Sequence record: PQ850615.1 | DNA length: 42,712 nucleotides | Source: Escherichia phage LotteLoewe_Bas71 | Direction: 5' to 3' (one strand) | Shown here: piece by piece, positions 1 to 42,712 of the stretch | How the letters are laid out: each line of letters opens with the position of its first letter | Position numbering within the stretch: position 1 is the first letter of the stretch | Notes under the pieces: model-generated | Told to the model about the DNA's origin: nothing | Databases searched by the model: none | The model's input: only the letters and a program-made list of their open reading frames with translations | Made by a program: the position numbers and the translations under genes

Positions 1-39
1 GTGCGCTCTGATGGTCAGACGCATATGCAAGGGGATTCT

Positions 40-549
40 ATGAAGCTGAAACTTAAGCAGCCATCGCCAGAGGTGGTACAAGCTGCACATGAAGAAGCTG
101 TTAGCGCAAACCGTCGCCGTAAACGACCGCGCGGTAAACAGAGCCTTTATCAATCATCCCGTAATTCTGCGGCATTGTGGGACCCGGACTACTGTGACGC
201 GTTAATCGAGTTCTTCGACCGCACGTCGTGGGAGCTTGTGCCAACGTCTAAGGGTGACGAACGCCCGCTGATTCAGGATAAACCACCGTCACTGGCCCGC
301 TTCGCCTTACACATCGGAGTCACTATCCCGATTATTAAGCTTTGGCTGCGTGAGATTCCCGCATTTGCAGAAGCCTGGGAGACAGCACAGGCGCTGGAAG
401 AGGCATACTTCACTGAAACGGGGGCCGCGGGCATCTCTGCTACGTTTGCTGCCGCGAAACTGGGCCTGAATAAAACAGTTGTCGCCGAAGAAGTACGCGA
501 CGAGCCAATCAGCGAAGTAACAATTAAGGTGGTGTCCGGTGAACGTTAA
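40..549 (+). CDS. putative terminase small subunit
   Basis: Lies immediately upstream of and overlaps the terminase large subunit gene; basic N-terminal region. Frame is open to the window edge (GTG 1, ATG 25, ATG 40); ATG 40 has an AGGGGA SD. Confidence 0.45.
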   Translation: MKLKLKQPSPEVVQAAHEEAVSANRRRKRPRGKQSLYQSSRNSAALWDPDYCDALIEFFDRTSWELVPTSKGDERPLIQDKPPSLARFALHIGVTIPIIKLWLREIPAFAEAWETAQALEEAYFTETGAAGISATFAAAKLGLNKTVVAEEVRDEPISEVTIKVVSGER

Positions 550-1810
550 TATCACGGCAACGGAGCCGCAAGGCGCGTTTCTCGGTATGCATTGCAAGTT
601 TCCGGCATTCGTAGCTGGCTTCGGTACGGGTAAATCCGAAGTTATGTGCAACTCTGCACTACTCGACAGCATGGAAGGTGGTAGCGATTCTATCATCGCC
701 ATGTATGAGCCGACTTATGACCTGGTGCGCCTCATCCTTGCACCGCGTATGGAAGAAAAGCTCACCGACTGGGGTATCCGGTACAAATACAACAAGTCTG
801 ACAACATAATCTATACGTCTTCCGGACAATTTGGGGATTTTGTTCTGCGTACACTTGATAATCCAGCACGAATCGTTGGCTACGAATCGTTTCGTGCGAA
901 AATCGACGAGTTGGACACCCTTAACATGGAGCACGCCGAGCACGCGTGGAACAAAGTCATCGCCCGTAACCGCCAGTTGCCGCGGACATATAAACCTATT
1001 ACACCGAAACCTGCTAATACCGTTTCCGTGTTCACTACCCCGGAAGGATTCCGTTTCGTACATGACCGCTGGGTAGTCAAAAAGAATCCAGGCTACGAGA
1101 TGATTCAGGCGTCCACCCTGTCTAACCCGTTCCTGCCAGAAGATTATGTGCAGTCGTTACGCGACACATACCCAGGTCAGTTGATTGACGCCTACATCAA
1201 CGGCGAGTTCGTCAACCTGACGGCGGGGACTGTCTATTACGCCTATGACCGCAGGAAAAACAGCAGCCGCGAAACAATAAAACCAGGCGAGACTCTGTAT
1301 ATCGGGCAGGACTTTAACGTAGGCCACATGGCTAGTACAGTTTACGTGCAACGTGGCAAAGTCTGGCATGCAGTCGCCGAGTTGGTGGATATGTTCGATA
1401 CGCCCGATGTGGTGAGAGCCGTAACAGAGCGCTGGAAAAGTAAGGGCCACTATATCGTTATGTACCCCGACGCAAGCGGTAAAAACCGTAAAAGTAACAA
1501 CGCCAGCACATCTGATATTGCCCAGTTACAGCAGGCCGGCTTCGAAGTGCGCGCTAAATCGACAAACCCACCGGTTAAAGACCGCGTAGCGGCGATGAAT
1601 AAGGCGCTTGAATCTGGTATGGTCATGATTAATGAACAGGCTTGCCCTGTTACCGCACGATGCCTGGAGCAACAGGCTTACGACAAGAACGGCGAACCGG
1701 ATAAATCAGGCGGTGTGGACCACCAGAATGATGGAACCACATACCCTATCGCGTATGAAATGCCGATTCGCAAACCAGTTATTAACGTCCCGGTGACTTT
1801 CGCACTTTAA
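539..1810 (+). CDS. terminase large subunit
   Basis: 423 aa, GTG start with AAGGTGGTG SD; N-terminal P-loop-like GFGTGKS; position between small-subunit candidate and portal. Confidence 0.7.
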   Translation: MNVNITATEPQGAFLGMHCKFPAFVAGFGTGKSEVMCNSALLDSMEGGSDSIIAMYEPTYDLVRLILAPRMEEKLTDWGIRYKYNKSDNIIYTSSGQFGDFVLRTLDNPARIVGYESFRAKIDELDTLNMEHAEHAWNKVIARNRQLPRTYKPITPKPANTVSVFTTPEGFRFVHDRWVVKKNPGYEMIQASTLSNPFLPEDYVQSLRDTYPGQLIDAYINGEFVNLTAGTVYYAYDRRKNSSRETIKPGETLYIGQDFNVGHMASTVYVQRGKVWHAVAELVDMFDTPDVVRAVTERWKSKGHYIVMYPDASGKNRKSNNASTSDIAQLQQAGFEVRAKSTNPPVKDRVAAMNKALESGMVMINEQACPVTARCLEQQAYDKNGEPDKSGGVDHQNDGTTYPIAYEMPIRKPVINVPVTFAL

Positions 1811-1822
1811 GAGGATTATTCA

Positions 1823-3304
1823 ATGTTAACTATGAACGGTCAGAATCAGGGTGTTAAGACAAAACACCGGGAATGGCTGCATCACTTCGATAAATGGCAG
1901 AAGGTACGCCACGCTCTTGAAGGCGACCTTATCCGCTATCTGCGCAACGTCGGGAAGAACGAGCCTGACCAGACCTACGCAGCACAGCGACAGGAAGAAT
2001 ACGAGAACGGCGCTATCTGCTACAATTTCACCAAACGCACGCTGGCGGGGATGACGGGGTCAGTGATGCGCAAAGACCCTGAGCAGATTATCCCGCCTGA
2101 ACTTGAGTACCTGTTGCACAACGCTGACGGTTCAGGTGTCGGGCTGTGGCAGCACGCGCAGGATACGCTGATGGAGATTAACTCGATAGGCCGTGGCGGG
2201 TTGCTGGTGGACGCCCCGGAAACAGCCGCAGCAACGGCGGCAGAGCAGAACGCGGGATTATTAAACCCGGTAATCGCATTCTATACCGCGGAGAACATTA
2301 TCAACTGGAGACTCACCCGCATCGGTTCAGTGAACCGCGTGACGATGGTTGTATTGCGTGAGGCATGGGAATACTCGGAACCAGGCGCTGAGTTTGAAAC
2401 AAAATTCGGCGAGCAATACCGCGTCCTTGACCTGATTGACGGTCGCTACCGCCAGCGCATCTACCGCTTCGATGCCGAAGGTGGCGCACAGGATGAAGTA
2501 ATCGAAATCTTCCCGGAACTCGGCGAACAGTTGCGCGGTAAAATCCCGTTCACGTTCATTGGCGCAAGCAACAACGACGCCACTATAGACGATGCGCCTT
2601 TACTGCCGTTAGCTGAGCTAAATATAGGACACTTCAGAAATTCGGCCGATGTGGAAGAGGCCAGCTTTATAGTAGGTCAACCGACACTGTTCATTGCCCC
2701 CGGCGAGAACATGAGCATGGAGCAGTGGAAAGAAGCCAACCCACACGGCATACGCATGGGGTCGCGTTCAGGCCACAACATCGGCTCCGGCGGAAATGCG
2801 TTTCTGGTTCAGGCGGCGGAAACTAACCTCGCCAAACAGAATATGCTGGATAAAGAGAATCAGGCCATCCAGATTGGCGCGCAGCTTATCACCCCGACGC
2901 AGCAAATCACCGCGGAATCGGCCCGCCTGCAACGCGGCGCCGACACGTCAGTCATGGCAACAATAGCACGTAATGTAAGCATGGCGTATACCGATGCGTT
3001 GCGCTGGGTTGCGGGTATGCTTGGGCTTAGTGAAGATACTGAGATTGAGTTCAAGCTGAATATGGAATTCTTCCTGCAACCTATGACAGCTCAGGACCGC
3101 GCTCAGTGGATGGCGGATATTAACGCTGGCCTGCTACCCGCCACCGCTTACTATGCTGCGTTGCGCAAGGCAGGTGTGACTGACTGGACAGATGAGGACA
3201 TTCAGAACGCTATTGAAGACGCACCTCTGCCGTTGGGTTCTGTTGCTCAGGTAGCGGGAGAGATTCCGCAGTCGGCGCAGCAACAGGACACCACTCAGCA
3301 GTAA
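1823..3304 (+). CDS. portal protein
   Basis: 493 aa ORF directly after terminase large subunit with GAGGA SD; size and position typical of portal; acidic C-terminus. Confidence 0.65.
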   Translation: MLTMNGQNQGVKTKHREWLHHFDKWQKVRHALEGDLIRYLRNVGKNEPDQTYAAQRQEEYENGAICYNFTKRTLAGMTGSVMRKDPEQIIPPELEYLLHNADGSGVGLWQHAQDTLMEINSIGRGGLLVDAPETAAATAAEQNAGLLNPVIAFYTAENIINWRLTRIGSVNRVTMVVLREAWEYSEPGAEFETKFGEQYRVLDLIDGRYRQRIYRFDAEGGAQDEVIEIFPELGEQLRGKIPFTFIGASNNDATIDDAPLLPLAELNIGHFRNSADVEEASFIVGQPTLFIAPGENMSMEQWKEANPHGIRMGSRSGHNIGSGGNAFLVQAAETNLAKQNMLDKENQAIQIGAQLITPTQQITAESARLQRGADTSVMATIARNVSMAYTDALRWVAGMLGLSEDTEIEFKLNMEFFLQPMTAQDRAQWMADINAGLLPATAYYAALRKAGVTDWTDEDIQNAIEDAPLPLGSVAQVAGEIPQSAQQQDTTQQ

Positions 3305-3314
3305 GTTCACCTAT

Positions 3315-3336
3315 AGCCCCGAAAGGGGCTTTCTTA
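3315..3336 (+). terminator. intrinsic terminator after portal gene
   Basis: AGCCCC-GAAA-GGGGCT stem-loop followed by TTCTTAT. Confidence 0.5.
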
Positions 3337-3340
3337 TAGT

Positions 3341-4417
3341 ATGCTATTAACTTTAGCGCCACAGGGTTTATCTATGAGCTTACTTACATCCCTAATCAGC
3401 CATCAGATATGGCTGCAACGCACCGCATCCGGTGAGGTGAAAGACCTCACGCCGTTCATTCAGGAGATAAGGGATGAAATCAAACGGCAGGTGCTGTTAT
3501 TCGGTGACGACGGTCGCAGCACTGCGCGACTGAATAAACTGTTACGCGACCTGGAAGAAGCACTAACCGGTATTACGGGTGACTGGCAAACAAAGCTAAC
3601 AGACGACCTTAAGGAACTGGCGGCGTACGAGGCTGAGTGGAACGTAAAGACACTGACCGCCAACGTAGACGCGGAATTTGTTACGCCTACCGCTGAGCAG
3701 GTATGGGCCGCTGCCGAGTTTCAACCATTATCATTGAGCGACAAGCCCGTTGATTTCACCAAGCTGATGGACGGCTGGGGTGAAACGGAAGTAGCACGTC
3801 TTGTAACTGGAGTTAAGATGGGCTTTGTGCAAGGTCAAACCACACGGCAGATTGTTAAGAATGTTGTTGGCGCTGGTGGACTAGCCGACATCTCAGAACG
3901 TAACGCGACTACGGTAATCCGCACCGCGCTGTCCCACGTATCCAACGAGGCCCGTAACGAGACGTACCGCCAGAACGACGACATCATCGAGAAGTACGAG
4001 TGGGTGTCAACGCTTGACAGCCGCACCAGTACGATTTGCAGGGTCAGAGACGGGATGACGTGGGAAATTGGTAAGGGGCCGATGCCCCCAGCCCATCCGA
4101 ACTGCCGGTCGTGCACGGCTCCGGTAATCAGTTCCGAGTTCGACTTCCTCGATAAAGGCGCAAAACGCGCGGCTAAAGGCGCGGAAGGTGGCACTCAGGT
4201 AAGCGCAGACACCACTTACTACGAGTTCCTTAAACAACAACCGGCGTGGTTTCAGGACCAGGCGCTCGGCCCGGTGCGAGGTAAGATTTTCCGTAACAGC
4301 GGTATATCGCCGGAAGAGTTTCGCGTAATATCTGTAGATGGTTTCGGGAATCCGCTCACGCTTAAGCAGATGGCGGAACTCGATAAACGTGTTGCTGATT
4401 ATCTGAAAGGGGAATAA
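3341..4417 (+). CDS. head morphogenesis / minor capsid protein (SPP1 gp7 / Mu F-like)
   Basis: 358 aa ORF following portal, the conserved position of the gp7/F-like head morphogenesis gene. Confidence 0.5.
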   Translation: MLLTLAPQGLSMSLLTSLISHQIWLQRTASGEVKDLTPFIQEIRDEIKRQVLLFGDDGRSTARLNKLLRDLEEALTGITGDWQTKLTDDLKELAAYEAEWNVKTLTANVDAEFVTPTAEQVWAAAEFQPLSLSDKPVDFTKLMDGWGETEVARLVTGVKMGFVQGQTTRQIVKNVVGAGGLADISERNATTVIRTALSHVSNEARNETYRQNDDIIEKYEWVSTLDSRTSTICRVRDGMTWEIGKGPMPPAHPNCRSCTAPVISSEFDFLDKGAKRAAKGAEGGTQVSADTTYYEFLKQQPAWFQDQALGPVRGKIFRNSGISPEEFRVISVDGFGNPLTLKQMAELDKRVADYLKGE

Positions 4418-4878
4418 TGATGGGCTTTTTCAAAGTAACTGACGTACCGTCTCGTCGCGTAGTCCAGTACGCCCGCGTGTCTGGCTCTGGCGAGAACGTG
4501 GTATTTATTGAGGACGAAAGTGTACTCGGTACACTGGTAGATGATATGCCGTTTGCAGATAAAACCGGTATTGCGTTGCCCGCCGCCGGTATGCTTTATG
4601 AAATTCCGTATCTGGCGGACGCTGGCGACGTGTATTTCTCTGCGCAACCGCAGGACGCTGAACTGGCGGGCGGCAGCGCAACCATCACTGTCGAGGTTAA
4701 GGCAGGCAAAGCGCCGTATTCTCTGACCTGGTACAAAGACGGTAAGGAAGTGGTGAATGCGCCTGAGGAGGCTCTGTCTCTGACGGTTAATGCGGTCGGC
4801 GAATACTTCGTTAAAGTTACTGATGCCGATGGAGTAGAGGCGGTAAGCAAAGCGGCGAAGGTTACTAAGCCAGAATGA
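4417..4878 (+). CDS. Ig-like domain protein (possible capsid decoration)
   Basis: C-terminal Ig-like signature (ATITVEVKAGKAPYSLTWYKDGKEV...GEYFVKVTDADG); ATGA overlap with upstream gene. Confidence 0.5.
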   Translation: MMGFFKVTDVPSRRVVQYARVSGSGENVVFIEDESVLGTLVDDMPFADKTGIALPAAGMLYEIPYLADAGDVYFSAQPQDAELAGGSATITVEVKAGKAPYSLTWYKDGKEVVNAPEEALSLTVNAVGEYFVKVTDADGVEAVSKAAKVTKPE

Positions 4879-4881
4879 TAA

Positions 4882-4909
4882 AAGGCCCCATTATGGGGCC
4901 TTAGTTTTC
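4882..4909. terminator. bidirectional intrinsic terminator
   Basis: AAGGCCCC-ATTAT-GGGGCCTT hairpin flanked by A-run upstream and T-run downstream; between convergent genes. Confidence 0.6.
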
Positions 4910-5111
4910 AACGGAATCTTGTGTTTAAATCCTGCTCATGGACAACCCTCAGAACAGTGTCATAATCCCCGTATCTTCCAGGTTCAAATATATCTAATGC
5001 CTTGTAAGCAGACATTGCGTCAGGGAAAACCTGCAGAACCTTTTTAACCCGGCACAAGTCACCGTCGAACTCTTCATCGAACTCTTGAACTACTTCGCAA
5101 ATTGCATACAT
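4908..5111 (-). CDS. hypothetical acidic 67-aa protein (opposite-strand accessory gene)
   Basis: Strong SD (AGGAGGTGA), own promoter at 5139..5167 and terminator at 4882..4909; antiparallel to flanking head genes. Confidence 0.55.
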   Translation of the reverse strand: MYAICEVVQEFDEEFDGDLCRVKKVLQVFPDAMSAYKALDIFEPGRYGDYDTVLRVVHEQDLNTRFR

Positions 5112-5138
5112 TTTTCACCTCCTGTTTAAGTTAACTGA

Positions 5139-5167
5139 ATAGTACCCTATTATATTGGGGTGTGCAA
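5139..5167 (-). promoter_or_regulatory. leftward class A promoter for accessory gene 4908..5111
   Basis: On the minus strand TTGCAC (5162..5167) - N17 - TACTAT (5139..5144); same palindromic core. Confidence 0.55.
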
Positions 5168-5208
5168 ACTATTTATTTACGTATTCCAGTTATTCCTCCG
5201 AATTGTAA

Positions 5209-5220
5209 ATGTTGGAATAA
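5209..5220 (+). promoter_or_regulatory. candidate late-promoter motif ATGTTGGAATAA (extended -10-like) upstream of spanins
   Basis: 12-mer identical to 5992..6003; contains TGgAATAA. Confidence 0.3.
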
Positions 5221-5221
5221 A

Positions 5222-5233
5222 CTATTCGAATAG
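5222..5233. repeat. perfect 12-bp palindrome CTATTCGAATAG
   Basis: Everted arrangement of the GAATAG/CTATTC half-sites found in the early promoter cores; adjacent to TTGACT (5234..5239). Confidence 0.5.
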
Positions 5234-5442
5234 TTGACTTTTCACTAAAAATATGATAAGCTCCACCTGAGCTTGTGAAGTATGAACAAGCGACCGCGGC
5301 GCGGGCAGGTAACGGAGCGGGACGTAAGTCCTGAGTGTAGTTACGCTGACGCGTTCGGAAGGGCCATACTCTATTGCTTGTGTAAAAAGTAACAGGTTTA
5401 CTGAGATTACGCCGTTTCTATGTTTAAATGATAAGGACTAGC

Positions 5443-5469
5443 GCCCTGCTTTAAGGCAGGGCTTTACTT
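5443..5469 (+). terminator. terminator/attenuator-like hairpin just upstream of the spanin RBS
   Basis: GCCCTGC-TTTAAG-GCAGGGC followed by TTTACTT; 17 nt before spanin ATG. Confidence 0.4.
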
Positions 5470-5486
5470 ATCGAGAAAGGAGAAAC

Positions 5487-5873
5487 ATGAATCTTAAAGC
5501 AACTGTCGTAGCAGGAGCATGTTTCATCATCCTGGTTTACGCACACGGCATCTACCAGTATCGCAGCGGATGGAACGAAGGCCGGGCTAATCTCGTTTCG
5601 CAGCAACAGCAGAAAGCACAGGCTGAGTTAGCGAAGAAAACACAACGGCAGCAGCAGGATGAATCGAAGGCCGCCGCCGCTGACAACGAAGGCAAGACGA
5701 AATCAGAGGTGATTACCCGTGAAGTCGTTAAGTACATTAAAACGCCTGGTCGCAGCGTGTGCACTTTTGACCCTGAGCGCGTGCAGCTCAAGTCCCGCGC
5801 CGTCGCCAACGCCAATTCCATCCCCGGATACGACGATGATGCAGCCGCCGTGCAAACTGGCGCAGCCAAGTAG
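5487..5873 (+). CDS. i-spanin (Rz-like)
   Basis: N-terminal TM helix (ATVVAGACFIILVYAHGIY), Q/A/K-rich predicted coiled coil; embeds a +1-frame lipoprotein ORF (classic Rz/Rz1 architecture). Confidence 0.65.
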   Translation: MNLKATVVAGACFIILVYAHGIYQYRSGWNEGRANLVSQQQQKAQAELAKKTQRQQQDESKAAAADNEGKTKSEVITREVVKYIKTPGRSVCTFDPERVQLKSRAVANANSIPGYDDDAAAVQTGAAK

Positions 5874-5982
5874 CGACGCTGATGAGGATTTGGCCGTCGA
5901 CGTTCAGAATGCTGAATGCGTACGGCAACTGAGGCTGAAAGTGTTTATGTTGCAGGATTACGTGAGGAATATTCTGGAATAG
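5719..5982 (+). CDS. o-spanin (Rz1-like outer-membrane lipoprotein)
   Basis: +1 frame overlapping the i-spanin; signal peptide with lipobox LTLSAC, proline-rich mature region. Confidence 0.65.
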   Translation: MKSLSTLKRLVAACALLTLSACSSSPAPSPTPIPSPDTTMMQPPCKLAQPSSDADEDLAVDVQNAECVRQLRLKVFMLQDYVRNILE

Positions 5983-5991
5983 TTGCCTTGC

Positions 5992-6003
5992 ATGTTGGAA
6001 TAA
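5992..6003 (+). promoter_or_regulatory. candidate late-promoter motif ATGTTGGAATAA upstream of scaffold/capsid genes
   Basis: Exact repeat of 5209..5220, about 60 nt upstream of scaffold ATG. Confidence 0.3.
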
Positions 6004-6064
6004 TTTATTCTTGACATGTAAATCCGGGTGGCCCGGATTCCAACGTCCAGGGGACATACTGACT

Positions 6065-6766
6065 ATGAATCGTTTTTTACGTTATCCGTTCCAGGAAGAA
6101 GCTGGAGCAGAAGATAAAGCTGGTGGCGGTGACGCTCCTAAAATGTTCACCGCTGAAGAAGTTCAGGCGCTGATTGAGAAAGAAGTTGCCGGGCTTAAGG
6201 CTAATCAGGAAGCATTGTTGGCGGAGAAGAAAGAAGCCGCTCGCAAAGCAAAAGAGGCCGAAGAAGAACGGCAGCGCGCGCACCAGGAGGCGTTAAAAGC
6301 CGCTGGTAAGATGGATGAGTTCGAAAAGACGATTCGTAGCCAGTACGACCCTGTGTTAGCCGAGAAAGACGGTCGCATCTCCAGAATGGCAGAGCGTATC
6401 CTCGGCAGCGAACGTAAAGCGGTGCTAGGCTCTTTCGCGGGTGACTTTATTACCCCAGAAGCAGTGGACATTCTTGCGCCGTTCGTTAAGACTGAGTTCG
6501 AAGGCGATGATGTGGTTACTAAGTTTGTTGGTGCAGACGGTAACGTAATCACGACTGACCCGGAACAGTTCCGCAAATACCTGCGCGAACACAAGGCGTT
6601 TTCGCATTTGATCAAAGCAAATGCAGCTTCCGGCGGCGGGGCTTCCGGTAGCAAAGGCGGCGGGGCCGCACCAGCGTTTAAAGACATGAGTGAAGCAGAG
6701 CGTTTAGCCCTGTATAAATCGAACCCTGCCGAATTTGAACGGCAACTTAAAGCCCTGAGGAAATAA
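6065..6766 (+). CDS. capsid scaffolding protein
   Basis: E/K/A-rich predicted coiled-coil protein immediately upstream of the major capsid gene; start refined to internal ATG 6065 with AGGGGA SD. Confidence 0.55.
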   Translation: MNRFLRYPFQEEAGAEDKAGGGDAPKMFTAEEVQALIEKEVAGLKANQEALLAEKKEAARKAKEAEEERQRAHQEALKAAGKMDEFEKTIRSQYDPVLAEKDGRISRMAERILGSERKAVLGSFAGDFITPEAVDILAPFVKTEFEGDDVVTKFVGADGNVITTDPEQFRKYLREHKAFSHLIKANAASGGGASGSKGGGAAPAFKDMSEAERLALYKSNPAEFERQLKALRK

Positions 6767-6768
6767 TA

Positions 6769-7818
6769 ATGGCAATTACCACTATCGGCGATATCGTAAC
6801 TGGCAACATCCCGGTCCTGGCGTCTTATATGACCGAGGACCCGGTAGAAAAAACCGCGTTCTTCCAGTCTGGTATTCTGACCCCGACCCCGTACGCTGCC
6901 GAGATTGCCCGCGGCCCGTCCAACGTCGCTAATATTCCTTTCTGGAAAGCGATTGATACCTCTATCGAGCCGAACTACTCGAACGACGTATACCAGGACA
7001 TCGCCACCCCGCGTAACGTGCAGACCGGCGAGATGATGGCGCGCGTTGCGTACCTGAACGAAGGTTTCGGTCAGGCGGATTTGACCGTTGAACTTACCAG
7101 CCAGAACCCGCTGCAATCCGTAGCGTCACGTCTGGATAACTTCTGGCAGCGTCAGGCACAACGCCGTCTGATTGCTACCGCGCTCGGGCTGTACAATGAC
7201 AACGTAGCCGCTACCGACGCATACCACGAGCAGAATGACATGGTAATCGACGTGTCTGCTACTCTGGGCTTCGATGCGGGCGCGTTCATCGACGCTACCC
7301 AGACTATGGGCGATGCTCTGATGGGCAACGGCGGTGAAGTGCTGGGGGCTATCGCGATGCATAGCTTCGTTTATGCGCAGGCACGTAAGCAGCAGCTTAT
7401 CGACTTCATCCGTGACGCGGACAGCAACACCATGTTCGCCACCTACCAGGGCTACCGCGTGATTGTTGACGACAGCATGACCGTAGTCGGCACTGGCCCG
7501 ACCCGTAAGTTCATCTCCATCATCTTCGGCAACGGCGCTATCGGTTACGGTGAAGGTTCTCCGTCCAACCCGCTGGAATACGAGCGCGAAGCGTCCCGCG
7601 GCAACGGCGGCGGCGTTGAAACCCTGTGGACCCGTAAGACCTGGTTGCTACATCCGTTTGGTTACAGCTTCACCAGCGCAGTAATCACCGGTAACGGCAC
7701 CGAGACTGTCGCACGTTCTGCTTCCTGGCAGGACCTGGCGAACGCCTCCAACTGGAACCGTGTGGTTGACCGCAAGCACGTACCGATTGCCTTCCTGGTA
7801 ACTGGTGTCGGTGCTTAA
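6769..7818 (+). CDS. major capsid protein
   Basis: 349 aa ORF after scaffold, followed by a strong intrinsic terminator; position and size typical. Confidence 0.7.
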   Translation: MAITTIGDIVTGNIPVLASYMTEDPVEKTAFFQSGILTPTPYAAEIARGPSNVANIPFWKAIDTSIEPNYSNDVYQDIATPRNVQTGEMMARVAYLNEGFGQADLTVELTSQNPLQSVASRLDNFWQRQAQRRLIATALGLYNDNVAATDAYHEQNDMVIDVSATLGFDAGAFIDATQTMGDALMGNGGEVLGAIAMHSFVYAQARKQQLIDFIRDADSNTMFATYQGYRVIVDDSMTVVGTGPTRKFISIIFGNGAIGYGEGSPSNPLEYEREASRGNGGGVETLWTRKTWLLHPFGYSFTSAVITGNGTETVARSASWQDLANASNWNRVVDRKHVPIAFLVTGVGA

Positions 7819-7833
7819 GGTTAAGCTATAATC

Positions 7834-7862
7834 GAGAGGGACTTCGGTCCCTCTTTTCATTT
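7834..7862 (+). terminator. intrinsic terminator after major capsid gene
   Basis: AGAGGGAC-TTCG-GTCCCTCT stem with UUCG tetraloop followed by TTTCATTT. Confidence 0.6.
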
Positions 7863-7868
7863 ACCGTA

Positions 7869-8057
7869 GTGGTAACTGGCGGTCTGGAGCCGTATTCCTA
7901 CCAGTGGTACAAAGATAACAACGCCATCGACGGAGCCACCGCAGCTACCTATGCGAAGGCGTCCACTACTACCGCAGATTCAGGCACGTATAAAGTGGTT
8001 GTTCACGATGTGTATGGTAATATTATCTCCAGCAGCACCGTAGCAACTGTGTCTTAA
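7869..8057 (+). CDS. Ig-like domain ORF lacking initiation signals (possible recoded C-terminal extension of the capsid protein)
   Basis: Ig-like signature (YSYQWYKDNNAIDGATAATY...GTYKVVVHDVYGN); GTG start without SD; frame is open from 7770, overlapping the capsid gene 3' end in the -1 frame. Confidence 0.4.
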   Translation: MVTGGLEPYSYQWYKDNNAIDGATAATYAKASTTTADSGTYKVVVHDVYGNIISSSTVATVS

Positions 8058-8093
8058 TACAACGGCCCTTCGGGGCCGTAATAAGGAAAGGTC

Positions 8094-8273
8094 ATGGCAG
8101 ATAATTACGTAATCCGCGAAAAGTATACCCACGTTGATATCGTTGACGGACAGGTGATGCCTGTTCGCGGTGTGGTAGAAGCGGATGAACTGGTTGCAAC
8201 CCAACCAGACAATGAAGAAGCGCACAACAACGGCGGTGGTACTAAGCGTCGTCGCCGTAAGTCAGAGGAATAA
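8094..8273 (+). CDS. hypothetical 59-aa protein
   Basis: ATG with AAGGAAAGG SD; basic C-terminus (KRRRRK); below the ORF-track length cutoff. Confidence 0.35.
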   Translation: MADNYVIREKYTHVDIVDGQVMPVRGVVEADELVATQPDNEEAHNNGGGTKRRRRKSEE

Positions 8274-8276
8274 TTT

Positions 8277-8789
8277 ATGCCGCTAATCGTGGAAACTGGG
8301 GTGATCGTCCCAAATGCCGACAGTTACATTAGTCTGGCTGACGCCCGCGCGTTAGCGGCTAATTATGGCCTTGAGCTGCCGGAAGACGATACCGCAGCAG
8401 AGGTGGCCTTACGCAACGGTGCTACTTATGTAGGGCTTGCAGAACCGCAGATGTGCGGTCGTCGAGTATCCGCCGAACAGTCTCTTGCATACCCCCGCAC
8501 CGGCGTTACGTTAAACGGGTTCCCGGTGGTCAACAACGCCATTCCGAAACAGGTGATTCTTGCGCAGGTAATCGCTGCCGCTACATATGGCGAGGGCACC
8601 GAAGTCCGGGCTAACTCAGACGGTCGCGCCGTGCAGACTGAGCGTGTCGAGGGTGCAGTAACAGTGACCTACTTCAACAATGGCAACAGTGGCGCTACGA
8701 CCGCGATTACCGCTGCTGACGACGCTTTACGCCCGTTATTGTGTGGCGGTCTTAACAATGGTTTCTCGTTTAATGTGTACCGGGGTTAA
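8277..8789 (+). CDS. head-tail connector / adaptor protein (gp6-like)
   Basis: N-terminal motif (ADSYISLADARALAA) typical of head-tail connector proteins; position after capsid genes. Confidence 0.5.
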   Translation: MPLIVETGVIVPNADSYISLADARALAANYGLELPEDDTAAEVALRNGATYVGLAEPQMCGRRVSAEQSLAYPRTGVTLNGFPVVNNAIPKQVILAQVIAAATYGEGTEVRANSDGRAVQTERVEGAVTVTYFNNGNSGATTAITAADDALRPLLCGGLNNGFSFNVYRG

Positions 8790-8791
8790 AA

Positions 8792-9406
8792 ATGGCGAAG
8801 ACTAAATCAGAGATATTCACGCTAATCGGTTCAGAGCTACCGGACAACACGACCGGACTTATTACGCCTGCGAAGTTGCGCGGGGTATTAACCCAGATGG
8901 CTGACTCACCTATTTACGCCACTCCGGGTGTTAAAGAGGTTGAAGTTCTCCGCGCTGCGTCGACAGTAGCGCAAGCGCCTACCGCGGTAGATACAGCATT
9001 GCAGTTAACTTTCGGCGCTGCGCAGGGTAGTGCATCCGACCCGGTAATGATTAATGCCGCTGGCCTGGTTACATTTAACACCGCTGGCAACTACGCCGTT
9101 CGCATCAAGTTACAGGCGGGGCGCACAGGGGCCAGCGGCACGTCCATCCTGTTATCGCGCATTCTTCTTAACGGAGCTCAATACGGCTCACCAGCTGCCA
9201 CGAAACTGGTAAGCGCCGATGTAACAATCCCGATTGAATCCCGCGTCGTTATTAACCCAGCCGCAGGCCAGACGTTTGCCGTTCAGATTATGCGGGATAG
9301 CGTCGGAACTAACTTCGGTGGTGTATACCCGCAAGTAGCTACCGTAACCGCATGGGGTACAGCACCATCCGCGCTACTGGTTATCTCGAGACTGGAGGCC
9401 GCGTAA
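8792..9406 (+). CDS. hypothetical structural protein
   Basis: 204 aa ORF within the head-tail joining gene block; coupled to neighbours. Confidence 0.4.
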   Translation: MAKTKSEIFTLIGSELPDNTTGLITPAKLRGVLTQMADSPIYATPGVKEVEVLRAASTVAQAPTAVDTALQLTFGAAQGSASDPVMINAAGLVTFNTAGNYAVRIKLQAGRTGASGTSILLSRILLNGAQYGSPAATKLVSADVTIPIESRVVINPAAGQTFAVQIMRDSVGTNFGGVYPQVATVTAWGTAPSALLVISRLEAA

Positions 9407-9515
9407 TGGAGGTTAAAAAACGCCTAGTAATAAAACGTAGTTACGGTTATAAGAAGCGGTTGTCTGATGCAAGTAAGGAATTAGCCAACATTCTTTCGAC
9501 CAAGAGAGGGTTAGA

Positions 9516-9875
9516 ATGAGCACCGCTTTCAGTAAACGTATGCAAGGCGTAGGCACACGCCTGCTAACCAAGTTCGGCAGCACGGTATCTCTGGTTCGCG
9601 CTGGCTCGAAAGTGTGGGATGAAGTTCTCGGTGAATACGTCTGGTCTGCGGATGAAGTGTTGCCGTTGAAGGCTGTTCCGGTTCCGGTAAACGCGGGACT
9701 GGTAAACGGTACGACGATTCAGGCTGGCGACATGATTGTTAAAGCGGATTGCAGCGTCGTTCCGAAGATGGAAGACAAAGTGCAATTCGGTGGCGAGCAG
9801 TGGTCTGTCGTAGCCATTGAGAAGAAGATGGTTAACGATGATGTCGTGGCATACTTTATTCAGGTGAGAAAATGA
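9516..9875 (+). CDS. hypothetical head-tail joining protein
   Basis: 119 aa, GAGAGGG SD; overlaps next gene (ATGA). Confidence 0.4.
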   Translation: MSTAFSKRMQGVGTRLLTKFGSTVSLVRAGSKVWDEVLGEYVWSADEVLPLKAVPVPVNAGLVNGTTIQAGDMIVKADCSVVPKMEDKVQFGGEQWSVVAIEKKMVNDDVVAYFIQVRK

Positions 9876-10372
9876 GTTTCGCGCTTGATGTCTCTAAGTT
9901 CGTGGAAAAGGCGAAGAAGAACCCTGAGAAGGTGATGCGTCAGGTGTCTATCAAGCTGTTTTCCGCTATTATAAAGGCGAGTCCGGTGGATACTGGCCGC
10001 TTTCGTATGAACTGGATGGCCTCTGGCGGTACTCCTGCTTCCGGTACGAGTCGCGGTACCGACCCTAGCGGGGCGAACGCGATAAGCGCTATGGTTTCTA
10101 CGGTGTCAGGTTTACCCGACTGGAGCGAGTTTACCCTGACAAATAACCTGCCGTATGCGGAAGTTATAGAGTTCGGGGGTTACGCTACCGGCTTCCATGG
10201 CCCTAAGCGTCCTTCTAACTTAGGCTCTAAATTTGTTGGCCCATTGAGGCCGAAAGCGCCCAGCAGAACAACCACAGACGGATATTCCCTTCAGGCTCCG
10301 CAAGGTGTTGTCCGGGTTAACGTTCAGCGATTCAATAAACTGCTCGAAGAAGAAGCGAGGAAGTATAAATAA
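9872..10372 (+). CDS. HK97 gp10-like neck / tail-completion protein
   Basis: N-terminal region (KLFSAIIKASPVDTGRFRMNW) resembles the HK97 gp10 family; position. Confidence 0.45.
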   Translation: MSFALDVSKFVEKAKKNPEKVMRQVSIKLFSAIIKASPVDTGRFRMNWMASGGTPASGTSRGTDPSGANAISAMVSTVSGLPDWSEFTLTNNLPYAEVIEFGGYATGFHGPKRPSNLGSKFVGPLRPKAPSRTTTDGYSLQAPQGVVRVNVQRFNKLLEEEARKYK

Positions 10373-10785
10373 TGGGCTACTTTGAGGACTTAACAAAAGC
10401 GTTCGATGTTCCGCTGGTAGCCTTCGGAACCGCCAACGGCATCAAGGTTGCGCTTGAAAACATCGACGCGCCGACGTCAACCGATACGCCGTATCTGGCG
10501 AGTTACATGCTACTGGCAGATACCGAGCAGGCGGATTTGTTCTTCACTGAGCAACGCTCTGGTATTTATCAGGTAGACATTAACTACGCATCGGTGAAAG
10601 GTAGCGCGCCAATCAATAAAATGGCAGACTTACTTAACACGGCGTTTAAAGCAGGTAAGTCATTTTCGCGTAACGACATCTGCGCCGAGGTTCAATCGGT
10701 TAGCCTGGGGCCGCTGATTGTAGAAAACGGATGGGCCAAACGACCATTGTCAATTAACTTTATTGCATTCACCAAGAGGCTGTGA
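10372..10785 (+). CDS. putative tail terminator / tail completion protein
   Basis: 137 aa ORF directly upstream of the major tail protein candidate. Confidence 0.35.
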   Translation: MGYFEDLTKAFDVPLVAFGTANGIKVALENIDAPTSTDTPYLASYMLLADTEQADLFFTEQRSGIYQVDINYASVKGSAPINKMADLLNTAFKAGKSFSRNDICAEVQSVSLGPLIVENGWAKRPLSINFIAFTKRL

Positions 10786-11954
10786 ATATGGCTACAACTC
10801 CTTTTAAGGGCGCGAATACCGCGCAATTCTATGTGGCGGAAACTACCCCTGGCGTAACACCGACTAACCCGGTATGGTCGCCGTTGCGTAACACGGGCGG
10901 CGTTCCCGCTGTAACCCGCGATGCACTGACTTCCAACGAACTGGACGGCAGCCGTGAAACTACATCCATCCGAACCGGTAACAAGCAGGTTAGCGGGGAG
11001 TATGCCATCGAACTTAGCTCTCGTAGCCAGGATGATTTCCTTGCGGGAGCGATGACTTCTACGTGGCAAGCTGGGGTAGAGATTACTGGCGCCGAAATTA
11101 CGGTCGCCCCAGCAGGTAAAACATTCACCCGCGCTGCCGGTAGCTTCATTACTGACGGTGTAGAAGTTGGCGACCTTATTGCGTTCACCGACTTAACCGG
11201 CGACAACGCAAAACCGTTTATCGTGACCGCGGTTTCCGCTCTGGTAGTTACGGGCGCAGGTATTCAGCACACGCTGACAGCAGAGACAGTAACCACTGAC
11301 GCAAAAACTGGCGACAAGCTGGAAACCGGTAACGCGTGTAAGACGTTCTCCATCCTGACGTGGTTCAAGGGCCAGTGTGGTAACCCGGACGCGTACATGC
11401 TGACCAAAGGTGTGGAAATCTCTGGCTTTACCGTAGAGCAGGCGGTTAACGCCATGGTCACCGGCAGCTTCCCGTTCATCGGCCTGAGTCAGGAGATTCT
11501 TACCGCGCCGCCGTCCGGCTCTGATTTCTCTCAGGTTACGTTCACCGATGAGCCGTTCTCGTCGGTAGATGTGTCGGTGTTCGATGGCTCCACGCCGTTG
11601 CGTTGCGATACTCTCACCATCACCAACGACAACGGAGCTTCCGCGCAGTTCGAACTCGGTAACAGTAGCGTGGCGTTCGTCGAACGTGGACGCGCAGCTA
11701 ACACATTCTCTATCTCTGGCAAGCTGTACGACATGGCGATGATTCAGAAGTTTATCAACGAGCAGCAGGTAGAGATTAACTCTATTCTGGCAGGGGTAAA
11801 CGGGGCTATGTCTTTCAGTTTGAAACGTGCAGAGCTTACGGCGGTTACACCTGAGATTGGTGGGCCTGAGTCAATCACTCAGTCCATTGAAGGCCAGGCT
11901 ACCGGCAATCAGTACCAGTCGTCTATCGTAATTCAACGTATCACCTACGCATAA
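10782..11954 (+). CDS. major tail protein
   Basis: 390 aa, T/G/S-rich; last structural ORF before the chaperone/tape-measure block; followed by a strong terminator. Confidence 0.5.
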   Translation: MNMATTPFKGANTAQFYVAETTPGVTPTNPVWSPLRNTGGVPAVTRDALTSNELDGSRETTSIRTGNKQVSGEYAIELSSRSQDDFLAGAMTSTWQAGVEITGAEITVAPAGKTFTRAAGSFITDGVEVGDLIAFTDLTGDNAKPFIVTAVSALVVTGAGIQHTLTAETVTTDAKTGDKLETGNACKTFSILTWFKGQCGNPDAYMLTKGVEISGFTVEQAVNAMVTGSFPFIGLSQEILTAPPSGSDFSQVTFTDEPFSSVDVSVFDGSTPLRCDTLTITNDNGASAQFELGNSSVAFVERGRAANTFSISGKLYDMAMIQKFINEQQVEINSILAGVNGAMSFSLKRAELTAVTPEIGGPESITQSIEGQATGNQYQSSIVIQRITYA

Positions 11955-11958
11955 AACT

Positions 11959-11984
11959 AAGGCCCCTTTCGGGGCCTTTTTCTC
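11959..11984. terminator. bidirectional intrinsic terminator
   Basis: AAGGCCCC-TTTC-GGGGCCTT hairpin followed by TTTTCT; between major tail gene and leftward cassette. Confidence 0.6.
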
Positions 11985-12213
11985 ACTCATCAATATTACT
12001 TCGATACTCCCGTAACTTCTCCAGACTTTCAATTGCTTCTGCTAAGTCGGTTCCGGTGTCCTTGTGTCCACGTAAACCCATGCACAATAGCTTCTTCAAT
12101 GCGTGCTGTAACGCCGGGTCGCGGATGTCGAAAGCGCGGAGCACATCATAAACGTCTACTGTCATAGTGCTGCCGTGAGTATTTGTCATTGTGCGGTTGT
12201 ATTTTGAAGTCAT
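11983..12213 (-). CDS. hypothetical 76-aa protein (last gene of leftward cassette)
   Basis: ATGA-coupled to the upstream metallophosphoesterase gene; followed by terminator 11959..11984. Confidence 0.45.
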   Translation of the reverse strand: MTSKYNRTMTNTHGSTMTVDVYDVLRAFDIRDPALQHALKKLLCMGLRGHKDTGTDLAEAIESLEKLREYRSNIDE

Positions 12214-13340
12214 CCCAGCATCTCCGGTGAAATAGTTAAACGTGCGACCTCGCCATATTCGGCGCTATAAGTAATTACGTTTGCGCTACGCCCAGACATC
12301 CATCCGCCGCGCGAGGCGTAGGCGTCTTTCGCCGCTAAGGTGCGGTGTTGCTCAACAATCATGTTACGGCTTTCTACAATCTTCTGGTGGTGCAGGTGGC
12401 CTACGTGGGCGTAGCTGTAAACACTCTCACCGAACGCTTTGCGGAACTTGGCAATCATAACCGGTTCGATAGCGTCGAATCGTGCTTTATGCCCGTGATG
12501 GAAGAACAGCGTCGTTTTGCCGTGTTGCACCATCTTGTAAACATCCGGCGACGTATCAACAATCACTCGGCTGTCGTTTGAGTATAAAACCGTGAACATT
12601 TCGGCAAGCCATACGGAGCCAACAGGGTCGTGGTTACCTTGAACGATTAAAAGTTTTACTGTGTGATGCTTAACCAGCGCCATATCAACAACACGGCGGA
12701 CCATACGAATCATGTAACGTACCAGTTTCTGATAGCGAGTATCCGCATCTAATACATGGCGCGACTCGGGGGTAACGGCATCAAGACTATCGAAGTGTGC
12801 GAAATCACCCAGCAGGTTAATAACTCCTGTTCCTGCATCCGGTGCTTTCTGAAACGCCGCGTCGAACCAACGAGAGAACAGGTCTTCTGCAATCTTCATG
12901 TCCCAGTCGTCGCCGCTCTCATCGGCCCATGCCAGCATACCGAGATGGAAATCAGATACAGTGTAAAGATTGAGTAGCTTGTCGTCACGTTTGGCGCGCG
13001 CCGCTTTAACAGGCGCAACGGGCGTAATCTCTGACTTCATGCCCTCTATTACGGCTTTCATCAATTCAACCTGACGTTCGGCGTCGGTATCAGTCTTAAC
13101 CCATTGCAACTTAGTGTTGCCGAACTCGTCCACAAGTGACGACGTTCCTTTAATCTTGTAGCCGTCTGGCACAAGGTGGCTAACGTCGCGCCCGTGGCCC
13201 ACGCCTTTCTTAGCCAGCTTCGCTTTACGGATACGAATAACTCGGTCTGAGATGCCGTATTTACGGGCGATGTCTACATTCTTCATCCCGGCGTTCAATT
13301 CTTCCTGTAACTGTTCGTCGGTTATTTTCTTCTGGGCCAT
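12210..13340 (-). CDS. HTH-domain + calcineurin-like metallophosphoesterase
   Basis: Complete metallophosphatase motif series DFHLG / GDFAHFD / GNHD / HHGH / GHLHH in order; N-terminal HTH-like segment (NVDIARKYGISDRVIRIRK); GAGGAAG SD. Confidence 0.65.
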   Translation of the reverse strand: MAQKKITDEQLQEELNAGMKNVDIARKYGISDRVIRIRKAKLAKKGVGHGRDVSHLVPDGYKIKGTSSLVDEFGNTKLQWVKTDTDAERQVELMKAVIEGMKSEITPVAPVKAARAKRDDKLLNLYTVSDFHLGMLAWADESGDDWDMKIAEDLFSRWFDAAFQKAPDAGTGVINLLGDFAHFDSLDAVTPESRHVLDADTRYQKLVRYMIRMVRRVVDMALVKHHTVKLLIVQGNHDPVGSVWLAEMFTVLYSNDSRVIVDTSPDVYKMVQHGKTTLFFHHGHKARFDAIEPVMIAKFRKAFGESVYSYAHVGHLHHQKIVESRNMIVEQHRTLAAKDAYASRGGWMSGRSANVITYSAEYGEVARLTISPEMLG

Positions 13341-13405
13341 GCTTACTTCCTCGTGTTTAGGATTTGTCCTATTTAACCACAGTGGATTCCTTTAAATAAA
13401 GGCGA

Positions 13406-13732
13406 CTATTTACTTTCTGCGCCTATCGCCCACCCTGTCATTACCATTTGCAGACGGGTGGCTGTCAGTAGGCTATAGAAAGCATCTCCGTTTTTCTCTA
13501 CCGAACGTATCACTGTGTAGGTTACGGCCTGCGGGGGTAGGCCCGATTTACCAACCTCCACGGCGGCCTCACACTCGCGAACTGTAGAGTCCTTGAACGC
13601 CTTTACAATAGTAGGGTCGGCTTTATCAAGCACACCAGAAGTCATAAGAACAGATTCACTAAATACCTGTTCGCACGGGGCTCCAAAAGTAGCAAAAGAC
13701 ATAAAACCCAGAGCTAGTACTAATTTACGCAT
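13406..13732 (-). CDS. secreted (periplasmic) 108-aa protein
   Basis: N-terminal signal peptide (MRKLVLALGFMSFATFGA), two cysteines; first gene after promoter 13761..13789. Confidence 0.5.
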   Translation of the reverse strand: MRKLVLALGFMSFATFGAPCEQVFSESVLMTSGVLDKADPTIVKAFKDSTVRECEAAVEVGKSGLPPQAVTYTVIRSVEKNGDAFYSLLTATRLQMVMTGWAIGAESK

Positions 13733-13749
13733 AATTATTTCCTCAGTAA

Positions 13750-13778
13750 GTTACATGTGAATAGTACCCTATTATATT
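13750..13778 (+). promoter_or_regulatory. candidate rightward promoter overlapping the leftward one (divergent pair)
   Basis: GTTACA (13750..13755) - N17 - TATATT (13773..13778) on the plus strand within the same palindromic element; upstream of tail chaperone operon. Confidence 0.35.
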
Positions 13779-13789
13779 GGGGTGTGCAA
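13761..13789 (-). promoter_or_regulatory. leftward class A promoter for cassette 13732..11983
   Basis: Minus strand TTGCAC (13784..13789) - N17 - TACTAT (13761..13766). Confidence 0.55.
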
Positions 13790-13795
13790 GTAGTG

Positions 13796-13806
13796 TGCTA
13801 GAATAA
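13796..13806 (+). promoter_or_regulatory. candidate late-promoter motif variant TGCTAGAATAA upstream of tail chaperone operon
   Basis: 9/11 match to TGTTGGAATAA; about 90 nt upstream of 13897. Confidence 0.2.
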
Positions 13807-13896
13807 GTTTGCGCCTAGTGTCGCACACGAAAAGCGGGTGGTTCCCGCCTGGCGCATTAACCATAACCAGTAACCTCTTAACCAAAGGACTAAAGA

Positions 13897-14313
13897 ATGA
13901 AACTTTCTGATTTCTATTTTGCCGACCGCCACGCCGCCGGTACTAAAATGCCTATCCTTCTGCCCAGTGGTAAAGATTCCGGTGAATGGTTGCAGGTCAT
14001 CGGCCCCGATTGTGACGCTGGTGTTCGTGCGGGCCGTGCCTACACAACGGCAATTCGACGCCTTACGGAAGAACTTGCGCCATTAGATAAAGAGTGCGAG
14101 GCGCTGAATAACTGGGCGCGCTATAATGATGAGAAGGGCTGGCGGGTGATGGACCTGAACAAGCAGCTTGCCGTGGAAATCGTCACCGGTTGGTCATTCG
14201 ACGAACCATTCAGCAAAGAGGCGCTTGCTAACCTGTTCGACCAGTACAGTGGGTTGGCAGAGGCCGTAGTTAAGCATCACACCGATAGCCGTGAGAAACT
14301 CTCGGAAAAGTAA
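13897..14313 (+). CDS. tail assembly chaperone (G-like)
   Basis: Located immediately upstream of the tape measure gene; followed by a -1 frame ORF reachable by frameshift. Confidence 0.55.
   Translation: MKLSDFYFADRHAAGTKMPILLPSGKDSGEWLQVIGPDCDAGVRAGRAYTTAIRRLTEELAPLDKECEALNNWARYNDEKGWRVMDLNKQLAVEIVTGWSFDEPFSKEALANLFDQYSGLAEAVVKHHTDSREKLSEK
14305..14313 (+). other. candidate programmed -1 ribosomal frameshift site (GAAAAGTAA)
   Basis: Lys codon AAG immediately before stop TAA, with AAA available in the -1 frame; -1 frame is open into the tape measure start. Confidence 0.45.
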
Positions 14314-14675
14314 AAGCGCTGTATGAATTTGCGCAATGGTGCTTTGTCGACCGCCACAAACGTAAGCAATTCGACGACATCGCGGCGGGCCACCAGGCGG
14401 CTTTGATTGCAATGGGCGTGATTAAAGAACCGCAGATGAAAGAAGCGACGGGGCCAGAATGCCCCGTTTCTCTTATCGACGTGTTCGAGAAATACCGTGC
14501 CATTAAATTCCTACAGCGCGAAACAGATGATACTATCGTTATAATCCCGCGCGATGCGCTCAAATGGCAAGATTTGGTAGCGTTTCGTGATGTCGCCGGT
14601 TACGGCATAAGTTTGTTCGAAGCCGAGGTTATCATGGGCTTAGACGGAATATTTGAGGGCAGAGAAGATGGCTGA
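14307..14675 (+). CDS. tail assembly chaperone -1 frameshift extension (GT-like product)
   Basis: -1 frame is open from 14295 to 14675 and overlaps the tape measure start; lysine codon AAG sits directly before stop TAA with A AAA AG context (14305..14313). Confidence 0.45.
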   Translation, partial: KVKALYEFAQWCFVDRHKRKQFDDIAAGHQAALIAMGVIKEPQMKEATGPECPVSLIDVFEKYRAIKFLQRETDDTIVIIPRDALKWQDLVAFRDVAGYGISLFEAEVIMGLDGIFEGREDG

Positions 14676-16980
14676 TACGGCTTCCCTAATCGCCAGAGTA
14701 AAAACAGAAGGTGCTGACGTAGCTGCCAAACAGCTTGACGCTATGGCGTCGTCTGCAGACCGCGCTGATACCGCGGTAAACAAGCTGACTCCGGACGTTA
14801 ATAAAGTAAACTCCGCTACGTCTAAAGCGGCTTCTGACGGTTTCGCTAAATTCCGTAACGCCGCCGGGCAGGTAGGCTTCCAGGTGCAGGACATGGTCGT
14901 CCAGTTGCAGTCCGGCACGTCTGCATTCGTAGCAATCGGGCAACAAGGCTCTCAGCTTGCGGGTGCTTTCGGCCCTGGTGGCGCGGTGCTTGGGGCCGTA
15001 ATTGCTCTTGCGTCAGCAATCGGTGGTGTCCTGTATAAATCGTTAACCGAAGCAGAAGGCAGTTCAAAAGACCTCGAAGCCGCGCAGAAACAGTTAAAAG
15101 ATACTTTCCAGCAAACGGCATCTGGCTCTCTCGAGCTGACAGACGGCCTTATCCAGCTTACCCAAATCAGCAGAGAGGCGGCAGAGACTCAGCTTGCTCT
15201 GGCTAAGGCCAACGCGGACCTTATCGCGCAGCAAACAGCTAAAGCCGTTCGTGAGGACGCAGAATCGTGGGAAACATGGAAAGCATCCACGGCATCGGCG
15301 ATTAGCCAGTACGATGCACTGACCTCTAAGGGTGCTGATGTAGGTGACACGTTAGAAAAACTCGGTGGTACTTACGAGGGTAACATCGTAGGCGTCAACA
15401 TGCTGGCGCAGAATATCGCGGAGCTTAGCAGTAAGTTCGGAGTTAACCGTGACCAGGCGCTGGAGATGATAGCGGCGCAGAGTGCGTTTAACAAAGAGCC
15501 AACCGCCGAGAATGCCCGTCGCATCGCCGATGTGTTTACCGACTGGCTCGGTAACACAAAACAGTTGAACCCGGAACTTATCCGCCTGACGGACAACGCC
15601 AACAAGAACGCCACGGCACTGGAGAACGCGGAGAAGTCAGCAAACGCGGCGGCAGAGGCCCAAAAGAATCTTGGTCGCAACGTCAACTCAACCACGCAGA
15701 GATTCCAGGAACAGAACGAAGCTATCGTCAAAGACCAGCAAATCGCCATCTTAAGCGACCGTGAGCGTATCCGGGCGCAAGCTGAACTTGATAAACAGGC
15801 GTTCGCTAAACGTGAAGCCGTCACCAAAGAACAGATAGCCGCGTATAATGCGGCCCGCGACGCGGAAGCGCAGCAAGACATCGCCCGCATTGACAAGACC
15901 GAGAAAGAGAAGGCCGACCGCGAGGCTAAATCGAACGAGGAACGTCTGGCGGCACAAGCCAAACGCGAAGAAACAGCGGCACAACGTCAGAAAAAAGCGG
16001 CGGAAGATTTCCTGGCTACTGTCGACCGCACAACCGGAGACGAAATTTCACGTATCACAGCGGCAGAAGAACAGAAACTGGCGAAACTTGAAGAGTTCAA
16101 CCGCGCCGGAACGATAAGCCAGCAGCAGTACGAAAACGCCAAAACTCAAATTATGCTCACCGCCGAGCAGGCCAGACAGGAAGAACTGGATAAGAAAAGA
16201 AAAGAGCAGCAGGAAAAGCAGCAGAAAGGCGACGACTTCATGGCCCAGATTATGGGTCAGAACGCCGCTGAGCTTGAGCTTCTCGACATCCAGGAACAGC
16301 AGAAACTGTCGGTAGCAGATAAGTACCGCGAGCAGGGTTTGATTAGTGAGAAGCAGTACCAGGCGGCGCTTAACGCCATCAATGAGCAGTATGCTACGAA
16401 GCGTGCCGACGCAACGGCAACGGCCTTCGGTAACATGGCTTCAAACATCGGTTCGGCTTTGGGCGAGGCTTCTGGCGCGTATAAGGCATTCGCTATCGTA
16501 CAGGCCACTATCGCCACGTACACCGCGGCTATCGAGGCGTACAAGTCCACAGCGGCTATCCCTGTAGTTGGTCCGTTCCTGGCTCCTGTAGCTGCCGCCG
16601 CTGCCGTTGGGGCGGGTATGGCGCAGATTTCCGCTATCAGGTCCGCACGTGAACAGGGCGGACAGTTATCAGCCGGGCAGGCTTCCACCATCGCTGAACG
16701 TGGTAAACCAGAAGTTATCATGCCCGCTGGTGCGTCACGTGTACGCACCGCACAGCAGATGAAAGAGATTATGGGACAAAACGGGTCTTCTTCCGGCCCA
16801 TCTAATGTTACCATTGTAAATAATACATCGAGTCAGATTGGCAACGTATCCACCGAGCAGGATGATGAAGGCCGTCTGCGTATCATCATAGAAGAGCAAG
16901 TTGCTGCATCTTTGCAGAACAGCAACAGTAAGATTAGCAAGGCCCGCAAGGCCACAAGAAATGCGCCGGGGTTTAAATAA
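14653..16980 (+). CDS. tail tape measure protein
   Basis: 775 aa, long A/Q/E/K-rich predicted coiled coil with a glycine/alanine-rich hydrophobic segment; position after chaperone. Confidence 0.75.
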   Translation: MRAEKMADTASLIARVKTEGADVAAKQLDAMASSADRADTAVNKLTPDVNKVNSATSKAASDGFAKFRNAAGQVGFQVQDMVVQLQSGTSAFVAIGQQGSQLAGAFGPGGAVLGAVIALASAIGGVLYKSLTEAEGSSKDLEAAQKQLKDTFQQTASGSLELTDGLIQLTQISREAAETQLALAKANADLIAQQTAKAVREDAESWETWKASTASAISQYDALTSKGADVGDTLEKLGGTYEGNIVGVNMLAQNIAELSSKFGVNRDQALEMIAAQSAFNKEPTAENARRIADVFTDWLGNTKQLNPELIRLTDNANKNATALENAEKSANAAAEAQKNLGRNVNSTTQRFQEQNEAIVKDQQIAILSDRERIRAQAELDKQAFAKREAVTKEQIAAYNAARDAEAQQDIARIDKTEKEKADREAKSNEERLAAQAKREETAAQRQKKAAEDFLATVDRTTGDEISRITAAEEQKLAKLEEFNRAGTISQQQYENAKTQIMLTAEQARQEELDKKRKEQQEKQQKGDDFMAQIMGQNAAELELLDIQEQQKLSVADKYREQGLISEKQYQAALNAINEQYATKRADATATAFGNMASNIGSALGEASGAYKAFAIVQATIATYTAAIEAYKSTAAIPVVGPFLAPVAAAAAVGAGMAQISAIRSAREQGGQLSAGQASTIAERGKPEVIMPAGASRVRTAQQMKEIMGQNGSSSGPSNVTIVNNTSSQIGNVSTEQDDEGRLRIIIEEQVAASLQNSNSKISKARKATRNAPGFK

Positions 16981-18380
16981 TGAGCGACTTATATTTCCCA
17001 CGTAGCCTTAAGCCGGTGGTATCGAAAGGCTACTCAATGACCAGACGCAACAACGTCTGGAGTGTAGATTTAGCCGGTGGCGGAGTGCGTCAAGGCCGTG
17101 ACACGTATTATGATGTGTTCCCGATAAGCGTAACTCTGATTACATCTGCACTAGGGCGACAGGCGTTCCTGTCGTTCCTTGAGAAAGTGGACGGCGGCGC
17201 GTCAAGTTTCTGGATGGCGCATGACTTCGGCATGGGTATTGAAGATTATCAGGTAACCATCACGTCCACCATCGCGGAGTCCACCGAAGACGGCATTAAC
17301 TGGACGATTACTTTCACGGCAACCGCCGAGAAATCCCCGTTCCAGGACCAAGAGAACCAGTGCCTGATTAACAATCTTCCAGATTTGTACGGTTGTTACG
17401 GGGATTGTCTGGGTAGTTTCCTGAAAATATACGCGAACTACGAGACGACGTTCCCTCGCATCTGGAGCAATGAAGGGCCTGCAGGATACCCGCCGATTAA
17501 CATGCTGGCATCTACGCTTGATAGCCGCATTGTTTACGATGGGCCACAGGTTTACTACATCAACCGCAACGGCAATCTTGTGCAGTCCGCCGCTAATGAA
17601 TGGCCTCTTACGTTTATTGATGGGGTTGCTGTCGGGCGTGTGCCGCCGGAAAAGGCGGCTATCAACGTGGTAGAACACTCTAACAACTTACTATCTACAT
17701 CATTTTCACGCACCAGAACAAAAACAACGGCGAGTTCTTTGACGTTATTCCAAGAAACTTACGCCGCTAAATTAACCGCAACGTCGGTATCAGGGAACCA
17801 TCATATAAACCAGGCAGAGTCCCCAGAACAAGAAACAAGATACTCTATTAGTGCTATTATAAAAGCAGATGAGTACCAGTCATCCGCGGTAGTCATCGGC
17901 AACCGAAACGCTTTAGATAATTTCCAGTATGCCTATGTTGACTTAGCCTCTGGCTATTTGATATCAGGCGACACCTCAAGGTCGTTCGTAAGCAATCTTG
18001 GTGGTGGGTGGTATCACGTTTCAATGTCCGCGGACACTAACGACTCCGGCGGATTGATTTATTCGCAGATAAACATGTTGTCGCCGTCTAACTCCCTCAC
18101 CTTCACAGGGGATGATGTCAGCGGGTTCAATGTGGCTCTAATTCAATTGGAGGCATCGCCATTTGCCACATCGCCAATAGTAACCGATGCGTCACCGGTA
18201 ACCAGACACACGGCATCGGCAAAAGTAGCAATGAACGGCGCGACAAGCATCGACATTACCTATTCCGACGGCTCTGTGGTAAACGTTCTGGCGGCAGATG
18301 ATTACGCAACCATCCCGCAGGCTGATTCCGCGTGGGGTAGCAAGTACATCACTCGTATTGATTTTAATGTGGACGGTTAA
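16980..18380 (+). CDS. minor tail / distal tail protein
   Basis: 466 aa ORF immediately after tape measure (ATGA overlap). Confidence 0.45.
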   Translation: MSDLYFPRSLKPVVSKGYSMTRRNNVWSVDLAGGGVRQGRDTYYDVFPISVTLITSALGRQAFLSFLEKVDGGASSFWMAHDFGMGIEDYQVTITSTIAESTEDGINWTITFTATAEKSPFQDQENQCLINNLPDLYGCYGDCLGSFLKIYANYETTFPRIWSNEGPAGYPPINMLASTLDSRIVYDGPQVYYINRNGNLVQSAANEWPLTFIDGVAVGRVPPEKAAINVVEHSNNLLSTSFSRTRTKTTASSLTLFQETYAAKLTATSVSGNHHINQAESPEQETRYSISAIIKADEYQSSAVVIGNRNALDNFQYAYVDLASGYLISGDTSRSFVSNLGGGWYHVSMSADTNDSGGLIYSQINMLSPSNSLTFTGDDVSGFNVALIQLEASPFATSPIVTDASPVTRHTASAKVAMNGATSIDITYSDGSVVNVLAADDYATIPQADSAWGSKYITRIDFNVDG

Positions 18381-18383
18381 TTT

Positions 18384-18899
18384 ATGAGCCAGGAATCTGT
18401 AGAAGCCGCCTATCGCCGTAAGCTGGCCTCAAATCCCGACGGCGAGATGGACTACATCACGTTGCAAATCAGCCACCCGTTGTTGTCAAAGACGTACTAT
18501 CTTGTTCGTGGGCTACAGGAACTCACGGCAACACTGGAGACAGGCGAAATTATCACGTTCGAGCCAACCCCGATGGAGGCGTCGGGGGCGGCTAACAACA
18601 GTGATATGGACCAGACGACTACGTTTACTTTACCGGATATTCTCAATCAACTTGACGATGAGATGGATAAAATCCCTATGAGTAACACCGAGTTGCCGAA
18701 GTTCGTCTTCCGTCGTTACGTCAGCACAGACCTGTCTTATCCGGCTGACGGTCCTGTCATGTATGAGTTGCAGGCCATCAACCAGGAGAAGGGCGAGTTC
18801 TCCGCGGATGTTGGTACACCTATGCTGAACCAGCGAAGCACTGGTATACTGATGACACCTAAAGAGATACCGTTATTACGCGGCCTGTTGACCACATGA
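18384..18899 (+). CDS. minor tail protein
   Basis: 171 aa ORF in the tail-tip gene block. Confidence 0.4.
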   Translation: MSQESVEAAYRRKLASNPDGEMDYITLQISHPLLSKTYYLVRGLQELTATLETGEIITFEPTPMEASGAANNSDMDQTTTFTLPDILNQLDDEMDKIPMSNTELPKFVFRRYVSTDLSYPADGPVMYELQAINQEKGEFSADVGTPMLNQRSTGILMTPKEIPLLRGLLTT

Positions 18900-19261
18900 A
18901 TATTAACGACTACACGGGCATACCTTACGACTTTCGCAAGCGCAATTGCTGGCATCACGTTCGCATTGTACGGGCCGATGCCGGGTTAGAAACCCCGGCG
19001 TTCGACGTTGCAAGCCCAACGGCGATTAACGAAGCGTTCGACGAAGGACATCGCAACACGAAGGGACTTACAAAAATTGATAAGCCTGAAAACTTCTGTG
19101 CGGTGCTTATGGGGTATCGCCGCGGCGGTCGTATCGTGTGGCACGCAGGAGTTTACTTCGACGGGATGGTGAGCCATTGCGAGCTTGCTTCCCGTCAGGT
19201 ACGGCTTGACAGGCTGGCGGATCTCAGAGACACGTACACGGAGATTGAATTTTGGCGATAA
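18896..19261 (+). CDS. tail assembly protein, NlpC/P60-like (lambda K-like)
   Basis: Conserved Cys/His (NCWHHV ... WHAGVY) and position between minor tail and tip protein genes. Confidence 0.45.
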   Translation: MNINDYTGIPYDFRKRNCWHHVRIVRADAGLETPAFDVASPTAINEAFDEGHRNTKGLTKIDKPENFCAVLMGYRRGGRIVWHAGVYFDGMVSHCELASRQVRLDRLADLRDTYTEIEFWR

Positions 19262-21819
19262 TCCTGCACTACACGCGAAACGCTGATGGCGCTTTCAACC
19301 GTACAAAACACGTCGGGATGCCGATGGAGTTTGTCGTTAACCGTATCCCGGACGGCGTTCCGGTACGCGTCTATCTTGGCGAGATTGGTGATGATACTGA
19401 TGTTACAGACGACTTCGACGCGCTCAAAGACGAGGACGCCGTGTACCACATTATTGAGGGCGCTGGCGGCGGCATTGGCGACGCCATCGGGAGTGTATTC
19501 AGTTTCATCCTTAAGCCAATCGCCAAATTGTTCGGGCTAAACACAGCGGCTAACGCTAATTATTCCGCTACCAACAATCAGGCTACGTCGCCTAACAACA
19601 GTCTCACCGACCGCTCAAACAAGCCACGACCTTATGAGCGTTCCTATGATATCTGCGGGACAGTGCAGACCATCCCCAATGACCTGATGCAGACATATAA
19701 GGTGTTTAATGCCGCGGGTGCGCTTATTGAATATGCGTACTATGACGCCGGTCGAGGGTATCTGCATATTGAGGAAGACGGTGTAACTGAGGCAGATACC
19801 CGAATCAGCGAGATAACTGGCTCGTCGGTGACGGTGTATTCTCCTTACACTTCGCCGAATAACACCAGCACACCACAATTGCATATCGGCGACCCTATAG
19901 ACCAGAAATTGTACGTTACATTTAAAAACGCCGATGCCGATGGCGCTGTTCTTCCCGCCCCTAATGATATCGCTATAGACGTGCAGGACTACACTGTCCA
20001 GCGGCAGGGAACAACCGGCGTTGTAGTAGGCGATGACGCTGGTTTCGATGAGTTTTTGGCGGTCGGGGACCTGGCATACTTCGATAACGTATATGCAGAT
20101 ACAACCCCAGGGTCTTTGGGTAATGAGGTTAACCTGGACGGGAGGTACACGGTTCTTTCGGTTAGTGAAACCACCCTTATTGTGGACGTCAGTACAAATC
20201 AATCAGTATGGAACCGGCTAGGGGCGTCTGTGTGGTTTATAGGTGAAGAGGGTAACCATCTTATAGGCCCGGCGGACACTTACGCGGCTTCTCTCTCTGA
20301 ATGGGCGTACATCACCCGCGGAACCGTCGACCGTGTTGTAGCCAATGTGGCTGCCAGCAACGGCATGTACAAATACAACGGCGACTATAACCGCGCTTCA
20401 GTGACAGTCGAACTGCAATACCAGATGGTAGATGAATTGAAACAGCCTGTAGGTGACATATTTACCGTACGAGGAACCGTAACAGGCCGGAACACGGATT
20501 ACACAGGGATTACTCTTTACGGAAGTTTACCAACTGCTTCCAGATTCCGCGCCCGTATGCGTCGTGTTTCGGACACCGATAAAGATTTTGAAGGTACTGT
20601 TAGCGACGAGGTTACTTTCACTAATCTGTATGGGCAGTCGCTGGACACAACCCCCCACTACGGCAACCGTACTACCGTACACTGCGCCCGTAAACAAACC
20701 CCACGTGCAGCCGAGGTGTCCGAACCGGAACTACGCATGATTGCAACCGAGATGTGCTACAAATACTTAGGTAACGGCGTATTCGATACGGTAATGACAC
20801 CGAACACTCAGGCCGTGCAGTCGCTAATCAGGCTGGCGCGCGACCCGGCGGTGGGTAATCTGGAGCTGACAACAGCAAACATGGACAAGTTACTTGCGGT
20901 GCAGGAAGAGATTGAGTCATATTTTGGCAGTGAATTAGCCGGGCAGTTCTGCTACACATTCGACGACTACGACACAACCATGCAAGACATCGTTCAGACC
21001 ATCGCGGAAGCCGTGTTTTGTACGGCATACCGTAAAGGTGCTGATATTATGCTGCGATTCGACCGTCCTGTTGCGGGGCCTGAGATGGTTTTCACCCACC
21101 GCAGCAAAACGACCGGTACGGAGAAATGGACGCGCACGTTCAACGATTCGACAACCTACGATAGCCTGTCGTTCTCGTACATTGACCCGGATACAAACGT
21201 ACAGGAGACGATTTATATCCCGGAAGAACTCGGCGCGAACACCGAGGAGTACGAATCGAAGGGTGTACGTAACTATCAGCAAGCGTACTGGCTGGCGTGG
21301 CGTCGCTACCAGCGCAACACGTTAAGTAAAGTTGTCGTAGAGTTCGAAGCTACCGAAGAAGGCGCTCTCGCTACCCCCGGCGGGGTAATCAGCGTGGTTA
21401 AAGGCTCTCGCATTGCGCCGCAAGATGGTTATGTTGTTGCCGTTAATGGGCTTACGCTGACGCTGTCGCAGCCGGTTATGTTCACCCCCGGCGACGACCA
21501 CTCCATCATCCTCAAGAAGCGCGATGGCTCGGTGCAGAGTATCTCCGTTATCAAAGGAAGCCACGACCGCGAAGTGATTATGCTCTCCGCACCTGAGGAG
21601 GCAATTTACACAGGGAATAGCGCGCTAAAAACTGAGTTTTCATTCGGCAACGAAGCAAGGCATAATGCTCAGAAGATAGTTGTTTCTTCAATCGACCCGG
21701 GCGACGACCGCACGGTAAAGATTACTGGATACAACTATGACGACGGATTCTATAAATACGACGGCGTCGCGCCATACGGCAGCGGTTTCTCCGACGGATT
21801 CAGCAATGGTTTTAATTAA
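19252..21819 (+). CDS. tail tip / central tail fiber protein (J-like)
   Basis: 855 aa ORF after the K-like gene; true start may be an internal ATG. Confidence 0.5.
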   Translation: MAIILHYTRNADGAFNRTKHVGMPMEFVVNRIPDGVPVRVYLGEIGDDTDVTDDFDALKDEDAVYHIIEGAGGGIGDAIGSVFSFILKPIAKLFGLNTAANANYSATNNQATSPNNSLTDRSNKPRPYERSYDICGTVQTIPNDLMQTYKVFNAAGALIEYAYYDAGRGYLHIEEDGVTEADTRISEITGSSVTVYSPYTSPNNTSTPQLHIGDPIDQKLYVTFKNADADGAVLPAPNDIAIDVQDYTVQRQGTTGVVVGDDAGFDEFLAVGDLAYFDNVYADTTPGSLGNEVNLDGRYTVLSVSETTLIVDVSTNQSVWNRLGASVWFIGEEGNHLIGPADTYAASLSEWAYITRGTVDRVVANVAASNGMYKYNGDYNRASVTVELQYQMVDELKQPVGDIFTVRGTVTGRNTDYTGITLYGSLPTASRFRARMRRVSDTDKDFEGTVSDEVTFTNLYGQSLDTTPHYGNRTTVHCARKQTPRAAEVSEPELRMIATEMCYKYLGNGVFDTVMTPNTQAVQSLIRLARDPAVGNLELTTANMDKLLAVQEEIESYFGSELAGQFCYTFDDYDTTMQDIVQTIAEAVFCTAYRKGADIMLRFDRPVAGPEMVFTHRSKTTGTEKWTRTFNDSTTYDSLSFSYIDPDTNVQETIYIPEELGANTEEYESKGVRNYQQAYWLAWRRYQRNTLSKVVVEFEATEEGALATPGGVISVVKGSRIAPQDGYVVAVNGLTLTLSQPVMFTPGDDHSIILKKRDGSVQSISVIKGSHDREVIMLSAPEEAIYTGNSALKTEFSFGNEARHNAQKIVVSSIDPGDDRTVKITGYNYDDGFYKYDGVAPYGSGFSDGFSNGFN

Positions 21820-21831
21820 AGAGGACTCTAT

Positions 21832-23763
21832 ATGTCAAGCGGATGCGGTGACGTTTTAAGCCTGGCGGATTTACAGACCGCCAAGAAGCACCAGATTTTT
21901 GAAGCCGAGGTTATCACAGGTAAATCCGGCGGAGTATCTACGGGTGCTGATATCGATTACGCGACAAATCAGGTTACAGGGCAGACTCAGAAGACGCTCC
22001 CGGCCGTGTTGCGTGACGCCGGGTTCAGACCTGCGCCATTCACATTCGAAACAGGTGGGACTTTGGGCGTTAACGACGCTGACCTGGCGGTGTTGTGGCC
22101 AGGGCCATCAGGCGACGGCAACTATTATGCATGGAAAGGTGCCCTGCCAAAAACCATCCCGGCATCTTCAACCCCGGCGTCTACGGGCGGAGTAGGCCAG
22201 ACCGCATGGGTTGCCGTTAGTGAAGCTGCATTGCGCCGTGATTTGGCCCTAAGCACTGGCGCAGGGCTAGTTGGTACGTCTTCGGGTCGCACAGTGCAAG
22301 GCGAGGTTGACCATTTCAAAATAGGGTATATGACACCCGATGATTTCGGCGCGGTGGGTGATGGTGCCACCGACGACACCACGCCTTTGCAACAGGCTAT
22401 TGACTATTGTTCAAGCAACGGTATCGCGTTAAGAATCCCCGCAAAATCTTATGTTTGGAATGGCGGTATTATAACTTCACCCATAACAATAATCGGTGAC
22501 AGACGTCCAGATTACAATTTTAGCTCCAATTCTATGTCTAACGGGTCTGTCATAATTGGCAATTTAAGATTTTCCGCAAGCCAGGTGATTATTAAGTCAC
22601 TTGGTGTGCGTAGGCCTACAGGCTCCCCCGGAGATTGTCTGGTGTTATCGACCGATAACTATGCTGGTGGGTCTTGTATTGTTCAAGATGTAGTTGCCGC
22701 GGGCCTTTCCGGTTCGGACACGTACCACAGCGTTCTTGTTGAAGGCTACGATTCCGCGCATGTATCTCAAATAACTGGCGGTTATAATCTTTTTGGCCTC
22801 GCGATTAAGTCAAGAAACGTTGTTGCCAGAGGCGTAATAACCGTAAGCTGTGATACTGGCGTTATCATTAAATCTGATAGTGAGTTCAGCACGGCAAAAA
22901 ATGTGGTGCTGGACGGGCACATTAATGTCGGTAATGGTGTTTCTAGTCAAGGTGTTTGGATTTACAGCACAACCGCACAACTTGAGCGTATTACCTGCGC
23001 AAACTTACAAAGCATCGATTCCGCTATACATATGCGGATTAAGTCCGAAAACGTAGCTAATGACGTGCAAATTGTTGGGGCAAATTATTCAGGATCTACT
23101 TATGCGGATGTTTTAGTCGAAGGCACTTCGGCGGGCACATTGTACAATGTTAGTTTAGATAGTATAACAGCAGTAGATAGCCAGAAATTTATGGCTGCAG
23201 GTTTCTGTGAACAACTGATGGTAACAGGATTCTATGGGTCCCTGAAACCTGGCGCTCCCGCCGATACTGCGTTTGAGGTTAGCGCCGCCGTAGGGCTTTT
23301 TAGCGGGTCAAATATCCAACTAGTCCGTCAACACGGCAGTGACCTAATGACAATGAATCTCGGTAACAGTTATCTTAATAATAGATTATCATCTGTTAAG
23401 GCGAAAGTAATAGGAGACGGCAAACCTAGACCGGGGTATAAAGAACAGAATCTTAGCGGCGCTGCGGCTTCAATGATTGTCGGCGACAGTTTGGGTCCCT
23501 CTGGGGTTGTGTCTGTCACCGCGTTATCCACCGGCAGTTCATTCAGCAGTATTTCTATTAATGACGACTATGGTCAGCCGGTTAAGCCAGGTTTTCTTCT
23601 AATAATCCGAAACGCATCCCCTATCCCGTTCGTTATGAACCATAATCCAGGGTCTGGTGGAATCGCAAATAACGGGGCGGTGGGTAAGACCATTGCGGGC
23701 GGAGACACTATAATGTACGTTTTTGACGGGGCGAATTGGCGTCAGACTCCATCAGTAACATAA
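21832..23763 (+). CDS. tailspike / receptor-binding protein with pectate-lyase-like beta-helix (putative polysaccharide depolymerase)
   Basis: Motif DFGAVGDGATDDTTPLQQAIDYC typical of the pectate lyase 3 fold; last gene of the tail operon, followed by a terminator. Confidence 0.6.
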   Translation: MSSGCGDVLSLADLQTAKKHQIFEAEVITGKSGGVSTGADIDYATNQVTGQTQKTLPAVLRDAGFRPAPFTFETGGTLGVNDADLAVLWPGPSGDGNYYAWKGALPKTIPASSTPASTGGVGQTAWVAVSEAALRRDLALSTGAGLVGTSSGRTVQGEVDHFKIGYMTPDDFGAVGDGATDDTTPLQQAIDYCSSNGIALRIPAKSYVWNGGIITSPITIIGDRRPDYNFSSNSMSNGSVIIGNLRFSASQVIIKSLGVRRPTGSPGDCLVLSTDNYAGGSCIVQDVVAAGLSGSDTYHSVLVEGYDSAHVSQITGGYNLFGLAIKSRNVVARGVITVSCDTGVIIKSDSEFSTAKNVVLDGHINVGNGVSSQGVWIYSTTAQLERITCANLQSIDSAIHMRIKSENVANDVQIVGANYSGSTYADVLVEGTSAGTLYNVSLDSITAVDSQKFMAAGFCEQLMVTGFYGSLKPGAPADTAFEVSAAVGLFSGSNIQLVRQHGSDLMTMNLGNSYLNNRLSSVKAKVIGDGKPRPGYKEQNLSGAAASMIVGDSLGPSGVVSVTALSTGSSFSSISINDDYGQPVKPGFLLIIRNASPIPFVMNHNPGSGGIANNGAVGKTIAGGDTIMYVFDGANWRQTPSVT

Positions 23764-23767
23764 AACT

Positions 23768-23792
23768 AAGGCCCCGTTTGGGGCCTTTTCTC
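23768..23792. terminator. bidirectional intrinsic terminator between tail and replication arms
   Basis: AAGGCCCC-GTTT-GGGGCCTT hairpin followed by TTCTC; flanked by convergent operons. Confidence 0.6.
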
Positions 23793-23929
23793 TACTCTTC
23801 CGATAACTTCTCCAGCACAAACGCCAGTTGCGCATTAGCGGCATCTCTCTGTTGCCGTAGGCGTAGAACCTCCTCTTCGAGTTCCTTGATACGTTTTTGC
23901 AATGCTGGAATCGGGGCTATGATGTTCAT
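23792..23929 (-). CDS. hypothetical 45-aa coiled-coil protein
   Basis: Small ORF ATGA-coupled to the upstream gene; terminal gene of the leftward arm before terminator 23768..23792. Confidence 0.3.
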   Translation of the reverse strand: MNIIAPIPALQKRIKELEEEVLRLRQQRDAANAQLAFVLEKLSEE

Positions 23930-24111
23930 TTCTCACCTTCGCTTTTCTTGAAGCTGCGCTTTATGTCCGGCAGCGTGTAACATCGTGACTTTTCATATTT
24001 ACCGTTCGAGCTTACTAAAACAAAGCTGTTGCCGTCTTTTGATATGTACTCGATGGTGAAAGTATTGAATGAGCGTATGCTGTATATTTCATCACCAACA
24101 TTAAGTTTCAT
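23926..24111 (-). CDS. hypothetical 61-aa protein
   Basis: ORF coupled (ATGA) to the SNF2 helicase gene. Confidence 0.4.
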   Translation of the reverse strand: MKLNVGDEIYSIRSFNTFTIEYISKDGNSFVLVSSNGKYEKSRCYTLPDIKRSFKKSEGEK

Positions 24112-25532
24112 TTCTTACCTCGTCTCTTCATGTAATTAAGCAACTCTTCCTGTACCGATTTTTTCTCGTCCGTACGCGTGGCAACAACCTCGTCCAGCGT
24201 GTCTTTAGCGACGATATGATAGAGGAACACCGGGCGCTCGTGTCCCGCCTGTTTCTGGCGGACCGGGCCTATGCGCTCAACAACCTGTAAATAGTGCTCA
24301 AGGTTCCACCCTTGCGAAATAAACGCCAGATGATGTCCGCCGTCCTGTAAATTCAAACCATGACCAGCTGACGCAGGATGCACGCATAAGATCTCAATTT
24401 CACCACGGTTCCACGCTTCCATCTGCTTATTCCCCTTAGCGCCTTTGGCAAACGCCTGCGCCTGCGGGAAACGTTTCAGGATGCGCTCCAGTTCGTGCTT
24501 GAACTGATAGGCCACCAGTAACGGTGCCCCCTGTAACTCCTCAACAATGGACTCGAGCGCATCAAGTTTCGTGTCGTGCACTTTCTCCCATTCTTTGGTT
24601 GCTTCGCCGTCTTCGCCCGTCACATACACGGCACCGGAAGCAATCTGCAAGCACTTAGCCGTTTTAGCGGCAGCGTTGGCAGCCTGCACCTCCCCACTCT
24701 CCAGTTCCGCGATTAACTTTTTCTCCATATCGATGTACGCCTGACGCGCTTTCTTCGGCAGGTCGATTTCAACCGGCACGATAACAGGCGCTTCACAACC
24801 GAACCACTCAGCAGGGTCGATAGTCAGGCTGATGTCTTTCATCTTCTGATGAATCTCATTATCCGCACCCGGTCGTGCATGATACTCGCGGGCCATAGCC
24901 GATTTACCTTTCTGTACCGAGTTAAACCAGCGGTCGGTGAATGCTGTGTACGAAGAGCCGAGGCGCTCGCCAGCGTCGATAAACCAGTTCTGACCCCACA
25001 AGTCTTTGAGGCCGTTTGGTGACGGTGTGCCTGTCAGGTTGATGAAACGCTTAACCTTTCCGAACGCAACCTTGCTGAGCGCCTTTGCCCGCTTGCTACC
25101 ACCCGAACGGCTGCGGAACGATTTAAGCTTCGTGCTTTCATCGGCAACGATAACCGTAAAAGGCCAGTCGTCTTTGCCGTAGTAGTCAATTAGCCACTCG
25201 ATAACTTCGTAGTTAGTGCACACCACGTTAGCATCTGACTCCAGCGCTGCGATGCGGCGCTTCTCCGAACCAGTTGCATCTACGACACGCAGACAAGGGA
25301 ATTGCCATTTCTCTTGTTCAGCGGGCCACGTACCGGACGCAACACGTAACGGGGCAAGGATTAACACGCGGTCCTCTTCCGTAAGCTGCCCGTTGCGGAA
25401 CAGGCGGTTGAGCACCCACATAGTGGAGGAGGTTTTACCTCCCCCCATTCCGCACCAGATATTACAGCGCGGGTGTTGCAGCATGAACGAAGTCATGAGC
25501 TTCTGGTACTCACGCCTTTGAAACTTACTCAT
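24108..25532 (-). CDS. SNF2-family ATP-dependent helicase
   Basis: Walker A GMGGGKT, DExx box (IVADESTKLKS), C-terminal helicase domain. Confidence 0.7.
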   Translation of the reverse strand: MSKFQRREYQKLMTSFMLQHPRCNIWCGMGGGKTSSTMWVLNRLFRNGQLTEEDRVLILAPLRVASGTWPAEQEKWQFPCLRVVDATGSEKRRIAALESDANVVCTNYEVIEWLIDYYGKDDWPFTVIVADESTKLKSFRSRSGGSKRAKALSKVAFGKVKRFINLTGTPSPNGLKDLWGQNWFIDAGERLGSSYTAFTDRWFNSVQKGKSAMAREYHARPGADNEIHQKMKDISLTIDPAEWFGCEAPVIVPVEIDLPKKARQAYIDMEKKLIAELESGEVQAANAAAKTAKCLQIASGAVYVTGEDGEATKEWEKVHDTKLDALESIVEELQGAPLLVAYQFKHELERILKRFPQAQAFAKGAKGNKQMEAWNRGEIEILCVHPASAGHGLNLQDGGHHLAFISQGWNLEHYLQVVERIGPVRQKQAGHERPVFLYHIVAKDTLDEVVATRTDEKKSVQEELLNYMKRRGKK

Positions 25533-26322
25533 TTACTGCCCCCATGAACGCCTTTATAAATTCAGCGGCTACTTGCGGGACGATGGCATTGCCATAACCG
25601 CGCAATCGTCCCACTCTTGCGGATACCCCATGAGTTGCCTCGCAAAATCCGCCTGGTATGACTCTAGTTTCCTTATCTGCTCCATGGTTGGGTTTCCATG
25701 AATCCCATAAACATGAAGCCACATCTGGCGATAAAGAGTATCGTTCCTGAATTTTCCGTCCTTTCTGTAAAATGTCTTGCTGAGATCCCCGTAATCCTTC
25801 CATCCTCGCGCCGTTGGTGTCGCCCATCCTCGCGCCAAAGATGATTCTTTTCCTTTCCTGTGGAGAGCCGACGCTGCAAGCTGGCAATACTGACGCCCCG
25901 CAGGCGTAGCCTTTGTCTTCCAGGTTAAGGAATACAAAATCGAGCCAGTGCTTCCCAATTGCTGCTGCAACCTGCTCTCCAAACAGCAATTCAGGCTTGC
26001 ACTCTCTGATGAGCCTGAGAAATGCTGGGGCAAGGTGTCGATCGTCGTCAAATCCGAGAGACTTACCGGCAACGCTAAACGGCTGGCAAGGTGGTGATCC
26101 TGTCCAGAGTCGAGTGCTTTCTGGTATTCCTGCCAGCTGGAGTGCAAGGGGCCACCCTCCGATTCCGGCAAAGAAGTGACACTGTGTAAATCCTTCCAGG
26201 TCTGAAGGGGTGACTTCGGTGATTGATCGTTCATCGACATATCCGTAAGGAATTAGTTTATTGTTAATTAATTCACGCAGCCACGCGGCTGCGCCTTTAT
26301 CCCATTCGTTGTAATAGTTCAT
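25525..26322 (-). CDS. DNA (cytosine-5) methyltransferase
   Basis: C5-MTase motifs I (FFAGIGGW), IV (SPPCQPFS), VI-like (LFGEQV), VIII (QERKRIIFGAR). Confidence 0.6.
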   Translation of the reverse strand: MNYYNEWDKGAAAWLRELINNKLIPYGYVDERSITEVTPSDLEGFTQCHFFAGIGGWPLALQLAGIPESTRLWTGSPPCQPFSVAGKSLGFDDDRHLAPAFLRLIRECKPELLFGEQVAAAIGKHWLDFVFLNLEDKGYACGASVLPACSVGSPQERKRIIFGARMGDTNGARMEGLRGSQQDILQKGRKIQERYSLSPDVASCLWDSWKPNHGADKETRVIPGGFCEATHGVSARVGRLRGYGNAIVPQVAAEFIKAFMGAVNE

Positions 26323-26510
26323 TTCGCCACCAGAACTAACTCTTTACGCCCGAACGCCGTAACGTTACCGGTTACGTCTTCAATAACCAGTTTACCGTTC
26401 GACTCGACGAACACCGTATCAACGGCAACAGGACGACGGGTCTTAACGTTGAAAATCATGTCGCCGGGTACGATGTCACGTGCTGGTTTGCGGTCATATT
26501 CGTGTTTCAT
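26319..26510 (-). CDS. hypothetical 63-aa protein
   Basis: ORF with AAGGAA SD, immediately downstream of promoter 26545..26573. Confidence 0.4.
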   Translation of the reverse strand: MKHEYDRKPARDIVPGDMIFNVKTRRPVAVDTVFVESNGKLVIEDVTGNVTAFGRKELVLVAK

Positions 26511-26826
26511 TTCTAAATTCCTTATATTGTTGGGGTATGTGCTTACTATAATAGTCTGCTATTAGGGTGTCAATCTGTTTTATCGAACCAACGACAAAAA
26601 CATTTGCGCCACGTTTACGTATACGCTCGTGTTCCCGTAGCTGGTGCGGGTCTGGCTTAGTGTTTTCGTCTTTCTTCACCTCGACGAACCAGACGATGCC
26701 GCCGGGTAGAATTGCCAGCAGGTCAGGAGCGCCTGAACGTCCTTCGTAGGAAAGTTTACGAACGAGGCCACCAATGGCCTCGAATCGCTCTTTTGCGTAT
26801 TTCTGGATGCGGCCCTCTTTAGTCAT
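26494..26826 (-). CDS. VRR-NUC domain nuclease
   Basis: PD-(D/E)XK-like core (GAPDLLAIL ... VWFVEVKKDEN) typical of VRR-NUC. Confidence 0.55.
   Translation of the reverse strand: MTKEGRIQKYAKERFEAIGGLVRKLSYEGRSGAPDLLAILPGGIVWFVEVKKDENTKPDPHQLREHERIRKRGANVFVVGSIKQIDTLIADYYSKHIPQQYKEFRNETRI
26545..26573 (-). promoter_or_regulatory. leftward class B promoter (TTGACA-N17-TATAGT)
   Basis: Minus strand TTGACA (26568..26573) - N17 - TATAGT (26545..26550); lies inside the 3' end of the VRR-NUC ORF. Confidence 0.5.
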
Positions 26827-26975
26827 GACCGCAGCATCCAGGTAAGGAAAACCCAGCCTAGAATGGCAACACCGGCAAACTGAAAGAACAGGCCGTAACA
26901 GAACATAGCAGCTATTCCCGCACCGAGTAACAGTGCGAGCATGGTTACTATGGTCCTAAATACAAACTTTGTCAT
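26823..26975 (-). CDS. small hydrophobic membrane protein (50 aa)
   Basis: GAGGGG SD; single predicted TM segment; below ORF-track cutoff. Confidence 0.3.
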   Translation of the reverse strand: MTKFVFRTIVTMLALLLGAGIAAMFCYGLFFQFAGVAILGWVFLTWMLRS

Positions 26976-27057
26976 AATACACACCCCTCACGTTTCGTAT
27001 GCTCAATCCCGCAGCGCGGACAGATTCGGCAGTCTTCTTCGTATAACCAGTAAATTT

Positions 27058-27189
27058 TCATTCCAGCACCCACAAATAAATTGCTACTAGCATACCCAAT
27101 ATGGCAACCATCATGCCGTATTGTCCCTCGTGACAGTAGACACCGGCGGCAAATCCCGCCAGTACCGCGATAATCAGTTTACTTGGCAT
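27058..27189 (-). CDS. small hydrophobic membrane protein (43 aa)
   Basis: Two hydrophobic segments; start overlaps DNA polymerase 3' end. Confidence 0.3.
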   Translation of the reverse strand: MPSKLIIAVLAGFAAGVYCHEGQYGMMVAILGMLVAIYLWVLE

Positions 27190-29359
27190 AACGCTTCATC
27201 TCCGCACCTTCCGCTACAAGAGGGAACCCCTCCGCCCACTCCGGTAATTCGCACATCAACCGCTCAAGCTCTGCAACATTGTATTCTGGCGTATCTGGTG
27301 TTTCGCAGATAATTTCGTCGTGTACGTGAAGCACAATAGGATAGCCGTTTGCTTCAACGTTCAGCAGTGCATTGGCCAGCAAATCACGGCACAGCGCCTG
27401 AGTACAGTTTTCCACGAGTTTACCAGAGTAGGTGTACTGGAAGCCCCACTGACGGGTTAACTGGTTCTCCCCCTGGTACTTGATGCGTACGTTAGTAGAC
27501 ACTTTTCCATCTTCGTCTGTTTCTTTCGACACGCTTAACCCGACGCCCGGATAAGACATAACGCGACCCGACGGCAACGTCATGCGCAACCACCAGCCGG
27601 CGACTTTGTTGCCGTTGTTGTCTGTCTCTACGTTGCGCGAAAACTTAACCCCCCTAGGCCCCGCGGTGAACTCTTTACCTGGATTGCGGATAGCGGCCAT
27701 AGCTGCGTCTTCAATATCTCGCCAGAAAGCTACTGTTTCAGGGTGTGACTCTCGCCACATACGCTTGATAGCGTCACAGGTACGCCACACTTTCTTATCA
27801 AGAATATACGATGGTCGGTCATCCTTCTCCCCGGGTCGCGGCGGTCGCTTGGCTTCCTGAATACGTGCCCATTCATAGCCGCGTGCAGTAGCCGCCCAGA
27901 TGTGGTCCGGGAAAGTACCGTCCATTGTTTTTGACATATCAACAAGGTCAAGTCCGAGGTTCTTAGCAAACTGAACGAAAGCGCCAACACCACCAGCGTA
28001 GCCGAGGCCAAGCTCGCAGGCTTTACCAATCTGGCGCAAGTCTTTGCGTTCCTTCTTAATGTAATCCGGCTCCATGCCGAACATCTTACCCGCGGTTACA
28101 CAGTAAATGTCCAGCCCGGCGCGGAACGTATCTAGCGCGGTTTCTTCGCCTGCCAGCCACGCAAGCCCCCGACCTTCAACGTTAGAGTAATCGGCGACGA
28201 CAAACTTTTTTCCAGCTTCCGGGATAATGCAGCTACGCACCGTCGATGCCGTTAGCTTAGCGACATCGAAACGGCGATGCGCGCGGCCCTTAAGTAACGC
28301 TGAAATACCTTTATCCAGTTCATCATCGTGATAGTACCCGCGCGCGAGGTTCTGCGGCTGAAATCCTTTACCGGCAAATCGTAATGTACGCTTGGCTCCG
28401 CCGTACTGAATGCAACCACGACGGCGGTCGTCCGACGAGCGCCCTAACAGCAGCGGGTTATATTTCGTTGACGCTGTGGACGCGGCCCCGAGGCGCATTT
28501 CGATAATCGTGCGTGCGTCGTCCGGTAAATCATCATCCGCCAACAGGTCGTTAAGCGTAGACTTCTGCGCGTTGTGGATGCGGTGCGCTGGTGCAAGTTC
28601 ACGCAGAATCGGCAGGAAGTCTTTACCAGTAAGCGAGCCGCCGTATTTGCGCTGTGCTTCTTCCTGTAGCTGGGCCTTGTGTTTTTCCACGGCTTCAATC
28701 GCGGCTTCCGCCAGCGTCACATCAACCTTAAACCCACGGTCGTTAATCAACTGGTCCAGTTCCAGTACACGGTCTTCGAACTCGGAGTTACCCCAACGCG
28801 GCAGCTTATGGAAGACTTCACGCATCGCAGTGATGTCGCTCACGGCGTACCTGATGAACATCGCCCACTCGTCAGGGTGAGTTTCTGCGGTGTAGCGGCG
28901 GATTTTGTAGTTCTTCGGCGTCGGTTTAGAGAAACGCTTAATCAGAGCCTTGCCGCGTTTATCTTTCGCGTTGTCTGCAGACACGCCCAGCACTTCGCAC
29001 AGCGCATCAAGTGAACCCGGCAGCGCGTGACGAAACGCCCAAATCATCGTATCAATGGTGTTGCTTACGGGAATATCAAAGCCCCAGCAGTGTTTCATGA
29101 TGAGCCTGTCGAACATTGAGCCGTTGTGCCACACCATCTTAATACGACTGTTCGGCTTAACCAGGCGGCGCAGTGCGCGGTGCAAATCACCCGGCATGTC
29201 GCTGCCGTCGGTGCAATCCCATACCCGCACAGGCTCGTCGTCAAAAGCATATGTGCAGATAAGCACTTCGGTAGTCGGGTGTTCGGCGTAAGCGTAGGAG
29301 CCGACTTTCTTTAAATCGGCTTCGGAGAATGTTTCAAAGTCCAGGTATAAGTAGCTCAT
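27179..29359 (-). CDS. DNA polymerase, family A, with 3'-5' exonuclease domain
   Basis: Exo motif (YLYLDFETFS), pol motif A (DYSNVEGRGLAWLAGE), motif B (RQIGKACELGLGYAGG), motif C (LHVHDEI); start refined to ATG 29359 with AAGGA SD. Confidence 0.85.
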   Translation of the reverse strand: MSYLYLDFETFSEADLKKVGSYAYAEHPTTEVLICTYAFDDEPVRVWDCTDGSDMPGDLHRALRRLVKPNSRIKMVWHNGSMFDRLIMKHCWGFDIPVSNTIDTMIWAFRHALPGSLDALCEVLGVSADNAKDKRGKALIKRFSKPTPKNYKIRRYTAETHPDEWAMFIRYAVSDITAMREVFHKLPRWGNSEFEDRVLELDQLINDRGFKVDVTLAEAAIEAVEKHKAQLQEEAQRKYGGSLTGKDFLPILRELAPAHRIHNAQKSTLNDLLADDDLPDDARTIIEMRLGAASTASTKYNPLLLGRSSDDRRRGCIQYGGAKRTLRFAGKGFQPQNLARGYYHDDELDKGISALLKGRAHRRFDVAKLTASTVRSCIIPEAGKKFVVADYSNVEGRGLAWLAGEETALDTFRAGLDIYCVTAGKMFGMEPDYIKKERKDLRQIGKACELGLGYAGGVGAFVQFAKNLGLDLVDMSKTMDGTFPDHIWAATARGYEWARIQEAKRPPRPGEKDDRPSYILDKKVWRTCDAIKRMWRESHPETVAFWRDIEDAAMAAIRNPGKEFTAGPRGVKFSRNVETDNNGNKVAGWWLRMTLPSGRVMSYPGVGLSVSKETDEDGKVSTNVRIKYQGENQLTRQWGFQYTYSGKLVENCTQALCRDLLANALLNVEANGYPIVLHVHDEIICETPDTPEYNVAELERLMCELPEWAEGFPLVAEGAEMKRYAK

Positions 29360-29511
29360 TTCTTTTTCCTTAAATCCAGTGCCTTCGTTTCGCTGAGTCT
29401 TATTTTCATACAATCACGGCAAATCCACACATGCCTGTACCCGGCGCGGTACTCATCCGCGTACCACGGAAGCGGTTTCATATATCGGTATACGTGCTTA
29501 CAGAAAAACAT
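29356..29511 (-). CDS. hypothetical 51-aa Cys/His-containing protein
   Basis: Small ORF whose stop overlaps the polymerase ATG (ATGA); C-x3-H ... C-x2-C pattern. Confidence 0.3.
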   Translation of the reverse strand: MFFCKHVYRYMKPLPWYADEYRAGYRHVWICRDCMKIRLSETKALDLRKKK

Positions 29512-29526
29512 GATTTTCGACCCTTA

Positions 29527-29551
29527 GTAAAAAGGCCCAATGAAGGGCCTT
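29527..29551 (-). terminator. intrinsic terminator after SSB-like gene
   Basis: On the minus strand AAGGCCC-TTCATT-GGGCCTT followed by TTTTTAC. Confidence 0.5.
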
Positions 29552-29570
29552 AGTTAAATTGATTCAGATA

Positions 29571-30197
29571 TTAACGGCGGCGACGTTCGCGGCGCGGTGC
29601 TTCATCTTCTTCGTCGTCTTCCAGGTCATTGACGCTCGCAGCGACTTTAGAACCGCCGAACGCTTTGCCTTCGCCAACGTATTTAATCGCCAGCAGGTTA
29701 ACGCCGAGGACTTTGTATTTCTGGCTGAACCAGATTTCAACGCTTACGTTAGCTAAGCATCCGCTGTAAACCTGTTCACCTTCAATCTGTTCACCGTCTA
29801 CATTGAAGTCCTGTTCTACCTGAGTCTCACCTTTTTTAGAGGTTACAATCAGCGGCTGCTTCTGTGCCTTCGCTTTGAAGTAGAAGCCTTCCGGGAAGTC
29901 TTCAAACGGATTGTCGCGCTCGGCGATGTCCTTAATCGCGCATTTATCCATGTGCTTGCCTTCGCCGTAGTTTGACTTCATCCATTTCTCTGCGGCGGCT
30001 GCACCCAACGCTTCTTCAACCACAGCGTAAACGGTGTCGTAGAGCGCGTCGATTTGCGCGTGGTCGGACGGCAGGATAATAGTCGCGCTGTACTGACCTT
30101 TAGTGATTGAACCATCATCATTTTCACGGTCTTTTTCGCGTTCGAATACGTTAACCCAGGCAGTGTTTACTTTACGCAGATTTAATTTCAGTCCCAT
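29571..30197 (-). CDS. ssDNA-binding protein (T7 gp2.5-like)
   Basis: Acidic C-terminal tail (DLEDDEEDE), AFGGSK motif and overall pattern reminiscent of gp2.5-type SSB; own promoter and terminator. Confidence 0.45.
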   Translation of the reverse strand: MGLKLNLRKVNTAWVNVFEREKDRENDDGSITKGQYSATIILPSDHAQIDALYDTVYAVVEEALGAAAAEKWMKSNYGEGKHMDKCAIKDIAERDNPFEDFPEGFYFKAKAQKQPLIVTSKKGETQVEQDFNVDGEQIEGEQVYSGCLANVSVEIWFSQKYKVLGVNLLAIKYVGEGKAFGGSKVAASVNDLEDDEEDEAPRRERRRR

Positions 30198-30255
30198 TTG
30201 ATTTCTCGCTTTTCAGTTTCAGTTTACTCCGGGATCTGCCCGGCCAGTGATTAGA

Positions 30256-30284
30256 ACTATAATAGCTAACTATTCATGTGTCAA
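30256..30284 (-). promoter_or_regulatory. leftward class B promoter (TTGACA-N17-TATAGT) for SSB-like gene
   Basis: Minus strand TTGACA (30279..30284) - N17 - TATAGT (30256..30261); core AATAGCTAACTATTCA. Confidence 0.55.
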
Positions 30285-30503
30285 ATAAAATTTTGCAATA
30301 GGGATTATGTTCTCGAAATTAAGCATATTGGCCGGTTCGAACTCATCCTCTACAGGGTCGTATCGCATCATGGTACCGTTCAAGAACGTGAACGATTCCG
30401 AGTGTAGATACCCATCCCAGCGCCATACCATCAAAAAATCTTTATCAGTCGGCATTTCATTTACTTGAATCATTCTAAATCCTCCTCTGTAACTTGATTC
30501 CAC
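30270..30503 (-). CDS. hypothetical 77-aa protein
   Basis: ORF in the replication arm; 3' end overlaps promoter 30256..30284. Confidence 0.4.
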   Translation of the reverse strand: MESSYRGGFRMIQVNEMPTDKDFLMVWRWDGYLHSESFTFLNGTMMRYDPVEDEFEPANMLNFENIIPIAKFYLTHE

Positions 30504-31711
30504 TCAGGACGTTTGTCATCCGCCGTTGCGACGCATGGCGCACCGGGCTTACGGGTAATGAAGTCTTTCAGTTCTTCTTCCGGTACAATTTTAACCGCTT
30601 CGGTCGGTGTCATAAGAACTACCTTTTGCAGCATAGTACCGTACTTCTCGAATACTGCGTCGGTATCTTTCCACGCACGATTACCGGGGCGACCTTCAAC
30701 CAGTTTGTATCCTGGCACTTTCTTACCTGAATGCAAAGCAGCAGCCATCGCTTTCTCAACCTTGTCAATGTGCTGGCGCAACAAAGGCAACTTCTCATAT
30801 TCAGCTACGAGTTGCTCCGGCGTAAGTTCCAGCGCAAAGTCGTCCTCCAGTTCTTCGGCAAGTACAGAATTAACAGTCTTTGTACGCGCTGCGCACTGTT
30901 CAGAGAACCGACACCACTGACAACCGTCGACAGACGGCTTAAAGTCCGACGCTTTCAGGTTCTTCTTGCCTCGGAAATACGCATCAAGGGCTAACAGTGC
31001 GCGTTTCTGTGCGAACTTAGCGAACAGTTCCAGACCTTCAACCGAGATGTCCCACTCCGACGCGCCCCCGGCGTACGGCTGGAAGATTACCAGGCGCACT
31101 ACTGAGATGTTATAACGTCTCTTGAGTCGGCGGTAAACACCGAGAGCGTAGAGCATAAGCTGCTTGTTTTCTTTCGCTTCGACATGATGCCGTCCTGTTT
31201 TCAGGTCGCCGATAATGAGCATATGCTCGTCAGTGTTCGCCAGTTCCTGAACGGCAACGAGGTCGGCGGTTCCGAATGTCTCTACGCCTTCATATCCCGG
31301 ATGCAGAACCTCAGTAAGATTTACGCGCATCTCCAGCTTCGCGTAAGTCGCCACGTCGATAATCGCTTTGCAGTAATCGGTGTACTTTGTACACTGGTCA
31401 ATCATGTCCGCCGTAATCAGTACCGCGCCTTTCATCGGACTGATTAGCGCCTTAATCGGGCCTTTACCTTCGTCCAGTACGTACGCGCCTACTTCACGTG
31501 CTAGCGGCAACGCAGTGCCTTTGATGTACTGATTCAGGTGAATCTCAGATATCGTGTGCATAGCCGTGCCTAATACAGCGGCTTTGCCTGACGTGTTCGG
31601 GATGTCTTTTTCACATGCCAGCGACGCACTGCACGCCAACCATTTCTTAGCACCTGACGGTGACAGTAAGGCGTGTACATCGTTATTGCCCCCGCGTTCT
31701 TTCAAAATCAT
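30470..31711 (-). CDS. PD-(D/E)XK nuclease, Cas4/RecB-like exonuclease
   Basis: RecB nuclease motifs (GTADLVAV, IGDLKTG, EAKENKQLMLYA) and C-terminal Cys cluster (CQWCRFSEQC); start refined to ATG 31711 with GGGAGG SD. Confidence 0.6.
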   Translation of the reverse strand: MILKERGGNNDVHALLSPSGAKKWLACSASLACEKDIPNTSGKAAVLGTAMHTISEIHLNQYIKGTALPLAREVGAYVLDEGKGPIKALISPMKGAVLITADMIDQCTKYTDYCKAIIDVATYAKLEMRVNLTEVLHPGYEGVETFGTADLVAVQELANTDEHMLIIGDLKTGRHHVEAKENKQLMLYALGVYRRLKRRYNISVVRLVIFQPYAGGASEWDISVEGLELFAKFAQKRALLALDAYFRGKKNLKASDFKPSVDGCQWCRFSEQCAARTKTVNSVLAEELEDDFALELTPEQLVAEYEKLPLLRQHIDKVEKAMAAALHSGKKVPGYKLVEGRPGNRAWKDTDAVFEKYGTMLQKVVLMTPTEAVKIVPEEELKDFITRKPGAPCVATADDKRPEWNQVTEEDLE

Positions 31712-31980
31712 ACCCTGACCTCCCACTGGTCAATTAAATGCCGAGTTTTGTGCTGGCAATGCATCGCCCAGCTATACATAGACTCGAAGACATAAAAGTC
31801 ACTTTTAACGAAAGTCGTACGCTTAATCTGCGACAGGTGACGGCCTATATCTTTAGGCCGTGGTACTTTTCCTAAGTACGCCATCTCTTCCATCTGGTGC
31901 GCGCCGGACGGCGCACGCAACAGCCACAACGCCTCTGTGTTATCCCGTCGGTCAATACCTCGGTAGAGTTGGTAAATCAT
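31708..31980 (-). CDS. hypothetical 90-aa protein
   Basis: ORF ATGA-coupled to the nuclease gene. Confidence 0.4.
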   Translation of the reverse strand: MIYQLYRGIDRRDNTEALWLLRAPSGAHQMEEMAYLGKVPRPKDIGRHLSQIKRTTFVKSDFYVFESMYSWAMHCQHKTRHLIDQWEVRV

Positions 31981-32023
31981 ATTACGACCCTCTGTTAAAG
32001 CGGCCCGGAGGCCGCCAGATAAA

Positions 32024-32524
32024 TTATTCTTCTTCGAAATACTTGTTCTTAATCGCCGTCAGGCGTTTCAGGTATTCAGCTAGGTCTTCGTCTTTAATCG
32101 CGGCAATCTTCATTTTCTTACCGGTGAACTCCTCCAGCAGTTCATCGGAATCGTCGCACGCAGCATCGCTAGGACCTTCGTTAATTGCATCGTCGATAGC
32201 CTGAATCTGGTCACGAAGAGACTGGTAATCGACCTCTTCTTTCTCTTCTTCTGGTTCTGGAGTCGGCTCCTCTACTTTAGCTTTACGCGGCTTGCGTTTC
32301 GGCTTCTCTTCTTCTGCTGGTTTAGCGTCAACGATGTCTTCACCTTCAACAGGGATTTCTTTTGTTGCTTCTTTTTCGCACTCAGCTACCGCTTCTTTGG
32401 TATACACTACCGTCTCTACTTCTAACGGCGCTGCAACTTGTGCTGACTGCTTCGCACTGTTCGCAGCAATCAGTTCATGTGCAACTACGAAACGTTCCAG
32501 TAATTTTAAGAATTGTTCTAACAT
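32024..32524 (-). CDS. highly acidic early protein (candidate DNA mimic / anti-restriction)
   Basis: 166 aa, very D/E-rich with one basic patch (KPKRKPRKAK); first gene after tandem leftward promoters; conserved leader CGAGAGGAGAGA. Confidence 0.5.
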   Translation of the reverse strand: MLEQFLKLLERFVVAHELIAANSAKQSAQVAAPLEVETVVYTKEAVAECEKEATKEIPVEGEDIVDAKPAEEEKPKRKPRKAKVEEPTPEPEEEKEEVDYQSLRDQIQAIDDAINEGPSDAACDDSDELLEEFTGKKMKIAAIKDEDLAEYLKRLTAIKNKYFEEE

Positions 32525-32555
32525 TTGTTTCTCTCCTCTCGTTTGGTATGGGCTA

Positions 32556-32584
32556 ACTATAATAGCGAACTATTCACATGTCAA
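32556..32584 (-). promoter_or_regulatory. leftward class B promoter (TTGACA-N17-TATAGT) for acidic early gene
   Basis: Minus strand TTGACA (32579..32584) - N17 - TATAGT (32556..32561); core AATAGCGAACTATTCA. Confidence 0.6.
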
Positions 32585-32599
32585 TGGGCTTTTCTAAAA

Positions 32600-32628
32600 T
32601 AATTAATATGGTACTATTCACATATCAA
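32600..32628 (-). promoter_or_regulatory. second, weaker tandem leftward promoter / operator half-site
   Basis: Minus strand TTGATA (32623..32628) - N17 - TAATTA; contains half-site GTACTATTCACAT. Confidence 0.35.
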
Positions 32629-32648
32629 CTGACTAAGGAGTAATTGAC

Positions 32649-32864
32649 ATGCAACCATCTGAACTAGGCATCCGTGTAGAACAACGCCGCAAAGAACTCG
32701 GCATCTCCCAGCGCCGTTTGGCGGCCCTGACCGGCGTTTCCCAGGGCGCGATTAACCAACTGGCACTTGGAGTAACTCAGGACGTCCGCCCGGCAACGCT
32801 GTTCAAACTGGCGGAAGTTCTGGAAGTAGACGCCAAGTGGCTGGCGTTAGGTGAAGGGGCTTAA
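32649..32864 (+). CDS. XRE-family helix-turn-helix transcriptional regulator (Cro/CI-like)
   Basis: HTH signature (ISQRRLAALTGVSQGAINQLALG); AAGGAG SD; own terminator; oriented against the surrounding leftward genes. Confidence 0.7.
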   Translation: MQPSELGIRVEQRRKELGISQRRLAALTGVSQGAINQLALGVTQDVRPATLFKLAEVLEVDAKWLALGEGA

Positions 32865-32879
32865 AGCCCCTTTCTTTTT
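32856..32879 (+). terminator. intrinsic terminator after XRE HTH gene
   Basis: GGGGC-TTAAA-GCCCC hairpin followed by TTTCTTTTT; stop codon lies within the hairpin. Confidence 0.6.
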
Positions 32880-32881
32880 AC

Positions 32882-35104
32882 CTATTCCAAATCCTCCTCT
32901 GTCACCACCAGCATCTCATTTGGTTCGTATAGTGTCTTCGGCCTTAATCTATCCCCTATTCTTTCGGGTATACGATATGTTCTCGGTACTACTTCGCCGT
33001 TAGCATCGCAACCAAGCATTAGTTCTCCATCTTTCAACATTTTATCAAGATGGGTGTTAGTCACAGAGAAGTCACCGGAACGAGCCACTATCTGCTGCTG
33101 AGTAAAACCGCGACCTGTGTCATCTGACTGTTGCAGGTCTTCCAGTGCCGAAAGTATTGACTCCTTCCTTACTTCATCCCTGCCGCGTTTAACTTCTTCC
33201 TTTACTTTTTGCTTACCTTCTTTCGTCAACCCTTCTTCCCGCTCTTTCTCCTCGTCAGTTTTGAACGGCTCGAAACCCCACGGCATCAACACAAGCGCCT
33301 TGTGTGGTTCAGGAAGGTCCAGGTTTACGATTGTGCCGTATTCTTCTGTGCCCCCCAGGAACTCAACCGCACGGTACTCTTTCGGCGGAGGAGCTTCGCG
33401 GAACTGCACAGACTCCAGCACCATGCCAACCGTTTTCTGTTGAGGACCGTGCTTAAATTTCGAGTGGTATACGTTTATTTGACGGTCGGTTGCACGTTCG
33501 ATTGTCAGTTCCACGTCAACACCCGCATACAGCGCCCCACTGCCGCGTGCTTTCTTTCCACCCTTCGGCGTATGGTGGACAACGCCTACTGCGGCTTTAG
33601 TTGCATCGCGTACTTCTTTCAGAATGGCGATAACTTTACCCATGCCGATTGCTGTTGATGAACTGTTCTCGTCGAACTTATCAATCGTCAGTGCCAGGGT
33701 CTGGTTAAGGGTGTCGAACGCAACCATGCCAATTGGCTCGTCGCCAGCAGTTTCGCGCATTAACTTAATCAGGCTTTTAAGTTTGCCGACTTCGCCCATA
33801 TCGATGACGTGTACATAATCTTTACCTTCCCCGCCATATTTAGCCGCTAGTGCATCAATACGGGTGCGTGTAGCTGCGCCACCCTCACCATCAATATAGA
33901 AATGGTGGCAACGCTGGGTATCCGCCCCCGCAAACCTGTACCCGGCGGCGCTGAGGTACATCATCCCCAGCGTATAGAACGATTTGTACGTGCCAGATTC
34001 CCCGACGATATCCCAGATACAATCCGACGGCATGTACCCCTCAACGACGAAATCAGCCTTTACCGGCTCCGGTAACTCGTCCTCCTCTGAGTCCTCGTCG
34101 TCTTCCAGGTCGTCGAGGCTGCAAGTTACTGGGTCCTCGTTCTCTGTGCGGTGTAGTTCTTCAATCTCTTCTTCCGGTAAATCAGGCAGAGCCGCACGAA
34201 TGCTGTTAATGCTGATAGGTTGCTTATCTATGTTAAGCTCGTCGGGTAGGCCACACATACGCAGGGCCAAATGCTGCCTACGGTTAAGCTCGGTGCAAGC
34301 GCCGTTGTTTGTATGCTGGCAGACAAAGCGCACTTCTTTACCGTCGAGCATTATGCTGGTGGAGCCCTTGCCTGTATGCAGATGTTCGTTAGGGCATGGC
34401 ACTTCGTACCCGCGCCCGGAAGATAAAGCGTCAAGGCCAAGCTCGGCTTCGCAGAAGTGTGCTATATCCGCGTTAAGCCCATGCTCATCAGCGGCAAGTG
34501 TTTTAGCCTCACGCTTACGCAACCCCATCTCTTCGGCTTTCTTGATGTACCGCTCAGCACGGATAACACGCCCTTCTGTAACCGTTATCTTCGACTCTTT
34601 ATGCGGCAGGTAGATAAGGCGGTTGCCGTCTTCTGTGCAGTGGTCGCGCAACGCTTCGTCTATTTCTAACTCTGCACAAATAGCACGTTGCACCATCCAC
34701 GCGTCGTTAGAGTTAAACGGCGTGCGAGCTGGAACCAGAACGCGGAAAGCGTAATCTCCGTTTTTACACACATGCTGATGCGATGCCGTTGTATGCAGAA
34801 TATTGAAGAACGGTGCGTTCTTGAATTTGCGGGTAAGGTCGCGGTACTGAGTACGGTTGAGATGGTCGAAATCGAACTTAACCACACTGTCTTCCAGGAT
34901 AGCGTTTTTACGGCGACCACCAACAGGCGCAATAGCTTTCTGTTTAATCTTGGCAGCGTCGTACTCTTCCTTAGTCCATGACGGGTCCACGGATAAACGC
35001 TTCGATGTATCGCAGACATACTCCACAAACTGCTCGAGCGGCATCTCACGCGCTACAGGGTTTTTATCGAATGTGTTACGCAGCGTTGCAAAAACAATAT
35101 TCAT
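32882..35104 (-). CDS. DNA primase-helicase (primase N-terminal region + RecA/DnaB-like ATPase)
   Basis: 740 aa; Walker A-like GESGTYKS; C-terminal helicase motifs (VVHHTPKGG ... GSGALYAGVD); N-terminal Cys/His cluster (CPNEHLHTG ... FVCQH). Confidence 0.65.
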   Translation of the reverse strand: MNIVFATLRNTFDKNPVAREMPLEQFVEYVCDTSKRLSVDPSWTKEEYDAAKIKQKAIAPVGGRRKNAILEDSVVKFDFDHLNRTQYRDLTRKFKNAPFFNILHTTASHQHVCKNGDYAFRVLVPARTPFNSNDAWMVQRAICAELEIDEALRDHCTEDGNRLIYLPHKESKITVTEGRVIRAERYIKKAEEMGLRKREAKTLAADEHGLNADIAHFCEAELGLDALSSGRGYEVPCPNEHLHTGKGSTSIMLDGKEVRFVCQHTNNGACTELNRRQHLALRMCGLPDELNIDKQPISINSIRAALPDLPEEEIEELHRTENEDPVTCSLDDLEDDEDSEEDELPEPVKADFVVEGYMPSDCIWDIVGESGTYKSFYTLGMMYLSAAGYRFAGADTQRCHHFYIDGEGGAATRTRIDALAAKYGGEGKDYVHVIDMGEVGKLKSLIKLMRETAGDEPIGMVAFDTLNQTLALTIDKFDENSSSTAIGMGKVIAILKEVRDATKAAVGVVHHTPKGGKKARGSGALYAGVDVELTIERATDRQINVYHSKFKHGPQQKTVGMVLESVQFREAPPPKEYRAVEFLGGTEEYGTIVNLDLPEPHKALVLMPWGFEPFKTDEEKEREEGLTKEGKQKVKEEVKRGRDEVRKESILSALEDLQQSDDTGRGFTQQQIVARSGDFSVTNTHLDKMLKDGELMLGCDANGEVVPRTYRIPERIGDRLRPKTLYEPNEMLVVTEEDLE

Positions 35105-35229
35105 TTCTTTTTCTCCGCACGTTCTAAGGCTTCCTGCATACGGCGCATTGCGCGGTTCATCTTTACCGGTGCGAAGAAGTCAGCGCCGTGTTTCTGGCGG
35201 CGTAGCTGTGGAACTATTAACTTTGTCAT
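35101..35229 (-). CDS. hypothetical 42-aa basic protein
   Basis: Small ORF whose stop overlaps the primase-helicase ATG (ATGA). Confidence 0.3.
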   Translation of the reverse strand: MTKLIVPQLRRQKHGADFFAPVKMNRAMRRMQEALERAEKKK

Positions 35230-35269
35230 TGTATAATCCTTATGCTTACTTTGATGATTTGTACTTTAG

Positions 35270-35300
35270 CCCCGACGTTCTGGCGTTGGGGTTTCTTTTT
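35270..35300 (+). terminator. plus-strand intrinsic terminator inside the leftward arm (orphan)
   Basis: CCCCGACG-TTCTGG-CGTTGGGG stem followed by TTTCTTTTT; no plus-strand gene upstream. Confidence 0.4.
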
Positions 35301-35589
35301 ACCGTTTAGCCAACCCTTCCAGCAAATTTTTATACTCTTCAAAATATTCCTCGACCAAATCATCGCCGAAATAGAAGTCGATATACTCGAGATTATCTCT
35401 TACGTTAAGCGATGCCGACATGGTGCTTAGTTGGCGTAAGCTAATTAGCTTCATTTCTGTTTCTACGCAGAAAGGCCGGTAGGTATCAAGATGGCAAGAG
35501 ATATTGAAGCATAAAGCGAACTCTCCGGCCACGGAGTGAACCATATACACTTCGTTTTCTGCTTTATTGTGGAAAATTACGCCTTTCAT
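35299..35589 (-). CDS. hypothetical 96-aa protein
   Basis: ORF ATGA-coupled to the upstream AlpA-like gene. Confidence 0.4.
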   Translation of the reverse strand: MKGVIFHNKAENEVYMVHSVAGEFALCFNISCHLDTYRPFCVETEMKLISLRQLSTMSASLNVRDNLEYIDFYFGDDLVEEYFEEYKNLLEGLAKR

Positions 35590-35768
35590 TTCACGTTCTC
35601 CTTAATCCATGCTTCGACTTTATTACGGTCAAATGTTCCCGGTAAACGGCGGCCCATAACCTTAATACAGCAGTCAGGGAATTTGCCGCTGCGCAACCAG
35701 TTATTAATGGTCTGACGTGTCACCCCGATACGCTCGGCTACCTCATTCTGTGTCATGTAATGTTGCAT
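35586..35768 (-). CDS. AlpA/Xis-like HTH DNA-binding protein
   Basis: Start refined to ATG 35768 (AGGGGA SD); HTH region MTQNEVAERIGVTRQTINNWLRSGKFP typical of the AlpA family; first gene of the leftward arm. Confidence 0.6.
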   Translation of the reverse strand: MQHYMTQNEVAERIGVTRQTINNWLRSGKFPDCCIKVMGRRLPGTFDRNKVEAWIKENVK

Positions 35769-35799
35769 TTTTATATCCCCTGTTTGTTTAGTGAAACCG

Positions 35800-35828
35800 A
35801 GTATAGGATAGCGGGAATGTAAAAGCAA
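35800..35828 (-). promoter_or_regulatory. leftward promoter of replication arm (TTGCTT-N17-TATACT)
   Basis: Minus strand -35 TTGCTT (35823..35828), 17-nt spacer, -10 TATACT (35800..35805); about 30 nt upstream of AlpA-like ATG. Confidence 0.5.
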
Positions 35829-35865
35829 CCAATCCCTGCAATATTTAATCTTTACAAAAAAGTTA

Positions 35866-35895
35866 TTGAAAGTTCTTGACACATGTTTGTATAAT
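35866..35895 (+). promoter_or_regulatory. rightward promoter in central control region (TTGAAA-N18-TATAAT)
   Basis: -35 TTGAAA 35866..35871, 18-nt spacer, consensus -10 TATAAT 35890..35895; divergent from promoter 35800..35828. Confidence 0.5.
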
Positions 35896-36094
35896 GGTTT
35901 TGGGACTTGTATATATTACGGAGTTGACGAACCCTCCCCGAGGGATTCGTCAACCCCTCCCAGACAGCTGAGATGCTTGCCTTGTGGTTTAAGGATAAGT
36001 GTATCTAAATCTCATTTAAAGAAGTAACCCGCTGAAATATCTACTGTTTCTTAATGTGCCGTAGATTCGCAACCGTAAAAATGTAACGATTATT

Positions 36095-36122
36095 GGGCAG
36101 GCTTAGGGCCTGCCCTTTAGTT
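36095..36122 (+). terminator. terminator-like hairpin ending the control-region transcript
   Basis: GGGCAGGC-TTAGG-GCCTGCCC followed by TTTAGTT. Confidence 0.4.
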
Positions 36123-36187
36123 ACCAAGTAATAAGAATAAAGGCACAACAGTTTCGAAAGAATCACAACGGCAACGTAACTATTCTC

Positions 36188-36216
36188 TTGCACACCCCAA
36201 CATAATAGGATACTAT
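36188..36216 (+). promoter_or_regulatory. early promoter, class A (TTGCAC-N17-TACTAT) with palindromic core
   Basis: -35 TTGCAC 36188..36193, 17-nt spacer, -10 TACTAT 36211..36216; core CATAATAGGATACTATTCA. Confidence 0.55.
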
Positions 36217-36241
36217 TCACTTATCGAAACGAGACAGAGGA

Positions 36242-36442
36242 GTGAGGGTTATGTTTAAGAAGGGTCAGTTGGTTAAAACTAAACGCGGAGGGCAATATGT
36301 ATTAGTGTTGCAGGACGAGAGCGAGTATGACGAGGATAATCTGGTTGACGTATGGGGTCTGGTAAGAAAGAAAACTGGGTTCGCCTCCCGCGATAATTTA
36401 GAACTCATCGGCAACAATTTTAAATTCAAAGGGGCGAAGTGA
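36242..36442 (+). CDS. hypothetical early protein (66 aa)
   Basis: First ORF after promoter 36188..36216 with conserved AACGAGA...GGAG leader. Confidence 0.45.
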   Translation: MRVMFKKGQLVKTKRGGQYVLVLQDESEYDEDNLVDVWGLVRKKTGFASRDNLELIGNNFKFKGAK

Positions 36443-36657
36443 TGGAAGAATTAATTTGTATTGAATCCCGCCAGGATGTGCAGGATTGGTTTGTGAAAGG
36501 TAACAAATATTCGTCAGGAGTATATTACAACGGCCGTCGATACGTTTTAGATGAAGACGGTGATGAATGGGATTTAGAGGACACTGTGGGCGAGACTTTA
36601 ACCGTTAGTTTTCTTCAATGTTGTTTCCGCATCATTCACAACGGCATCGAATCATGA
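36439..36657 (+). CDS. hypothetical early protein (72 aa)
   Basis: ATGA-coupled ORF. Confidence 0.4.
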   Translation: MMEELICIESRQDVQDWFVKGNKYSSGVYYNGRRYVLDEDGDEWDLEDTVGETLTVSFLQCCFRIIHNGIES

Positions 36658-36684
36658 GGCTCGTGCCGACGACTCTGAGGGAGG

Positions 36685-36885
36685 TTGCCGTTAATGAGAA
36701 TTCGTATAACTGATGTTGATTATGTGGACCCGCGCGATGGTGACGATTTGTCGCTTAGTTACTGGGGAGTTTCGGTAGGTGATGAGTTTGAGGTTTCCCT
36801 TGCTGGTTCCGATATGTTCATTATCGAATGTGACGCCGGATATGTGGTTGTGCACTCCTGTGAGTGTGAGGTTCTGGAGGACTAA
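36685..36885 (+). CDS. hypothetical early protein (66 aa)
   Basis: ORF with GAGGGAGG SD. Confidence 0.4.
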   Translation: MPLMRIRITDVDYVDPRDGDDLSLSYWGVSVGDEFEVSLAGSDMFIIECDAGYVVVHSCECEVLED

Positions 36886-36888
36886 GTT

Positions 36889-37032
36889 ATGAGAGAAGCA
36901 TTCGAACGGTGGGCCGTCGTCGAGGGTCTGCCGGTTAACAAGGGTTCAAAGAAAGAGTACCTGAACGTTAAGACGCGTCTTGCGTGGCGGGCGTGGAAAG
37001 CTGGTGCGCAAGCTGTGATGAATAAGGGGTGA
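36889..37032 (+). CDS. hypothetical early protein (47 aa)
   Basis: Short ORF tightly packed between neighbours; below ORF-track cutoff. Confidence 0.3.
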   Translation: MREAFERWAVVEGLPVNKGSKKEYLNVKTRLAWRAWKAGAQAVMNKG

Positions 37033-37035
37033 TTT

Positions 37036-37224
37036 ATGGGTAAGTGGATTAAGTGTAGTGAGCGGATGCCGGGTGACTTTGAAGATGTCCTGGTTTCGGA
37101 TGGTAGGTCTGTAGAAGTTATGTACCTCAGATTCGGCCTCTGGTACGTAACATCCCCGGATTCTGCTATTTGTGGGGATGAGGTTACACACTGGATGCCG
37201 CTACCAGAGCCGCCGGAAGTGTGA
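37036..37224 (+). CDS. hypothetical early protein (62 aa)
   Basis: ORF with AAGGGG SD; followed by terminator 37266..37296. Confidence 0.4.
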   Translation: MGKWIKCSERMPGDFEDVLVSDGRSVEVMYLRFGLWYVTSPDSAICGDEVTHWMPLPEPPEV

Positions 37225-37265
37225 TGTTATATTGTAACAATAGTTTGGGATTTTACTGAGTGACT

Positions 37266-37296
37266 TACGCTGCTACACAGCAGCGTATCATTTTTC
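37266..37296 (+). terminator. intrinsic terminator after first early operon
   Basis: TACGCTGCT-ACAC-AGCAGCGTA followed by TCATTTTTCTC. Confidence 0.55.
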
Positions 37297-37380
37297 TCAT
37301 TTTTGTTCTATTTCACCAAACGCAACAATCGAAGCGGCTATTGCAGGAGATGCAACAATACAAACACCAATAAAATTTAC

Positions 37381-37409
37381 TTGCACACTAATATAGAATA
37401 GGCTACTAT
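37381..37409 (+). promoter_or_regulatory. early promoter, class A (TTGCAC-N17-TACTAT)
   Basis: Same architecture and core (TAGAATAGGCTACTATTCA) as 36188; follows terminator 37266..37296. Confidence 0.55.
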
Positions 37410-37440
37410 TCATTTACACAAACGAGAGGAGAGACGGAAG

Positions 37441-37590
37441 ATGGTTACTTTGATGATTATGGAATTCGAAAACAGCGCCGCAACTTATCGCGAGATGACT
37501 ATGGCGCAGGCGTACCGCCTGGCCTCGAACGGCAACTTCTACAAGGCGCAAATCATCAATGAGTTCGGGGTAATTGACTATGAATTTTAG
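37441..37590 (+). CDS. hypothetical early protein (49 aa)
   Basis: First ORF after promoter 37381..37409; 22-bp leader CGAGAGGAGAGACGGAAGATGG. Confidence 0.4.
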   Translation: MVTLMIMEFENSAATYREMTMAQAYRLASNGNFYKAQIINEFGVIDYEF

Positions 37591-37852
37591 CAGCTACACC
37601 GTGACCGTTGATTTTGAGGGGCTGGAGTTGCCCCTCCCAAACAACTATCGGTATATAACTCGCGATAGTAATGGGTTTATTCAGGGGTGGCGGAACAAAC
37701 CGACAGACACTGAGTTCGGGATGTCGGGTGGGGAAGAGTTGCCAATCACGTTCGGACATCAGAGCAGCAATGAAGAGCTTAAAACGGTGATTCGTAAGTA
37801 TCGCCGACGCGGCAACACGGGGCTTATCGCAATAACAGGCGCTGTTGAATAG
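37580..37852 (+). CDS. hypothetical early protein (90 aa)
   Basis: ORF overlapping the upstream gene; ATG 37580 (alternative TTG 37574). Confidence 0.4.
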   Translation: MNFSSYTVTVDFEGLELPLPNNYRYITRDSNGFIQGWRNKPTDTEFGMSGGEELPITFGHQSSNEELKTVIRKYRRRGNTGLIAITGAVE

Positions 37853-37871
37853 GCGAGAGGAGAGACGGAAG

Positions 37872-38009
37872 ATGGGCGGGTACGGTAGCTGGACTTTAGG
37901 CGAACTGGTAGATGCTTACGAAATAATGGGCAGCACTTCGGTGTGCAACGGAGACACTAAATCGCTTCTAGTCGGGGCGGATGAGAAAAGGGGTGAAGCT
38001 GATGAGTAG
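37872..38009 (+). CDS. hypothetical early protein (45 aa)
   Basis: Preceded by an exact second copy of the 22-bp leader/start element (37854..37875). Confidence 0.35.
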   Translation: MGGYGSWTLGELVDAYEIMGSTSVCNGDTKSLLVGADEKRGEADE

Positions 38010-38700
38010 CAAAAACGAAGTATTCGAGTACCTGATTGACCAGTTACGGCAGCACGTAAATAACCACCCATACAAGCAACAGTGCGAAGACCTGGCACAT
38101 GAGGTGCTGTCACTTAAGAATCAGTTACGTGATGCGTCGGCGCTGGTGGCTGAGTTACAGGAAGACAACATTAAGAAATCTGAGCACATATCGCACCTGT
38201 CGGAACTGGTGGACGAGTTGATGGGGACTATAACGTTAATGAACGGGGACGTTGAGGCTCACAAAGTTCTACGCAAATGTGCGTGCGCCTATGGGCAATC
38301 CGGTTGTCGCGACGACGCCGCTCATATCGAGAAATCGTGGATTGAGCACGCTGGCGCCGCATGCCCTGTACCGGACGATACTGTTGTTGATATTAAATTC
38401 CGAAACAGCAAAATGGAAAGTAATACCAAAGCGCTATGGTGGAGTTGGGGCCTAAATGGCGGACCATACGAAATTGTTGCGTACCGTGTTGCCGCGCAAC
38501 AATGCAATAAGGACGATACTCGTGAGTGCGCGCATGATTGGGTGCTGGACGAAAAAGGGGACTACTTCATTTGCGCTAAATGCGGTAAGCAAGAAGCTGA
38601 ATTAATTGATTGCCGACACACTAATACCGTTGGTTTGCGTAAGGGTTTTGCGCCGGGGTTTACTAAAAAGTGTCTGGATTGCGGGGCTAAACTGAAATGA
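38002..38700 (+). CDS. hypothetical Cys-rich protein (232 aa)
   Basis: N-terminal predicted coiled coil, C-terminal CxxC pairs (CAKCGKQ ... CLDCGAK); start refined to ATG 38002. Confidence 0.45.
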   Translation: MSSKNEVFEYLIDQLRQHVNNHPYKQQCEDLAHEVLSLKNQLRDASALVAELQEDNIKKSEHISHLSELVDELMGTITLMNGDVEAHKVLRKCACAYGQSGCRDDAAHIEKSWIEHAGAACPVPDDTVVDIKFRNSKMESNTKALWWSWGLNGGPYEIVAYRVAAQQCNKDDTRECAHDWVLDEKGDYFICAKCGKQEAELIDCRHTNTVGLRKGFAPGFTKKCLDCGAKLK

Positions 38701-38900
38701 CCAGCATCTTATTTATTTGGGTATTGTCCGCTGGCCAGATGCAACTGGCGGCAGCAGAAACGTTTTATTCGATGGAGGCGTGCCAGTCAGCGGCACGCGC
38801 CGCAGAGAACGCGCACTTTCTGTTTCAGGGCGACAAGCCCAACGATTCAGAGGTACGCGCTATCTGCTCACCTAAGCGACTTGGTAAACAGGAGAGATAA
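38697..38900 (+). CDS. hypothetical small protein with hydrophobic N-terminus (67 aa)
   Basis: Signal-peptide-like N-terminus (ILFIWVLSAGQMQLAAA). Confidence 0.4.
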   Translation: MTSILFIWVLSAGQMQLAAAETFYSMEACQSAARAAENAHFLFQGDKPNDSEVRAICSPKRLGKQER

Positions 38901-38901
38901 C

Positions 38902-39087
38902 ATGGTACAGAGATACGATGTATGGTGCATAGAAGATATTTTTAAGAATAGCCACGACGGTAGCTATGTTAAATACGAAGACTACGCGAAACTCGAAGCC
39001 GAGTTGCAGAAATACAAGGACCAGTTCCCGGATTACGTCGAGTGCGCGAACTGTGGGTCAGTTACACATGTGGGAGGGGTGGAGTAA
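38902..39087 (+). CDS. hypothetical protein, paralog A (61 aa)
   Basis: Starts MVQRYDVW; GGAGAG SD; C-terminal CANCGS. Confidence 0.45.
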   Translation: MVQRYDVWCIEDIFKNSHDGSYVKYEDYAKLEAELQKYKDQFPDYVECANCGSVTHVGGVE

Positions 39088-39281
39088 TGGTACAGAGATA
39101 TGAGGTAAAAGCGTGGGGCCTGCCAGAGCCTGAGATGGCTGAGTACGCATACGGCGATTATGTAGAGTACGACGCTTATCTGAAACTTGAAGCAAAGTTA
39201 CGTGAATTCGCTAAGCAGGTGCTAGATAGCCCGTGTGACTGGAAGACAAATGAATTAGCGCGCGAGATTCTTGGAATATGA
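39087..39281 (+). CDS. hypothetical protein, paralog B (64 aa)
   Basis: Starts MVQRYEVK; shares N-terminus and YxxLEAxL core with paralog A; TAATG overlap. Confidence 0.45.
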   Translation: MVQRYEVKAWGLPEPEMAEYAYGDYVEYDAYLKLEAKLREFAKQVLDSPCDWKTNELAREILGI

Positions 39282-39571
39282 GCCTTGCAACTGACATCCT
39301 GAAACGAAGCGGCCTTGCGCCGCTGTCACCGAGAGCGAAGACACGAATATACAAGCGCCGCCGTAATGCGCTGTACCCTGAGATTCAGGCCAGACGCAAA
39401 GCAGTCCGCGCCTGCGGATTCCAGAACGGAAAGGCCGTGAATCTAGGAGAGTTTAAAACACAGGAACGCGCGGCAATCGCTAATCGGTTATTTAATTACT
39501 GGAAATCGCTCGGATACGATGATATTCCATCGAAACCGCAGAGACGACAATACATCTGGCGTCATAAATAA
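39278..39571 (+). CDS. hypothetical basic protein (97 aa)
   Basis: ATGA-coupled ORF; arginine/lysine-rich. Confidence 0.4.
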   Translation: MSLATDILKRSGLAPLSPRAKTRIYKRRRNALYPEIQARRKAVRACGFQNGKAVNLGEFKTQERAAIANRLFNYWKSLGYDDIPSKPQRRQYIWRHK

Positions 39572-39601
39572 ACCGTTATTAAGATAATTCCTAACCGTGC
39601 T

Positions 39602-39641
39602 ATCCTCCAGTTACTGCATACTTAATACGCACCTGGAGGAT
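39602..39641 (+). promoter_or_regulatory. stem-loop sequestering the holin Shine-Dalgarno
   Basis: ATCCTCCAG (39602..39610) pairs with CTGGAGGAT (39633..39641), which contains the GGAGGA SD for the TTG start at 39647. Confidence 0.45.
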
Positions 39642-39646
39642 TCATC

Positions 39647-39955
39647 TTGGATAAATTTACTGAAACAGTGACAGGCTGGCTTCTCGCTGCCGCACTAGCC
39701 GGAGGGGTAATCGGACTAAGGCAACATAAGTCCGCTATTTCCGGCCCTATCGACGGCTTCTGCTTTATTGCAACTGGCTTCACTTGCGCCGTATTTGGCG
39801 CACCTCTCGCAGCTCAATGGTTTGGAATCACGGGCGACCGTGAAATCGCAGGCCTGGGCTTCATTATCGCTATTCTCTGGATGCCTATCTATTCCCGTCT
39901 GTCCGGTATCGTCGCCGGAGAATACATCGCACGTCGAGGAGGCCCGGATGAATGA
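39647..39955 (+). CDS. holin
   Basis: 102 aa with predicted TM helices and charged C-terminus; TTG start with GGAGGA SD; adjacent to the endolysin. Confidence 0.55.
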   Translation: MDKFTETVTGWLLAAALAGGVIGLRQHKSAISGPIDGFCFIATGFTCAVFGAPLAAQWFGITGDREIAGLGFIIAILWMPIYSRLSGIVAGEYIARRGGPDE

Positions 39956-40214
39956 GTTATTCTGGTTCTGCGGTATGCTGGCAATCGGAGGCACATCGCT
40001 GTTTAATGTGTATCATCCCAGCGTTGACGACGGGCTATTTGGCCGGGTGCTCTATATCCTGACTGCTATTGTCTGCGCCGCAGGATGTATCCACCTGTTA
40101 CAGGGCAGCATGTCTCCGACGCTGCCTGAGACATTAATCACATTAGTTGCGCTGCGCCAGATTCGTCAGGCGTGGCTGTCATACGGAGGACATAAGCGTG
40201 TCTCGAAACATTAG
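39948..40214 (+). CDS. second small membrane protein of lysis cassette (holin/antiholin candidate)
   Basis: 88 aa with two hydrophobic segments; ATG 39948 with GAGGAGG SD; overlaps holin and endolysin. Confidence 0.45.
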   Translation: MNELFWFCGMLAIGGTSLFNVYHPSVDDGLFGRVLYILTAIVCAAGCIHLLQGSMSPTLPETLITLVALRQIRQAWLSYGGHKRVSKH

Positions 40215-40686
40215 CAACAATGGCATCAAATTCACCGCCGCGTTCGAGGGATTCCGCGGAACTGCGTATCGTGCTACGCCAAATGAGAAGTACCTGACTA
40301 TTGGGTACGGTCATTATGGGCCAGACGTAACGCCAGGCAAGACCATCACCCCGGGACAAGGCCTCCTGTTACTGAATCGTGATATGGCTAAGGCCGTAGC
40401 TGCGGTTGACGCAGCAGCACACCATTCATTGACACAGGCACAGTTCGATGCAGTGTGCGACCTGGTATACAACGCAGGTGCTGGTGTGATTGCAGCTACT
40501 ACCGGCACGGGTAAGGCACTGCGTTCTGGTGATATTGCAACGCTGCGGGCTAAGCTGGCGCTGTTCATCAACCAGAACGGCAAACCGATACTTGGACTGC
40601 GTCGTCGTACCGCCGGACGTCTGGCACTGTTCGACGGTAAACCGTGGCAAGAGGCAGAGGCTATTGGGCGCGCGGTGAAAGGTTGA
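40198..40686 (+). CDS. endolysin, phage lysozyme (GH24-like)
   Basis: Lysozyme-like region (IKFTAAFEGFRGTAYRATPNEKYLTIGYGH); GTG start with GGAGGA SD; followed by a terminator. Confidence 0.7.
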   Translation: MSRNISNNGIKFTAAFEGFRGTAYRATPNEKYLTIGYGHYGPDVTPGKTITPGQGLLLLNRDMAKAVAAVDAAAHHSLTQAQFDAVCDLVYNAGAGVIAATTGTGKALRSGDIATLRAKLALFINQNGKPILGLRRRTAGRLALFDGKPWQEAEAIGRAVKG

Positions 40687-40753
40687 CACCTGAGACTAAT
40701 CCGACGATACTTAAATCACCTCCTGTCCCATACCTCTGCTCTCCAGTTTTATC

Positions 40754-40782
40754 CCGGCCCTGACCCAGCCGGGATTTTTTTT
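40754..40782 (+). terminator. intrinsic terminator after lysis cassette
   Basis: CCCGGC-loop-GCCGGG followed by T8. Confidence 0.65.
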
Positions 40783-40804
40783 ATCTATTTTCTGCAATGA
40801 CTAG

Positions 40805-40833
40805 TTGACTATTACCTACGACCCTATTATATT
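40805..40833 (+). promoter_or_regulatory. rightward promoter (TTGACT-N17-TATATT)
   Basis: Canonical sigma70 spacing; sits right after terminator 40754..40782; spacer carries CCCTATTATAT, related to the shared core. Confidence 0.55.
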
Positions 40834-40866
40834 TACTCCATCGACAACGAGAACGGAGTAGAGAAG

Positions 40867-41115
40867 ATGAGTAACGTACAGACAATCGCAATAACCGAGG
40901 AACTTGAAGCCAAATGTATCGCATGGACTATGGGTAATGACCAGGTTGCTATGCGTAAATTTCCAATGAAAATCACAGACATCGAAGCATTCAAAGATGC
41001 ACAACTGATGGCACGTATTGCCGTTGGCAACCTGAGCAACAATATCCCGGCGGACGCGTTCTGGGCTGCGGCGATGCAGACACTTAAAGCAGCTTATGCA
41101 GGAGAGAAGAAATGA
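40867..41115 (+). CDS. hypothetical protein (82 aa)
   Basis: First ORF after promoter 40805..40833; leader ACGAGAACGGAG. Confidence 0.4.
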   Translation: MSNVQTIAITEELEAKCIAWTMGNDQVAMRKFPMKITDIEAFKDAQLMARIAVGNLSNNIPADAFWAAAMQTLKAAYAGEKK

Positions 41116-41264
41116 CAGTCTATGTCGTAGAAGGGCGTAACGAATATGAAGACCCCGAAGTATTGGGTGTGTTCGGCGCCGAGGAATCGGCGAAGCACTT
41201 TGTTGACATGGAACAGGGCACTTACGACTTTTTCTCAGTTACAGAATGGGAGGTACAACAATGA
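41112..41264 (+). CDS. hypothetical protein (50 aa)
   Basis: ATGA-coupled short ORF. Confidence 0.3.
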   Translation: MTVYVVEGRNEYEDPEVLGVFGAEESAKHFVDMEQGTYDFFSVTEWEVQQ

Positions 41265-41419
41265 GTGAACAAGGACCAGTAAGCCAACCATTACGGGTAG
41301 GCCGTAAAGTCAGTAACACCCCGTTCCCGTCACGCGAGGAACTGATGAAACGCAACAGTTTCCCCGGGCCGGACAAGAACAAGTATCTTAATCGCATGTG
41401 GGGAGAGCGTAAAGAATGA
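41261..41419 (+). CDS. hypothetical protein (52 aa)
   Basis: ATGA-coupled short ORF. Confidence 0.3.
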   Translation: MSEQGPVSQPLRVGRKVSNTPFPSREELMKRNSFPGPDKNKYLNRMWGERKE

Positions 41420-41601
41420 CTGACCGCGAATATGAAAAGATGATGGTTGAGGCCGTTAACAGCGGCGTAGACATCGGACACGTGATGCGCGTCCTGAATA
41501 CTAAAATCGCGGTAGCCGAGCAAATGGTGGAGTCGCTTTATGAGACGCGCCGCGAACTGATTAACCGCTTCAACCTGAACAAAGGTGACACCAATGCCTA
41601 A
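41416..41601 (+). CDS. hypothetical protein (61 aa)
   Basis: ATGA-coupled ORF. Confidence 0.35.
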   Translation: MTDREYEKMMVEAVNSGVDIGHVMRVLNTKIAVAEQMVESLYETRRELINRFNLNKGDTNA

Positions 41602-41872
41602 AATCACAATTGCATCGCTCGAGCGCCGTATTATGGTGCTTGAGTCGGAGAAACAGACGTTAGGCGGGCAACTGTCAATTAACGGTGAGTTTCAACTGGA
41701 GGCGTTTAAAGAGCTACAAGCCATCGCGTCTGACATAGAAAATATGATTGGATTGTTGCAATCCGGGGAGTGGGCCGAACACTGCACTAAATCGGCGTTA
41801 GGAAAACGGCTTGAGACGGAGATTACTGACATGCTGAGTTGTCTTGTTGAGGCGCCAGATGAGCACGCCTGA
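41594..41872 (+). CDS. hypothetical protein (92 aa)
   Basis: ORF with internal ATG start 41594. Confidence 0.35.
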   Translation: MPKITIASLERRIMVLESEKQTLGGQLSINGEFQLEAFKELQAIASDIENMIGLLQSGEWAEHCTKSALGKRLETEITDMLSCLVEAPDEHA

Positions 41873-42041
41873 GCCGGTAGTTATCGATGGCGTCCTGTGG
41901 AAACCTTACTCGGTTAACCACATCGACGCCGATGGGAAGAAGTTCAGTTTCTACATTTTTGCGATTAGCCGTGAGCACGCTGCGTGTGTAGTAGACGATA
42001 TACGAGAAACGGCGTGGCTTGGCGATGAGATAGTGGGGTGA
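41859..42041 (+). CDS. hypothetical protein (60 aa)
   Basis: ORF overlapping the upstream gene; ATG 41859. Confidence 0.3.
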   Translation: MSTPEPVVIDGVLWKPYSVNHIDADGKKFSFYIFAISREHAACVVDDIRETAWLGDEIVG

Positions 42042-42128
42042 GAGCATGAGTCTTGAGGTTGTTATAAGTCTGGTTGGTCTTAGTTACTTCATTGGGCTAT
42101 TGGTCGGTTTTCTGTGGGGTAGATACTA

Positions 42129-42299
42129 ATGTTCAGCGACATCAACGCAGCAATCGAAGAAGCAATCTGGCGCCGTTACAACGGCGAGCAACAGCGTCAC
42201 TTCTGCCTGGTGCAACGTGGTAACATGGTCGCCGTGGTGCAGGACCGCGATAACAAATATCCGAATGCGATGTGGACAACGAGGAATTTCTTAGGATGA
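42129..42299 (+). CDS. hypothetical protein (56 aa)
   Basis: Short ORF; preceded by a possible 27-aa hydrophobic peptide ORF at 42046..42129. Confidence 0.3.
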   Translation: MFSDINAAIEEAIWRRYNGEQQRHFCLVQRGNMVAVVQDRDNKYPNAMWTTRNFLG

Positions 42300-42532
42300 T
42301 TACCAGCATTCCTAACCTGATTAAAGAATATGGCACGATGGCCGAGACATGCCGACAAACCGGCATCAACGAAATGACTATTGCTAAGTACAGCAAAGAT
42401 GTTAACTGCGATCGCCACGTAATTTTTAACAACCGTCTGATGACGCACGTTAAGACAAGCCCGGTGTTATTCACGCGCCGGGGTATCACTAAAACAGAGC
42501 AACGCATTGCTAAAGAGGAGAGTGGGGAATGA
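42296..42532 (+). CDS. hypothetical protein (78 aa)
   Basis: ATGA-coupled ORF (start refined to ATG 42296). Confidence 0.35.
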   Translation: MITSIPNLIKEYGTMAETCRQTGINEMTIAKYSKDVNCDRHVIFNNRLMTHVKTSPVLFTRRGITKTEQRIAKEESGE

Positions 42533-42634
42533 GACTACTAGTCTTTCCGAATTCCTGGGCTATCGCCGTAGCTAACGACCATTACGGCGGCGACGGTAAA
42601 CGAGCGCCACGCCACGGCCTATATAACTGATACA

Positions 42635-42658
42635 AGCCCTCTACGGAGGGCTTTTCTG
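42635..42658 (+). terminator. intrinsic terminator-like hairpin near window end
   Basis: AGCCCTC-TACG-GAGGGCT followed by TTTCTG. Confidence 0.45.
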
Positions 42659-42712
42659 TACATCCCGCCCAATCCCCTTATATAATCCCTTTAGACGCGT
42701 AGGGCGCGTCTG

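Follow-up and report, generated by a model that had tools for sequence, protein, structure and literature searches.

The tail-chaperone frameshift is reportedly conserved among dsDNA phages, as described by Xu, Hendrix and Duda in 2004, and the term shifty stop, for a slip-prone codon directly before the zero-frame stop, is said to go back to Weiss et al. in 1987. In luteoviruses such as barley yellow dwarf virus, eukaryotic RNA viruses with a heptamer site, the frameshift stimulator pairs with a far-downstream sequence at a kilobase-scale distance. The conserved tail-chaperone frameshift of dsDNA phages, including that of lambda gpG/gpGT, has been reviewed (PMC5009743). The tetramer A_AAG is the most shift-prone one in E. 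coli (PMC4066793; PMC5009743); on its own it shifts at a level near background, and placing the IS3 pseudoknot behind a 5-nt spacer raises this to 5.6% (PMC4066793). Natural NNA_AAG sites are found in B. subtilis cdd (A_CGA_AAG) and in IS1222 (G_CGA_AAG) (PMC5009743). Recoding beside a stop has been described for phage tail genes as well: a tail-chaperone −1 frameshift with the slip site directly before the stop was predicted for gp18/gp19 of Burkholderia phage KL1 (PMC3483164), and a 'shifty stop' is attributed to the major tail protein gp17.1* of SPP1 (Olia and Cingolani 2008, as cited in PMC8785237).

The window analyzed here, namely the whole 42,712-nt stretch of DNA from Escherichia phage LotteLoewe_Bas71 (PQ850615.1), belongs by its sequence to the Kagunavirus-type (Guernseyvirinae) siphophages of E. 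coli. A 901-base stretch around the chaperone genes shares 99.9% identity with Escherichia phage Bas70 and 95%–99% identity with about 30 other Kagunavirus (Guernseyvirinae) phages, K1H being at 95%. The short tail assembly chaperone ORF, an analogue of lambda gpG, encodes 138 residues in the zero frame (13897..14313, + strand). It forms, together with an ORF in the −1 frame, a pair located 3′ of the tail tube gene (10782..11954; Pfam Phage_tube_2) and directly 5′ of the tape measure protein gene (14668..16980, + strand), the ATG of which overlaps the end of the −1 ORF (ATGGCTGA). Unlike in lambda, three genes on the reverse strand (11983-13732) separate the tail tube gene from the pair. Upstream of the chaperone ORF there is a divergent intergenic region of 164 nt, containing a putative promoter-like site, from a consensus scan only, of GTTACA and TATATT with a 17-nt spacer (13750..13778, + strand).

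The chaperone ORF ends in CTC TCG GAA AAG TAA, with AAG at 14308-14310 and TAA at 14311-14313. In the −1 frame, a TGA at 14292-14294 is followed by an open stretch from 14295 to the TGA at 14673-14675 (127 codons), in which TTG 14403 is the first ATG, GTG or TTG. This layout, with the −1 frame running into the start of the tape measure gene, had been put forward in the initial annotation and was confirmed from the sequence. A −1 shift at the AAG would append a T-like extension of 121 residues (14310..14675, + strand; from GTA 14310 to the TGA), yielding a predicted GT-like fusion of 259 residues (138 + 121; join(13897..14310,14310..14675), + strand) with the junction ...KLSEK-VKALYEF.... The G/GT-like fusion of about 259 residues that had been proposed is thus borne out, and it is identical in sequence to a deposited K1H protein (ADA82316.1 / YP_009168853.1). 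The corresponding fusion of fFiEco02 (QNO11587.1) differs from it by two substitutions, and a joined CDS is annotated at this locus in the K1H RefSeq and fFiEco02 records. Given this identity, the frameshift was already known by annotation; it is a member of the well-known lambda G/GT class, and GenBank has contained the fusion from the K1H record onward. Across about 500 related phage genomes, the annotation of the locus is inconsistent, comprising joined CDSs, two 'hypothetical proteins' and one CTG start. The genome announcement of a relative reported no canonical slippery sequence and kept two separate genes (PMC6776780). The literature searched yielded no experimental study of Kagunavirus or Jerseyvirus frameshifting or of the fusion protein, and the Serratia phage Eta proteome paper makes no mention of a frameshift. 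An alternative junction, ...LSGKVKAL..., was rejected, as it is absent from a collection of 15 billion proteins in which ...LSEKVKAL... is present. The tryptic peptide ALYEFAQWCFVDR is encoded upstream of any −1 frame start codon. Chaperones of this kind are not known as virion components.

Both halves of the predicted fusion belong to chaperone families. The short ORF matches Pfam PF08748 Phage_TAC_4 (E = 1e-8), and the −1 frame product matches Pfam PF23812 Phage_TAC_18 (E = 9.5e-18). Moreover, PHROG 15027, a profile of 259 positions, matches the short ORF with its positions 1-138 (E = 1e-65) and the −1 frame part with its positions 139-259 (E = 3e-61). As this family spans both halves, it was evidently built on fusion proteins. 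A tblastn search with the −1 frame matched 493 phage records, with an identity below 60% in 461 of them; among the distant matches listed (50%–59% identity), the alignments start at query residue 2-4, which corresponds to the slip site (GGA-AAA at 14304-14309). On the evidence of these alignments, the similarity of the −1 frame to Phage_TAC_18, PHROG 15027 and the 493 records is far beyond chance. Sequence searches turned up no relative of solved structure.

We compared about 90 relatives, including 8 diverged annotated relatives and 80 IMG/VR loci, which cluster into 27-28 lineages of at most 90% amino-acid identity in the T part, with L054/L056 added separately. The peptide following the junction, GKVxALYxFAxWxFVDRxKxxKFDxIxxGHxAAL, ranks with the most strongly conserved parts of the protein in the 8 relatives and 80 IMG/VR loci; its first part, GKVxALYxFAxW, follows the slip in all lineages, and the junction residues Lys-Val are conserved among the relatives. 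Downstream of the stop, the column entropy by codon position of the −1 frame is 0.59, 0.68 and 1.27 bits, which is a coding pattern. The second ORF lies in the −1 frame and overlaps the first one, and it has no conserved start of its own: the Met at 14412 is replaced by Ile in several lineages, in 5 of 27 lineages none of ATG, GTG and TTG occurs within 140 nt of the stop, and no Shine-Dalgarno sequence was found upstream of the candidate starts 14403 or 14412 in the window.

These data bear directly on whether the downstream ORF might be made from an internal start (CTG 14319 as in Bas70, TTG 14403 or ATG 14412) without any fusion. Such a reading agrees with most public records, which hold two separate genes, with an 87-residue ORF called on 241 contigs, and with the PF23812 match, which begins at residue 37, that is, at TTG 14403. 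However, TTG 14403 is preceded by 33 residues that are highly conserved and show the −1 frame coding substitution pattern, a stretch that independent initiation is unable to explain; the lack of conserved starts and of Shine-Dalgarno sequences argues against it too, and it would leave the synonymous-site conservation of A_AAG unexplained. We thus regard an internal start as very improbable. Another way to reach the new frame would be transcriptional slippage on the A run, or termination followed by reinitiation after the TAA, given the four A residues before the G and the stop adjoining the new frame. A run of only 3-4 nt, as in the many lineages with GCAAAG, is too short for polymerase slippage; most lineages have no start codon near the stop for reinitiation, and the conservation of Lys-Val across the junction speaks against both routes. 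Hardly any weight is left for either of them.

The putative slip site is the tetramer A_AAG (14307..14310, + strand), which lies in the heptamer-like context G_GAA_AAG (14304-14310) and in the zero frame permits cognate re-pairing from AAG to AAA (14307-14309). None of the 26 aligned lineage representatives departs from it, L023 and L054/L056 keep it as well, and A_AAG followed by UAR is present in 27 of 28 lineages. The last Lys codon is AAG in 26/26 representatives, compared with a genome-wide usage of 441 AAA vs 333 AAG. The preceding codon is GAA, GCA, UCA or AAA, ending in A in every case while encoding four different amino acids, and the base ahead of it varies among G, C and A. As a result, the preceding tRNA is often unable to re-pair, which favors re-pairing by tRNA-Lys alone over a tandem slip on a heptamer. 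Indeed, a canonical X_XXY_YYZ heptamer is missing from the window (G_GAA_AAG); the contexts elsewhere are G_GCA_AAG, C_GCA_AAG, A_GCA_AAG and G_UCA_AAG, with A_AAA_AAG only in L054/L056. The initial annotation had rightly called the heptamer non-canonical, and several lineages with a preceding GCA or TCA, where this codon is unable to re-pair, extend that statement. In two contigs (L041 and L050), the −1 frame opens just 10 nt before the stop, so that the shift is confined to GCA_AAG.

Constraint at the nucleotide level marks the same site. Among 85 conserved degenerate codon columns across both ORFs, synonymous variation is absent at three places only: the slip site, a GCG-CUG pair of codons shortly downstream, and the end of the T part, where its final codons (GAT and GGC) overlap with the start of the tape measure gene. 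Several other candidate elements were discarded. Nothing is conserved at a dnaX-like distance that could serve as an upstream Shine-Dalgarno-like stimulator; the GGA adjoining the AAG is too close for such an element and is absent where the preceding codon is GCA or TCA; and a second A_AAA_AAG_TAA at 5384-5392 has a −1 extension of only about 13 codons and was judged meaningless.

Downstream of the AAG, a spacer of 5 nt, UAAAA (14311..14315, + strand), includes the zero-frame stop TAA (14311-14313) as its first three bases. Exactly 5 nt past the AAG begins the 5′ arm of a long-range helix (14316..14331, + strand; GCGCUGUAUGAAUUUG), which pairs with a 3′ arm at 14504..14519 (+ strand; UAAAUUCCUACAGCGC) and closes a structured RNA domain of 204 nt in the predicted fold (14316..14519, + strand). 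In the window, the two arms are paired at 15 of 16 positions, the sole mismatch being U14324 against C14511. The GCG and CUG codons with invariant synonymous sites belong to the 5′ arm, and the Arg codon in the 3′ arm is CGC in 19/23 lineages vs roughly a quarter at other Arg columns. In each lineage, the GCGYUG finds a partner by Watson-Crick or G-U pairing, at an offset of +203 in 17 and of +129 in 9, and the two representatives with GCGUUG carry CAACGC. The pairing extends to 8-16 bp. The apparent exceptions (L022, L032, L035, L023, L054/56 and L030) contain the partner as well. The 5′ arm starts 5 nt past the AAG in all lineages, and the spacer length is conserved among them, L023 included.

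The position of the 3′ arm divides the relatives into two groups, which we aligned separately as group A (47 distinct sequences, alignment A3, without gaps) and group B (28 distinct sequences, alignment A4). In group A, the 3′ arm is located at +203 within conserved Phe-Ile-Gln-Arg codons; in group B, it is located at +129 in a linker without peptide conservation, where CARCGC is nevertheless fixed. The arms are paired in 88.6% of the cells of group A and 85% of those of group B, compared with 21%–50% in either group when the partner is slid. Pairs changed on both sides amount to 3 of 16 in group A and 5 of 11 in group B. One group A pair switches from UA to CG, as seen in five sequences, and one group B pair stays intact throughout, being formed by CG in 16 sequences and by UA in 12. 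Furthermore, L054 carries two double compensatory changes, which alter amino acids. Both arms of group A encode conserved peptides (ALYEF and KFIQR), which accounts for the many pairs that never vary. De novo prediction with RNAalifold on group A gave only the helix of the 14316-14331/14504-14519 type, and an exhaustive scan of column pairs found it as the sole conserved helix in group A, with one extra 6-pair helix in group B. No Rfam match was found in 14200-14700, even at E values up to 1. Taken together, a stable predicted RNA structure that is conserved and covarying follows the slip site at a distance of 5 nt.

Folding calculations are in agreement with this helix. The segment 14314-14521 (208 nt) has a folding energy of −79.8 kcal/mol (z = −4.44 relative to dinucleotide shuffles), a value that none of 200 shuffles reached. 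For 24 of 25 lineages, ViennaRNA includes the core helix in the minimum-energy fold, its pair probability being about 0.99; in the exceptional lineage (L081), it is predicted with a probability of only 0.02. It remains in the minimum-energy fold in 12/13 when the segment is extended to 360 nt past the stop, and in 10/13, with a median pair probability of 0.97, when 120 nt upstream are also added. A local hairpin or pseudoknot within 110 nt 3′ of the stop was considered as well and rejected, RNAalifold giving −0.28 kcal/mol, which is essentially nothing. The first 110 nt of the window segment alone even fold worse than shuffles (z = +1.78), as expected if their partners sit in the second half.

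With the frameshift taken as real, the helix might still serve another purpose, such as mRNA stability, processing by a double-strand-specific RNase or translation pacing, or it might be a by-product of two peptide motifs. The peptides encoded by the group A arms would fit the latter, and the stem of the window runs on into an irregular rod of about 35 bp. In addition, the helix encloses a loop of about 110-190 nt, and a loop of some 170-190 nt is unusual for a bacterial frameshift stimulator; on translated mRNA, the helix might not form in time to stimulate. Against these alternatives, the CARCGC of group B is fixed in an unconserved linker and covaries with the 5′ arm, the synonymous sites in the arms are frozen, the 5′ arm keeps its exact distance to the AAG throughout, and the compensatory changes in L054 come at the cost of altered amino acids. 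A role of the helix outside frameshifting thus appears unlikely, and we favor its function as the stimulator.

The stop codon offers a different explanation of the slip. In 89 of 90 relatives the stop is immediately adjacent to the AAG, which is the layout of a shifty stop. Among the lineage representatives it is UAG in 18 and UAA in 8 but never UGA, although UGA would still encode Val (GUG) in the −1 frame and, of the annotated Bas70 genes, 43% end in TGA and 11% in TAG; UAG is read by RF1 only. In a pure shifty stop, tRNA-Lys would sit on the AAG in the P site with the UAA in an empty A site, slow termination would permit the slip, and the helix would be irrelevant. Yet in the single exception, L023, the sequence reads AAG UUA UAG, with the stop displaced by one codon and the AAG, the 5-nt spacer and the helix all kept, so that an adjacent stop is not strictly required. 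Synonymous constraint also reaches at least 10 nt past the stop. As to geometry, the spacing implies that an AAG in the P site would put the helix at about +9, already inside the ribosome, whereas an AAG in the A site, with GAA occupying the P site, would place the start of the helix at about +12, where stimulators are commonly found. Besides, a tetramer that lacks a stimulator stays close to background in E. coli (PMC4066793). A pure shifty stop therefore seems possible but rather doubtful. The stop codon may nonetheless add to the slipping through an A site that stays empty once translocation has taken place; the shifty-stop and helix routes yield the same protein, and the product cannot distinguish them. 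Of the slip from AAG to AAA by tRNA-Lys at a shifty stop, as initially annotated, the −1 slip beside the stop stands on comparative grounds, and the part that may not hold is the stop as the main stimulator, in view of the helix and L023. The signal instead looks like one of the IS3 type with a stop inside the spacer.

These findings enable us to propose a putative model, in which we have high confidence, of a lambda G/GT-like chaperone pair expressed via a −1 slip on A_AAG, followed by an in-spacer stop and the conserved helix. The two proteins would be encoded from a single start codon just 5′ of the tape measure gene. Most ribosomes would read 13897..14313 and terminate at the TAA, releasing the 138-residue protein. 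We infer that the shift occurs with an efficiency that would let a minority of ribosomes slip backward by one base on A_AAG (14307-14310), where tRNA-Lys would re-pair from AAG to AAA. The slipped ribosomes would then read GUA and proceed in the −1 frame to 14675, giving the 259-residue fusion. In this model, the signal would consist of the A_AAG tetramer, a 5-nt spacer holding the zero-frame stop, and a helix closing a domain of about 200 nt, which probably stimulates the slip while the stop may slow termination; it would involve no tandem heptamer.

Compared with lambda gpG/gpGT, the present pair has the same plan, i.e., a shared start and N-terminal part, a −1 extension, a location directly 5′ of the tape measure gene, similar sizes (138 and 259 residues here) and membership in the chaperone families. 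The signals are different: lambda slips on the tandem heptamer G_GGA_AAG at some distance ahead of the stop, whereas here only A_AAG is conserved, the stop is adjacent, the preceding tRNA often cannot re-pair, and a conserved helix follows the slip site. With the IS3-type signal, the locus shares the tetramer, the 5-nt distance to a stable structure and the logic of E. coli tRNA-Lys; the IS3 structure is a compact pseudoknot in a transposase gene, in contrast to the predicted long-range closing helix and in-spacer stop in a phage chaperone gene. The sites of cdd and IS1222 are similar in slipping by −1 on NNA_AAG with only the Lys tRNA re-pairing well, and the cdd slip site is close to the gene end; both differ in the preceding codon and the stimulators, and the cdd event was described as incidental, unlike the present subfamily-conserved signal. 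Phage KL1 combines a canonical heptamer, GGGAAAC, with a following TGA, in contrast to the present phage without a canonical heptamer. As in SPP1 gp17.1*, a phage tail gene is recoded at the very end of the ORF, beside the stop; the SPP1 event reportedly shifts by +1 and concerns the tube protein itself, unlike the −1 chaperone shift here. With the luteovirus stimulators, the putative signal has in common the reliance on a partner sequence far downstream.

The signal also has a boundary among the chaperone relatives. In the distant relatives Serbin, Xoo-sp2 and VBv52 (about 25%–30% identity), the two ORFs overlap by 115-439 nt, and no A_AAG was found directly before the stop, which makes the signal specific to the Guernseyvirinae-type clade; the slip sites of these three phages appear to be located elsewhere. 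For the Guernseyvirinae-type phages, we consider it reasonably probable that A_AAG, the in-spacer stop and the long-range helix closing a domain of 110-200 nt constitute an undescribed bipartite signal, the 3′ arm of which has moved in evolution between +203, in conserved Gln-Arg codons, and +129, in a variable linker, with the 5′ arm and the spacing fixed.

In summary, the initial interpretation of this locus is largely supported by the comparative evidence, to which the present analysis adds comparative proof of the junction, a long-range helix and a warning on the design of reporters. The conserved long-range helix appears to be undescribed so far and is the new element. Short reporters, such as one of 14290..14330, would lack the 3′ arm (14504-14519) and hence the putative stimulator. 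With the junction (...EK|V...) settled by the comparative evidence, the inconsistent records could be harmonized. The Guernseyvirinae-type phages comprise several hundred sequenced genomes, and if the proposed signal is true, they would provide a bacterial-virus case of a frameshift stimulator relying on distant pairing. The helix also offers a clean natural system for learning how the ratio of the two chaperones is set jointly by a tetramer, a stop within the spacer and a stem formed by distant pairing, and the two alternative positions of the 3′ arm, together with natural compensatory mutants, make this system tractable.

In the near-identical genome of phage Bas70, the -1 ORF downstream of the short chaperone ORF is annotated as a gene of its own (CDS Bas70_0027, window 14319–14675) with a CTG start at 14319, which is the sole CTG start among the 83 CDS of that record. 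Other records place its start at a TTG, ATG or GTG, in differing positions, or leave the ORF out. These differing conventions are mirrored in the database families. In the window, Pfam family PF23812 aligns from position 1 of its model, with residue 37 (TTG 14403) as the first matched residue of the -1 frame translation. The family phrog_4557 starts at ALYEF, and PHROG 15027 covers the entire fusion. Within the -1 ORF, an 8-bp G+C-rich hairpin (GACGGGGCCAGAAUGCCCCGUU, window 14447–14468) was flagged as terminator-like. Its coding source is a conserved Gly-Pro-Glu-Cys-Pro motif, and it forms one branch of the structured RNA domain; it is found in many lineages of relatives, not in all.

At the distal end of the -1 ORF, the final codons GAT GGC TGA (window 14665–14675) show no synonymous variation and overlap the start of the tape measure gene (ATGGCTGA), which is preceded by a Shine-Dalgarno-like GAGGG at 14655–14659. 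The sequence of this junction suggests translational coupling of the -1 ORF and the tape measure gene. Upstream, the chaperone gene is separated from the tail tube gene by three reverse-strand genes (window 11983–13732), one of them encoding a 376-aa metallophosphoesterase/DNA repair exonuclease. Transcription of the chaperone and tape measure genes must therefore start from a promoter of their own, for which a candidate lies at 13750–13778, accompanied by a candidate divergent promoter at 13761–13734. Gene coordinates of the window and Bas70 are equal up to about 7.8 kb and thereafter offset by 482 nt (window 8277 equals Bas70 8759); therefore, judging from the coordinates, the window seems to lack part of the Bas70 region in which small ORFs and a gene for a Hoc-like decoration protein are located. 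This region spans Bas70 7878–8755, and its counterpart is window ~7.8–8.3 kb.

A canonical heptamer followed by a stop occurs elsewhere in the window, where an annotated ORF only 36 codons long (5282–5392) ends with UGU AAA AAG UAA. This A_AAA_AAG site is probably meaningless, because the -1 frame runs on for only about 13 further codons. Among the relatives, the IMG/VR contigs L054 and L056 (locus ~1193–1410) carry the canonical A_AAA_AAG followed by UAG, and their helix shows two double compensatory changes, with CGCUGCAUAAAUU paired with AAUUUAUGCAGCG. The distant relative Serbin has CGA_AAG within the overlap. In Xanthomonas phage Xoo-sp2 and Variovorax phage VBv52, the annotated short ORF closes with a low-complexity Ser/Pro/Thr tail (SSASQPSPSTSSDST), which is the conserved -1 frame peptide (RVERLAAFAEHEF...) read out of frame; the real site of slippage in both phages is therefore probably far upstream of that stop.

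Lineage representatives across the family end the short chaperone ORF (stop at window 14311–14313) with UAG in 18 cases, UAA in eight and UGA in none; the Bas70 genome annotation counts 38 TAA, 36 TGA and 9 TAG. UGA at this position would preserve the Val of the -1 frame, and its absence might reflect selection in favour of a stop that RF1 alone recognises. The sole relative in which the stop does not adjoin the slip site is L023 (IMGVR_UViG_2162886012_000023), which reads GCA AAG UUA UAG at locus ~1195–1215. Its spacing from AAG to the helix is still 5 nt, and a 13-bp helix is retained. L023 represents a natural test of the need for an adjacent stop.

Follow-up and report, generated by a model that had tools for sequence, protein, structure and literature searches.

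A conserved reading frame nested in a Kagunavirus C5-cytosine methyltransferase gene probably encodes the second subunit of a two-polypeptide enzyme

To our knowledge, only two C5-cytosine methyltransferases made of two polypeptides have been characterised, M.AquI and M.EcoHK31I. M.AquI is a natural two-polypeptide enzyme whose subunits must assemble (PMC3404938). In M.EcoHK31I, the beta polypeptide is encoded wholly inside the alpha gene in a different frame; it bears motif IX, and the enzyme is not active without it (PMC2836561, PMC3404938). The N-terminal part of beta is dispensable to some extent, and internal initiation occurs (PMC2836561). Such two-subunit enzymes have been treated as rare exceptions (PMC3404938). 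Here we analyse a methyltransferase gene of Escherichia phage LotteLoewe_Bas71 (PQ850615.1), whose 42,712-nt genome is the whole window under study.

The leftward arm of this genome (23926-35104), in which the gene lies, shares 96.9% nucleotide identity with Escherichia phage VerenaMeyer_Bas76 over 99% of the arm. A nucleotide search with the arm matched 502 phage records; many other Kagunavirus records are 90-95% identical to it, and gene order is common to the arm and its Kagunavirus relatives. By identity and synteny alike, the genome is that of an ordinary Kagunavirus (Guernseyvirinae) coliphage, and the arm would represent the replication/recombination module usual for this genus. Because the genome is ∼97% identical to Bas76, its replication and tail modules are already known, and the gene content of the arm, as first described in an earlier note, is normal for a well-sampled phage genus and unsurprising.

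That note had described a lambda-like siphovirus tail order (i.e. chaperone, frameshift, tape measure, J-like protein and tailspike), which PHROGs matches on the plus strand confirm. The tail assembly chaperone (13897-14313) has a -1 frameshift extension to 14675, with the slip site G GAA AAG at 14304-14310 directly ahead of the chaperone stop. The tape measure, minor tail proteins, J-like central fibre and tailspike occupy 14653-23763, with the J-like protein at 19252-21819 and the tailspike at 21832-23763. The listed arm genes are likewise all found on the minus strand where the note had placed them (23926-35104); the sole plus-strand gene in the arm encodes an XRE-type HTH regulator (32649-32864).

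Among the replication genes (all on the minus strand), the family-A DNA polymerase with a 3'-5' exonuclease domain (27179-29350; 723 aa if counted from the Bas76 start ATG) is supported by Pfam and PHROGs; its 60 best PDB matches include bacterial Pol I, Pol theta and plastid PREX, and T7 gp5 is not among them. The Cas4/RecB-like nuclease is borne out by a DUF2800/PD-(D/E)XK (Cas4-like) exonuclease match (2.3e-67; 30470-31711). Two further assignments stand only in part. The supposed gp2.5-like acidic-tail SSB (29571-30197) is indeed an Enc34/Gp2.5-like ssDNA-binding protein (PF10991 3.9e-16, phrog_112 7e-41), but its acidic DLEDDEEDE is followed by a basic end, RRERRRR (...DDEEDEAPRRERRRR), unlike the acidic/aromatic end in T7. 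The supposed fused primase-helicase (32882-35104) is a replicative helicase (AAA_25 3.7e-17 at residues 345-516, phrog_3228) but has no primase domain match. Its N-terminal domain is annotated as primase in relatives; in Bas71, residues 1-348 matched no Pfam family even at E=10, and these 348 aa have no relative that we could find in the PDB. The combination that marks a gp4-like primase-helicase (zinc ribbon, TOPRIM and DnaB-family helicase) is not seen in Bas71: no TOPRIM, zinc-ribbon primase or DnaB_C domain was detected in its helicase, which is of the AAA_25 (RepA-like) type. Of the proposed 'T7-style replisome', only the SSB matches a T7-type family (Gp2.5-like). The parts list resembles that of T7 (gp5, gp4 and gp2.5) in its family-A polymerase, Gp2.5-like SSB and single large helicase-(primase), but differs in the AAA_25/RepA-like helicase, the Pol I-nearest polymerase and the basic SSB end; T7 also lacks the SNF2, VRR-NUC and DUF2800 partners that Bas71 has. 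Judged by these matches, the 'T7-like' label is a loose analogy only.

The methyltransferase gene (25525-26322, minus strand) encodes in frame A a large polypeptide of 265 aa (alpha) that matches PF00145 (1.2e-21, with a score exceeding the curated cut-off) and phrog_363 (5.7e-75). It contains motifs I (FAGIGG), IV (PPCQPFS), VI (GEQV), VIII (QERKR) and X (GNAIVPQ). Motifs I-VIII align to the M.HhaI family at 98% hhalign probability, with the PCQ aligned to the M.HhaI PCQ, and motif X (GYGNAIVPQ), which neither Pfam nor hhalign aligns, is invariant in the family by inspection. The earlier note had named a missing catalytic Cys as a sign of an inactive enzyme; the PCQ Cys79 is intact and, like E116 and R157/R159, invariant in 65 homologues. 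Residues 1-165 and 211-255 are conserved, and residues 166-210 form an unconstrained linker (conservation 0.20-0.38). Frame A has neither a motif IX nor a canonical TRD between motifs VIII and X, the profile match ending by position 165 and the Pfam model match being restricted to positions 59-165 of 324. The order I-II-III-IV is not canonical: hhalign leaves a 36-residue gap at M.HhaI 33-68, the N-terminal 34 aa align to M.HhaI 37-71 (probability 60%, E 8.6e-5), and a YYNEWD segment near the N-terminus resembles motifs II-III but precedes motif I. The AlphaFold model of frame A was unsuccessful (pLDDT 36).

We attribute the 'short' look of this methyltransferase and its lack of motif IX to a second conserved ORF nested in the gene. 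This ORF (frame B, beta; 25569-26240, minus strand) lies in the +1 frame wholly inside 25525-26322, starts ∼20 codons upstream of motif I and comprises 223 aa from its first ATG, with a second ATG at 26234. PHROGs holds the two frames as separate families (A, phrog_363; B, phrog_1008), and no Pfam or NCBIfam family matches B. Its N-terminal ∼75 aa are unconstrained and predicted to be disordered; the conserved part consists of a helix and hairpin (LYSLTWKTKATP), one target-recognition-like GWATPTARGWKD module (GWxTPTAxD) and a motif-IX-like ARQLMGYPQEWDDC (LMGYPxEW) just upstream of frame A motif X. The sole hhalign match of B to the M.HhaI family is at motif IX; it is short and by itself not significant (E 0.065-0.11, probability <1%). 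The AlphaFold model of B is of low confidence (pLDDT 59), and a structural-neighbour search with this model found none. The ATG starts of B in Bas71 have only a weak Shine-Dalgarno. A GGAGG (26160-26156), which lies within the frame A codons for motif I, is followed after 8 nt by a TTG in frame B (26147-26145); this TTG is a possible alternative beta start (whole element 26145-26160, minus strand), and the arrangement of GGAGG with ATG or TTG recurs in 9/26 loci. The second ORF is omitted by nearly all genome annotations; in the K1G RefSeq record both overlapping ORFs are already labelled 'DNA methyltransferase'.

Several lines of evidence indicate that frame B is coding. In each of the 56 family members that a search with A alone retrieved, a +1 ORF extends over 73% or more of the match (median 90%), against a median of 19% for the +2 frame, and nesting is found in 77/80 viral loci and at least 56/80 bacterial-genome loci found through B. 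When Bas71 frame A was shuffled synonymously 1000 times, the longest +1 ORF averaged 74 codons versus 227 observed, a length that no shuffle reached; the same test gave p<=0.047 in 26/26 loci. B is conserved where A is not (up to 0.59 across residues 166-210), with a peak of 0.83 at LMGYPQEWDDC. In 19 close pairs, 66% of the differences in the upstream part fall at A codon position 3, and from motif VIII to LMG 45% fall at A position 1, i.e. B position 3. Codon-usage scores, which for normal Bas71 genes are +0.59 in frame and -0.56 in the +1 frame, are +0.19 for A and +0.21 for B, placing B 6.5 SD above normal +1 frames; usage is thus of the coding type in both A and B. As judged from the aligned sequences, these comparisons show that A and B stay open in hundreds of phages and prophages and that each is conserved and subject to purifying selection, in segments complementary to those of the other.

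We consider it likely that this orphan dual-coding cassette yields A and B polypeptides that assemble into one active C5-methyltransferase. The 265-aa product of frame A would comprise a catalytic large domain bearing motifs I, IV, VI and VIII, then an unconstrained linker and, at the C-terminal end, a segment that bears motif X. Frame B would provide a ∼220-aa polypeptide whose first third would be a tolerated by-product of frame A and whose remainder would supply the parts that A is without, i.e. the helix-hairpin, the GWxTPTAxD module and the motif-IX-like LMGYPxEW. Motif IX and a large share of the small (target-recognition) domain would then come from beta, and the two chains would assemble in the manner of M.EcoHK31I. 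We infer that B is probably translated, that it probably forms a complex with A and serves there as motif IX/TRD, and that the complex probably has a defined target: the assembled enzyme would methylate a specific cytosine-containing site on phage DNA and protect only against cognate restriction enzymes.

The alternative that survives best, although we regard it as unlikely, is that B is a genuine, selected and overprinted protein unrelated to methyltransferase catalysis (e.g. an anti-defence protein, a factor that binds DNA or a regulator). No methyltransferase profile matched B significantly, the structure predicted for B tells little, and in some phages B is read in frame into Dam, MT-A70 or endonuclease VII, so it can accompany different partners. 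However, two of these three fusion partners are themselves DNA methyltransferases, B is nested solely in one methyltransferase family, all examined members of which have it, the motif that it supplies is precisely the one missing from A and lies at the expected place relative to motif X, and M.EcoHK31I provides a precedent (PMC2836561). We find it quite improbable that a single polypeptide is made through two programmed frameshifts, with A read to motif VIII, a +1 shift into B for the TRD and motif IX, and a -1 shift back to A for motif X. Splicing the conserved segments in this way gives the canonical order I-VIII, TRD, IX and X, and the switch in periodicity fits equally well, but B is already open ∼80 codons before the point at which this model requires it (no B-frame stop from motif I to LTWK in 52/54 loci) and has an in-frame upstream ATG in 26/26 loci. 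Moreover, A is open through the whole B-dominated linker (0 stops across 54 loci versus 3.3 expected per locus), the same DNA encodes both A211-240 and the LMG region of B, each of them conserved, we saw no conserved slippery site, and the chimeric sequence scored no better against PF00145.

The neighbouring genes bear on another alternative, very improbable in our view, which follows the earlier note in combining SNF2, methyltransferase and VRR-NUC into a DNA-modification trio that gives general restriction protection. Pfam and PHROGs do identify all three proteins in the arm: the SNF2-family helicase (24108-25532, minus strand; PF00176 5.7e-13, phrog_62 4e-167), which overlaps the end of the methyltransferase gene by 8 nt; the short C5-methyltransferase; and a VRR-NUC-type nuclease (26494-26826, minus strand; phrog_93 1.6e-32, phrog_5702 3.6e-19; Pfam 2.4e-3, under the curated cut-off). 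A 63-aa ORF (26319-26510, minus strand; phrog_4879) lies between the methyltransferase and VRR-NUC. Relatives of the VRR-NUC protein carry the annotation Holliday junction resolvase. The three genes lie next to each other in one orientation and their ends overlap, but the trio does not hold across relatives: most of 493 related phage records have SNF2 and VRR-NUC with the methyltransferase slot empty or taken by an HNH/homing endonuclease, and 55/493 cover at least 80% of the block. Conversely, the cassette occurs in other phages without SNF2/VRR-NUC, in unrelated contexts beside integrase, terminase or lysis genes. Kagunavirus isolates, including the near-identical Bas76, were also highly sensitive to the RM systems tested in the BASEL study (PMC11990801). 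On this distribution, a functional trio is not supported; what sits between the SNF2 and VRR-NUC genes would be an accessory, dual-coding C5-cytosine methyltransferase cassette. No partner restriction gene lies next to it, and we regard the methyltransferase as an orphan because its neighbours are SNF2, the 63-aa ORF and VRR-NUC and the genome is that of a lytic phage. Restriction protection by site-specific methylation is plausible, and any such effect would be narrow because these isolates are so sensitive to the tested RM systems.

Least credible of all is that frame B is a non-coding by-product of frame A composition and conservation: its first ∼75 residues are indeed poorly conserved and substitutions there follow A periodicity, but an ORF of this length never arose in synonymous shuffles, conservation of B exceeds that of A from motif VIII to motif X, where the periodicity turns to B, the codon usage of B is far from that of normal +1 frames, and B homologues match at E=1e-34 between E. 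coli and Xanthomonas phages, so this candidate is refuted as far as sequence analysis reaches.

Taking the two-polypeptide enzyme as the preferred reading, we tentatively raise a wider one, about which we are rather doubtful: that such C5-methyltransferases form a very large, phylum-spanning orphan family of phages and prophages, all with long same-strand dual coding, in which beta is an exchangeable specificity subunit and alpha a permuted core. Beta may carry 0-4 recognition modules (GWxTPxAxD) in tandem, is sometimes fused to Dam or MT-A70, and by analogy with the Bacillus phage enzymes is possibly multispecific; alpha may have a locally permuted catalytic core with motifs II-III ahead of motif I. 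If true, two-subunit C5-methyltransferases, held to be rare (PMC3404938), may instead be common among phages, and few overlapping gene pairs in prokaryotic viruses would match this one, which standard annotation misses, in length and breadth of conservation. The nested ORF would explain the truncated look and missing motif IX of widespread phage 'DNA cytosine methyltransferases'. An inactive or altered enzyme would be the probable outcome of constructs or annotations with the large ORF only, or of 'silent' recoding, a risk that bears on synthetic-biology use of small Kagunavirus genomes. The locus also offers a clean, comparatively well-supported natural case of long same-strand dual coding with selection in both frames.

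Compared with Kagunavirus K1G and the BASEL phages Bas70-76, Bas71 shares gene order, with ∼97% identity to Bas76 over the arm, and differs from K1G in its methyltransferase allele: its beta matches those of Bas76 and Bas80 at 100% identity, but identity falls to only ∼40% against K1G-type alleles, which sit in genomes otherwise ∼90% identical. Alpha resembles the monomeric M.HhaI in its alignable motifs I, IV, VI and VIII (98%) and its catalytic Cys, but is without an in-frame motif IX or canonical TRD and has its motif II-III segment N-terminal to motif I. M.AquI is split end to end in the variable region (alpha, I-VIII; beta, IX-X) rather than nested, and its motif X is on the small subunit, whereas that of Bas71 is in the large chain. 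The closest parallel is M.EcoHK31I, an E. coli heterodimeric C5-methyltransferase (YGGCCR), to which the Bas71 gene is likened by gene arrangement and motif distribution. In both, the small polypeptide is nested wholly in the gene of the large one in another frame (the Bas71 type in 56/56 family members), and the large chain has motifs I-VIII and X, with motif IX tentatively assigned to Bas71 B (E 0.065-0.11). Unlike M.EcoHK31I, where beta and alpha reportedly span 176 and 309 codons, Bas71 beta is nearly as long as alpha (223/265 codons). The TRD is predicted to lie in alpha of M.EcoHK31I, whereas conservation places its Bas71 equivalent (the VIII-IX region) in beta; and M.EcoHK31I has a partner restriction enzyme, whereas the Bas71 methyltransferase is an orphan phage gene.

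At 42.7 kb, the window represents a small siphovirus genome. Its replication arm (23926-35104) is 96.9% identical to Escherichia phage VerenaMeyer_Bas76 over 99% of its length, follows the gene order of the Bas76 annotation and is 90-95% identical to many further Kagunavirus (Guernseyvirinae) records; 502 phage records match it. The GC skew switches sign near 23.8 kb and 35.5 kb, consistent with a leftward-transcribed arm. Neither the genome nor its replication and tail modules are new, and every gene named in the earlier note was found on the minus strand by Pfam and PHROG matches: an SNF2 helicase (24108-25532), a C5-cytosine methyltransferase (25525-26322), a VRR-NUC nuclease (26494-26826; strong PHROG and weak Pfam matches), a family-A polymerase with a 3'-5' exonuclease domain (27179-29350), an Enc34/Gp2.5-like single-stranded DNA-binding protein (SSB; 29571-30197), a DUF2800/PD-(D/E)XK nuclease (30470-31711) and a 740-aa helicase-primase (32882-35104). 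Between the last two lies a very acidic, Glu/Lys-rich protein of 166 aa (32024-32524, minus strand; phrog_3127) without a Pfam match, which adjoins an XRE-type regulator, the sole plus-strand gene of the arm.

The proposed tail gene order (i.e. chaperone, frameshift extension, tape measure, minor tail proteins, J-like protein and tailspike) is borne out. The slip site G GAA AAG lies directly before the chaperone stop (14304-14313, ...TCG GAA AAG TAA), and the -1 frame is open into the extension: a slip meets no stop before the ORF at 14403-14675, which matches positions 170-259, the C-terminal part, of a 259-position chaperone PHROG. In the middle of this rightward arm, with tail genes on one side and the tail chaperone on the other, a 376-aa SbcD/Mre11-like metallophosphoesterase exonuclease (12210-13340; phrog_704 at 1e-162, Metallophos matches weak) and a 108-aa ORF (13406-13732) are encoded on the opposite, minus strand.

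The replisome is T7-like in a loose sense only: of its proteins, the SSB alone falls in a Gp2.5-like family. The SSB matches phrog_112 (Gp2.5-like) at 7e-41 and the Enc34 SSB structure weakly. It does carry the acidic stretch attributed to it, but not an acidic terminus, since the tail ends RRERRRR (window 29571-29630, DLEDDEEDEAPRRERRRR, with an arginine-rich tail after the acidic stretch). By contrast, the tail of T7 gp2.5 is acidic, ends on an aromatic residue and contacts both polymerase and helicase. As to the supposed primase-helicase fusion, the helicase part is confirmed, with an AAA_25 domain and not DnaB_C; for the primase half, no TOPRIM or zinc-ribbon primase domain was detected, and the N-terminal 348 residues match no solved structure and, up to E=10, nothing in Pfam. 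T7 gp5 is absent from the 60 best solved relatives of the polymerase, among which are bacterial Pol I enzymes, Pol theta and plastid PREX. The likeness to T7 seems to be a common parts list, not family membership.

We also compared the SNF2-methyltransferase-VRR-NUC block (window 24108-26826), regarded earlier as a modification trio, across 493 phage records. At least 80% of the block is covered in only 55 of them. Many Escherichia and Salmonella relatives have the helicase and VRR-NUC genes adjacent within ∼1.9 kb and lack the methyltransferase; in other relatives an HNH or homing endonuclease occupies the slot, which also carries methyltransferase alleles ∼40% identical (B frame, see below) in genomes otherwise ∼90% identical. 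Elsewhere, the methyltransferase cassette adjoins an integrase (Vibrio phage Marilyn) or a nucleoside deoxyribosyltransferase (Xanthomonas phage XAP3), lies between excisionase and terminase (Rhodobacter phage RcMaeve) or sits near the genome end (N15). The trio is therefore not upheld: SNF2 and VRR-NUC are part of the replication/recombination module, and the variable slot and unrelated contexts mark the methyltransferase as a mobile accessory cassette. The window allele is identical to those of Bas76 and the Skatevirus-group phage Bas80, while its B frame is only ∼40% identical to that of otherwise ∼90% identical Kagunaviruses, a sequence pattern that indicates cassette exchange. BASEL Kagunavirus isolates, including Bas76, are reported to be highly sensitive to the restriction-modification systems tested (PMC11990801), so any protection must be narrow and site-specific.

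The methyltransferase gene (frame A, 265 codons) wholly contains a 223-codon, ATG-initiated ORF in the +1 frame (frame B, 25569-26240, minus strand). A tblastn search with B matched 228 phage records, among them coliphage N15 and phages that infect Xanthomonas, Vibrio, Rhodobacter, Burkholderia, Pseudomonas or a cyanobacterium, and in XAP3, K1G, Marilyn, RcMaeve and N15 the match is +1 out of frame relative to the annotated methyltransferase. Some annotators had already noticed the nested ORF: the K1G RefSeq record annotates both ORFs (ORF30/31), B has been called 'Mte8-like protein', and PHROGs keeps separate families for A (phrog_363) and B (phrog_1008, 'DNA methyltransferase'). The database name 'Mte8-like' could be traced to a single phage-genomics paper, which does not explain it. 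In Pseudomonas phage PMG1 only B is annotated, because A is frameshifted in the record; the deposited sequence (L085, 880-1900) is disrupted in the A N-terminus and labels B a hypothetical protein. In a Rhodobacteraceae genome (L149, 3800-5150), PCP replaces PCQ in A, and motif IV is followed by a Cys-rich insertion (CPSCGAKSC...CLDCG). A profile built from four B sequences retrieved >6,200 predicted proteins; none of the 120 listed matches has a Pfam methyltransferase domain. In the literature, which was incompletely covered, we found no description of such nesting in phage methyltransferases or of its spread and selection.

Five independent tests, all on sequence, show selection on both frames, and B is on these grounds more than a by-product of A. 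When loci were retrieved through A alone (near-full-length matches, free of ascertainment bias), a +1 ORF spanned at least 73% of the match in all 56 (median 90%), against a median of 19% for the +2 frame. Among loci found through B, 77 of the 80 viral ones and at least 56 of the 80 from bacterial genomes show the nesting, the bacterial set spanning Proteobacteria, Spirochaetes, Bacteroidetes, Planctomycetes and others. Synonymous-codon shuffles of the window A gave a mean longest +1 ORF of 74 codons versus the 227 observed (0 of 1000 shuffles), and the same test returned p<=0.047 at each of the 26 loci to which it was applied. From motif I to the LTWK element of B, the B frame is free of stops in 52 of 54 loci; from motif VIII to the LMG element, an A-frame stop occurs in none of 54, versus 3.3 expected per locus. 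Each frame is thus held open even where the other dominates. Conservation follows the same division. A is conserved at residues 1-165 and 211-255 and not at 166-210 (majority-residue fraction 0.20-0.38); B is weakly conserved over its first ∼70 residues and conserved at ...LESRLQQQLGSTGSILYSLTWK (0.65-0.70), WATPTARGWKD (0.59) and, most strongly, FARQLMGYPQEWDDC (0.83). In 19 pairs of genes 72-97% identical, A codon position 3 takes 66% of the differences upstream; between LTWK and motif VIII, A position 2 (B position 1) takes only 3%, as expected under double constraint; and from motif VIII to LMG the peak moves to A position 1, i.e. B position 3 (45%, with 26% at A position 3). The other genes of the window have codon-usage scores of +0.59 bits per codon (SD 0.13) when read in frame and of -0.56 (SD 0.12) when read at +1; the methyltransferase gene gives +0.19 for A and +0.21 for B, with normal single-coding values outside the overlap.

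Over motifs I to VIII, frame A aligns with the M.HhaI family (hhalign 98%, E 9e-15). PCQ, GEQV (the ENV equivalent) and QxRxR are in place, and motif X (GNAIVPQ) stands at the C-terminus. In this comparison A has no motif IX and no recognisable target-recognition domain; their expected place is taken by an unconstrained Gly/Arg/Glu-rich linker of variable length. An AlphaFold2 model of A from 65 close homologues has low confidence (pLDDT 36). By hhalign (probability 60%, E 8.6e-5), the N-terminal 34 residues (YYNEWDKGAAAWLRELI...G.VD) align to M.HhaI 37-71, where motifs II and III lie; in the full-length alignment, a gap of 36 residues between motifs I and IV coincides exactly with M.HhaI 33-68. 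On the window this motif II-III-like segment (A residues 1-34, YYNEWDKGAAAWLR...G.VD) covers 26221-26322 and motif I 26152-26178. Whereas M.HhaI has motifs II-III between I and IV, A has the similar segment before motif I, which suggests that A is locally permuted.

Frame B runs from an unconstrained first third, predicted to be disordered, through a predicted helix and beta-hairpin and GWxTPxAxD modules to a final element, G.LNP..SRWLMGxPxEWDxC, that on the DNA ends directly before motif X of A; GWATPTAR... and QLMGYPQEWDDCAVMAMPSSR are stretches unique to this frame. Its AlphaFold2 model (72-sequence alignment; pLDDT 59, pTM 0.26) is confident only for helix 78-97 and hairpin 103-125. Foldseek of the model against the PDB found nothing below E=0.045, the B profile gave only chance matches to PDB sequences, and Pfam scans for motifs IX and X found none in the C-terminal half of B, the C-terminal piece of A or hand-made A-B-A and B-A chimeras. 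Against M.HhaI or its family profile, the sole hhalign match of B is to motif IX (TRKLHPRECARVMGYPDSY; E 0.065-0.11, not significant) and is suggestive only. The core holds 0-4 tandem copies of an ∼35-aa (L)AGWxTPxAxD module (seen in the B frames of L086, L149, L087 and L085 and at window 25800-25835): one in the window, two in N15 and four in RcMaeve. Copy number scales with core length, from a mean of 134 aa at 0 copies to 215 aa at 4, and the A linker lengthens in step. The array is reminiscent of the target-recognising domains arranged in tandem in multispecific methyltransferases of Bacillus phages.

Frame B starts ∼20 codons upstream of motif I, where an ATG is present in 26 of 26 loci; we give this little weight as start evidence because conserved Asp-Glu/Asp-Val codons of A create it. 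In motif I (window 26145-26160), the Gly-Gly codons GGA GGG produce GGAGG 8 nt upstream of a frame-B TTG, and 9 of 26 loci have ATG or TTG at the same position, so the conserved catalytic motif may also serve the nested gene as a ribosome-binding site. A TTG with GGAG recurs at +202 and was put down to the motif VI codons as a by-product. The window B stop is made by the Val-Ala codons GTA GCC of A motif X, and its position hinges on a synonymous choice in A. In other phages no stop separates frame B from a downstream enzyme domain: Dam (P0059; PF05869, 2.5e-53), MT-A70 (L056:1501-2976; PF05063, 8e-25) or endonuclease VII (L006:1489-2835; PF02945).

We propose that A and B assemble into a heterodimeric orphan C5-methyltransferase, in which motif IX and most of the small target-recognition domain would come from B; the translation of B, its complex with A, its role and the target sequence are what we infer. 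B could instead be a real overprinted protein with a function unrelated to methyltransferase, as its want of a match to any known family might imply. This seems unlikely, since B is confined to this methyltransferase family, offers a candidate for the missing motif where one would be expected and is fused elsewhere, in frame, to the Dam and MT-A70 methyltransferase domains. A double programmed frameshift, from A into B and back, would yield one canonical chain and is disfavoured: B is open and ATG-initiated far upstream of the region needed, A stays open across the linker, and A211-240 and the LMG segment of B are conserved on the same DNA. That B is a compositional artefact is excluded by the five tests.

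The heterodimer proposal is drawn from a known anatomy. The arrangement of A and B resembles the described architecture of M.EcoHK31I, and the nesting matches a precedent of 1995. In the literature covered, only M.AquI and M.EcoHK31I are named as two-polypeptide exceptions among characterised C5-methyltransferases (PMC3404938). In M.EcoHK31I both polypeptides are required for activity, the N-terminus of beta (the proposed counterpart of B) is dispensable in part, and initiation occurs at internal starts (PMC2836561). The two systems would differ in the share of the smaller chain: B is the proposed source of most of the target-recognition domain, whereas the prediction for M.EcoHK31I was otherwise.

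Follow-up and report, generated by a model that had tools for sequence, protein, structure and literature searches.

A small gene of the XRE type, placed as a lone rightward unit within the leftward replication arm of a phage, raises the question of what a Cro/CI-like regulator does in a genome that carries no integrase. The window, by which we mean the whole stretch of DNA analyzed, is the 42,712-bp sequence of Escherichia phage LotteLoewe_Bas71 (PQ850615.1). The 5-kb stretch around the gene is 97.7% identical to that of Escherichia phage VerenaMeyer_Bas76 and matches 427 phage records, nearly all of which belong to Kagunavirus or Jerseyvirus (subfamily Guernseyvirinae). As the window and the circular Bas76 record begin at the same terminase gene and are collinear from base 1 to the last base, the window represents a whole Kagunavirus genome. 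An earlier note on this DNA had reported no integrase, but had allowed for one in unsequenced flanks. The genome being complete, there are no such flanks, and Pfam scans of all window ORFs of at least 110 aa detected no integrase, recombinase, or resolvase domains. None of these is annotated in Bas76 either.

The gene (32649..32864, + strand, ATG start) encodes a 71-aa protein, residues 11–65 of which match Pfam HTH_3 with an E-value of 3.9e-13 and 49.7 bits, against a curated cut-off of 23 bits. When the single sequence was compared to the PDB with phmmer, 434 Cro, which is also 71 aa long, was found at 8.5e-6 and the 434 repressor domain at approximately 1e-5. A profile built from 12 family members returned the 434 repressor (1e-17) and 434 Cro (2e-17) as the best matches among solved structures, far ahead of P22 C2 (1e-10) and lambda CI (1e-7). 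Structure prediction, which the earlier note had suggested for this protein, gave an XRE-type helix-turn-helix fold: the single-sequence AF2 model (pLDDT 81) is all-helical, with helices at residues 5–17, 21–28, 32–39, and 48–68, and only its 10 C-terminal residues are of low confidence. The top Foldseek matches of this model were HipB, C-proteins, 434 repressor/Cro, P22 C2, and SinR, with TM-scores of 0.6–0.7. The identification as a Cro/CI-like gene thus holds, and the protein belongs by sequence to the group of 434 Cro and the 434 repressor DNA-binding domain, with which it shares the HTH_3 fold family and 36–42% identity in structure alignments. It consists of a single DNA-binding domain, without a CI-type C-terminal domain in the Pfam scan.

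The genomic setting is equally distinctive. According to the collinear Bas76 annotation, the XRE gene is the sole + strand gene between approximately 24.1 and 36.2 kb, all others being leftward, in agreement with the earlier description. On its left lies a leftward gene for an acidic protein of 166 aa with a pI of 4.5 (32024..32524, − strand; PHROG 3127), which is found in all three genera compared. On its right lies the convergent gene for a primase-helicase (AAA_25; 32882..35104, − strand), which in Cornellvirus and Serratia phage Tsm2 is instead co-directional with the XRE gene and follows it on the same strand.

One explanation for the presence of such a gene, in line with the remnant suggested in the earlier note, is that a temperate ancestor left it behind and that it no longer functions. 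Consistent with this, the homologs nearest to it beyond the Guernseyvirinae are CI-type repressors encoded by temperate elements. However, tblastn detected a homolog in 536 phage records, and in 533 of these the gene is intact, with at least 80% coverage. It occupies a syntenic position in all Guernseyvirinae homolog records (more than 500). Against 33 Kagunavirus relatives, the dN/dS is approximately 0.08 (range 0.02–0.21), and the 34 sequences comprise 33 that are distinct at the nucleotide level but just 15 distinct proteins. Such strong purifying selection argues against a decaying remnant, as does the conservation of the ribosome-binding site, promoter, and terminator of the gene. We therefore consider the chance that it is a relic to be practically negligible.

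Upstream of the gene, the earlier note had described two tandem copies of a palindromic element, and had read both as strong leftward promoters for the acidic gene. The copies themselves are real: 2 stretches of 25 nt (32560–32584 and 32604–32628) are 84% identical and lie 44 bp apart. Only copy 1 makes a strong leftward promoter, however. This promoter, P_L (32556..32584, − strand), matches sigma-70 at 11 of 12 positions (TTGACA-17-TATAGT) and is placed to serve the acidic gene, the first gene downstream of it, and the replication operon. Its spacer contains a perfect palindrome, AATAG-CGAA-CTATT (O1, 32561..32574), whose arms are invariant across 38 Kagunavirus loci, while its four central bases occur in at least 6 forms. 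Copy 2 yields a weak leftward match only (TTGATA-18-AATTAT, 9 of 12; 32599..32628, − strand), and it was judged a poor leftward promoter because no alignment yields a good −10.

Rather, copy 2 is more likely to be mainly the XRE gene's own rightward promoter, carrying a deliberately imperfect operator. The proposed promoter has an extended −10, TGGTACTAT (32609..32617, + strand), with a predicted start near 32624. Its TG and TACTAT are kept in all 38 Kagunavirus loci, the middle base being G, A, or C. The copy 2 region as a whole is nearly invariant among these loci: AATATGGTACTATT is present in 36 of them, and the 2 exceptions differ only at the base between TG and TACTAT. At the corresponding position, Jerseyvirus carries TTGCGT-17-TACTAT. 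Over this promoter lies the imperfect palindrome AATAT-GGTA-CTATT (O2, 32605..32618), the one-arm mismatch of which is identical in 38 of 38 loci. Downstream, the ribosome-binding site AAGGAG (32635..32640, + strand) is located 8 nt upstream of the ATG, and CTAAGGAGTAA is kept in nearly all of 48 related loci, with two single-base variants.

Two further readings of the copy 1 region were discarded. A second dyad, ATTCACATGTCAAT, overlaps the −35 of copy 1, and a rightward promoter match, TTCACA-16-TAAAAT, could also be drawn; the CACA block varies among the 38 relatives, and TAAAAT is missing in locus L041. The bases between the copy 1 dyad and the −35 differ among the 38 loci in sequence, and by one base in length.

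The XRE gene ends in its own strong intrinsic terminator (32853..32879, + strand), as had been proposed: a stem at 32853..32873 (−14.2 kcal/mol), with the stop codon in the loop, is followed by CTTTTT up to position 32879. A terminator is annotated at the same place in phage Snoke. As the hairpin lacks a T-run on the − strand, leftward primase-helicase transcripts are not expected to stop there.

The palindrome is not restricted to this locus. While the earlier note had treated the element as a local tandem pair, it is also found at no fewer than 8 other promoter regions. The core, AATAG-N4-CTATT, occurs in 7 perfect and 5 one-mismatch copies in the window, against 1.06 expected, and none of 100 shuffles reached 12 copies with at most one mismatch. 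The good sites, read in one orientation, all conform to T[A/G]AATAG-N4-CTATT[C/T]A, and nearly all transcription units have a copy lying over core elements of their promoter.

By their position within the promoter, the sites can be divided into 3 classes. In the spacer class, the dyad takes up the spacer of a leftward TTGACA-17-TATAGT promoter and reaches its −10. Besides O1 in P_L, these are the operator at 26550..26563, within the promoter at 26545..26573, and the operator at 30261..30274, within the promoter of the SSB/DNA polymerase operon (30256..30284). Three of the four best sigma-70 matches in the whole genome (11 of 12) carry a site in this same register, and in phages ST20, Ent2, and Tsm2 all such best matches do. 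In the −10 class, with which copy 2 (32605) is grouped, the dyad lies over the −10 of TTGCAC-17-TACTAT. The operator at 5138..5151 is associated with a leftward TTGCAC-17-TACTAT toward the gene at 4908..5111, and the one at 13760..13773 with both a leftward TTGCAC-17-TACTAT and a rightward GTTACA-17-TATATT for the tail genes. Another covers the −10 of the rightward small-gene operon that begins at approximately 36242 (36204..36217), where there is also a weak leftward promoter match toward the HTH_17/primase operon, and the last covers the −10 of a rightward promoter upstream of the gene at 37441 (37397..37410). The sites of this class, located in divergent intergenic regions, can be read as bidirectional promoter cassettes. 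A block, GGGGTGTGCAAG, was considered as a downstream element of these promoters and rejected, being the reverse complement of the TTGCAC −35. In the −35 class, finally, the center and one arm of the dyad constitute a TTGACT −35. This class consists of two one-mismatch sites: AATAG-TTGA-CTTTT (5229..5242), which lies upstream of the lysis and head genes and is also present in ST20, and ACTAG-TTGA-CTATT (40800..40813), which covers the −35 of TTGACT-17-TATATT (40805..40833, + strand) upstream of the small genes that follow the endolysin, and is conserved in Ent2 and ST20.

The same sequence has been reported before. In Kagunavirus fBC-Eco01, PHIRE detected seven copies of a motif with the consensus tgAATAGTa-ccTATTat-T, which were interpreted as promoters used by a phage-encoded RNA polymerase, with no link made to the XRE gene (PMC9825357). 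We read it instead as a dyad inside sigma-70-type promoters. No RNA polymerase was detected in Pfam and PHROGs scans of the window ORFs, and none is annotated in Bas76.

Which protein, then, reads the palindrome? Two helix-turn-helix proteins were recognized in the window by Pfam: the XRE protein and an excisionase/AlpA-like protein of the HTH_17 family (35586..35768, − strand). Both Kagunavirus and Jerseyvirus carry the dyad, whereas Cornellvirus VSiA and phage SE1 lack it. HTH_17 at first seemed to be the binder, since its distribution followed the dyad-bearing genera: it is 82% identical between Kagunavirus and Jerseyvirus and absent from Cornellvirus. All three groups encode the XRE protein (48%, 43%, and 41% identity, the 48% being that of Jerseyvirus). 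HTH_17 was nevertheless rejected, as it is missing from the complete genomes of ST20 and Tsm2, in which the sites are retained. In ST20, as in two IMG/VR loci, a different gene pair replaces HTH_17, which is found nowhere else in the ST20 genome, and yet this phage has 6 perfect and 3 near palindrome sites. In Tsm2, 2 perfect and 2 near sites occupy syntenic promoters. In a gene-by-gene comparison, the only recognizable DNA-binding protein in every dyad-bearing genome is the XRE protein.

A second line of evidence comes from more distant relatives. Among 80 IMG/VR loci encoding this protein family that were fetched for comparison, 5 (L057, L071, L072, L061, and L073) encode homologs that are 36–43% identical to the XRE protein. 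Those of L057, L071, and L072 combine HTH_3 with Peptidase_S24, while those of L061 and L073 are shorter and contain HTH_3 alone. In all five, helix 3 starts with SQG or TQG, with a Q five residues on. Dyads of the form A[AT]TAG-N4-CTA[AT]T, of which 0.2–0.6 per locus would be expected by chance, occur at these loci solely in clusters around the repressor gene, in an OR-like and OL-like manner: one cluster just upstream of the gene in 5 of 5 loci, and a second just downstream in 4 of 5. Lambdoid immunity regions are laid out in this way. Homologs with other recognition helices had none of these dyads at their loci. Taken with the comparison of genomes, we predict that the XRE protein is probably the partner of the AATAG-N4-CTATT dyad.

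The recognition helices themselves give a less tidy picture. In Kagunavirus the helix is SQGAINQ, apart from one locus (SQSAINQ) whose sites are the same; Jerseyvirus has SQSLITH, Tsm2 has SQGMLNH, and Cornellvirus has TQSAISH. The helices of the first three go with the same dyad despite their differences, so that residue-to-base rules cannot be read off. Nor is the link between helix and site a clean one, since the Cornellvirus helix resembles that of Jerseyvirus while the dyad is absent. Inspection of the syntenic promoters in Cornellvirus revealed a non-symmetric element, ATTAGYNNAGTAT, in place of the palindrome. A PHIRE-like self-comparison of VSiA (20-mers with at most 4 mismatches) returned terminators only, and CGCTA-N4-TAGCG dyads in Cornellvirus proved irrelevant, all being inside genes.

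These observations leave some room for another reader of the palindrome, either a small phage protein or a host protein, with the XRE protein acting on a different operator or in a local role. The palindrome is identical in Kagunavirus and Jerseyvirus although their recognition helices differ, Cornellvirus retains the XRE gene without it, and Tsm2 has no good palindrome beside its own XRE gene. A candidate could be a 63-aa protein (26319..26510), which is 94% conserved in Kagunavirus and Jerseyvirus and absent from Cornellvirus. However, no other protein with a DNA-binding signature matches the distribution of the palindrome, HTH_17 is excluded by ST20 and Tsm2, and sites of this type are found in the immunity regions of homologous CI-type repressors. 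A host factor is further disfavored by the fact that Jerseyvirus and Cornellvirus both infect Salmonella, while only Jerseyvirus has the palindrome; we know of no E. coli regulator with a site matching AATAG-N4-CTATT. On the whole, we regard a different reader as unlikely, and continue with the XRE protein as the predicted one.

The closest parallel among characterized systems is phage 434, whose proteins read 14-bp dyads and whose operators have the form ACAA-N6-TTGT. The proposed XRE sites likewise are 14-bp dyads with conserved outer bases and a variable center, they overlap core promoters, and a weaker site lies on the promoter region of the regulator itself. Unlike in 434, the half-site is AATAG rather than ACAA, the sites are dispersed over 9–12 promoter regions of a lytic genome, and a partner cI, an OR1-3/OL arrangement, and a lysogeny module are all missing. 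Where lambdoid Cro has a divergent cI and a tripartite operator, the XRE gene has the divergent acidic gene and two local sites, and neither the Bas76 annotation nor the gene-by-gene comparison revealed a cI gene in the genome. The position also differs: 434 Cro is the first gene of an early operon, while the Kagunavirus XRE gene is monocistronic with its own terminator. The early-operon position typical of lambdoid Cro is, however, found in Cornellvirus and Tsm2. Lambda and 434 Cro act on early promoters, and the XRE protein may work likewise.

Other families with related proteins fit less well. The CI-type repressors of L057, L071, and L072, which come from uncultivated temperate elements, carry an S24 autocleavage domain, while the XRE protein is a bare DNA-binding domain, and all five IMG/VR homologs sit in a classical immunity region with clusters mostly on both sides of the gene, unlike the dispersed sites described here. 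A CI-type lysogeny repressor would be accompanied by an integrase or a prophage-maintenance module, and none accompanies the XRE gene. XRE-type antitoxins such as HipB, HigA, and MqsA have a toxin partner, whereas the unit from XRE promoter to terminator holds one ORF. C.AhdI and C.BclI were moderate matches (family profile/Foldseek), but the controller proteins of restriction-modification systems belong to an adjacent endonuclease/methyltransferase operon with C-boxes, which is not found at the XRE gene. The only methyltransferase in the window (25525..26322) is 6 kb away, and the Pfam scan detected no endonuclease. In terms of layout, P1 C1 and the "stoperators" of mycobacteriophage L5 gp71 are comparable, being small repressors with sites scattered over the phage genome near promoters. 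Those phages are temperate and use these repressors for lysogeny, with asymmetric sites, while the XRE-encoding phage is lytic and its site is a dyad.

Based on these comparisons, our preferred reading, held with moderate confidence, is that the XRE protein is a small 434-Cro-type repressor, a core gene product of the lytic Guernseyvirinae, which binds the 14-bp dyads and thereby lowers transcription throughout the genome. The gene would be transcribed rightward from its own TGnTACTAT promoter and end at its own terminator. A dimer of its product would then bind AATAG-N4-CTATT (in its extended form, T[A/G]AATAG-N4-CTATT[C/T]A), occupying perfect sites first and the imperfect O2 last. As each of the sites coincides in part with a −35, a spacer, or a −10, transcription is expected to fall upon binding. 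Through the sites in the spacers of the three strongest promoters, the replication genes would be turned down. Sites over the −10 of the TTGCAC-17-TACTAT promoters would act on, among others, the rightward small-gene operon and the XRE gene's own promoter, and those over the −35 would act on two rightward promoter-like sites (5229 and 40800). The divergent cassettes would also be turned down, and the promoter of the XRE gene itself last. The weakened O2 would thus confer negative autoregulation on a Cro-like global brake. Such a brake may serve to throttle transcription as templates accumulate, to time the lytic program, or to confer immunity against related phages. The earlier note had favored a lytic-cycle repressor over a lysogeny repressor, and this part of its proposal is supported by the lack of a CI C-terminal domain, the lack of an integrase, and the position of the sites over core promoters. 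Binding to the palindrome, repression, and a role in timing are what we infer from the arrangement of genes and sites.

Published expression data offer a partial view of the timing. In a time-course RNA-seq of Kagunavirus K1B4, one of four early genes was described as "Helix-turn-helix domain" (008), and the middle genes included "specific DNA binding" (004) and "AAA domain" (005) (PMC12645636). The gene order in K1B4 is XRE, primase-helicase (AAA_25), a 42-aa ORF, a 96-aa ORF, and HTH_17, which fits 004 to 008. Judging by gene order only, the XRE gene would tentatively be the middle gene and HTH_17 the early gene. A productive cycle is not easily explained if late promoters are repressed by a protein that is made in mid-infection. 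We speculate that differences in affinity, or titration of the protein by replicating genomes, may resolve this problem.

The main role of the XRE protein could also be immunity, in which a cell that is infected, or that carries phage DNA, represses incoming related genomes. With sites on nearly all of its promoters, a genome entering a cell that already contains XRE protein should be silenced, and the relatives of this protein are immunity repressors. A lytic infection would gain little from this, however, unless the latent period is long, and we consider it improbable as the main role; it is at the same time compatible with, rather than exclusive of, the repressor function preferred here.

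More far-reaching would be a cryptic temperate-like lifestyle without integrase, in which the XRE protein would keep the phage DNA silent and non-integrated, in a carrier or plasmid-like state. The operator set would permit a global shut-off, and a whole Kagunavirus genome has been deposited as a circular plasmid from a clinical E. coli blood isolate (pC16EC0033-2 in PLSDB, 44,086 bp). This record stands alone among 72,556 plasmids, though, and may stem from contamination or from a carrier culture. Neither the annotation of pC16EC0033-2 nor Pfam scans of the window showed genes for partition, protelomerase, or plasmid replication, and the XRE protein lacks a CI-type oligomerization or cleavage domain. 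Furthermore, the 12-kb module at 26000..38000 had no match in 5,426 complete E. coli genomes from RefSeq or in their plasmids, and the sole Guernseyvirinae-like match in a scan of GTDB genomes was a Jerseyvirus-like scaffold in a Taishania assembly. These phages are described as lytic (PMC11990801, PMC7203180, PMC9787291), and a search of the pseudolysogeny literature and an ApeA preprint yielded nothing relevant. Maintenance of a carrier state by the XRE protein is therefore very improbable in our view. Guernseyvirinae are regarded as strictly virulent and are in wide use for therapy and biocontrol. The broader suggestion, that a Cro-type circuit gives Guernseyvirinae either a reversible, non-integrated silent or carrier state or immunity of the infected cell, with pC16EC0033-2 as an example, seems quite improbable as well.

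Both components of the proposed circuit are already on record: the XRE gene and the motif each appear in databases or papers. No description of the link between the two, of the corrected promoter anatomy, or of the genome-wide regulon was found in the literature searched. Genome papers on these phages state that there is "no repressor" (PMC5217580, PMC9787291, PMC12919940; cf. PMC7203180), and database records name the same XRE gene a repressor. For safety screens, a match to an XRE "repressor" in these genomes does not indicate lysogeny. This is of practical relevance, as phages of Kagunavirus and Jerseyvirus rank among the candidates for therapy and food biocontrol that are isolated most frequently, and the BASEL collection now includes several of them as model phages. 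If the proposed function is true, the published interpretation of the repeated motif, a "phage RNA polymerase promoter", would need correction, and phage engineering would gain a compact repressor/operator pair together with a family of bidirectional promoter cassettes. Such a function would also provide a testable model of how transcription is organized in a small lytic siphovirus that relies on the RNA polymerase of its host.

The gene arrangement next to XRE, which encodes a 71-aa Cro-like protein with a putative role as lytic-cycle repressor, differs among the related phages. Relative to Kagunavirus and Jerseyvirus, the primase-helicase is inverted in Cornellvirus, SE1 and Serratia phage Tsm2 (L003 (VSiA) 34354..37005; L004 (SE1); L095 (Tsm2) 6799..9567), so that in these genomes XRE precedes the primase-helicase in the same orientation and is the first gene of that operon. 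The 2 genes of the window are convergent, with a terminator on the XRE side only. At promoters homologous to those that carry the AATAG-N4-CTATT palindrome, the inferred XRE operator, Cornellvirus-type genomes (L003 (VSiA) 34247, 34309, 27324 and 37940; L004; L052; L053) have another conserved sequence in the spacer, ATTAGYNNAGTAT with TAT after it, which is not a dyad. Among these promoters are both of the divergent ones adjoining XRE in these genomes.

Aside from HTH_17, an AlpA/excisionase-like gene, the clearest real gene shared by Kagunavirus and Jerseyvirus but not Cornellvirus is that for a 63-aa protein of PHROG 4879, a family of unknown function (26319..26510, minus strand). Its product shows 94-95% identity in the 2 palindrome-bearing genera compared, is undetectable in Cornellvirus, and carries no DNA-binding signature. 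Two further ORFs of about 30-60 aa share this distribution. The neighboring C-5 cytosine DNA methyltransferase gene (25525..26322, minus strand) is absent from Jerseyvirus and Cornellvirus and has no endonuclease partner; its function is probably anti-restriction.

HTH_17 and a 96-aa ORF lie upstream of the primase-helicase (35299..35768, minus strand). Judging from gene order, the "early HTH gene" of the transcriptome of Kagunavirus K1B4 seems to be HTH_17. In some Kagunaviruses (ST20, 2 IMG/VR contigs, and GZMU_E2010), other genes were found in place of these two, namely an unrelated pair whose products are 47 aa long, with a CxxC...CxxC pattern, and 149 aa long (L085 (ST20) 6954..7539; L024 12559..13144). 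Divergence from the collinear phage Bas76 was found in the carboxyl-terminal part of the tailspike gene (22274..23761), which has no nucleotide match there, indicating a swap of the receptor-binding module; elsewhere in the genome, identity is 91-98% in most blocks, with a minimum of 84%.

Related sequences were also detected in plasmid and bacterial records. The record entered as circular plasmid pC16EC0033-2 from a clinical E. coli blood isolate (L092 = CP088689.1, PLSDB) is a complete Kagunavirus genome of 44,086 bp, which could reflect a carrier state, pseudolysogeny, or contamination. A Jerseyvirus-like 19-kb scaffold (L086 = NZ_JACVEL010000022.1) assembled with the genome of Taishania pollutisoli, a flavobacterium, contains XRE (48%), HTH_17 (82%), SSB (76%), and palindromes, and is probably a contaminant.

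The sole palindrome-free 11/12 sigma-70 match in the window, TTGAAA-18-TATAAT (35866..35895, plus strand), points rightward within a small ORF that is itself leftward. Bas76 has this match too, but it is not among the 11/12 matches of the relatives ST20 and Ent2. It may represent either an immediate-early promoter free of regulation or a chance match. The leaders of 3 operator-bearing promoters have in common a block, AAACGAGA(G/C)(A)GAGGAG, that includes the ribosome-binding site (32531..32546, 36224..36240, and 37418..37433), suggesting that the entire promoter-leader cassette was duplicated around the genome.

Follow-up and report, generated by a model that had tools for sequence, protein, structure and literature searches.

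The gap between the leftward arm and the rightward early genes of Escherichia phage LotteLoewe_Bas71 is read here as the central early control region of this phage. As the most likely explanation, with a probability of about one half, we propose that its positions 36032-36150 (type alpha), which surround a palindrome at 36095-36115, form a replication origin, or a loading or priming site, that is recognized by the winged helix of the helicase-primase. This reading was favored because winged-helix type and 3' module type co-vary while skipping the segments between them, because the variable domain appears to match that of the primase-helicase-winged-helix initiators P4 alpha and pRN1 ORF904, because conservation of the alpha core far exceeds that of the flanking genes, because the minima of both G+C content and GC skew lie at the gap beside the replication genes, and because all module variants share a strong promoter aimed at a GC palindrome. 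The original prediction had remarked tentatively that the region could hold the replication origin, and the co-variation of its 3' half with the winged-helix domain lends that remark independent support.

All positions refer to the window, i.e., the whole stretch of 42,712 nucleotides that was analyzed (PQ850615.1). Its source is a virulent Kagunavirus (Guernseyvirinae) with ~99.8% identity to KMB35 and Bas72. Every feature listed in the original prediction was recovered in place, and the features on which the argument depends are as follows.

32885..33268, minus strand: C-terminal 128 amino acids of the helicase-primase, predicted winged-helix domain of type A, putative reader of the alpha module.
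35586..35768, minus strand: HTH gene heading the leftward arm; 60 amino acids, HTH_17 (AlpA/excisionase-like), Pfam E = 1.6e-8.
35768 to 36251: gap bounds, from the ATG of the HTH gene (35768, minus strand, as annotated in relatives) to the ATG of the next gene (36251).
35828..35800, minus strand: predicted leftward promoter P_L, TTGCTT-17-TATACT, 8/12 matches, under the scan threshold.
35833..36031, plus strand: 5' module of type W, an exchangeable cassette that holds P1 and the first hairpins.
35866..35895, plus strand: predicted rightward early promoter P1, TTGAAA-18-TATAAT, 11/12 matches, with a predicted transcription start near 35902.
35923..35954, plus strand: 5' hairpin GTTGACGAACCCTC / GAGGGATTCGTCAAC, 14 pairs, CCC loop, one bulged A.
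36032..36150, no strand assigned: 3' module of type alpha, proposed origin core, with an ultra-conserved core at 36057-36146.
36095..36122, plus strand: terminator-like 3' GC palindrome GGGCAGGC-TTAGG-GCCTGCCC (stem-loop 36095..36115) and tail TTTAGTT.
36155..36187, plus strand: element ahead of P2, GAATCACAACGGCAACGTAAC..., common to all Kagunavirus module types examined.
36188..36216, plus strand: promoter P2, TTGCAC-17-TACTAT.

The claim that the gap has no open reading frame (ORF) of 60 amino acids or more holds, since the remaining gap ORFs have at most 59 codons' worth of residues and the single exception, a 98-amino-acid ORF on the minus strand that reaches 35882, is merely the HTH gene lengthened to an upstream GTG. 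Annotations of Bas72 and hz69 place a small protein-coding gene here, which was rejected because no ORF is intact across relatives; stops and 1-nt indels cause the annotated minus-strand ORF to range from 21 to 116 amino acids among close relatives. The small ORFs of the gap had no match in a PHROG search, and no ATG ORF with a Shine-Dalgarno sequence ahead of it was found in any module type. A search of Escherichia coli genomes found no gap homologue, indicating that the gap is not a prophage element. A packaging (pac) site was also rejected, as module type is tracked by neither small nor large terminase type and the terminase genes are far off. In relatives, gap length is held at about 430-465 nt and the content is mosaic. 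Salmonella phages have a conserved gene-free stretch as long as ~1 kb.

The gap is the G+C minimum of the window (0.37-0.42). The cumulative GC-skew minimum of the window falls in the gap as well, with the replication genes adjoining, and the sign change of the skew can be ascribed to the switch in transcription direction at this place, which counts against using skew as a sign of an origin.

The divergent promoters and the next promoter at 36188 are present as claimed, with the motif matches given above. P_L is predicted to drive the HTH gene and the replication arm, and its -10 hexamer (AGTATA) is retained in three of the four 5' module types. RNA-seq of the related phage K1B4, for which results are given per gene only, put the HTH gene in the early class (PMC12645636). 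P1 was the top-scoring site in the 2 kb scanned, and both its hexamers and its 18-bp spacing agree with a sigma-70 promoter (near TTGACA/TATAAT, 16-18 bp apart). A strong sigma-70-like promoter is found at the same place in each of four unrelated 5' module types; those of the non-W modules are TTGACT-17-TAAGCT, TTGACA-17-TAAGGT or TAAGTT, and TTGACA-16-TAAAAT, all read by eye from sequences and alignments, the promoter scan having returned only the last.

The spacer and -10 of P2 are overlapped by a palindrome, AATAG-N4-CTATT (36204-36217), and the 18-nt P2 motif occurs seven times in the window against 0.02 copies expected by chance; four of the seven copies share the -35 and spacer and lie immediately upstream of genes. 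P2 belongs to the final ~87 nt of the gap, which are invariant across relatives. The element just ahead of it (36155..36187) is near-identical across alpha, beta, and gamma phages, and 10 nt of it are missing in most Salmonella Jerseyvirus sequences. The P2 motif is the repeated "phage promoter" motif that PHIRE returned for phage fBC-Eco01 (PMC9825357). An XRE-type repressor is encoded separately, and operator-like palindromes overlap P2-class promoters.

Both hairpins that had been pointed out, the 14-bp one and the terminator-like one, proved to be real. The hairpin at 35923..35954 folds at -23.2 kcal/mol (z = -5.5), which was equaled by 0 of 200 shuffles. The stem at 36095..36115 has nine pairs, seven of them G-C, and folds at -18.3 kcal/mol; inclusion of an outer helix, GTAAC/GTTAC, lowers this to -21.9 kcal/mol (z = -4.7). 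As a chance control we used 200 dinucleotide shuffles of the whole gap, scored in 40-nt windows. No window of the shuffled gaps reached -24.0 kcal/mol, and the shuffle minimum was -20.0, so both hairpins are beyond chance. The whole 224-nt stretch folds at z = -4.4.

The original prediction also hinged on the recurrence of the two hairpins in relatives, where strong stem-loops of the gap are maintained by compensatory changes. The arms at 36095-36115 are kept: among 29 distinct sequences the 7-bp arms are nearly invariant (one position changed in each of loci L006 and L123), the center is variable, and the eighth pair switches from C-G to T-A. The 5' hairpin is invariant among W-type relatives and hence has no covariation signal, and other 5' modules have different GC hairpins at the analogous position. 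The K/Jersey 5' modules of relatives contain a hairpin of ~100 nt whose base helices are conserved and whose tip is hypervariable; in it, 96.9% of the cells are paired and six pairs are altered on both sides. Its covariation score was reached in 0 of 500 shuffles, and the suggested covariation analysis thus returned compensatory changes that keep this hairpin.

These results bear on the possibility that P1 produces a discrete structured RNA of ~215-220 nt (35902 to ~36120) that targets mRNAs or proteins of the host or the phage in trans, without any origin role for the DNA. A near-consensus promoter followed by a hairpin with a T tail, good folding of the entire stretch, compensatory changes in the ~100-nt hairpin of relatives, and the lack of a conserved ORF in the gap would all fit such an RNA. 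On the other hand, Rfam 15 gave no match at the gathering threshold in the whole window; the best sub-threshold scores were 19-20 bits against thresholds of 45-70 (E up to 10), for which the terminator hairpin alone was responsible. A tRNA/tmRNA search also returned none. The U tail after the 3' stem, UUUAGUUA, has three U and then a break (UUUAGUU) and is short, unlike that of Hfq-type sRNAs; in the beta module the U run comes only past the outer helix, and the tail of the gamma module is U-rich with interruptions. An antisense or trans target within the phage genome was sought and rejected, complementarity to the remaining genome being limited to chance-level 9-14-mers. Folding has no strand preference either: consensus folding energy was -35.6 on the plus strand versus -38.0 on the minus strand and single-sequence energies were equal, so that structured RNA is indistinguishable from DNA-level structure. 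Moreover, action in trans leaves unexplained why the 3' module tracks the DNA-binding domain of the helicase-primase. We consider a free-standing regulatory RNA unlikely.

The 5' module occurs in at least four types, and in each of them a strong rightward promoter specific to that type precedes GC-rich hairpins. Type W was found in only about 20 phage records (at least 95% identity), and other phages have unrelated 5' cassettes of comparable length. The 3' module occurs in three types, namely alpha (that of the window), beta, and gamma, each with a different GC palindrome and a weak T tail. All of these sequence-unrelated variants have the same layout: a strong rightward promoter, one or more GC-rich hairpins, ~220-290 nt free of genes, and finally a GC hairpin with a weak T tail ~70 nt ahead of P2. 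Recurrence of this layout in every module variant supports, at the level of sequence, a functional 3' hairpin and a real early promoter. Either a discrete P1 transcript or an attenuated leader would fit it.

In the latter case the rightward operon would have P1 as its true early promoter and 36095-36122 as an attenuator, with read-through by nut/put/Q-type anti-termination or by a protein acting on the 5' hairpin. The promoter-proximal hairpin at +21, the terminator-like hairpin upstream of genes, and the identical layout in all variants are what such a leader should have. Yet the rightward genes have their own conserved P2, of a family used elsewhere in the genome, ~70 nt past the hairpin, and read-through is therefore unneeded; dependence on read-through, by which anti-termination would be recognized, was not found. 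Nor was a candidate anti-terminator identified, and an attenuator would not be expected to have unpaired hairpin flanks that are conserved so extremely, base by base. A long regulated leader is thus quite unlikely.

The alpha module is 81-94% conserved in several hundred phage records, including Salmonella Jerseyviruses. Between E. coli and Salmonella phages, identity is 91-100% in its core, compared with only 60-77% for the flanking genes. Nearly invariant palindrome arms, a free center, and the conservation of alpha suit a sequence-specific protein site. Iterons were sought in the alpha module and none was found.

Across 32 IMG/VR loci, 3' module type goes with the type of the last ~100 amino acids of the helicase-primase. 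A-type proteins occur with alpha in 10/10 loci and B-type with beta in 14/14, and C-type loci have gamma in six cases and alpha in two. In GenBank, the 20 gamma-module records are exactly the 20 C-type records and all 32 beta records fall among the 34 B-type records, whereas the A-type domain is present in 392 records, including the alpha-carrying Salmonella Jerseyviruses; because the sequences share descent, all these counts overstate the number of independent events. Adjusted mutual information with the 3' module was 0.84 for the C-terminal segment of the helicase, 0.61 for the central ATPase, and 0.26 for the N-terminal third.

The two partners are ~3 kb apart. The segments between them (HTH gene, ORF96, N-terminal third of the helicase, and 5' module) have other type distributions, and genes on the left side of the helicase show 68-100% identity in every class. 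When every gene of the window was compared in chunks of ~120 amino acids with eight complete genomes, only the C-terminal chunk of the helicase separated alpha (82-98%) from non-alpha phages (40-43%). Other candidate partners were rejected, as none of the HTH gene, ORF96, the helicase N-terminal third, the polymerase, and the right-arm genes tracks the module and the XRE repressor adjoining the helicase is 93-99% identical in all. The types of 3' module and DNA-binding domain are accordingly found in cognate pairs, alpha with A-type in hundreds of records, with the exception of four loci in which alpha is combined with a winged helix of type B or C (L025 and L028 from IMG/VR, and isolates OR594180 and PQ429079), so that matching is not absolute. 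Hidden beta or gamma motifs were not found in these exceptional phages, in which 9-mer sharing was at chance level and no (CTCA)n repeat was detected.

Ordinary promoters and a terminator might be all there is, in which case recombination would have left the modules as debris and shared ancestry would account for the link to the helicase C-terminus. The phages are highly mosaic, the counts are not phylogenetically independent, and there are four exceptions. Against this, the alpha core is conserved far beyond its flanks, the association jumps intervening segments of other history and is unique in the genome-wide scan, and beta stays with B-type across five different intervening backgrounds. 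This is the least probable of the explanations considered.

The helicase-primase has an AAA_25 (RepA/DnaB-like) core, and its variable C-terminal domain is predicted by modeling to be a winged helix; the arrangement of a helicase core and a predicted C-terminal winged helix in one replication protein is that of P4 alpha and pRN1 ORF904. Foldseek matches of the model are individually not significant (E >= 0.09), and the domain of P4 alpha itself is absent among the matches listed and gave no sequence match. Fold matches include SelB, a binder of RNA hairpins, and Z-alpha, which binds unusual nucleic-acid forms. A comparison of the helicase-primase sequence with solved structures returned no match, and neither did Pfam for the N-terminal 340 amino acids (the "primase" third), the primase label being based solely on the PHROG name "replicative helicase-primase".

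Co-variation demonstrates a functional link and is silent on what the link does. Since the 3' module sits between two promoters, the winged helix might bind it as an operator and control P1 or P2, as a timing switch or autoregulator, without any start of replication. We regard this as very unlikely: P2-class promoters elsewhere lack the module, in P4 alpha and pRN1 ORF904, the known cases in which a replicative helicase or primase carries a fused winged helix, that domain reads the origin, and the separate XRE-type repressor, with palindromes over P2-class promoters, already exists.

Under the origin reading, host RNA polymerase would fire from the back-to-back P_L and P1 upon infection. Transcription from P_L would yield the HTH protein and then the replication proteins, and P1, if active, would direct transcription rightward across ~220 nt of hairpin-rich, gene-free DNA into the palindrome, with a putative stop at 36116-36122. 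If the co-variation reflects binding, and if binding means origin function, the helicase-primase would bind its cognate module via the winged helix, assemble, and open the adjoining A+T-rich DNA, with the palindrome (36095..36122) as a binding or structural element of the origin. Transcription from P1 may have a role in replication by aiding these steps, either because it activates the origin or because it provides the hairpin site with an RNA 3' end. The rightward genes would be expressed mainly from the separate P2, conserved across relatives. In a further version, which we hold to be distinctly improbable, the replication machinery would include the P1 transcript. The winged helix would then read the 3' hairpin of this RNA, or the R-loop that it forms, at an RNA-primed origin with exchangeable specificity cassettes, and the hypervariable hairpin tip of the 5' module would add another determinant of specificity or of an arms race, such as a host-defense decoy or a cause of incompatibility among relatives that infect the same cell.

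Hundreds of therapeutic and biocontrol phages with sequenced genomes belong to the Guernseyvirinae (Kagunavirus and Jerseyvirus). Searches of the literature found neither a replication experiment on any member of the subfamily nor a description of its replication origin or early regulatory circuit, and for the gap region they returned no report of an origin, a non-coding RNA, or mapped transcripts. If the origin reading is true, it would explain the conserved gene-free stretch, and the three exchangeable origin/winged-helix specificity pairs would be both an engineering handle (minimal replicons, helper/satellite designs) and a natural experiment on how recombination reshuffles origin/initiator specificity. 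It would also correct annotations that place small hypothetical genes in the gap or credit the P2 motif to a phage RNA polymerase; Kagunavirus phages are not known to encode such a polymerase.

Transcribed or promoter-primed origins are familiar from lambda ori (activation from pR), the primary origin of T7, the R-loops of T4 oriF/oriG, and ColE1 RNA II. The present region is similar in that a strong promoter points into the proposed origin, at or near which the predicted transcript, structured and untranslated, would end, and differs in that the predicted transcript is C-rich rather than G-rich at the 5' hairpin. In lambda, the 6S RNA (pR' to tR') is a substrate of Q anti-termination, the late genes have no second promoter, and the oop gene lies beside the origin. 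As with 6S and oop, a short non-coding transcript (here predicted), a strong promoter, and a terminator ahead of a gene block are present. Unlike in the 6S case, P2 follows directly, and there is no sequence or Rfam similarity. In fBC-Eco01 (OM272052), a host promoter, a terminator, and a "phage promoter" have been annotated at homologous positions; they are predictions by software without functional interpretation, and the repeated motif was ascribed to a phage RNA polymerase (PMC9825357).

P4 alpha combines priming and helicase activities in a single polypeptide, and its C-terminal winged helix, like that of pRN1 ORF904, is held to read the origin (PMC2777425, PMC4234260). The phage protein similarly has a helicase core and a C-terminal winged helix in one polypeptide, the domain here being predicted and its type matching a non-coding module. 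P4 alpha is composed of an SF3 helicase and a Toprim primase, whereas the phage protein has an AAA_25 core and an N-terminal third without Pfam match. P4 alpha binds repeats at its origin (PMC4234260), in contrast to the alpha module, in which no repeats were found and which has a single GC palindrome at its center.

ORF904 of pRN1 consists of prim/pol, SF3 helicase, and winged-helix domains, and thus its helicase superfamily is different from that of the phage protein. Specific binding has never been shown for pRN1. Its origin is a stem-loop of ~100 nt that is poorly conserved in sequence and always foldable, with highly conserved flanks, and the pRN1 authors noted similar stem-loops beside such replication proteins in bacteriophages (PMC4234260). 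The pRN1 stem-loop is located just downstream of the rep gene, whereas the phage element is upstream, past three small genes, with a dedicated promoter pointing toward it. As in pRN1, the K/Jersey 5' modules form a hairpin of ~100 nt in which conserved base helices carry a hypervariable tip.

Escherichia phages vB-Eco-KMB35 and Bas72 share 99.5-99.8% identity with the window over 35590-36450. This stretch matched 203 phage records, each of a Kagunavirus- or Jerseyvirus-like phage (Guernseyvirinae), and none of 5,426 complete E. coli genomes, indicating that the window represents a virulent siphovirus of ~43 kb. The gene-free gap at 35769-36241 is the junction of two arms. The leftward arm runs from a helix-turn-helix (HTH) protein through two small ORFs and a 740-aa helicase-primase onward to DNA polymerase, and the rightward arm comprises many small genes. 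The original prediction had described this gap as a divergent control region with back-to-back promoters, which our analysis supports: all of its promoters and hairpins were recovered in place, and software annotation of the relative fBC-Eco01 had predicted the same arrangement. The features are as follows.

35828..35800, - strand: leftward promoter P_L, TTGCTT-17-TATACT, weak (8/12); -10 kept in three of four 5' module types
35833-36031: 5' module, type W
35866..35895, + strand: rightward early promoter P1, TTGAAA-18-TATAAT (11/12)
35923..35954: hairpin of 14 pairs plus one bulge, -23.2 kcal/mol, z = -5.5
36032-36150: 3' module, type alpha, palindrome GGGCAGGC/GCCTGCCC
36095..36115: hairpin of 9 pairs, then TTTAGTT
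36188..36216, + strand: promoter P2 of the rightward genes, TTGCAC-17-TACTAT

With its outer GTAAC/GTTAC helix, the second hairpin reaches -21.9 kcal/mol (z = -4.7). Shuffling the gap 200 times with dinucleotides preserved never gave a 40-nt window that equalled the best window of either hairpin in stability. The gap also lacks a long ORF, as had been proposed; the "98-aa ORF" that reaches into it arises when the 60-aa HTH gene is read from a GTG further upstream. The first rightward gene most likely starts at ATG 36251 (GGAG 9 nt upstream) rather than at GTG 36242.

Searching the whole window against Rfam at gathering thresholds gave no match; matches in the gap reached only 19-20 bits and were driven by the terminator-like hairpin, and a tRNA search found none. 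Minus-strand ORFs are annotated in the gap of Bas72 (two) and hz69 (one), for which a PHROG search returned no match. In close relatives, stop codons and 1-nt indels leave the longer one anywhere between 21 and 116 aa, and no module type has an ATG ORF with a ribosome-binding site in front of it. Judged by its sequence, the gap is neither a known RNA nor coding, and the candidate structured RNA of ~220 nt is plausible.

We compared 35 IMG/VR loci, fetched via the HTH protein, together with 16 from GenBank. In most of them P2 lies ~430-465 nt from the HTH start, and the sequence in between is a mosaic of exchangeable blocks in a fixed architecture. The 5' module has at least four unrelated types (W, C, K and S; K in K1ind1 and all Salmonella Jerseyviruses), each having GC-rich hairpins downstream of a strong rightward promoter of its own. 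The 3' module has three: alpha, beta (palindrome GGGGTGGGC/GCCCACCC within an outer helix ending in TTTT) and gamma (a (CTCA)n repeat, GGTGCC-TTCG-GGCACC, then a T-rich tail). The gamma microsatellite, just upstream of the palindrome, has 3 to 6+ units (loci L004, L051 (Golestan), L094 and L110). The last ~87 nt (36155-36241) are near-identical in all IMG/VR (Kagunavirus-type) loci; in many Salmonella Jerseyviruses part of them is absent or replaced by further non-coding sequence. As much as ~1 kb here is free of annotated genes in Salmonella Jerseyviruses such as Ent2, 5sent1 and Ent3 (L115, L116 and L118; about positions 620-1620 of these loci), with a second unit downstream of alpha, a GC hairpin GCACTTGCC..GGCAAGCGC followed by GAATAAAGGCAC. 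Despite sequence replacement, the layout is kept: a promoter is followed by ~220-290 nt that are not translated, then by a GC palindrome whose T tail is weak and finally by P2. The two predicted hairpins have counterparts in relatives, GC-rich hairpins or a GC palindrome at each place, but their sequences differ by module type.

The helicase-primase gene (32882-35104, - strand) is itself a three-part mosaic whose parts, with two to three types each (~14-46% identity between types), have recombined variously among relatives. The N-terminal ~350 aa and the central AAA_25 ATPase have two types each, and the last ~100 aa, containing a predicted winged helix, have three (A, B and C; ~27-45% identity). 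Among 32 IMG/VR loci, all 10 A-type loci carried alpha and all 14 B-type loci beta, with C-type paired with gamma in six and alpha in two; these and the following type counts are not phylogenetically independent. None of 392 A-type GenBank records had beta or gamma, the 34 B-type records comprised 32 with beta (32/32 beta records) and two with alpha, and the 20 C-type records were exactly the 20 gamma records. A-type records include alpha-carrying Salmonella phages, whose domain is 67-70% identical to that of the window. Across the 32 IMG/VR loci, adjusted mutual information with the 3' module was 0.84 for the C-terminal segment, 0.61 for the centre and 0.26 for the N-terminal third.

The 3' module and the helicase C-terminus lie ~3 kb apart, and the types of everything in between (helicase centre and N-terminus, ORF96, HTH, 5' module) are distributed differently; alpha, beta and gamma phages share, for example, a 100% identical HTH protein. 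The pairing of beta with B persists on five different intervening backgrounds, and in all classes the genes to the left of the helicase show 68-100% identity. Of all window genes, compared in ~120-aa chunks with eight complete genomes, only the C-terminal chunk of the helicase set alpha phages apart, at 82-98% identity against 40-43% in the rest; the XRE repressor beside the helicase (93-99% in all) and both terminase subunits did not. An association that skips intervening segments is expected under functional coupling but not under plain linkage or clade structure. Alpha occurs with a B- or C-type domain in four loci. Two of them (L025 and L028) are from a single metagenome and could be chimeric assemblies, and the other two, OR594180 and PQ429079, were isolated phages. 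A search of these genomes for hidden short beta or gamma motifs found none. Beta and gamma were never found without their partner type, and alpha is tolerated with others. OR594180.1 (L127; B-type winged helix with alpha) carries the taxonomy Autographiviridae; Kayfunavirus and the name vB_EcoM, and is probably mislabelled, given a replication region collinear with that of Kagunavirus siphoviruses.

Outside the region studied, the large terminase (587-1810, +) is 37-69% identical to seven of eight complete relatives and 97-100% to BEU35, and the first half of the tape-measure gene (14668-16980, +) matches only phage L AB-2017, which adds to the examples of strong mosaicism.

The alpha module is present in several hundred records, Salmonella phages included. 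Over its core (36057-36146), the window shares 91-100% identity with K1ind1 or Jersey phages; the flanking HTH gene, ORF96, nearby helicase part and first rightward gene reach only ~60-77% over most comparisons. The 29 distinct alpha sequences hardly differ in the 7-bp arms GGGCAGG/CCTGCCC or in either unpaired flank; the eighth pair changes from C-G to T-A, and the centre varies (CTTAGGG, CTTAAGG, CCTTAAG, TTTTAGA). This pattern fits both a hairpin and a sequence-specific protein site.

Covariation among relatives, an originally proposed check, was informative for the K/Jersey 5' module but not for the W module, which shows no variation among ~20 relatives, 14-bp hairpin included. The first ~110 nt of the K/Jersey module form a long hairpin whose base helices (AGUUAC/GUAACU, UUC/GAA, UUCA/UGAA, GUAAG/CUUAC) are paired in 96.9% of cells (26-49% in slid controls), with six pairs changed on both sides and a covariation score of 0.209 vs 0.115 in shuffles (reached by 0/500). 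The tip, between conserved CTTGTRA and TTACTGAA, is hypervariable: at least four GC-rich versions occur there, unrelated to one another. Because the consensus folds alike on either strand (-38.0 on the - vs -35.6 on the + strand), this hairpin may act in RNA, single-stranded DNA or a cruciform.

P2 carries an 18-nt motif, ATAATAGGATACTATTCA, with seven copies in the window vs 0.02 expected. Near-identical promoter-like sites (TTGCACACCCCAAYATAATAGGRTACTATTCA) lie upstream of genes on both arms.

5136-5153, - strand: with shared -35 and spacer, 20-30 nt upstream of a ribosome-binding site
13758-13775, - strand: likewise
30259-30276, + strand: within the leftward arm, without the TTGCAC -35
36202-36219, + strand: as the first two (P2)
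37395-37412, + strand: likewise

One alternative is a leader under anti-termination, in which read-through from P1 would supply the rightward genes; P2 lowers its standing, since genes with their own promoter need no read-through. The motif is the repeated "phage promoter" of the fBC-Eco01 paper, where it was ascribed to a phage RNA polymerase, a user that seems unlikely in these phages. It overlaps the -10 of P2-class promoters and, because its core AATAG-N4-CTATT is palindromic, may be the operator of an XRE repressor, which would link autoregulation with control of these promoters. The 71-aa XRE/Cro-CI-type gene (32649-32864, +; Pfam HTH_3, E = 3.9e-13) sits within the leftward replication arm on the other strand, converging on the helicase-primase gene, and is preceded by two motif copies (32559-32576 and 32603-32620). 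Two hairpins resemble bidirectional terminators: AAGGGGCTTAAAGCCCCTTTCTTTTT between these convergent genes (32855-32880), and AGCCCCGACG..CGTTGGGGTT then TCTTTTT between ORF96 and a 42-aa ORF (35268-35293), the latter annotated on both strands in fBC-Eco01 too.

The possibility that the gap holds the replication origin, raised originally, is now the best-supported reading. We rank first, at a probability of about 0.5, an origin that the helicase-primase would recognise through its winged helix, with transcription from P1, because it follows an established initiator pattern and the gap has matching ingredients, together with the co-variation of 3' module and C-terminal domain. These ingredients are a GC palindrome that is type-specific and has ultra-conserved flanks, A+T-rich DNA (at 0.37-0.42 G+C, the lowest in the window), hairpins kept by compensatory change and adjoining replication genes; iterons were not found. 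The cumulative GC-skew minimum of the window also falls here, where an origin is not separable from the switch in transcription direction. By analogy with lambda, T7, T4 and ColE1, transcription from P1 might activate the origin or provide an RNA 3' end at the palindrome.

Initiator-specific origins are a known kind, with none found described for this phage group in the literature searched. Replicative helicases or helicase-primases whose C-terminal winged helix reads the origin are an established pattern: this domain of P4 alpha binds origin repeats, and pRN1 ORF904 has the same three-part layout (PMC2777425, PMC4234260). The pRN1 origin is a ~100-nt stem-loop of variable sequence, conserved fold and conserved flanks, and its authors noted similar stem-loops beside such proteins in bacteriophages (PMC2777425, PMC4234260).

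Follow-up and report, generated by a model that had tools for sequence, protein, structure and literature searches.

Why should one short palindrome recur, in both orientations, within the promoters of a lytic phage genome, and which protein, if any, reads it? The question is raised by the unit at 36188..36216, one member of a family of sites that the original prediction described as early promoters built on a single palindromic core, the core being a presumed operator for a dimeric regulator. The window, by which is meant the whole 42.7 kb stretch of DNA analysed here (51% G+C), carries open reading frames that are collinear with the annotation of Escherichia phage Bas76 from the terminase onward, and was therefore taken as a near-complete genome. 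Bas76 is 96.5% identical to the window over the 8-kb stretch compared (30000–38000), and the XRE-family protein of the K1-specific phage G is identical to the one encoded in the window. On the basis of these two likenesses the phage is assigned to the genus Kagunavirus, subfamily Guernseyvirinae, as a lytic siphovirus. An Rfam scan of the whole window matched zero families. The comparative sample consisted of 64 viral contigs anchored on the XRE gene with 10-kb flanks, together with five complete genomes, and the genera compared were Kagunavirus, Jerseyvirus and Cornellvirus.

The core is a 14-bp palindrome, AATAG-N4-CTATT, of which the window holds seven exact copies (5138, 13760, 26550, 30261, 32561, 36204 and 37397) against ~0.03 expected, or 14 against 0.06 when both strands are counted. 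No match in the window has the same arms around an N3 or N5 centre. In a census of inverted repeats covering all 5-bp arms with gaps of 0–10 bp, AATAG-N4-CTATT came first by far, followed by terminator stems. The claim that the core is far commoner than chance was borne out by dinucleotide shuffling: the 16-mer AATAGNNNNCTATTCA, with at most one mismatch allowed, gave 10 matches against 0.12 expected, and the maximum in any shuffle was 2. The sequences quoted in the original prediction are present at all ten of the coordinate ranges it named. Its description of the sites as intergenic with a near-identical core needs two amendments. Most sites are intergenic, but 26550 lies inside the 3' end of a resolvase open reading frame (26494..26826); and besides the seven exact copies, 32605 (AATAT-GGTA-CTATT) and 40800..40813 (ACTAG-TTGA-CTATT) each carry one mismatch. 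Together with the site at 5229, these make up three conserved one-mismatch variants of the dyad. The further palindrome CTATTCGAATAG, placed at 5222..5233, is real and is also kept in two other Kagunavirus genomes; the sequence of the 5222..5262 region is the same in Bas76 and Schulenburg.

Every site overlaps a sigma-70-like promoter aimed at the neighbouring gene (Table 1). Sites were classed by explicit pattern and gene direction; generic sigma-70 scoring misjudged class A. The two proposed readings, TTGCAC-N17-TACTAT (class A) and TTGACA-N17-TATAGT (class B), were both verified, the former at the 5139 and 13761 units on the minus strand and the 36188 and 37381 units on the plus strand, the latter at the 26545, 30256 and 32556 units, all on the minus strand. 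Within the half of the genome that was scanned, nothing matches sigma-70 better than the three class B promoters (11/12). Class A scores 7/12, with the key TTG, A2 and T6 retained; an alternative -10 for this class, TATAAT or CATAAT to the left of the palindrome, was rejected because a -35 at usable distance is absent. All sites of the window have a 17-bp spacer; Jersey 39910 has one of 18 bp. The predicted directions match the downstream genes, each promoter facing a start codon with a Shine–Dalgarno sequence, and the leaders to the start codon are 21–52 nt long, or 112–218 nt for two structural-operon promoters. Further, the GenBank record of Jersey independently annotates sigma-70 promoters at a number of orthologous positions, those matching 26550 and 30261 among them. 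Judged by sequence, the sites are host sigma-70 promoters with an embedded dyad in either orientation.

Table 1. Predicted promoters, palindromic sites and candidate DNA-binding proteins of the window
Feature	Coordinates	Strand	Remarks
Class A promoter TTGCAC-N17-TACTAT	5167..5139	-	Exact palindrome AATAG-TACC-CTATT at 5138..5151; drives 67-aa gene 4908..5111
Everted half-sites CTATT-CG-AATAG and one-mismatch palindrome AATAG-TTGA-CTtTT (5229..5242)	5222..5262	+	
Class C promoter TTGACT-N17-TAAGCT	5234..5262	+	-35 is the centre of the 5229..5242 palindrome
Class A promoter TTGCAC-N17-TACTAT	13789..13761	-	Exact palindrome at 13760..13773; toward gene 13406..13732
Promoter GTTACA-N17-TATATT	13750..13778	+	Overlaps palindrome 13760..13773; toward tail operon, start 13897
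Class B promoter TTGACA-N17-TATAGT	26573..26545	-	Spacer filled by exact palindrome 26550..26563; in 3' end of resolvase ORF
Class B promoter TTGACA-N17-TATAGT	30284..30256	-	Exact palindrome at 30261..30274
Class B promoter TTGACA-N17-TATAGT	32584..32556	-	Exact palindrome at 32561..32574; divergent from XRE gene
One-mismatch palindrome AATAT-GGTA-CTATT	32605..32618	.	Immediately 5' of XRE gene
Class A promoter TTGCAC-N17-TACTAT	36188..36216	+	Exact palindrome at 36204..36217; drives small genes from ~36251
Class A promoter TTGCAC-N17-TACTAT	37381..37409	+	Exact palindrome at 37397..37410; drives small gene at ~37441 and following genes
Class C promoter TTGACT-N17-TATATT	40805..40833	+	-35 is the centre of one-mismatch palindrome ACTAG-TTGA-CTATT (40800..40813)
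XRE-family HTH_3 protein, 71 aa, 434 Cro/repressor-like	32649..32864	+	Own terminator 32853..32873
AlpA-like/excisionase-type HTH_17 protein, 60 aa	35586..35768	-	Second candidate binder; restricted to strict-palindrome clade

The division into two classes captured only part of the arrangement: both classes are real, and further registers exist, the -10 starting at palindrome position +7, +10, +13 or +28. Register +7 is class A (TACTAT), +10 is found upstream of Jersey gp25 (TATTAT) and +13 is class B (TATAGT/TATATT). Register +28 constitutes class C, whose -35 (TTGACT) is provided by the dyad centre; this class occurs at 5229 and 40800 in the window and at 42338 in Jersey, and its sigma-70 score is 10/12 at 40805, the hexamers at 5234 being TTGACT/TAAGCT. 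The dyad spans about -19 to -6 in class A and -25 to -12 in class B; in class C its centre coincides with the -35. The sites always lie between -35 and +1, overlapping core promoter elements, and at promoter 40805 a single CTATT half-site abuts the -10. That one palindromic core can serve promoters firing in either orientation is supported by the class A and class B sites and by 13760, where the palindrome appears to be common to two overlapping divergent promoters at once. The 32605 palindrome either overlaps a class A-like TACTAT -10 or lies just past the start of an alternative promoter, TTCACA-N16-TAAAAT (32573..32600).

The genes lying behind these promoters belong to more than one functional class. 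Promoter 26545..26573 is predicted to drive gene 26319..26510 and then methylase and helicase genes, promoter 30256..30284 the gene for a ssDNA-binding protein (29571..30197) and that for DNA polymerase, and promoter 32556..32584 gene 32024..32524 and an exonuclease operon. Promoter 5234..5262 is followed by a 218-nt leader and then by a spanin/capsid/tail-tube operon. Promoter 40805 would drive small genes from 40867 onward, and the circular record of Bas76 suggests that its operon runs on into the terminase and head genes. Dyad-bearing promoters are thus predicted ahead of the tail operon (13750+) as well as of this operon running into packaging and head genes (40805+). Because several functional classes of gene are involved, a simple early-shut-off story is incomplete. 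Nor does every promoter have the core, as had been claimed for a set whose early timing is an assumption: at least two are without it, namely the plus-strand promoter at 35866 and the one tentatively assigned to the AlpA-like/primase operon.

Orthologues of seven window sites were aligned, with 19–31 distinct sequences per site. Each arm column contains at most two minority sequences, as little variation as the -35 and -10 hexamers show, while most columns vary within the central N4 and within the 4-nt linker from the -35 to the dyad. In class B the left arm falls at -25 to -21, within the spacer, and is invariant like the hexamers while the adjoining spacer bases vary. The sigma-70 holoenzyme makes no base-specific contacts at -25 to -21 of the spacer. 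The fixed N4, invariant arms and free centre point to a dyad under selection of its own, in keeping with the suggested operator of a dimeric regulator. Collectively, the strict spacing, the selection on both arms, the free centre and the shifting register argue that the dyad is likely the operator of a dimeric protein. One qualification applies to class A, wherein the copies at 5138, 13760 and 36204 are near-identical over ~30 bp, 5138 and 13760 being exactly the same, so that recent duplication or gene conversion, and not independent selection, accounts for part of their likeness.

Among the fetched loci, the exact dyad occurs two to seven times in every Kagunavirus-type and Jerseyvirus-type locus and is found in no Cornellvirus-type locus and in no unrelated locus. 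Cornellviruses instead carry a looser dyad, A[AT]TA-N6-TA[AT]T, a pattern chosen post hoc after viewing the data, with 10 sites in SE1 and 9 in VSiP against ~2 expected, mostly at orthologous promoters. The base just outside the arm also differs by genus, being T in 40/40 Jerseyvirus half-sites and T in 52% or G in 38% of those of Kagunavirus.

Site quality looks conserved as well, as far as aligned orthologues can tell. At 32605, 20/21 distinct orthologues share the mismatch of AATAT-GGTA-CTATT. A single mismatch is constant at 40800, but Kagunavirus (ACTAG-TTGA-CTATT) and Jerseyvirus (AATAG-TTGA-CTAGT) carry it on opposite arms, and the 5229 site, AATAG-TTGA-CTtTT, is unchanged across three Kagunavirus genomes. 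Perfect sites accompany replication/recombination and small-gene operons; the conserved one-mismatch sites belong to the XRE gene's own promoter and to two promoters leading into structural genes. The tail-operon promoter at 13750 goes against this division by gene class, as it shares a perfect site.

Which protein would bind such an operator? Only two recognisable DNA-binding proteins are encoded nearby, the HTH_3/XRE protein and the HTH_17 AlpA/excisionase-like protein, and the ranking of candidates, none of them established, puts the XRE protein first, the AlpA-like protein second and a host factor third. The best sequence matches of the XRE protein among solved structures are 434 Cro and 434 repressor (E ~1e-5), whose operators are 14-bp dyads, conserved at the outer bases and variable in the middle. 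Its gene is monocistronic and has two copies of the dyad upstream (32561 and 32605), 44 bp apart. Further, it is the sole recognised DNA-binding protein present in all three genera compared, and the persistence of a residual dyad in Cornellviruses despite large divergence (the primase is ~30% identical) suggests that the binder is still present there. The flank base, T only in Jerseyvirus and T or G in Kagunavirus, fits a binder that is a diverged phage protein. On these comparisons the XRE protein is the most likely candidate binder of the palindrome. Its recognition helix counts against it, with differences that do not map neatly onto the sites. The helix reads SQGAINQ in Kagunavirus, SQSLITH in Jerseyvirus and TQSAISH in Cornellvirus; between the first two the helices differ and the five-base arms are identical, genus-specific differences showing in the base outside the arm and in the sites of Cornellvirus, and the Cornellvirus helix is near that of Jersey, yet Cornellvirus sites are looser. 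Among distant XRE homologues in unrelated viral contigs none has the same recognition helix, so no operator could be transferred from them. An apparent third XRE type in one contig (L052) was rejected as a frameshifted Jersey-type gene.

The mechanism we favour, and would give an even chance of being right, is that these sigma-70 promoters are controlled through the dyad by a dimeric phage protein, most likely the XRE protein, that occludes polymerase in Cro-type feedback. A phage-encoded dimer would recognise the two 5-bp arms and, bound between -35 and +1, would block RNA polymerase. As the regulator accumulates the promoters would be turned down, a Cro-type negative feedback acting across the whole genome of a strictly lytic phage, and perfect and one-mismatch sites may give graded repression. 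The variable register fits steric repression and not a stereospecific activator or a polymerase-recognition element. A bolder version is put forward only tentatively: one 14-bp operator in ~10 host-type promoters, set in four registers and both orientations and read by a single 434-Cro-like protein, might run nearly the whole transcription programme, with at least one copy controlling two overlapping divergent promoters together. The conserved differences in site quality would then set the order of expression in time, and the phage would need no sigma factor, RNA polymerase or antiterminator of its own, an arrangement that would be ancestral to Guernseyvirinae and persist with a relaxed half-site in Cornellviruses.

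The alternative that survives best, though we regard it as unlikely, keeps the same operator-in-promoter scheme and makes the AlpA-like HTH_17 protein the binder. Its gene is present at 70–100% identity in every palindrome-bearing locus that reaches its position (three truncated loci gave no match), is absent from all Cornellvirus loci, which are without the strict palindrome, and occurs in no phage records beyond the ~440 of the clade; its helix–turn–helix is well conserved, TRQTINN in Kagunavirus against TRRTLNN in Jerseyvirus. This co-occurrence, however, represents one clade and hence one evolutionary event. Two loci, L008 and L023, encode a 70%-identical variant with another recognition helix (STMTLNR) and still have five exact palindromes each, while the looser dyad persists at the same promoters in Cornellviruses, which lack the gene. 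No solved structure matches the protein significantly, and small HTH_17 or excisionase-type proteins are usually direct-repeat binders or monomers, which also speaks against it. A second small protein shows the same distribution. The 63-aa product of gene 26319 (g26319) is 94–100% conserved across Kagunavirus and Jerseyvirus and co-occurs with the strict dyad. Both it and the AlpA-like protein track the strict palindrome and are confined to one clade of ~445 records, so phyletic profiling cannot separate them. As a binder g26319 was rejected: AlphaFold models it (pLDDT 76) as a small beta-barrel of SH3/Tudor type that shows no sign of sequence-specific DNA binding, and the model gave no significant structural match.

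Quite unlikely, in our estimate, is the view that there is no dedicated binder and that the palindrome is a by-product of back-to-back, quasi-symmetric -10-like elements that would permit firing either way, spread by duplication and gene conversion. Hexamers resembling a -10 do occur within or next to the arms on either strand (TACTAT, TATTAT and TATAGT/TATATT, with several sites having a perfect TATAAT), 13760 seems bidirectional, and the class A copies have the near-identity described above. Against this, the class B left arm AATAG lies beyond sigma-70 contacts and is nevertheless invariant, the spacing is strictly 4 bp, the promoter classes have only the arms in common, and some Cornellvirus promoters, such as SE1 6426 and 39630, which are plausible on paper, manage with spacers that are without the dyad. 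Symmetric bidirectional promoters have overlapping opposite-strand -10 elements and start sites ~18 bp apart; 13760 is not built in this way, its -10 hexamers being 6 bp apart (13761..13766 and 13773..13778) and its predicted starts ~31 bp apart.

A host protein conserved in E. coli and Salmonella, which the phage promoters would exploit, is an improbable reader of the palindrome. It would account for the identity of the arms between E. coli phages and Salmonella phages, nearly all of whose proteins have diverged. In addition, ACTAG, the variant best tolerated, looks like the core of the trp operator (ACTAG-TTAA-CTAGT) when it is combined with a centre such as TTAA. A change of C to A within the CTAG core should, however, abolish TrpR binding, and we know of no E. 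coli regulator with an AATAG-N4-CTATT consensus. The extended half-site varies by phage genus, and Cornellviruses, which also infect Salmonella, use the looser site; both speak against a shared host factor.

That the sites are promoters of a phage-encoded RNA polymerase, the label attached by the authors of the fBC-Eco01 paper to the seven sites found there by PHIRE, is almost certainly wrong, as no gene for such an enzyme is annotated in any of four related genomes (Bas76, Jersey, Schulenburg and VSiP), each large open reading frame of the window is already assigned to something else, the sites have good -35 and -10 hexamers at 17-bp spacing, and the palindrome works in both orientations.

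The preferred reading, a dyad operator within sigma-70 promoters, is closest to OR and OL of phage 434, the targets of Cro and CI. The two have in common a 14-bp dyad that is conserved at its outer bases, varies in the middle and overlaps sigma-70 -35 and -10 elements, and here the candidate 434-Cro-like gene adjoins two sites in a divergent region. Unlike 434, this phage is strictly lytic, with neither a CI partner nor an integrase annotated, and binding is a prediction; single sites are found at ~10 scattered promoters as opposed to the tripartite OR/OL clusters, and the half-site is AATAG rather than ACAA. In immI of P22 the operators of the ribbon-helix-helix proteins Arc and Mnt lie within the overlapping divergent promoters Pant and Pmnt. 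The likeness is to 13760, where a dyad sits in the core of overlapping divergent promoters and one protein would seem to control both, whereas no ribbon-helix-helix protein was detected here, and P22 offers one locus against a genome-wide family in the present phage. The stoperators of the temperate mycobacteriophage L5, bound by the gp71 repressor, are many asymmetric, orientation-dependent 13-bp sites in transcribed regions; they too are many copies of a short site spread over a genome, but the sites here are symmetric and lie in promoter cores. MerR promoters have over-long spacers of 19–20 bp that the regulator untwists. Class B resembles them in placing a dyad between -35 and -10, and HTH_17 proteins are distantly MerR-like; spacers here have the ideal length of 17 bp and registers shift by 3, 6 and 21 bp, and MerR-like activation was rejected on those grounds.

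The motif itself is already reported in relatives. The fBC-Eco01 genome paper lists seven PHIRE "phage promoters" with the consensus tgAATAGTa-ccTATTat-T, the Golestan paper lists seven PHIRE promoters, and the SGP-C paper gives TAATAGTACCCTATTATGTT as a conserved regulatory element; in the relevant passages of these three reports it is left unexplained. The dyad symmetry, its fusion with sigma-70 hexamers, the registers and orientations, the pattern of conservation and the candidate binder are absent from those passages. An RNA-seq paper on the Kagunavirus K1B4, the one transcriptome paper found for the genus, gives coarse time classes and no 5' ends; a literature search found no transcript mapping or regulator study for Guernseyvirinae.

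An operator embedded in a promoter is a textbook concept, and the feature described here is a new genome-wide instance of that arrangement; its value is specific to this phage group and not conceptual. For that group, the published label of these sites as promoters of a phage RNA polymerase, which the gene content contradicts, is corrected. Siphoviruses isolated as therapeutic or biocontrol agents for E. coli and Salmonella are frequently Guernseyvirinae (Kagunavirus, Jerseyvirus). Should a single operator and a small repressor govern most promoters, as proposed, they would provide a simple engineering handle, for example on the timing of payload expression, and would explain why Cro-like and excisionase-like genes are kept by strictly lytic phages.

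The strict palindrome AATAG-N4-CTATT, the proposed operator, was not found in the Cornellviruses SE1 (locus L003) and VSiP (locus L005). There, a looser dyad, A[AT]TA-N6-TA[AT]T, defined after inspection of the data, occurs at 9-10 sites vs ~2 expected and occupies orthologous promoter positions (e.g. 31230, 34369, 38063 and 40952 in L005). In four unrelated viral contigs (L054, L055, L063 and L064), GTAG-N4-CTAC-type palindromes, mostly paired, lie 5' of distant homologues (34-37% identity) of XRE, the 71-aa HTH protein considered a candidate palindrome binder; their geometry, xTAG-N4-CTAx, is that of AATAG-N4-CTATT. The XRE gene of a Jerseyvirus-like IMG/VR contig, L052, is split by a frameshift (~9950..10210), which could be a sequencing error or mark a pseudogene. 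In the fBC-Eco01 paper (PMC9825357), the seven motif sites are named promoters of a phage-encoded RNA polymerase; the annotations of this phage group contain no gene for such an enzyme.

Further elements were located in the window (see table).

Positions of further features in the window
Feature	Position	Strand	Remark
Leader motif AACGAGAGGAG, examples	32525..32545, 37418..37435, 36226..36241		Also at Jersey and SE1 promoters
63-aa protein, function unknown	26319..26510	-	PHROG 4879
Near-consensus promoter TTGAAA-N18-TATAAT, hairpin and terminator	35866..36120	+	11/12 match
Promoter, G+C-rich leader and terminator	5234..5470	+	Strong promoter TTGACT-N17-TAAGCT
Terminator stems AAGGCCCC-N-GGGGCCTT, near-identical (n=3)	4882..4902, 11959..11978, 23768..23787

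The promoter at 5234 is followed by ~200 nt of G+C-rich sequence ending in a terminator (5443..5462), directly 3' of which lies the spanin gene. This leader has no match in Rfam, and the Bas76 annotation places a 36-aa ORF within it. A second copy is present in the early region of phage Schulenburg (L004 37878..38021; 79% identity over 150 bp, E = 3e-28). Possible identities for the element are a small RNA, a leader with a regulatory role, or a promoter-leader cassette that is mobile. The Schulenburg paralogue occupies the same place as the 35866 unit, which separates the AlpA-like gene from the class A promoter at 36188. This unit comprises the promoter, a long hairpin (~35923..35955) and a terminator (36095..36115); it likewise has no Rfam match, and its coding capacity is limited to a single doubtful 53-aa ORF with a TTG start.

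The gene for the 63-aa protein has its own palindrome-containing promoter, located within the resolvase gene. The protein is 94-100% identical among Kagunavirus and Jerseyvirus loci, its neighbours being much less conserved, and was not found in Cornellviruses. AlphaFold models it as a small beta-barrel of the SH3/Tudor-like type, for which structure comparison gave no significant match.

All three repeated terminator stems mark convergent-operon boundaries, and they are a second family of repeated regulatory elements beside the palindrome. The conserved leader and ribosome-binding motif AACGAGAGGAG lies downstream of many promoters of every class. Further, the leader of the class B promoter at 26550, GCACATACCCCAAC, resembles the class A -35-plus-spacer sequence, TTGCACACCCCAAC, a likeness which hints that one of these promoter classes may have been derived from the other through rearrangement.

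Follow-up and report, generated by a model that had tools for sequence, protein, structure and literature searches.

In Escherichia phage LotteLoewe_Bas71 (PQ850615.1), a Kagunavirus-type coliphage of the Guernseyvirinae analyzed here as a single window of 42,712 nucleotides, an exact 22-mer, CGAGAGGAGAGACGGAAGATGG, lies at 37423-37444 and again at 37854-37875, both on the + strand. Judging from the sequence and its relatives, this 22-mer probably serves as a conserved leader for translation initiation and, in addition, as a short boundary sequence flanking an accessory cassette of two small genes, A and B. The purine-rich leader, composed of the 3' part of a 5' UTR, a strong Shine-Dalgarno (SD) sequence, a spacer, and an ATG, would head the hypervariable second early operon of Kagunavirus, with each copy driving translation of the gene behind it. 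Two copies are present because leader, gene A, and gene B form an optional 431-bp unit, which lies behind the promoter-leader and ahead of what would otherwise be the first gene, a member of a small acidic protein family (family 1).

The exact duplication, which the first-pass annotation had claimed, was confirmed at 37423 and 37854. No third match with up to 3 mismatches was found in the window, 100 dinucleotide-preserving shuffles gave 0 matches to the 22-mer, and a repeat finder returned it as a two-copy family (D13) with a spacing of 431, so that one repeat unit of 431 bp comprises leader, gene A, and gene B. The further claim that each copy supplies the SD and ATG of a small open reading frame held as well: AGGAG lies 9 nt 5' of the ATG in both copies, at ATG 37441 for gene A, a DUF7170/phrog_4653 member, and at ATG 37872 for gene C, whose family is conserved in relatives. 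In leader copy 1 (37423-37444, SD AGGAG at 37427-37431), the repeat makes up nearly the whole of a predicted 25-nt 5' UTR; transcription is predicted to start at about 37416, and the repeated segment begins at about +8 of the transcript. Leader copy 2 (37854-37875) is intercistronic, beginning one base past the TAG stop of gene B. Neither a promoter-like site 5' of copy 2 nor a hairpin between it and gene B was found. A hidden promoter 5' of copy 2 was considered specifically and no such sequence was present; the AATAGG shared just 5' of both copies was likewise rejected as a promoter remnant, as it corresponds to the Glu-stop codons of gene B (GAA TAG) and also occurs in phage aalborv.

The genes flanked by the repeat are small. 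Gene A (37441-37590, +) encodes 49 aa and is the first gene of the optional cassette; gene B (37580-37852, +, TAG stop at 37850-37852), the second, encodes 90 aa (phrog_1972) and overlaps the end of gene A by 11 nt. Behind copy 2, gene C (37872-38009, +) encodes a small acidic protein of 45 aa from a hypervariable family with alleles C, D, F, I, and K, and is followed by gene E (38002-38700, +), whose 232-aa product (phrog_6094) begins MSSKNEVF. For A, B, and C, searches of Pfam, PHROGs, NCBIfam, PDB sequences, and cluster names returned only hypothetical or DUF entries, and no solved structure matched A or B in sequence at E ≤ 1. A homologue in phage Roth84 is labelled "anti-RM protein stp1" in GenBank, a label for which no source could be traced in the literature. 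The replication module of the phage encodes a PD-(D/E)XK nuclease (DUF2800), an Enc34-type ssDNA-binding protein, PolA, a primase/helicase, an SNF2 helicase, and a C5 methylase, with no recognizable annealase or single-strand annealing protein (Erf, RecT, Red-beta, Sak); the PD-(D/E)XK nuclease and the Enc34-type ssDNA-binding protein count in favor of reading the leader as a linker, and the missing annealing protein counts against it.

Copy 1 lies behind a complete set of transcription signals. An intrinsic-terminator-like hairpin with a T-run (37266-37287, +; 9-bp stem with 5 GC pairs, tail TCATTTTTCT) closes the preceding operon, and phage Snoke has a terminator annotated at the equivalent place. 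It is followed by a sigma70-like promoter, TTGCAC-N17-TACTAT (37381-37409, +), which carries a GAATAG-N4-CTATTC palindrome and is one of 7-9 related promoters in the window (repeat families D1/D2/D7); this promoter family was noted earlier as PHIRE "phage promoters" in the phage fBC-Eco01 paper (PMC9825357). An AAACGAG-type leader follows only 3-4 of the 7-9 promoters, namely 37381(+), 32584(-), 36188(+), and weakly 40805(+), and unrelated leaders stand behind those at 30284(-), 26573(-), 13789(-), and 5167(-), indicating that promoter and leader are separable modules. The first-pass annotation had treated promoter, leader, and ribosome-binding site as one portable cassette. Within the window this does not hold, since leader, SD, and ATG alone are repeated and copy 2 lacks a promoter, but it does describe the Drexlerviridae phages aalborv and Roth84, where the full cassette flanks the A-B pair. 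Similarly, its suggestion that promoter-leader modules were duplicated or recombined is borne out for the leader, which shows an empty site in relatives, two upstream contexts, and about eight downstream families, but, in the window, not for the promoter.

The related leaders that had been proposed near 32524, 36242, and 40867 are all present. AACGAG, with 18 copies versus ~21 expected, is not enriched across the window, although 4 of the 18 fall in promoter-proximal leaders. On the minus strand, a third copy of the leader core, the exact 15-mer AAACGAGAGGAGAGA (32530-32544), lies 3' of the promoter at 32584-32556 and before ATG 32524, which opens a 166-aa acidic protein (phrog_3127). The related leader ATCGAAACGAGACAGAGGAG (36223-36242, +) stands behind the promoter at 36188-36216; here the proposed GTG start at 36242 was not upheld, as ATG 36251 is the most likely start and gives a 192-nt open reading frame that is annotated in relatives. 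A further leader, ATCGACAACGAGAACGGAGTAGAGAAG (40840-40866, +), opening with ATCGACAACGAGAACGGAG, lies behind the promoter at 40805-40833 and directly before ATG 40867; it contains the 11-mer ATCGACAACGA, which the Drexlerviridae cassettes have as their leader core.

To place the repeat among relatives, we compared the window with 15 GenBank records (L001-L015) and 21 IMG/VR loci (L016-L036), for a total of 45 leader sites. The IMG/VR loci were found with a degenerate 20-mer, a scan with the exact 22-mer having given no match, and 20 of the 21 are Kagunavirus-like; the remaining one (L023, a 92-kb contig) was rejected as a leader carrier because it is an unrelated phage whose match is consistent with chance. 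The closest GenBank records are ~93-95% identical across the region, which is strongly mosaic (32-100% query coverage). Virtual deletion of one 431-bp unit from the window produced a single ungapped block of ~92% identity across the junction with L006 and L009, while the undeleted window aligns to these two only from copy 2 onward, demonstrating that both relatives correspond to the window minus exactly one unit of leader, A, and B. The leader immediately follows the gene B stop in 13/13 genomes that have gene B. The 431-bp spacing recurs in 8 genomes. Promoter and leader are present in 116 Kagunavirus-type phage records, compared to full-length A-B in only ~21, making A-B a minority accessory cassette, and in this genus A-B is always bracketed by leader copies; in ~100 genomes, the leader is single-copy and serves as the normal leader.

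The leader joins few upstream contexts to many downstream genes. Its two main upstream contexts are the promoter, which it follows at 31 sites, and the 3' end of gene B, which it follows at 11 (strict search); the leader also occurs 3' of a membrane-protein gene in one locus (L017), and leader-like junctions were seen after gene X and within the 3' end of gene J. Downstream, a first tally distinguished 13 gene classes after the promoter-leader and 4 after the B-leader. The figure of 13 different downstream genes proved to be an overcount, as BLASTP clustering unites C, D, F, I, and K as one small acidic family, leaving ~8 unrelated families at the leader (family 1, A, E, J, H/M, and three singletons). 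About seven unrelated families follow the promoter-leader; the B-leader is followed by family-1 alleles C, D, or F or by gene E, and these three alleles occur in both contexts. Gene C itself is found in relatives either straight behind promoter and leader or behind B and leader, and in some relatives gene E is joined directly to the leader, after gene B or after the promoter. Across 33 promoter-context sequences, mean column conservation fell from 0.95 in the promoter and 0.90 in the 22-nt leader to 0.53 over the 30 nt that follow ATGG; homology stops at the start codon. As the sole sequence common to otherwise unrelated neighbors, the leader would act as a boundary or linker.

These patterns suggest how the locus may be rearranged. 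Recombination from leader to leader, within a genome or between co-infecting phages, would add or remove A-B and re-pair the downstream genes, and every such exchange would keep a working ribosome-binding site. It would explain the exact empty site, the strict linkage of gene B to the leader behind it, and the re-pairing of that leader with C, D, F, and E. We infer that general or phage-encoded recombination produces crossovers physically within the leader (20-24 bp), the junctions not being merely the outcome of later selection, and that translation efficiency is what holds the non-SD bases of the leader (CGAG..., ...GACGGAAG) constant.

Several observations limit this picture. First, the window is a mosaic whose terminator-promoter-leader-A block is 98-99% identical to L004/L015, whose B-leader-C block is 100% identical to L001, and whose gene E 3' part is 99-100% identical to L005/L009. 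Switches of nearest neighbor were expected at the leader copies; instead, relative to the closest relatives, the most recent crossovers map to ~37548-37591, near the A/B junction, and within gene E. Since any shared homology allows ordinary homologous recombination, the leader is no unique hotspot. Second, concerted evolution or gene conversion between copies was unsupported: in 13 two-copy genomes, copies differ at 1.69 of 18 positions within genomes versus 1.88 between genomes (permutation p=0.22). Identical copies are found in the window only (1/13 genomes), the remaining 12 genomes showing 1-3 differences over the 18 positions, and 7% of between-genome pairs are identical as well. The perfect 22/22 match is thus an extreme case of a conserved element in which three positions are polymorphic, and not a conserved property; the exactness of the identity may reflect chance at a handful of polymorphic sites. 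Compared to its closest promoter-leader-A relatives, the window has two leader differences (37436 and 37440), both on family-wide polymorphic sites and only marginally enriched there. Third, some junctions did not arise from leader-to-leader homology alone, as seen from three cases. The leader-E junction has no more than GATG(A) in common with the C-E junction in the window, gene E of L004/L015 is joined in with GTG as its start codon, and in other genomes a leader-like sequence, GGGGAGGAGACAGAAGATG, lies inside gene J at its 3' end, where it also codes for an acidic C-terminus. Some leader-gene junctions, leader-E among them, have only ~4-8 nt of microhomology to the alternative arrangement, and this suggests illegitimate events followed by selection.

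The same observations lend some credit to an alternative in which the leader is merely the optimal ribosome-binding region of highly expressed early genes, kept alike between copies by selection, with illegitimate joints and no role in recombination. The SD is strong, and the leader is an accessible, unstructured initiation region: its minimum free energy of -3.9 kcal/mol compares with an average of -6.8 for shuffles (z +1.5), its centroid structure is entirely open, and with z scores of +1.5 and +0.8 leader RNA is no better folded than shuffles. The lack of concerted evolution, the latest crossovers lying inside genes, and the microhomology-only junctions are also consistent with this alternative, as is the Hendrix-type view that most mosaic joints form without conserved sequences (summarized in PMC3029335). 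However, identity runs ~15 nt past the 5-nt SD core and includes a C and a variable-looking spacer, and four promoters of the same family have quite different leaders, showing that no single genome-wide optimum is enforced. Moreover, the empty site is the exact loss of one repeat unit, and the junction falls at the identical position before ~8 unrelated families, which random joints with subsequent selection would not readily give. We therefore regard constraint on translation alone as plausible but unlikely and favor the reading in which the leader also serves as a boundary sequence.

The A-B pair is not confined to Kagunavirus. Homologues of gene A occur in Drexlerviridae, where aalborv has gene B as well, and there the gene pair is bracketed by direct regulatory repeats ending at the ATG. 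In aalborv the flanks share a 21-nt exact segment and a 17-nt segment (94% identity) at a spacing of 497, and in Roth84 they form an 80-nt repeat of 78% identity at a spacing of 424. Throughout the aalborv genome, ATCGA(C/T)AACGA is found only at the two flanks and in one near-match within a coding sequence. The Drexlerviridae core, ATCGACAACGA(A/G)...GAGGA, is akin to the window leaders at 36223 and 40840. The two systems differ in what is repeated: since the full cassette flanks A-B in aalborv and Roth84, the repeated unit there is promoter, leader, and ribosome-binding site, with a promoter-like segment included, whereas the window repeat is Kagunavirus's own leader without a promoter. A broader proposal would make the leader family, ATCGA(C)AACGAG plus SD, the dedicated linker of an integron-like early-gene cassette system common to two unrelated enterobacterial siphovirus lineages, Guernseyvirinae and Drexlerviridae, channeling small anti-host cassettes such as the DUF7170 pair between families through leader recombination aided by phage nuclease and ssDNA-binding functions, and perhaps serving as a common translational control site. 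We consider a system of this scope quite unlikely.

Alternatively, the leader could be the operator of a trans-acting regulator, such as an RNA-binding translational repressor or activator of phage or host or a small RNA, whose regulon would take in genes A and C and the gene of the 166-aa acidic protein (start at 32524), perhaps together with those starting at 36251 and 40867. The motif ACGAGAGGAGAGA has only 3 copies at up to 1 mismatch in the 42.7 kb (one of them with one mismatch), and all three lie directly before start codons on the coding strand. The conservation of non-SD bases would also fit an operator, and the start-associated sequences of mycobacteriophages have been proposed as possible binding sites (PMC3203893). 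Yet strong copies number only three. No complementary sequence was found elsewhere in the window on either strand. An Rfam search of the leaders (E ≤ 1) matched no family, folding of four leaders revealed no structure beyond chance, leaving no conserved RNA structure, and no candidate RNA-binding protein was found. Finally, the genes downstream of the leader vary freely among relatives, a misfit with a fixed regulon, so that an operator function appears very improbable. A target-site duplication, in which an active transposon or homing-endonuclease cassette brought in A-B and left the 22-bp repeats behind, would agree with direct repeats flanking an insertion absent from relatives. It is effectively excluded, as neither A nor B has a mobility domain (no match to transposase, HNH, GIY-YIG, recombinase, or other nuclease families in Pfam, PHROGs, or NCBIfam); in addition, there are no terminal inverted repeats, a 22-bp duplication coinciding exactly with SD and ATG is atypical of transposition, and the same sequence is the single-copy normal leader of ~100 genomes.

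As a boundary sequence with a regulatory role, the leader has known counterparts. T4-type phages have promoter-early stem-loop (PeSL) cassettes, in which ORFans are flanked by repeats of a promoter/stem-loop element (Arbiol et al. 2010, PMC2839356; Comeau et al. 2014, PMC4122927); crossovers in them were placed between the -10 box and the SD/ATG, and mini-circles have been detected (PMC2839356). The window resembles these in having small genes of unknown function enclosed by regulatory repeats within a hyperplastic early region, and in that relatives of both have two elements when the cassette is present and one when it is absent. The segment in which PeSL crossovers fall, from -10 to SD/ATG, is of the same kind as the window leader, and at copy 1 a terminator hairpin, promoter, and leader likewise follow in series (37266, 37381, 37423). 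The window repeat is, however, ~22 nt long (leader, SD, and ATG) compared to ~100 bp for PeSLs, and it belongs to a siphovirus of the Guernseyvirinae instead of a T4-like myovirus. With no sigma70 promoter or stem-loop inside the repeat, it lacks the defining features of a PeSL; with neither at copy 2, the inserted A-B would not be transcriptionally insulated and would be co-transcribed with the downstream gene.

Short conserved boundary or "linker" sequences form part of the modular-evolution theory of Susskind and Botstein and are represented by lambdoid boundary sequences (cited in PMC3029335 and PMC2327257). Like these, the leader is a short gene-boundary sequence common to phages that are wholly different on one side, as the 45 leader sites, with 2 main upstream contexts and ~8 unrelated downstream families, display; homologous exchange of modules there would keep genes intact. 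It differs in being shorter than most proposed linkers, in having an assignable primary function, translation initiation, and in occurring twice in one genome around a defined two-gene cassette. The start-associated sequences (SAS) of Cluster K mycobacteriophages, with consensus GGGATAGGAGCCC, lie 3-8 bp before the start in ~10-20 copies per genome (Pope et al. 2011, PMC3203893). They too are ~13-nt asymmetric motifs with an AGGAG core a few bases before the ATG of non-structural genes of different families, conserved beyond the needs of rRNA pairing. The window leader is nevertheless not an SAS, because both sequence and copy number differ: GGGATAGGAGCCC is unlike it, and 3 strong copies are found here versus ~10-20 per genome, the ACGAGAGGAGAGA count in the window at up to 3 mismatches being equal to that expected by chance. 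These 3 copies match ACGAGAGGAGAGA with at most 1 mismatch. Furthermore, SAS have not been reported to flank indel cassettes, and the window leader lacks an extended inverted-repeat partner. The window element is thus of a known kind and works like PeSLs and boundary sequences, as a regulatory boundary or linker for an accessory cassette.

The Kagunavirus literature that was searched contained no account of this leader. It adds one further case to the boundary-sequence and PeSL literature without opening a new question, and it provides a sequence-level example, in a small and engineerable genus of coliphages, of how a hypervariable early slot can be reshuffled with expression intact. In this arrangement the ribosome-binding leader is the constant part and the downstream genes are interchangeable, such that the promoter at 37381 and the leader, followed by the ATG, form a natural "landing pad" for payload genes. 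The A-B pair, an optional accessory cassette shared with T1-like phages, is a candidate for anti-defense activity.

The window has a mosaic make-up, with three parts that each resemble different known relatives. From the promoter (37381-37409) through the first leader copy and gene A (37441-37590) it resembles L004 and L015; from gene B (37580-37852) through the second leader copy to gene C it matches L001 exactly; and gene E, in its 3' part, resembles L005 and L009. The recent crossovers fall at ~37548-37591 and within 38002-38700, inside or between coding sequences. A second indel hotspot, 37288-37380, separates the terminator hairpin from the promoter; this interval holds an extra small ORF of 168-285 nt in several relatives (1339-1506 in L001 and L005; L017) and none in the window. 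Judged from its sequence, gene A appears disrupted in fPoEco01 (~1395-1594), where an insertion of 45+5 nt produces a frame-shifted tandem of two HTASHGITRH peptides; this phage keeps gene B and both leader copies alongside the insertion-bearing gene.

The promoter belongs to a family with the consensus TTGACA or TTGCAC, N17, TAnnnT, whose members in the window lie on the minus strand at 5136-5167, 13758-13789, 26544-26573, 30255-30284, 32555-32584 and 32599-32628 and on the plus strand at 36188-36216, 37381-37409 and 40805-40833; the sites at 5136 and 13758 are an exact 32-nt repeat. Overlapping the -10 box is a quasi-palindrome, TGAATAG-N4-CTATTAT/CA, which by its sequence looks like an operator, and a small helix-turn-helix protein encoded at 35586-35882 on the minus strand (HTH_17/HTH_3) is a candidate for binding it. 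The motif has been listed among PHIRE "phage promoters" in the fBC-Eco01 paper (PMC9825357), although no RNA polymerase gene was seen in these phages. GC-rich hairpins, CATAAAACTAAGGCCCC...GGGGCCTTTT, flanked by A/T runs, are also repeated in the window (11950-11991 and 23759-23800, 42 nt, 83% identity; 4879-4906 and 29528-29555, 28 nt, 79% identity); they probably represent one family of intrinsic (bidirectional) terminators that mark the borders of modules.

Leader-like sequences were also found in other settings. In three relatives (L017, minus strand; L012; L026), gene J, one of the unrelated families found behind the promoter and leader, has …GGGGAGGAGACAGAAGATGAGTAA at its 3' end. This stretch encodes the acidic tail EETEDE* and at the same time supplies gene E, which comes next, with a leader-like SD-spacer-ATG, so that coding sequence also acts as a boundary-element copy. 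A 20-nt exact match to the leader occurs at 3125 (minus strand) of an unrelated 92-kb viral contig (IMGVR_UViG_3300037461_000726), directly after a consensus promoter (TTGACA-N17-TATAAT) and ahead of a small hydrophobic ORF. Since a collection the size of IMG/VR should yield one or two matches of this kind by chance, this one is probably coincidence or convergence.

The near-invariant leader adjoins highly diverged alleles of a hypervariable family of acidic proteins of 39-58 aa, represented in the window by gene C (37872-38009). This family also fills the first-gene slot in L003, L006, L009, L011, L012, L020, L028, L030 and others. Its core, ...L.EL.D.YE...(S/F)(V/I)C(N/D)GD..., is conserved and its C-terminus acidic, while divergence at the DNA level is so strong that the alleles resemble separate genes. 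Such a pattern recalls diversifying selection acting on an anti-host factor.

The DUF7170 homologue of gene A in Klebsiella phage Roth84 (601-753; XNO99891.1) is labelled "anti-RM protein stp1" in GenBank, a name for which we found no backing in the literature or family databases; its Pfam, PHROGs and NCBIfam families have no assigned function. In this phage and a second member of the Drexlerviridae, aalborv, direct repeats surround the DUF7170 gene pair (525-604 and 949-1028 in Roth84; 533-614 and 1030-1109 in aalborv). The repeat unit combines a promoter-like segment and leader, CACTTTTTGYTAAAAC ... ATCGACAACGAAC(C)GAGGA ... ATG, and in aalborv the leader core occupies no intergenic position other than the two cassette flanks. 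Repeats on both sides of the pair suggest that it is a mobile early-gene cassette common to different phage families.
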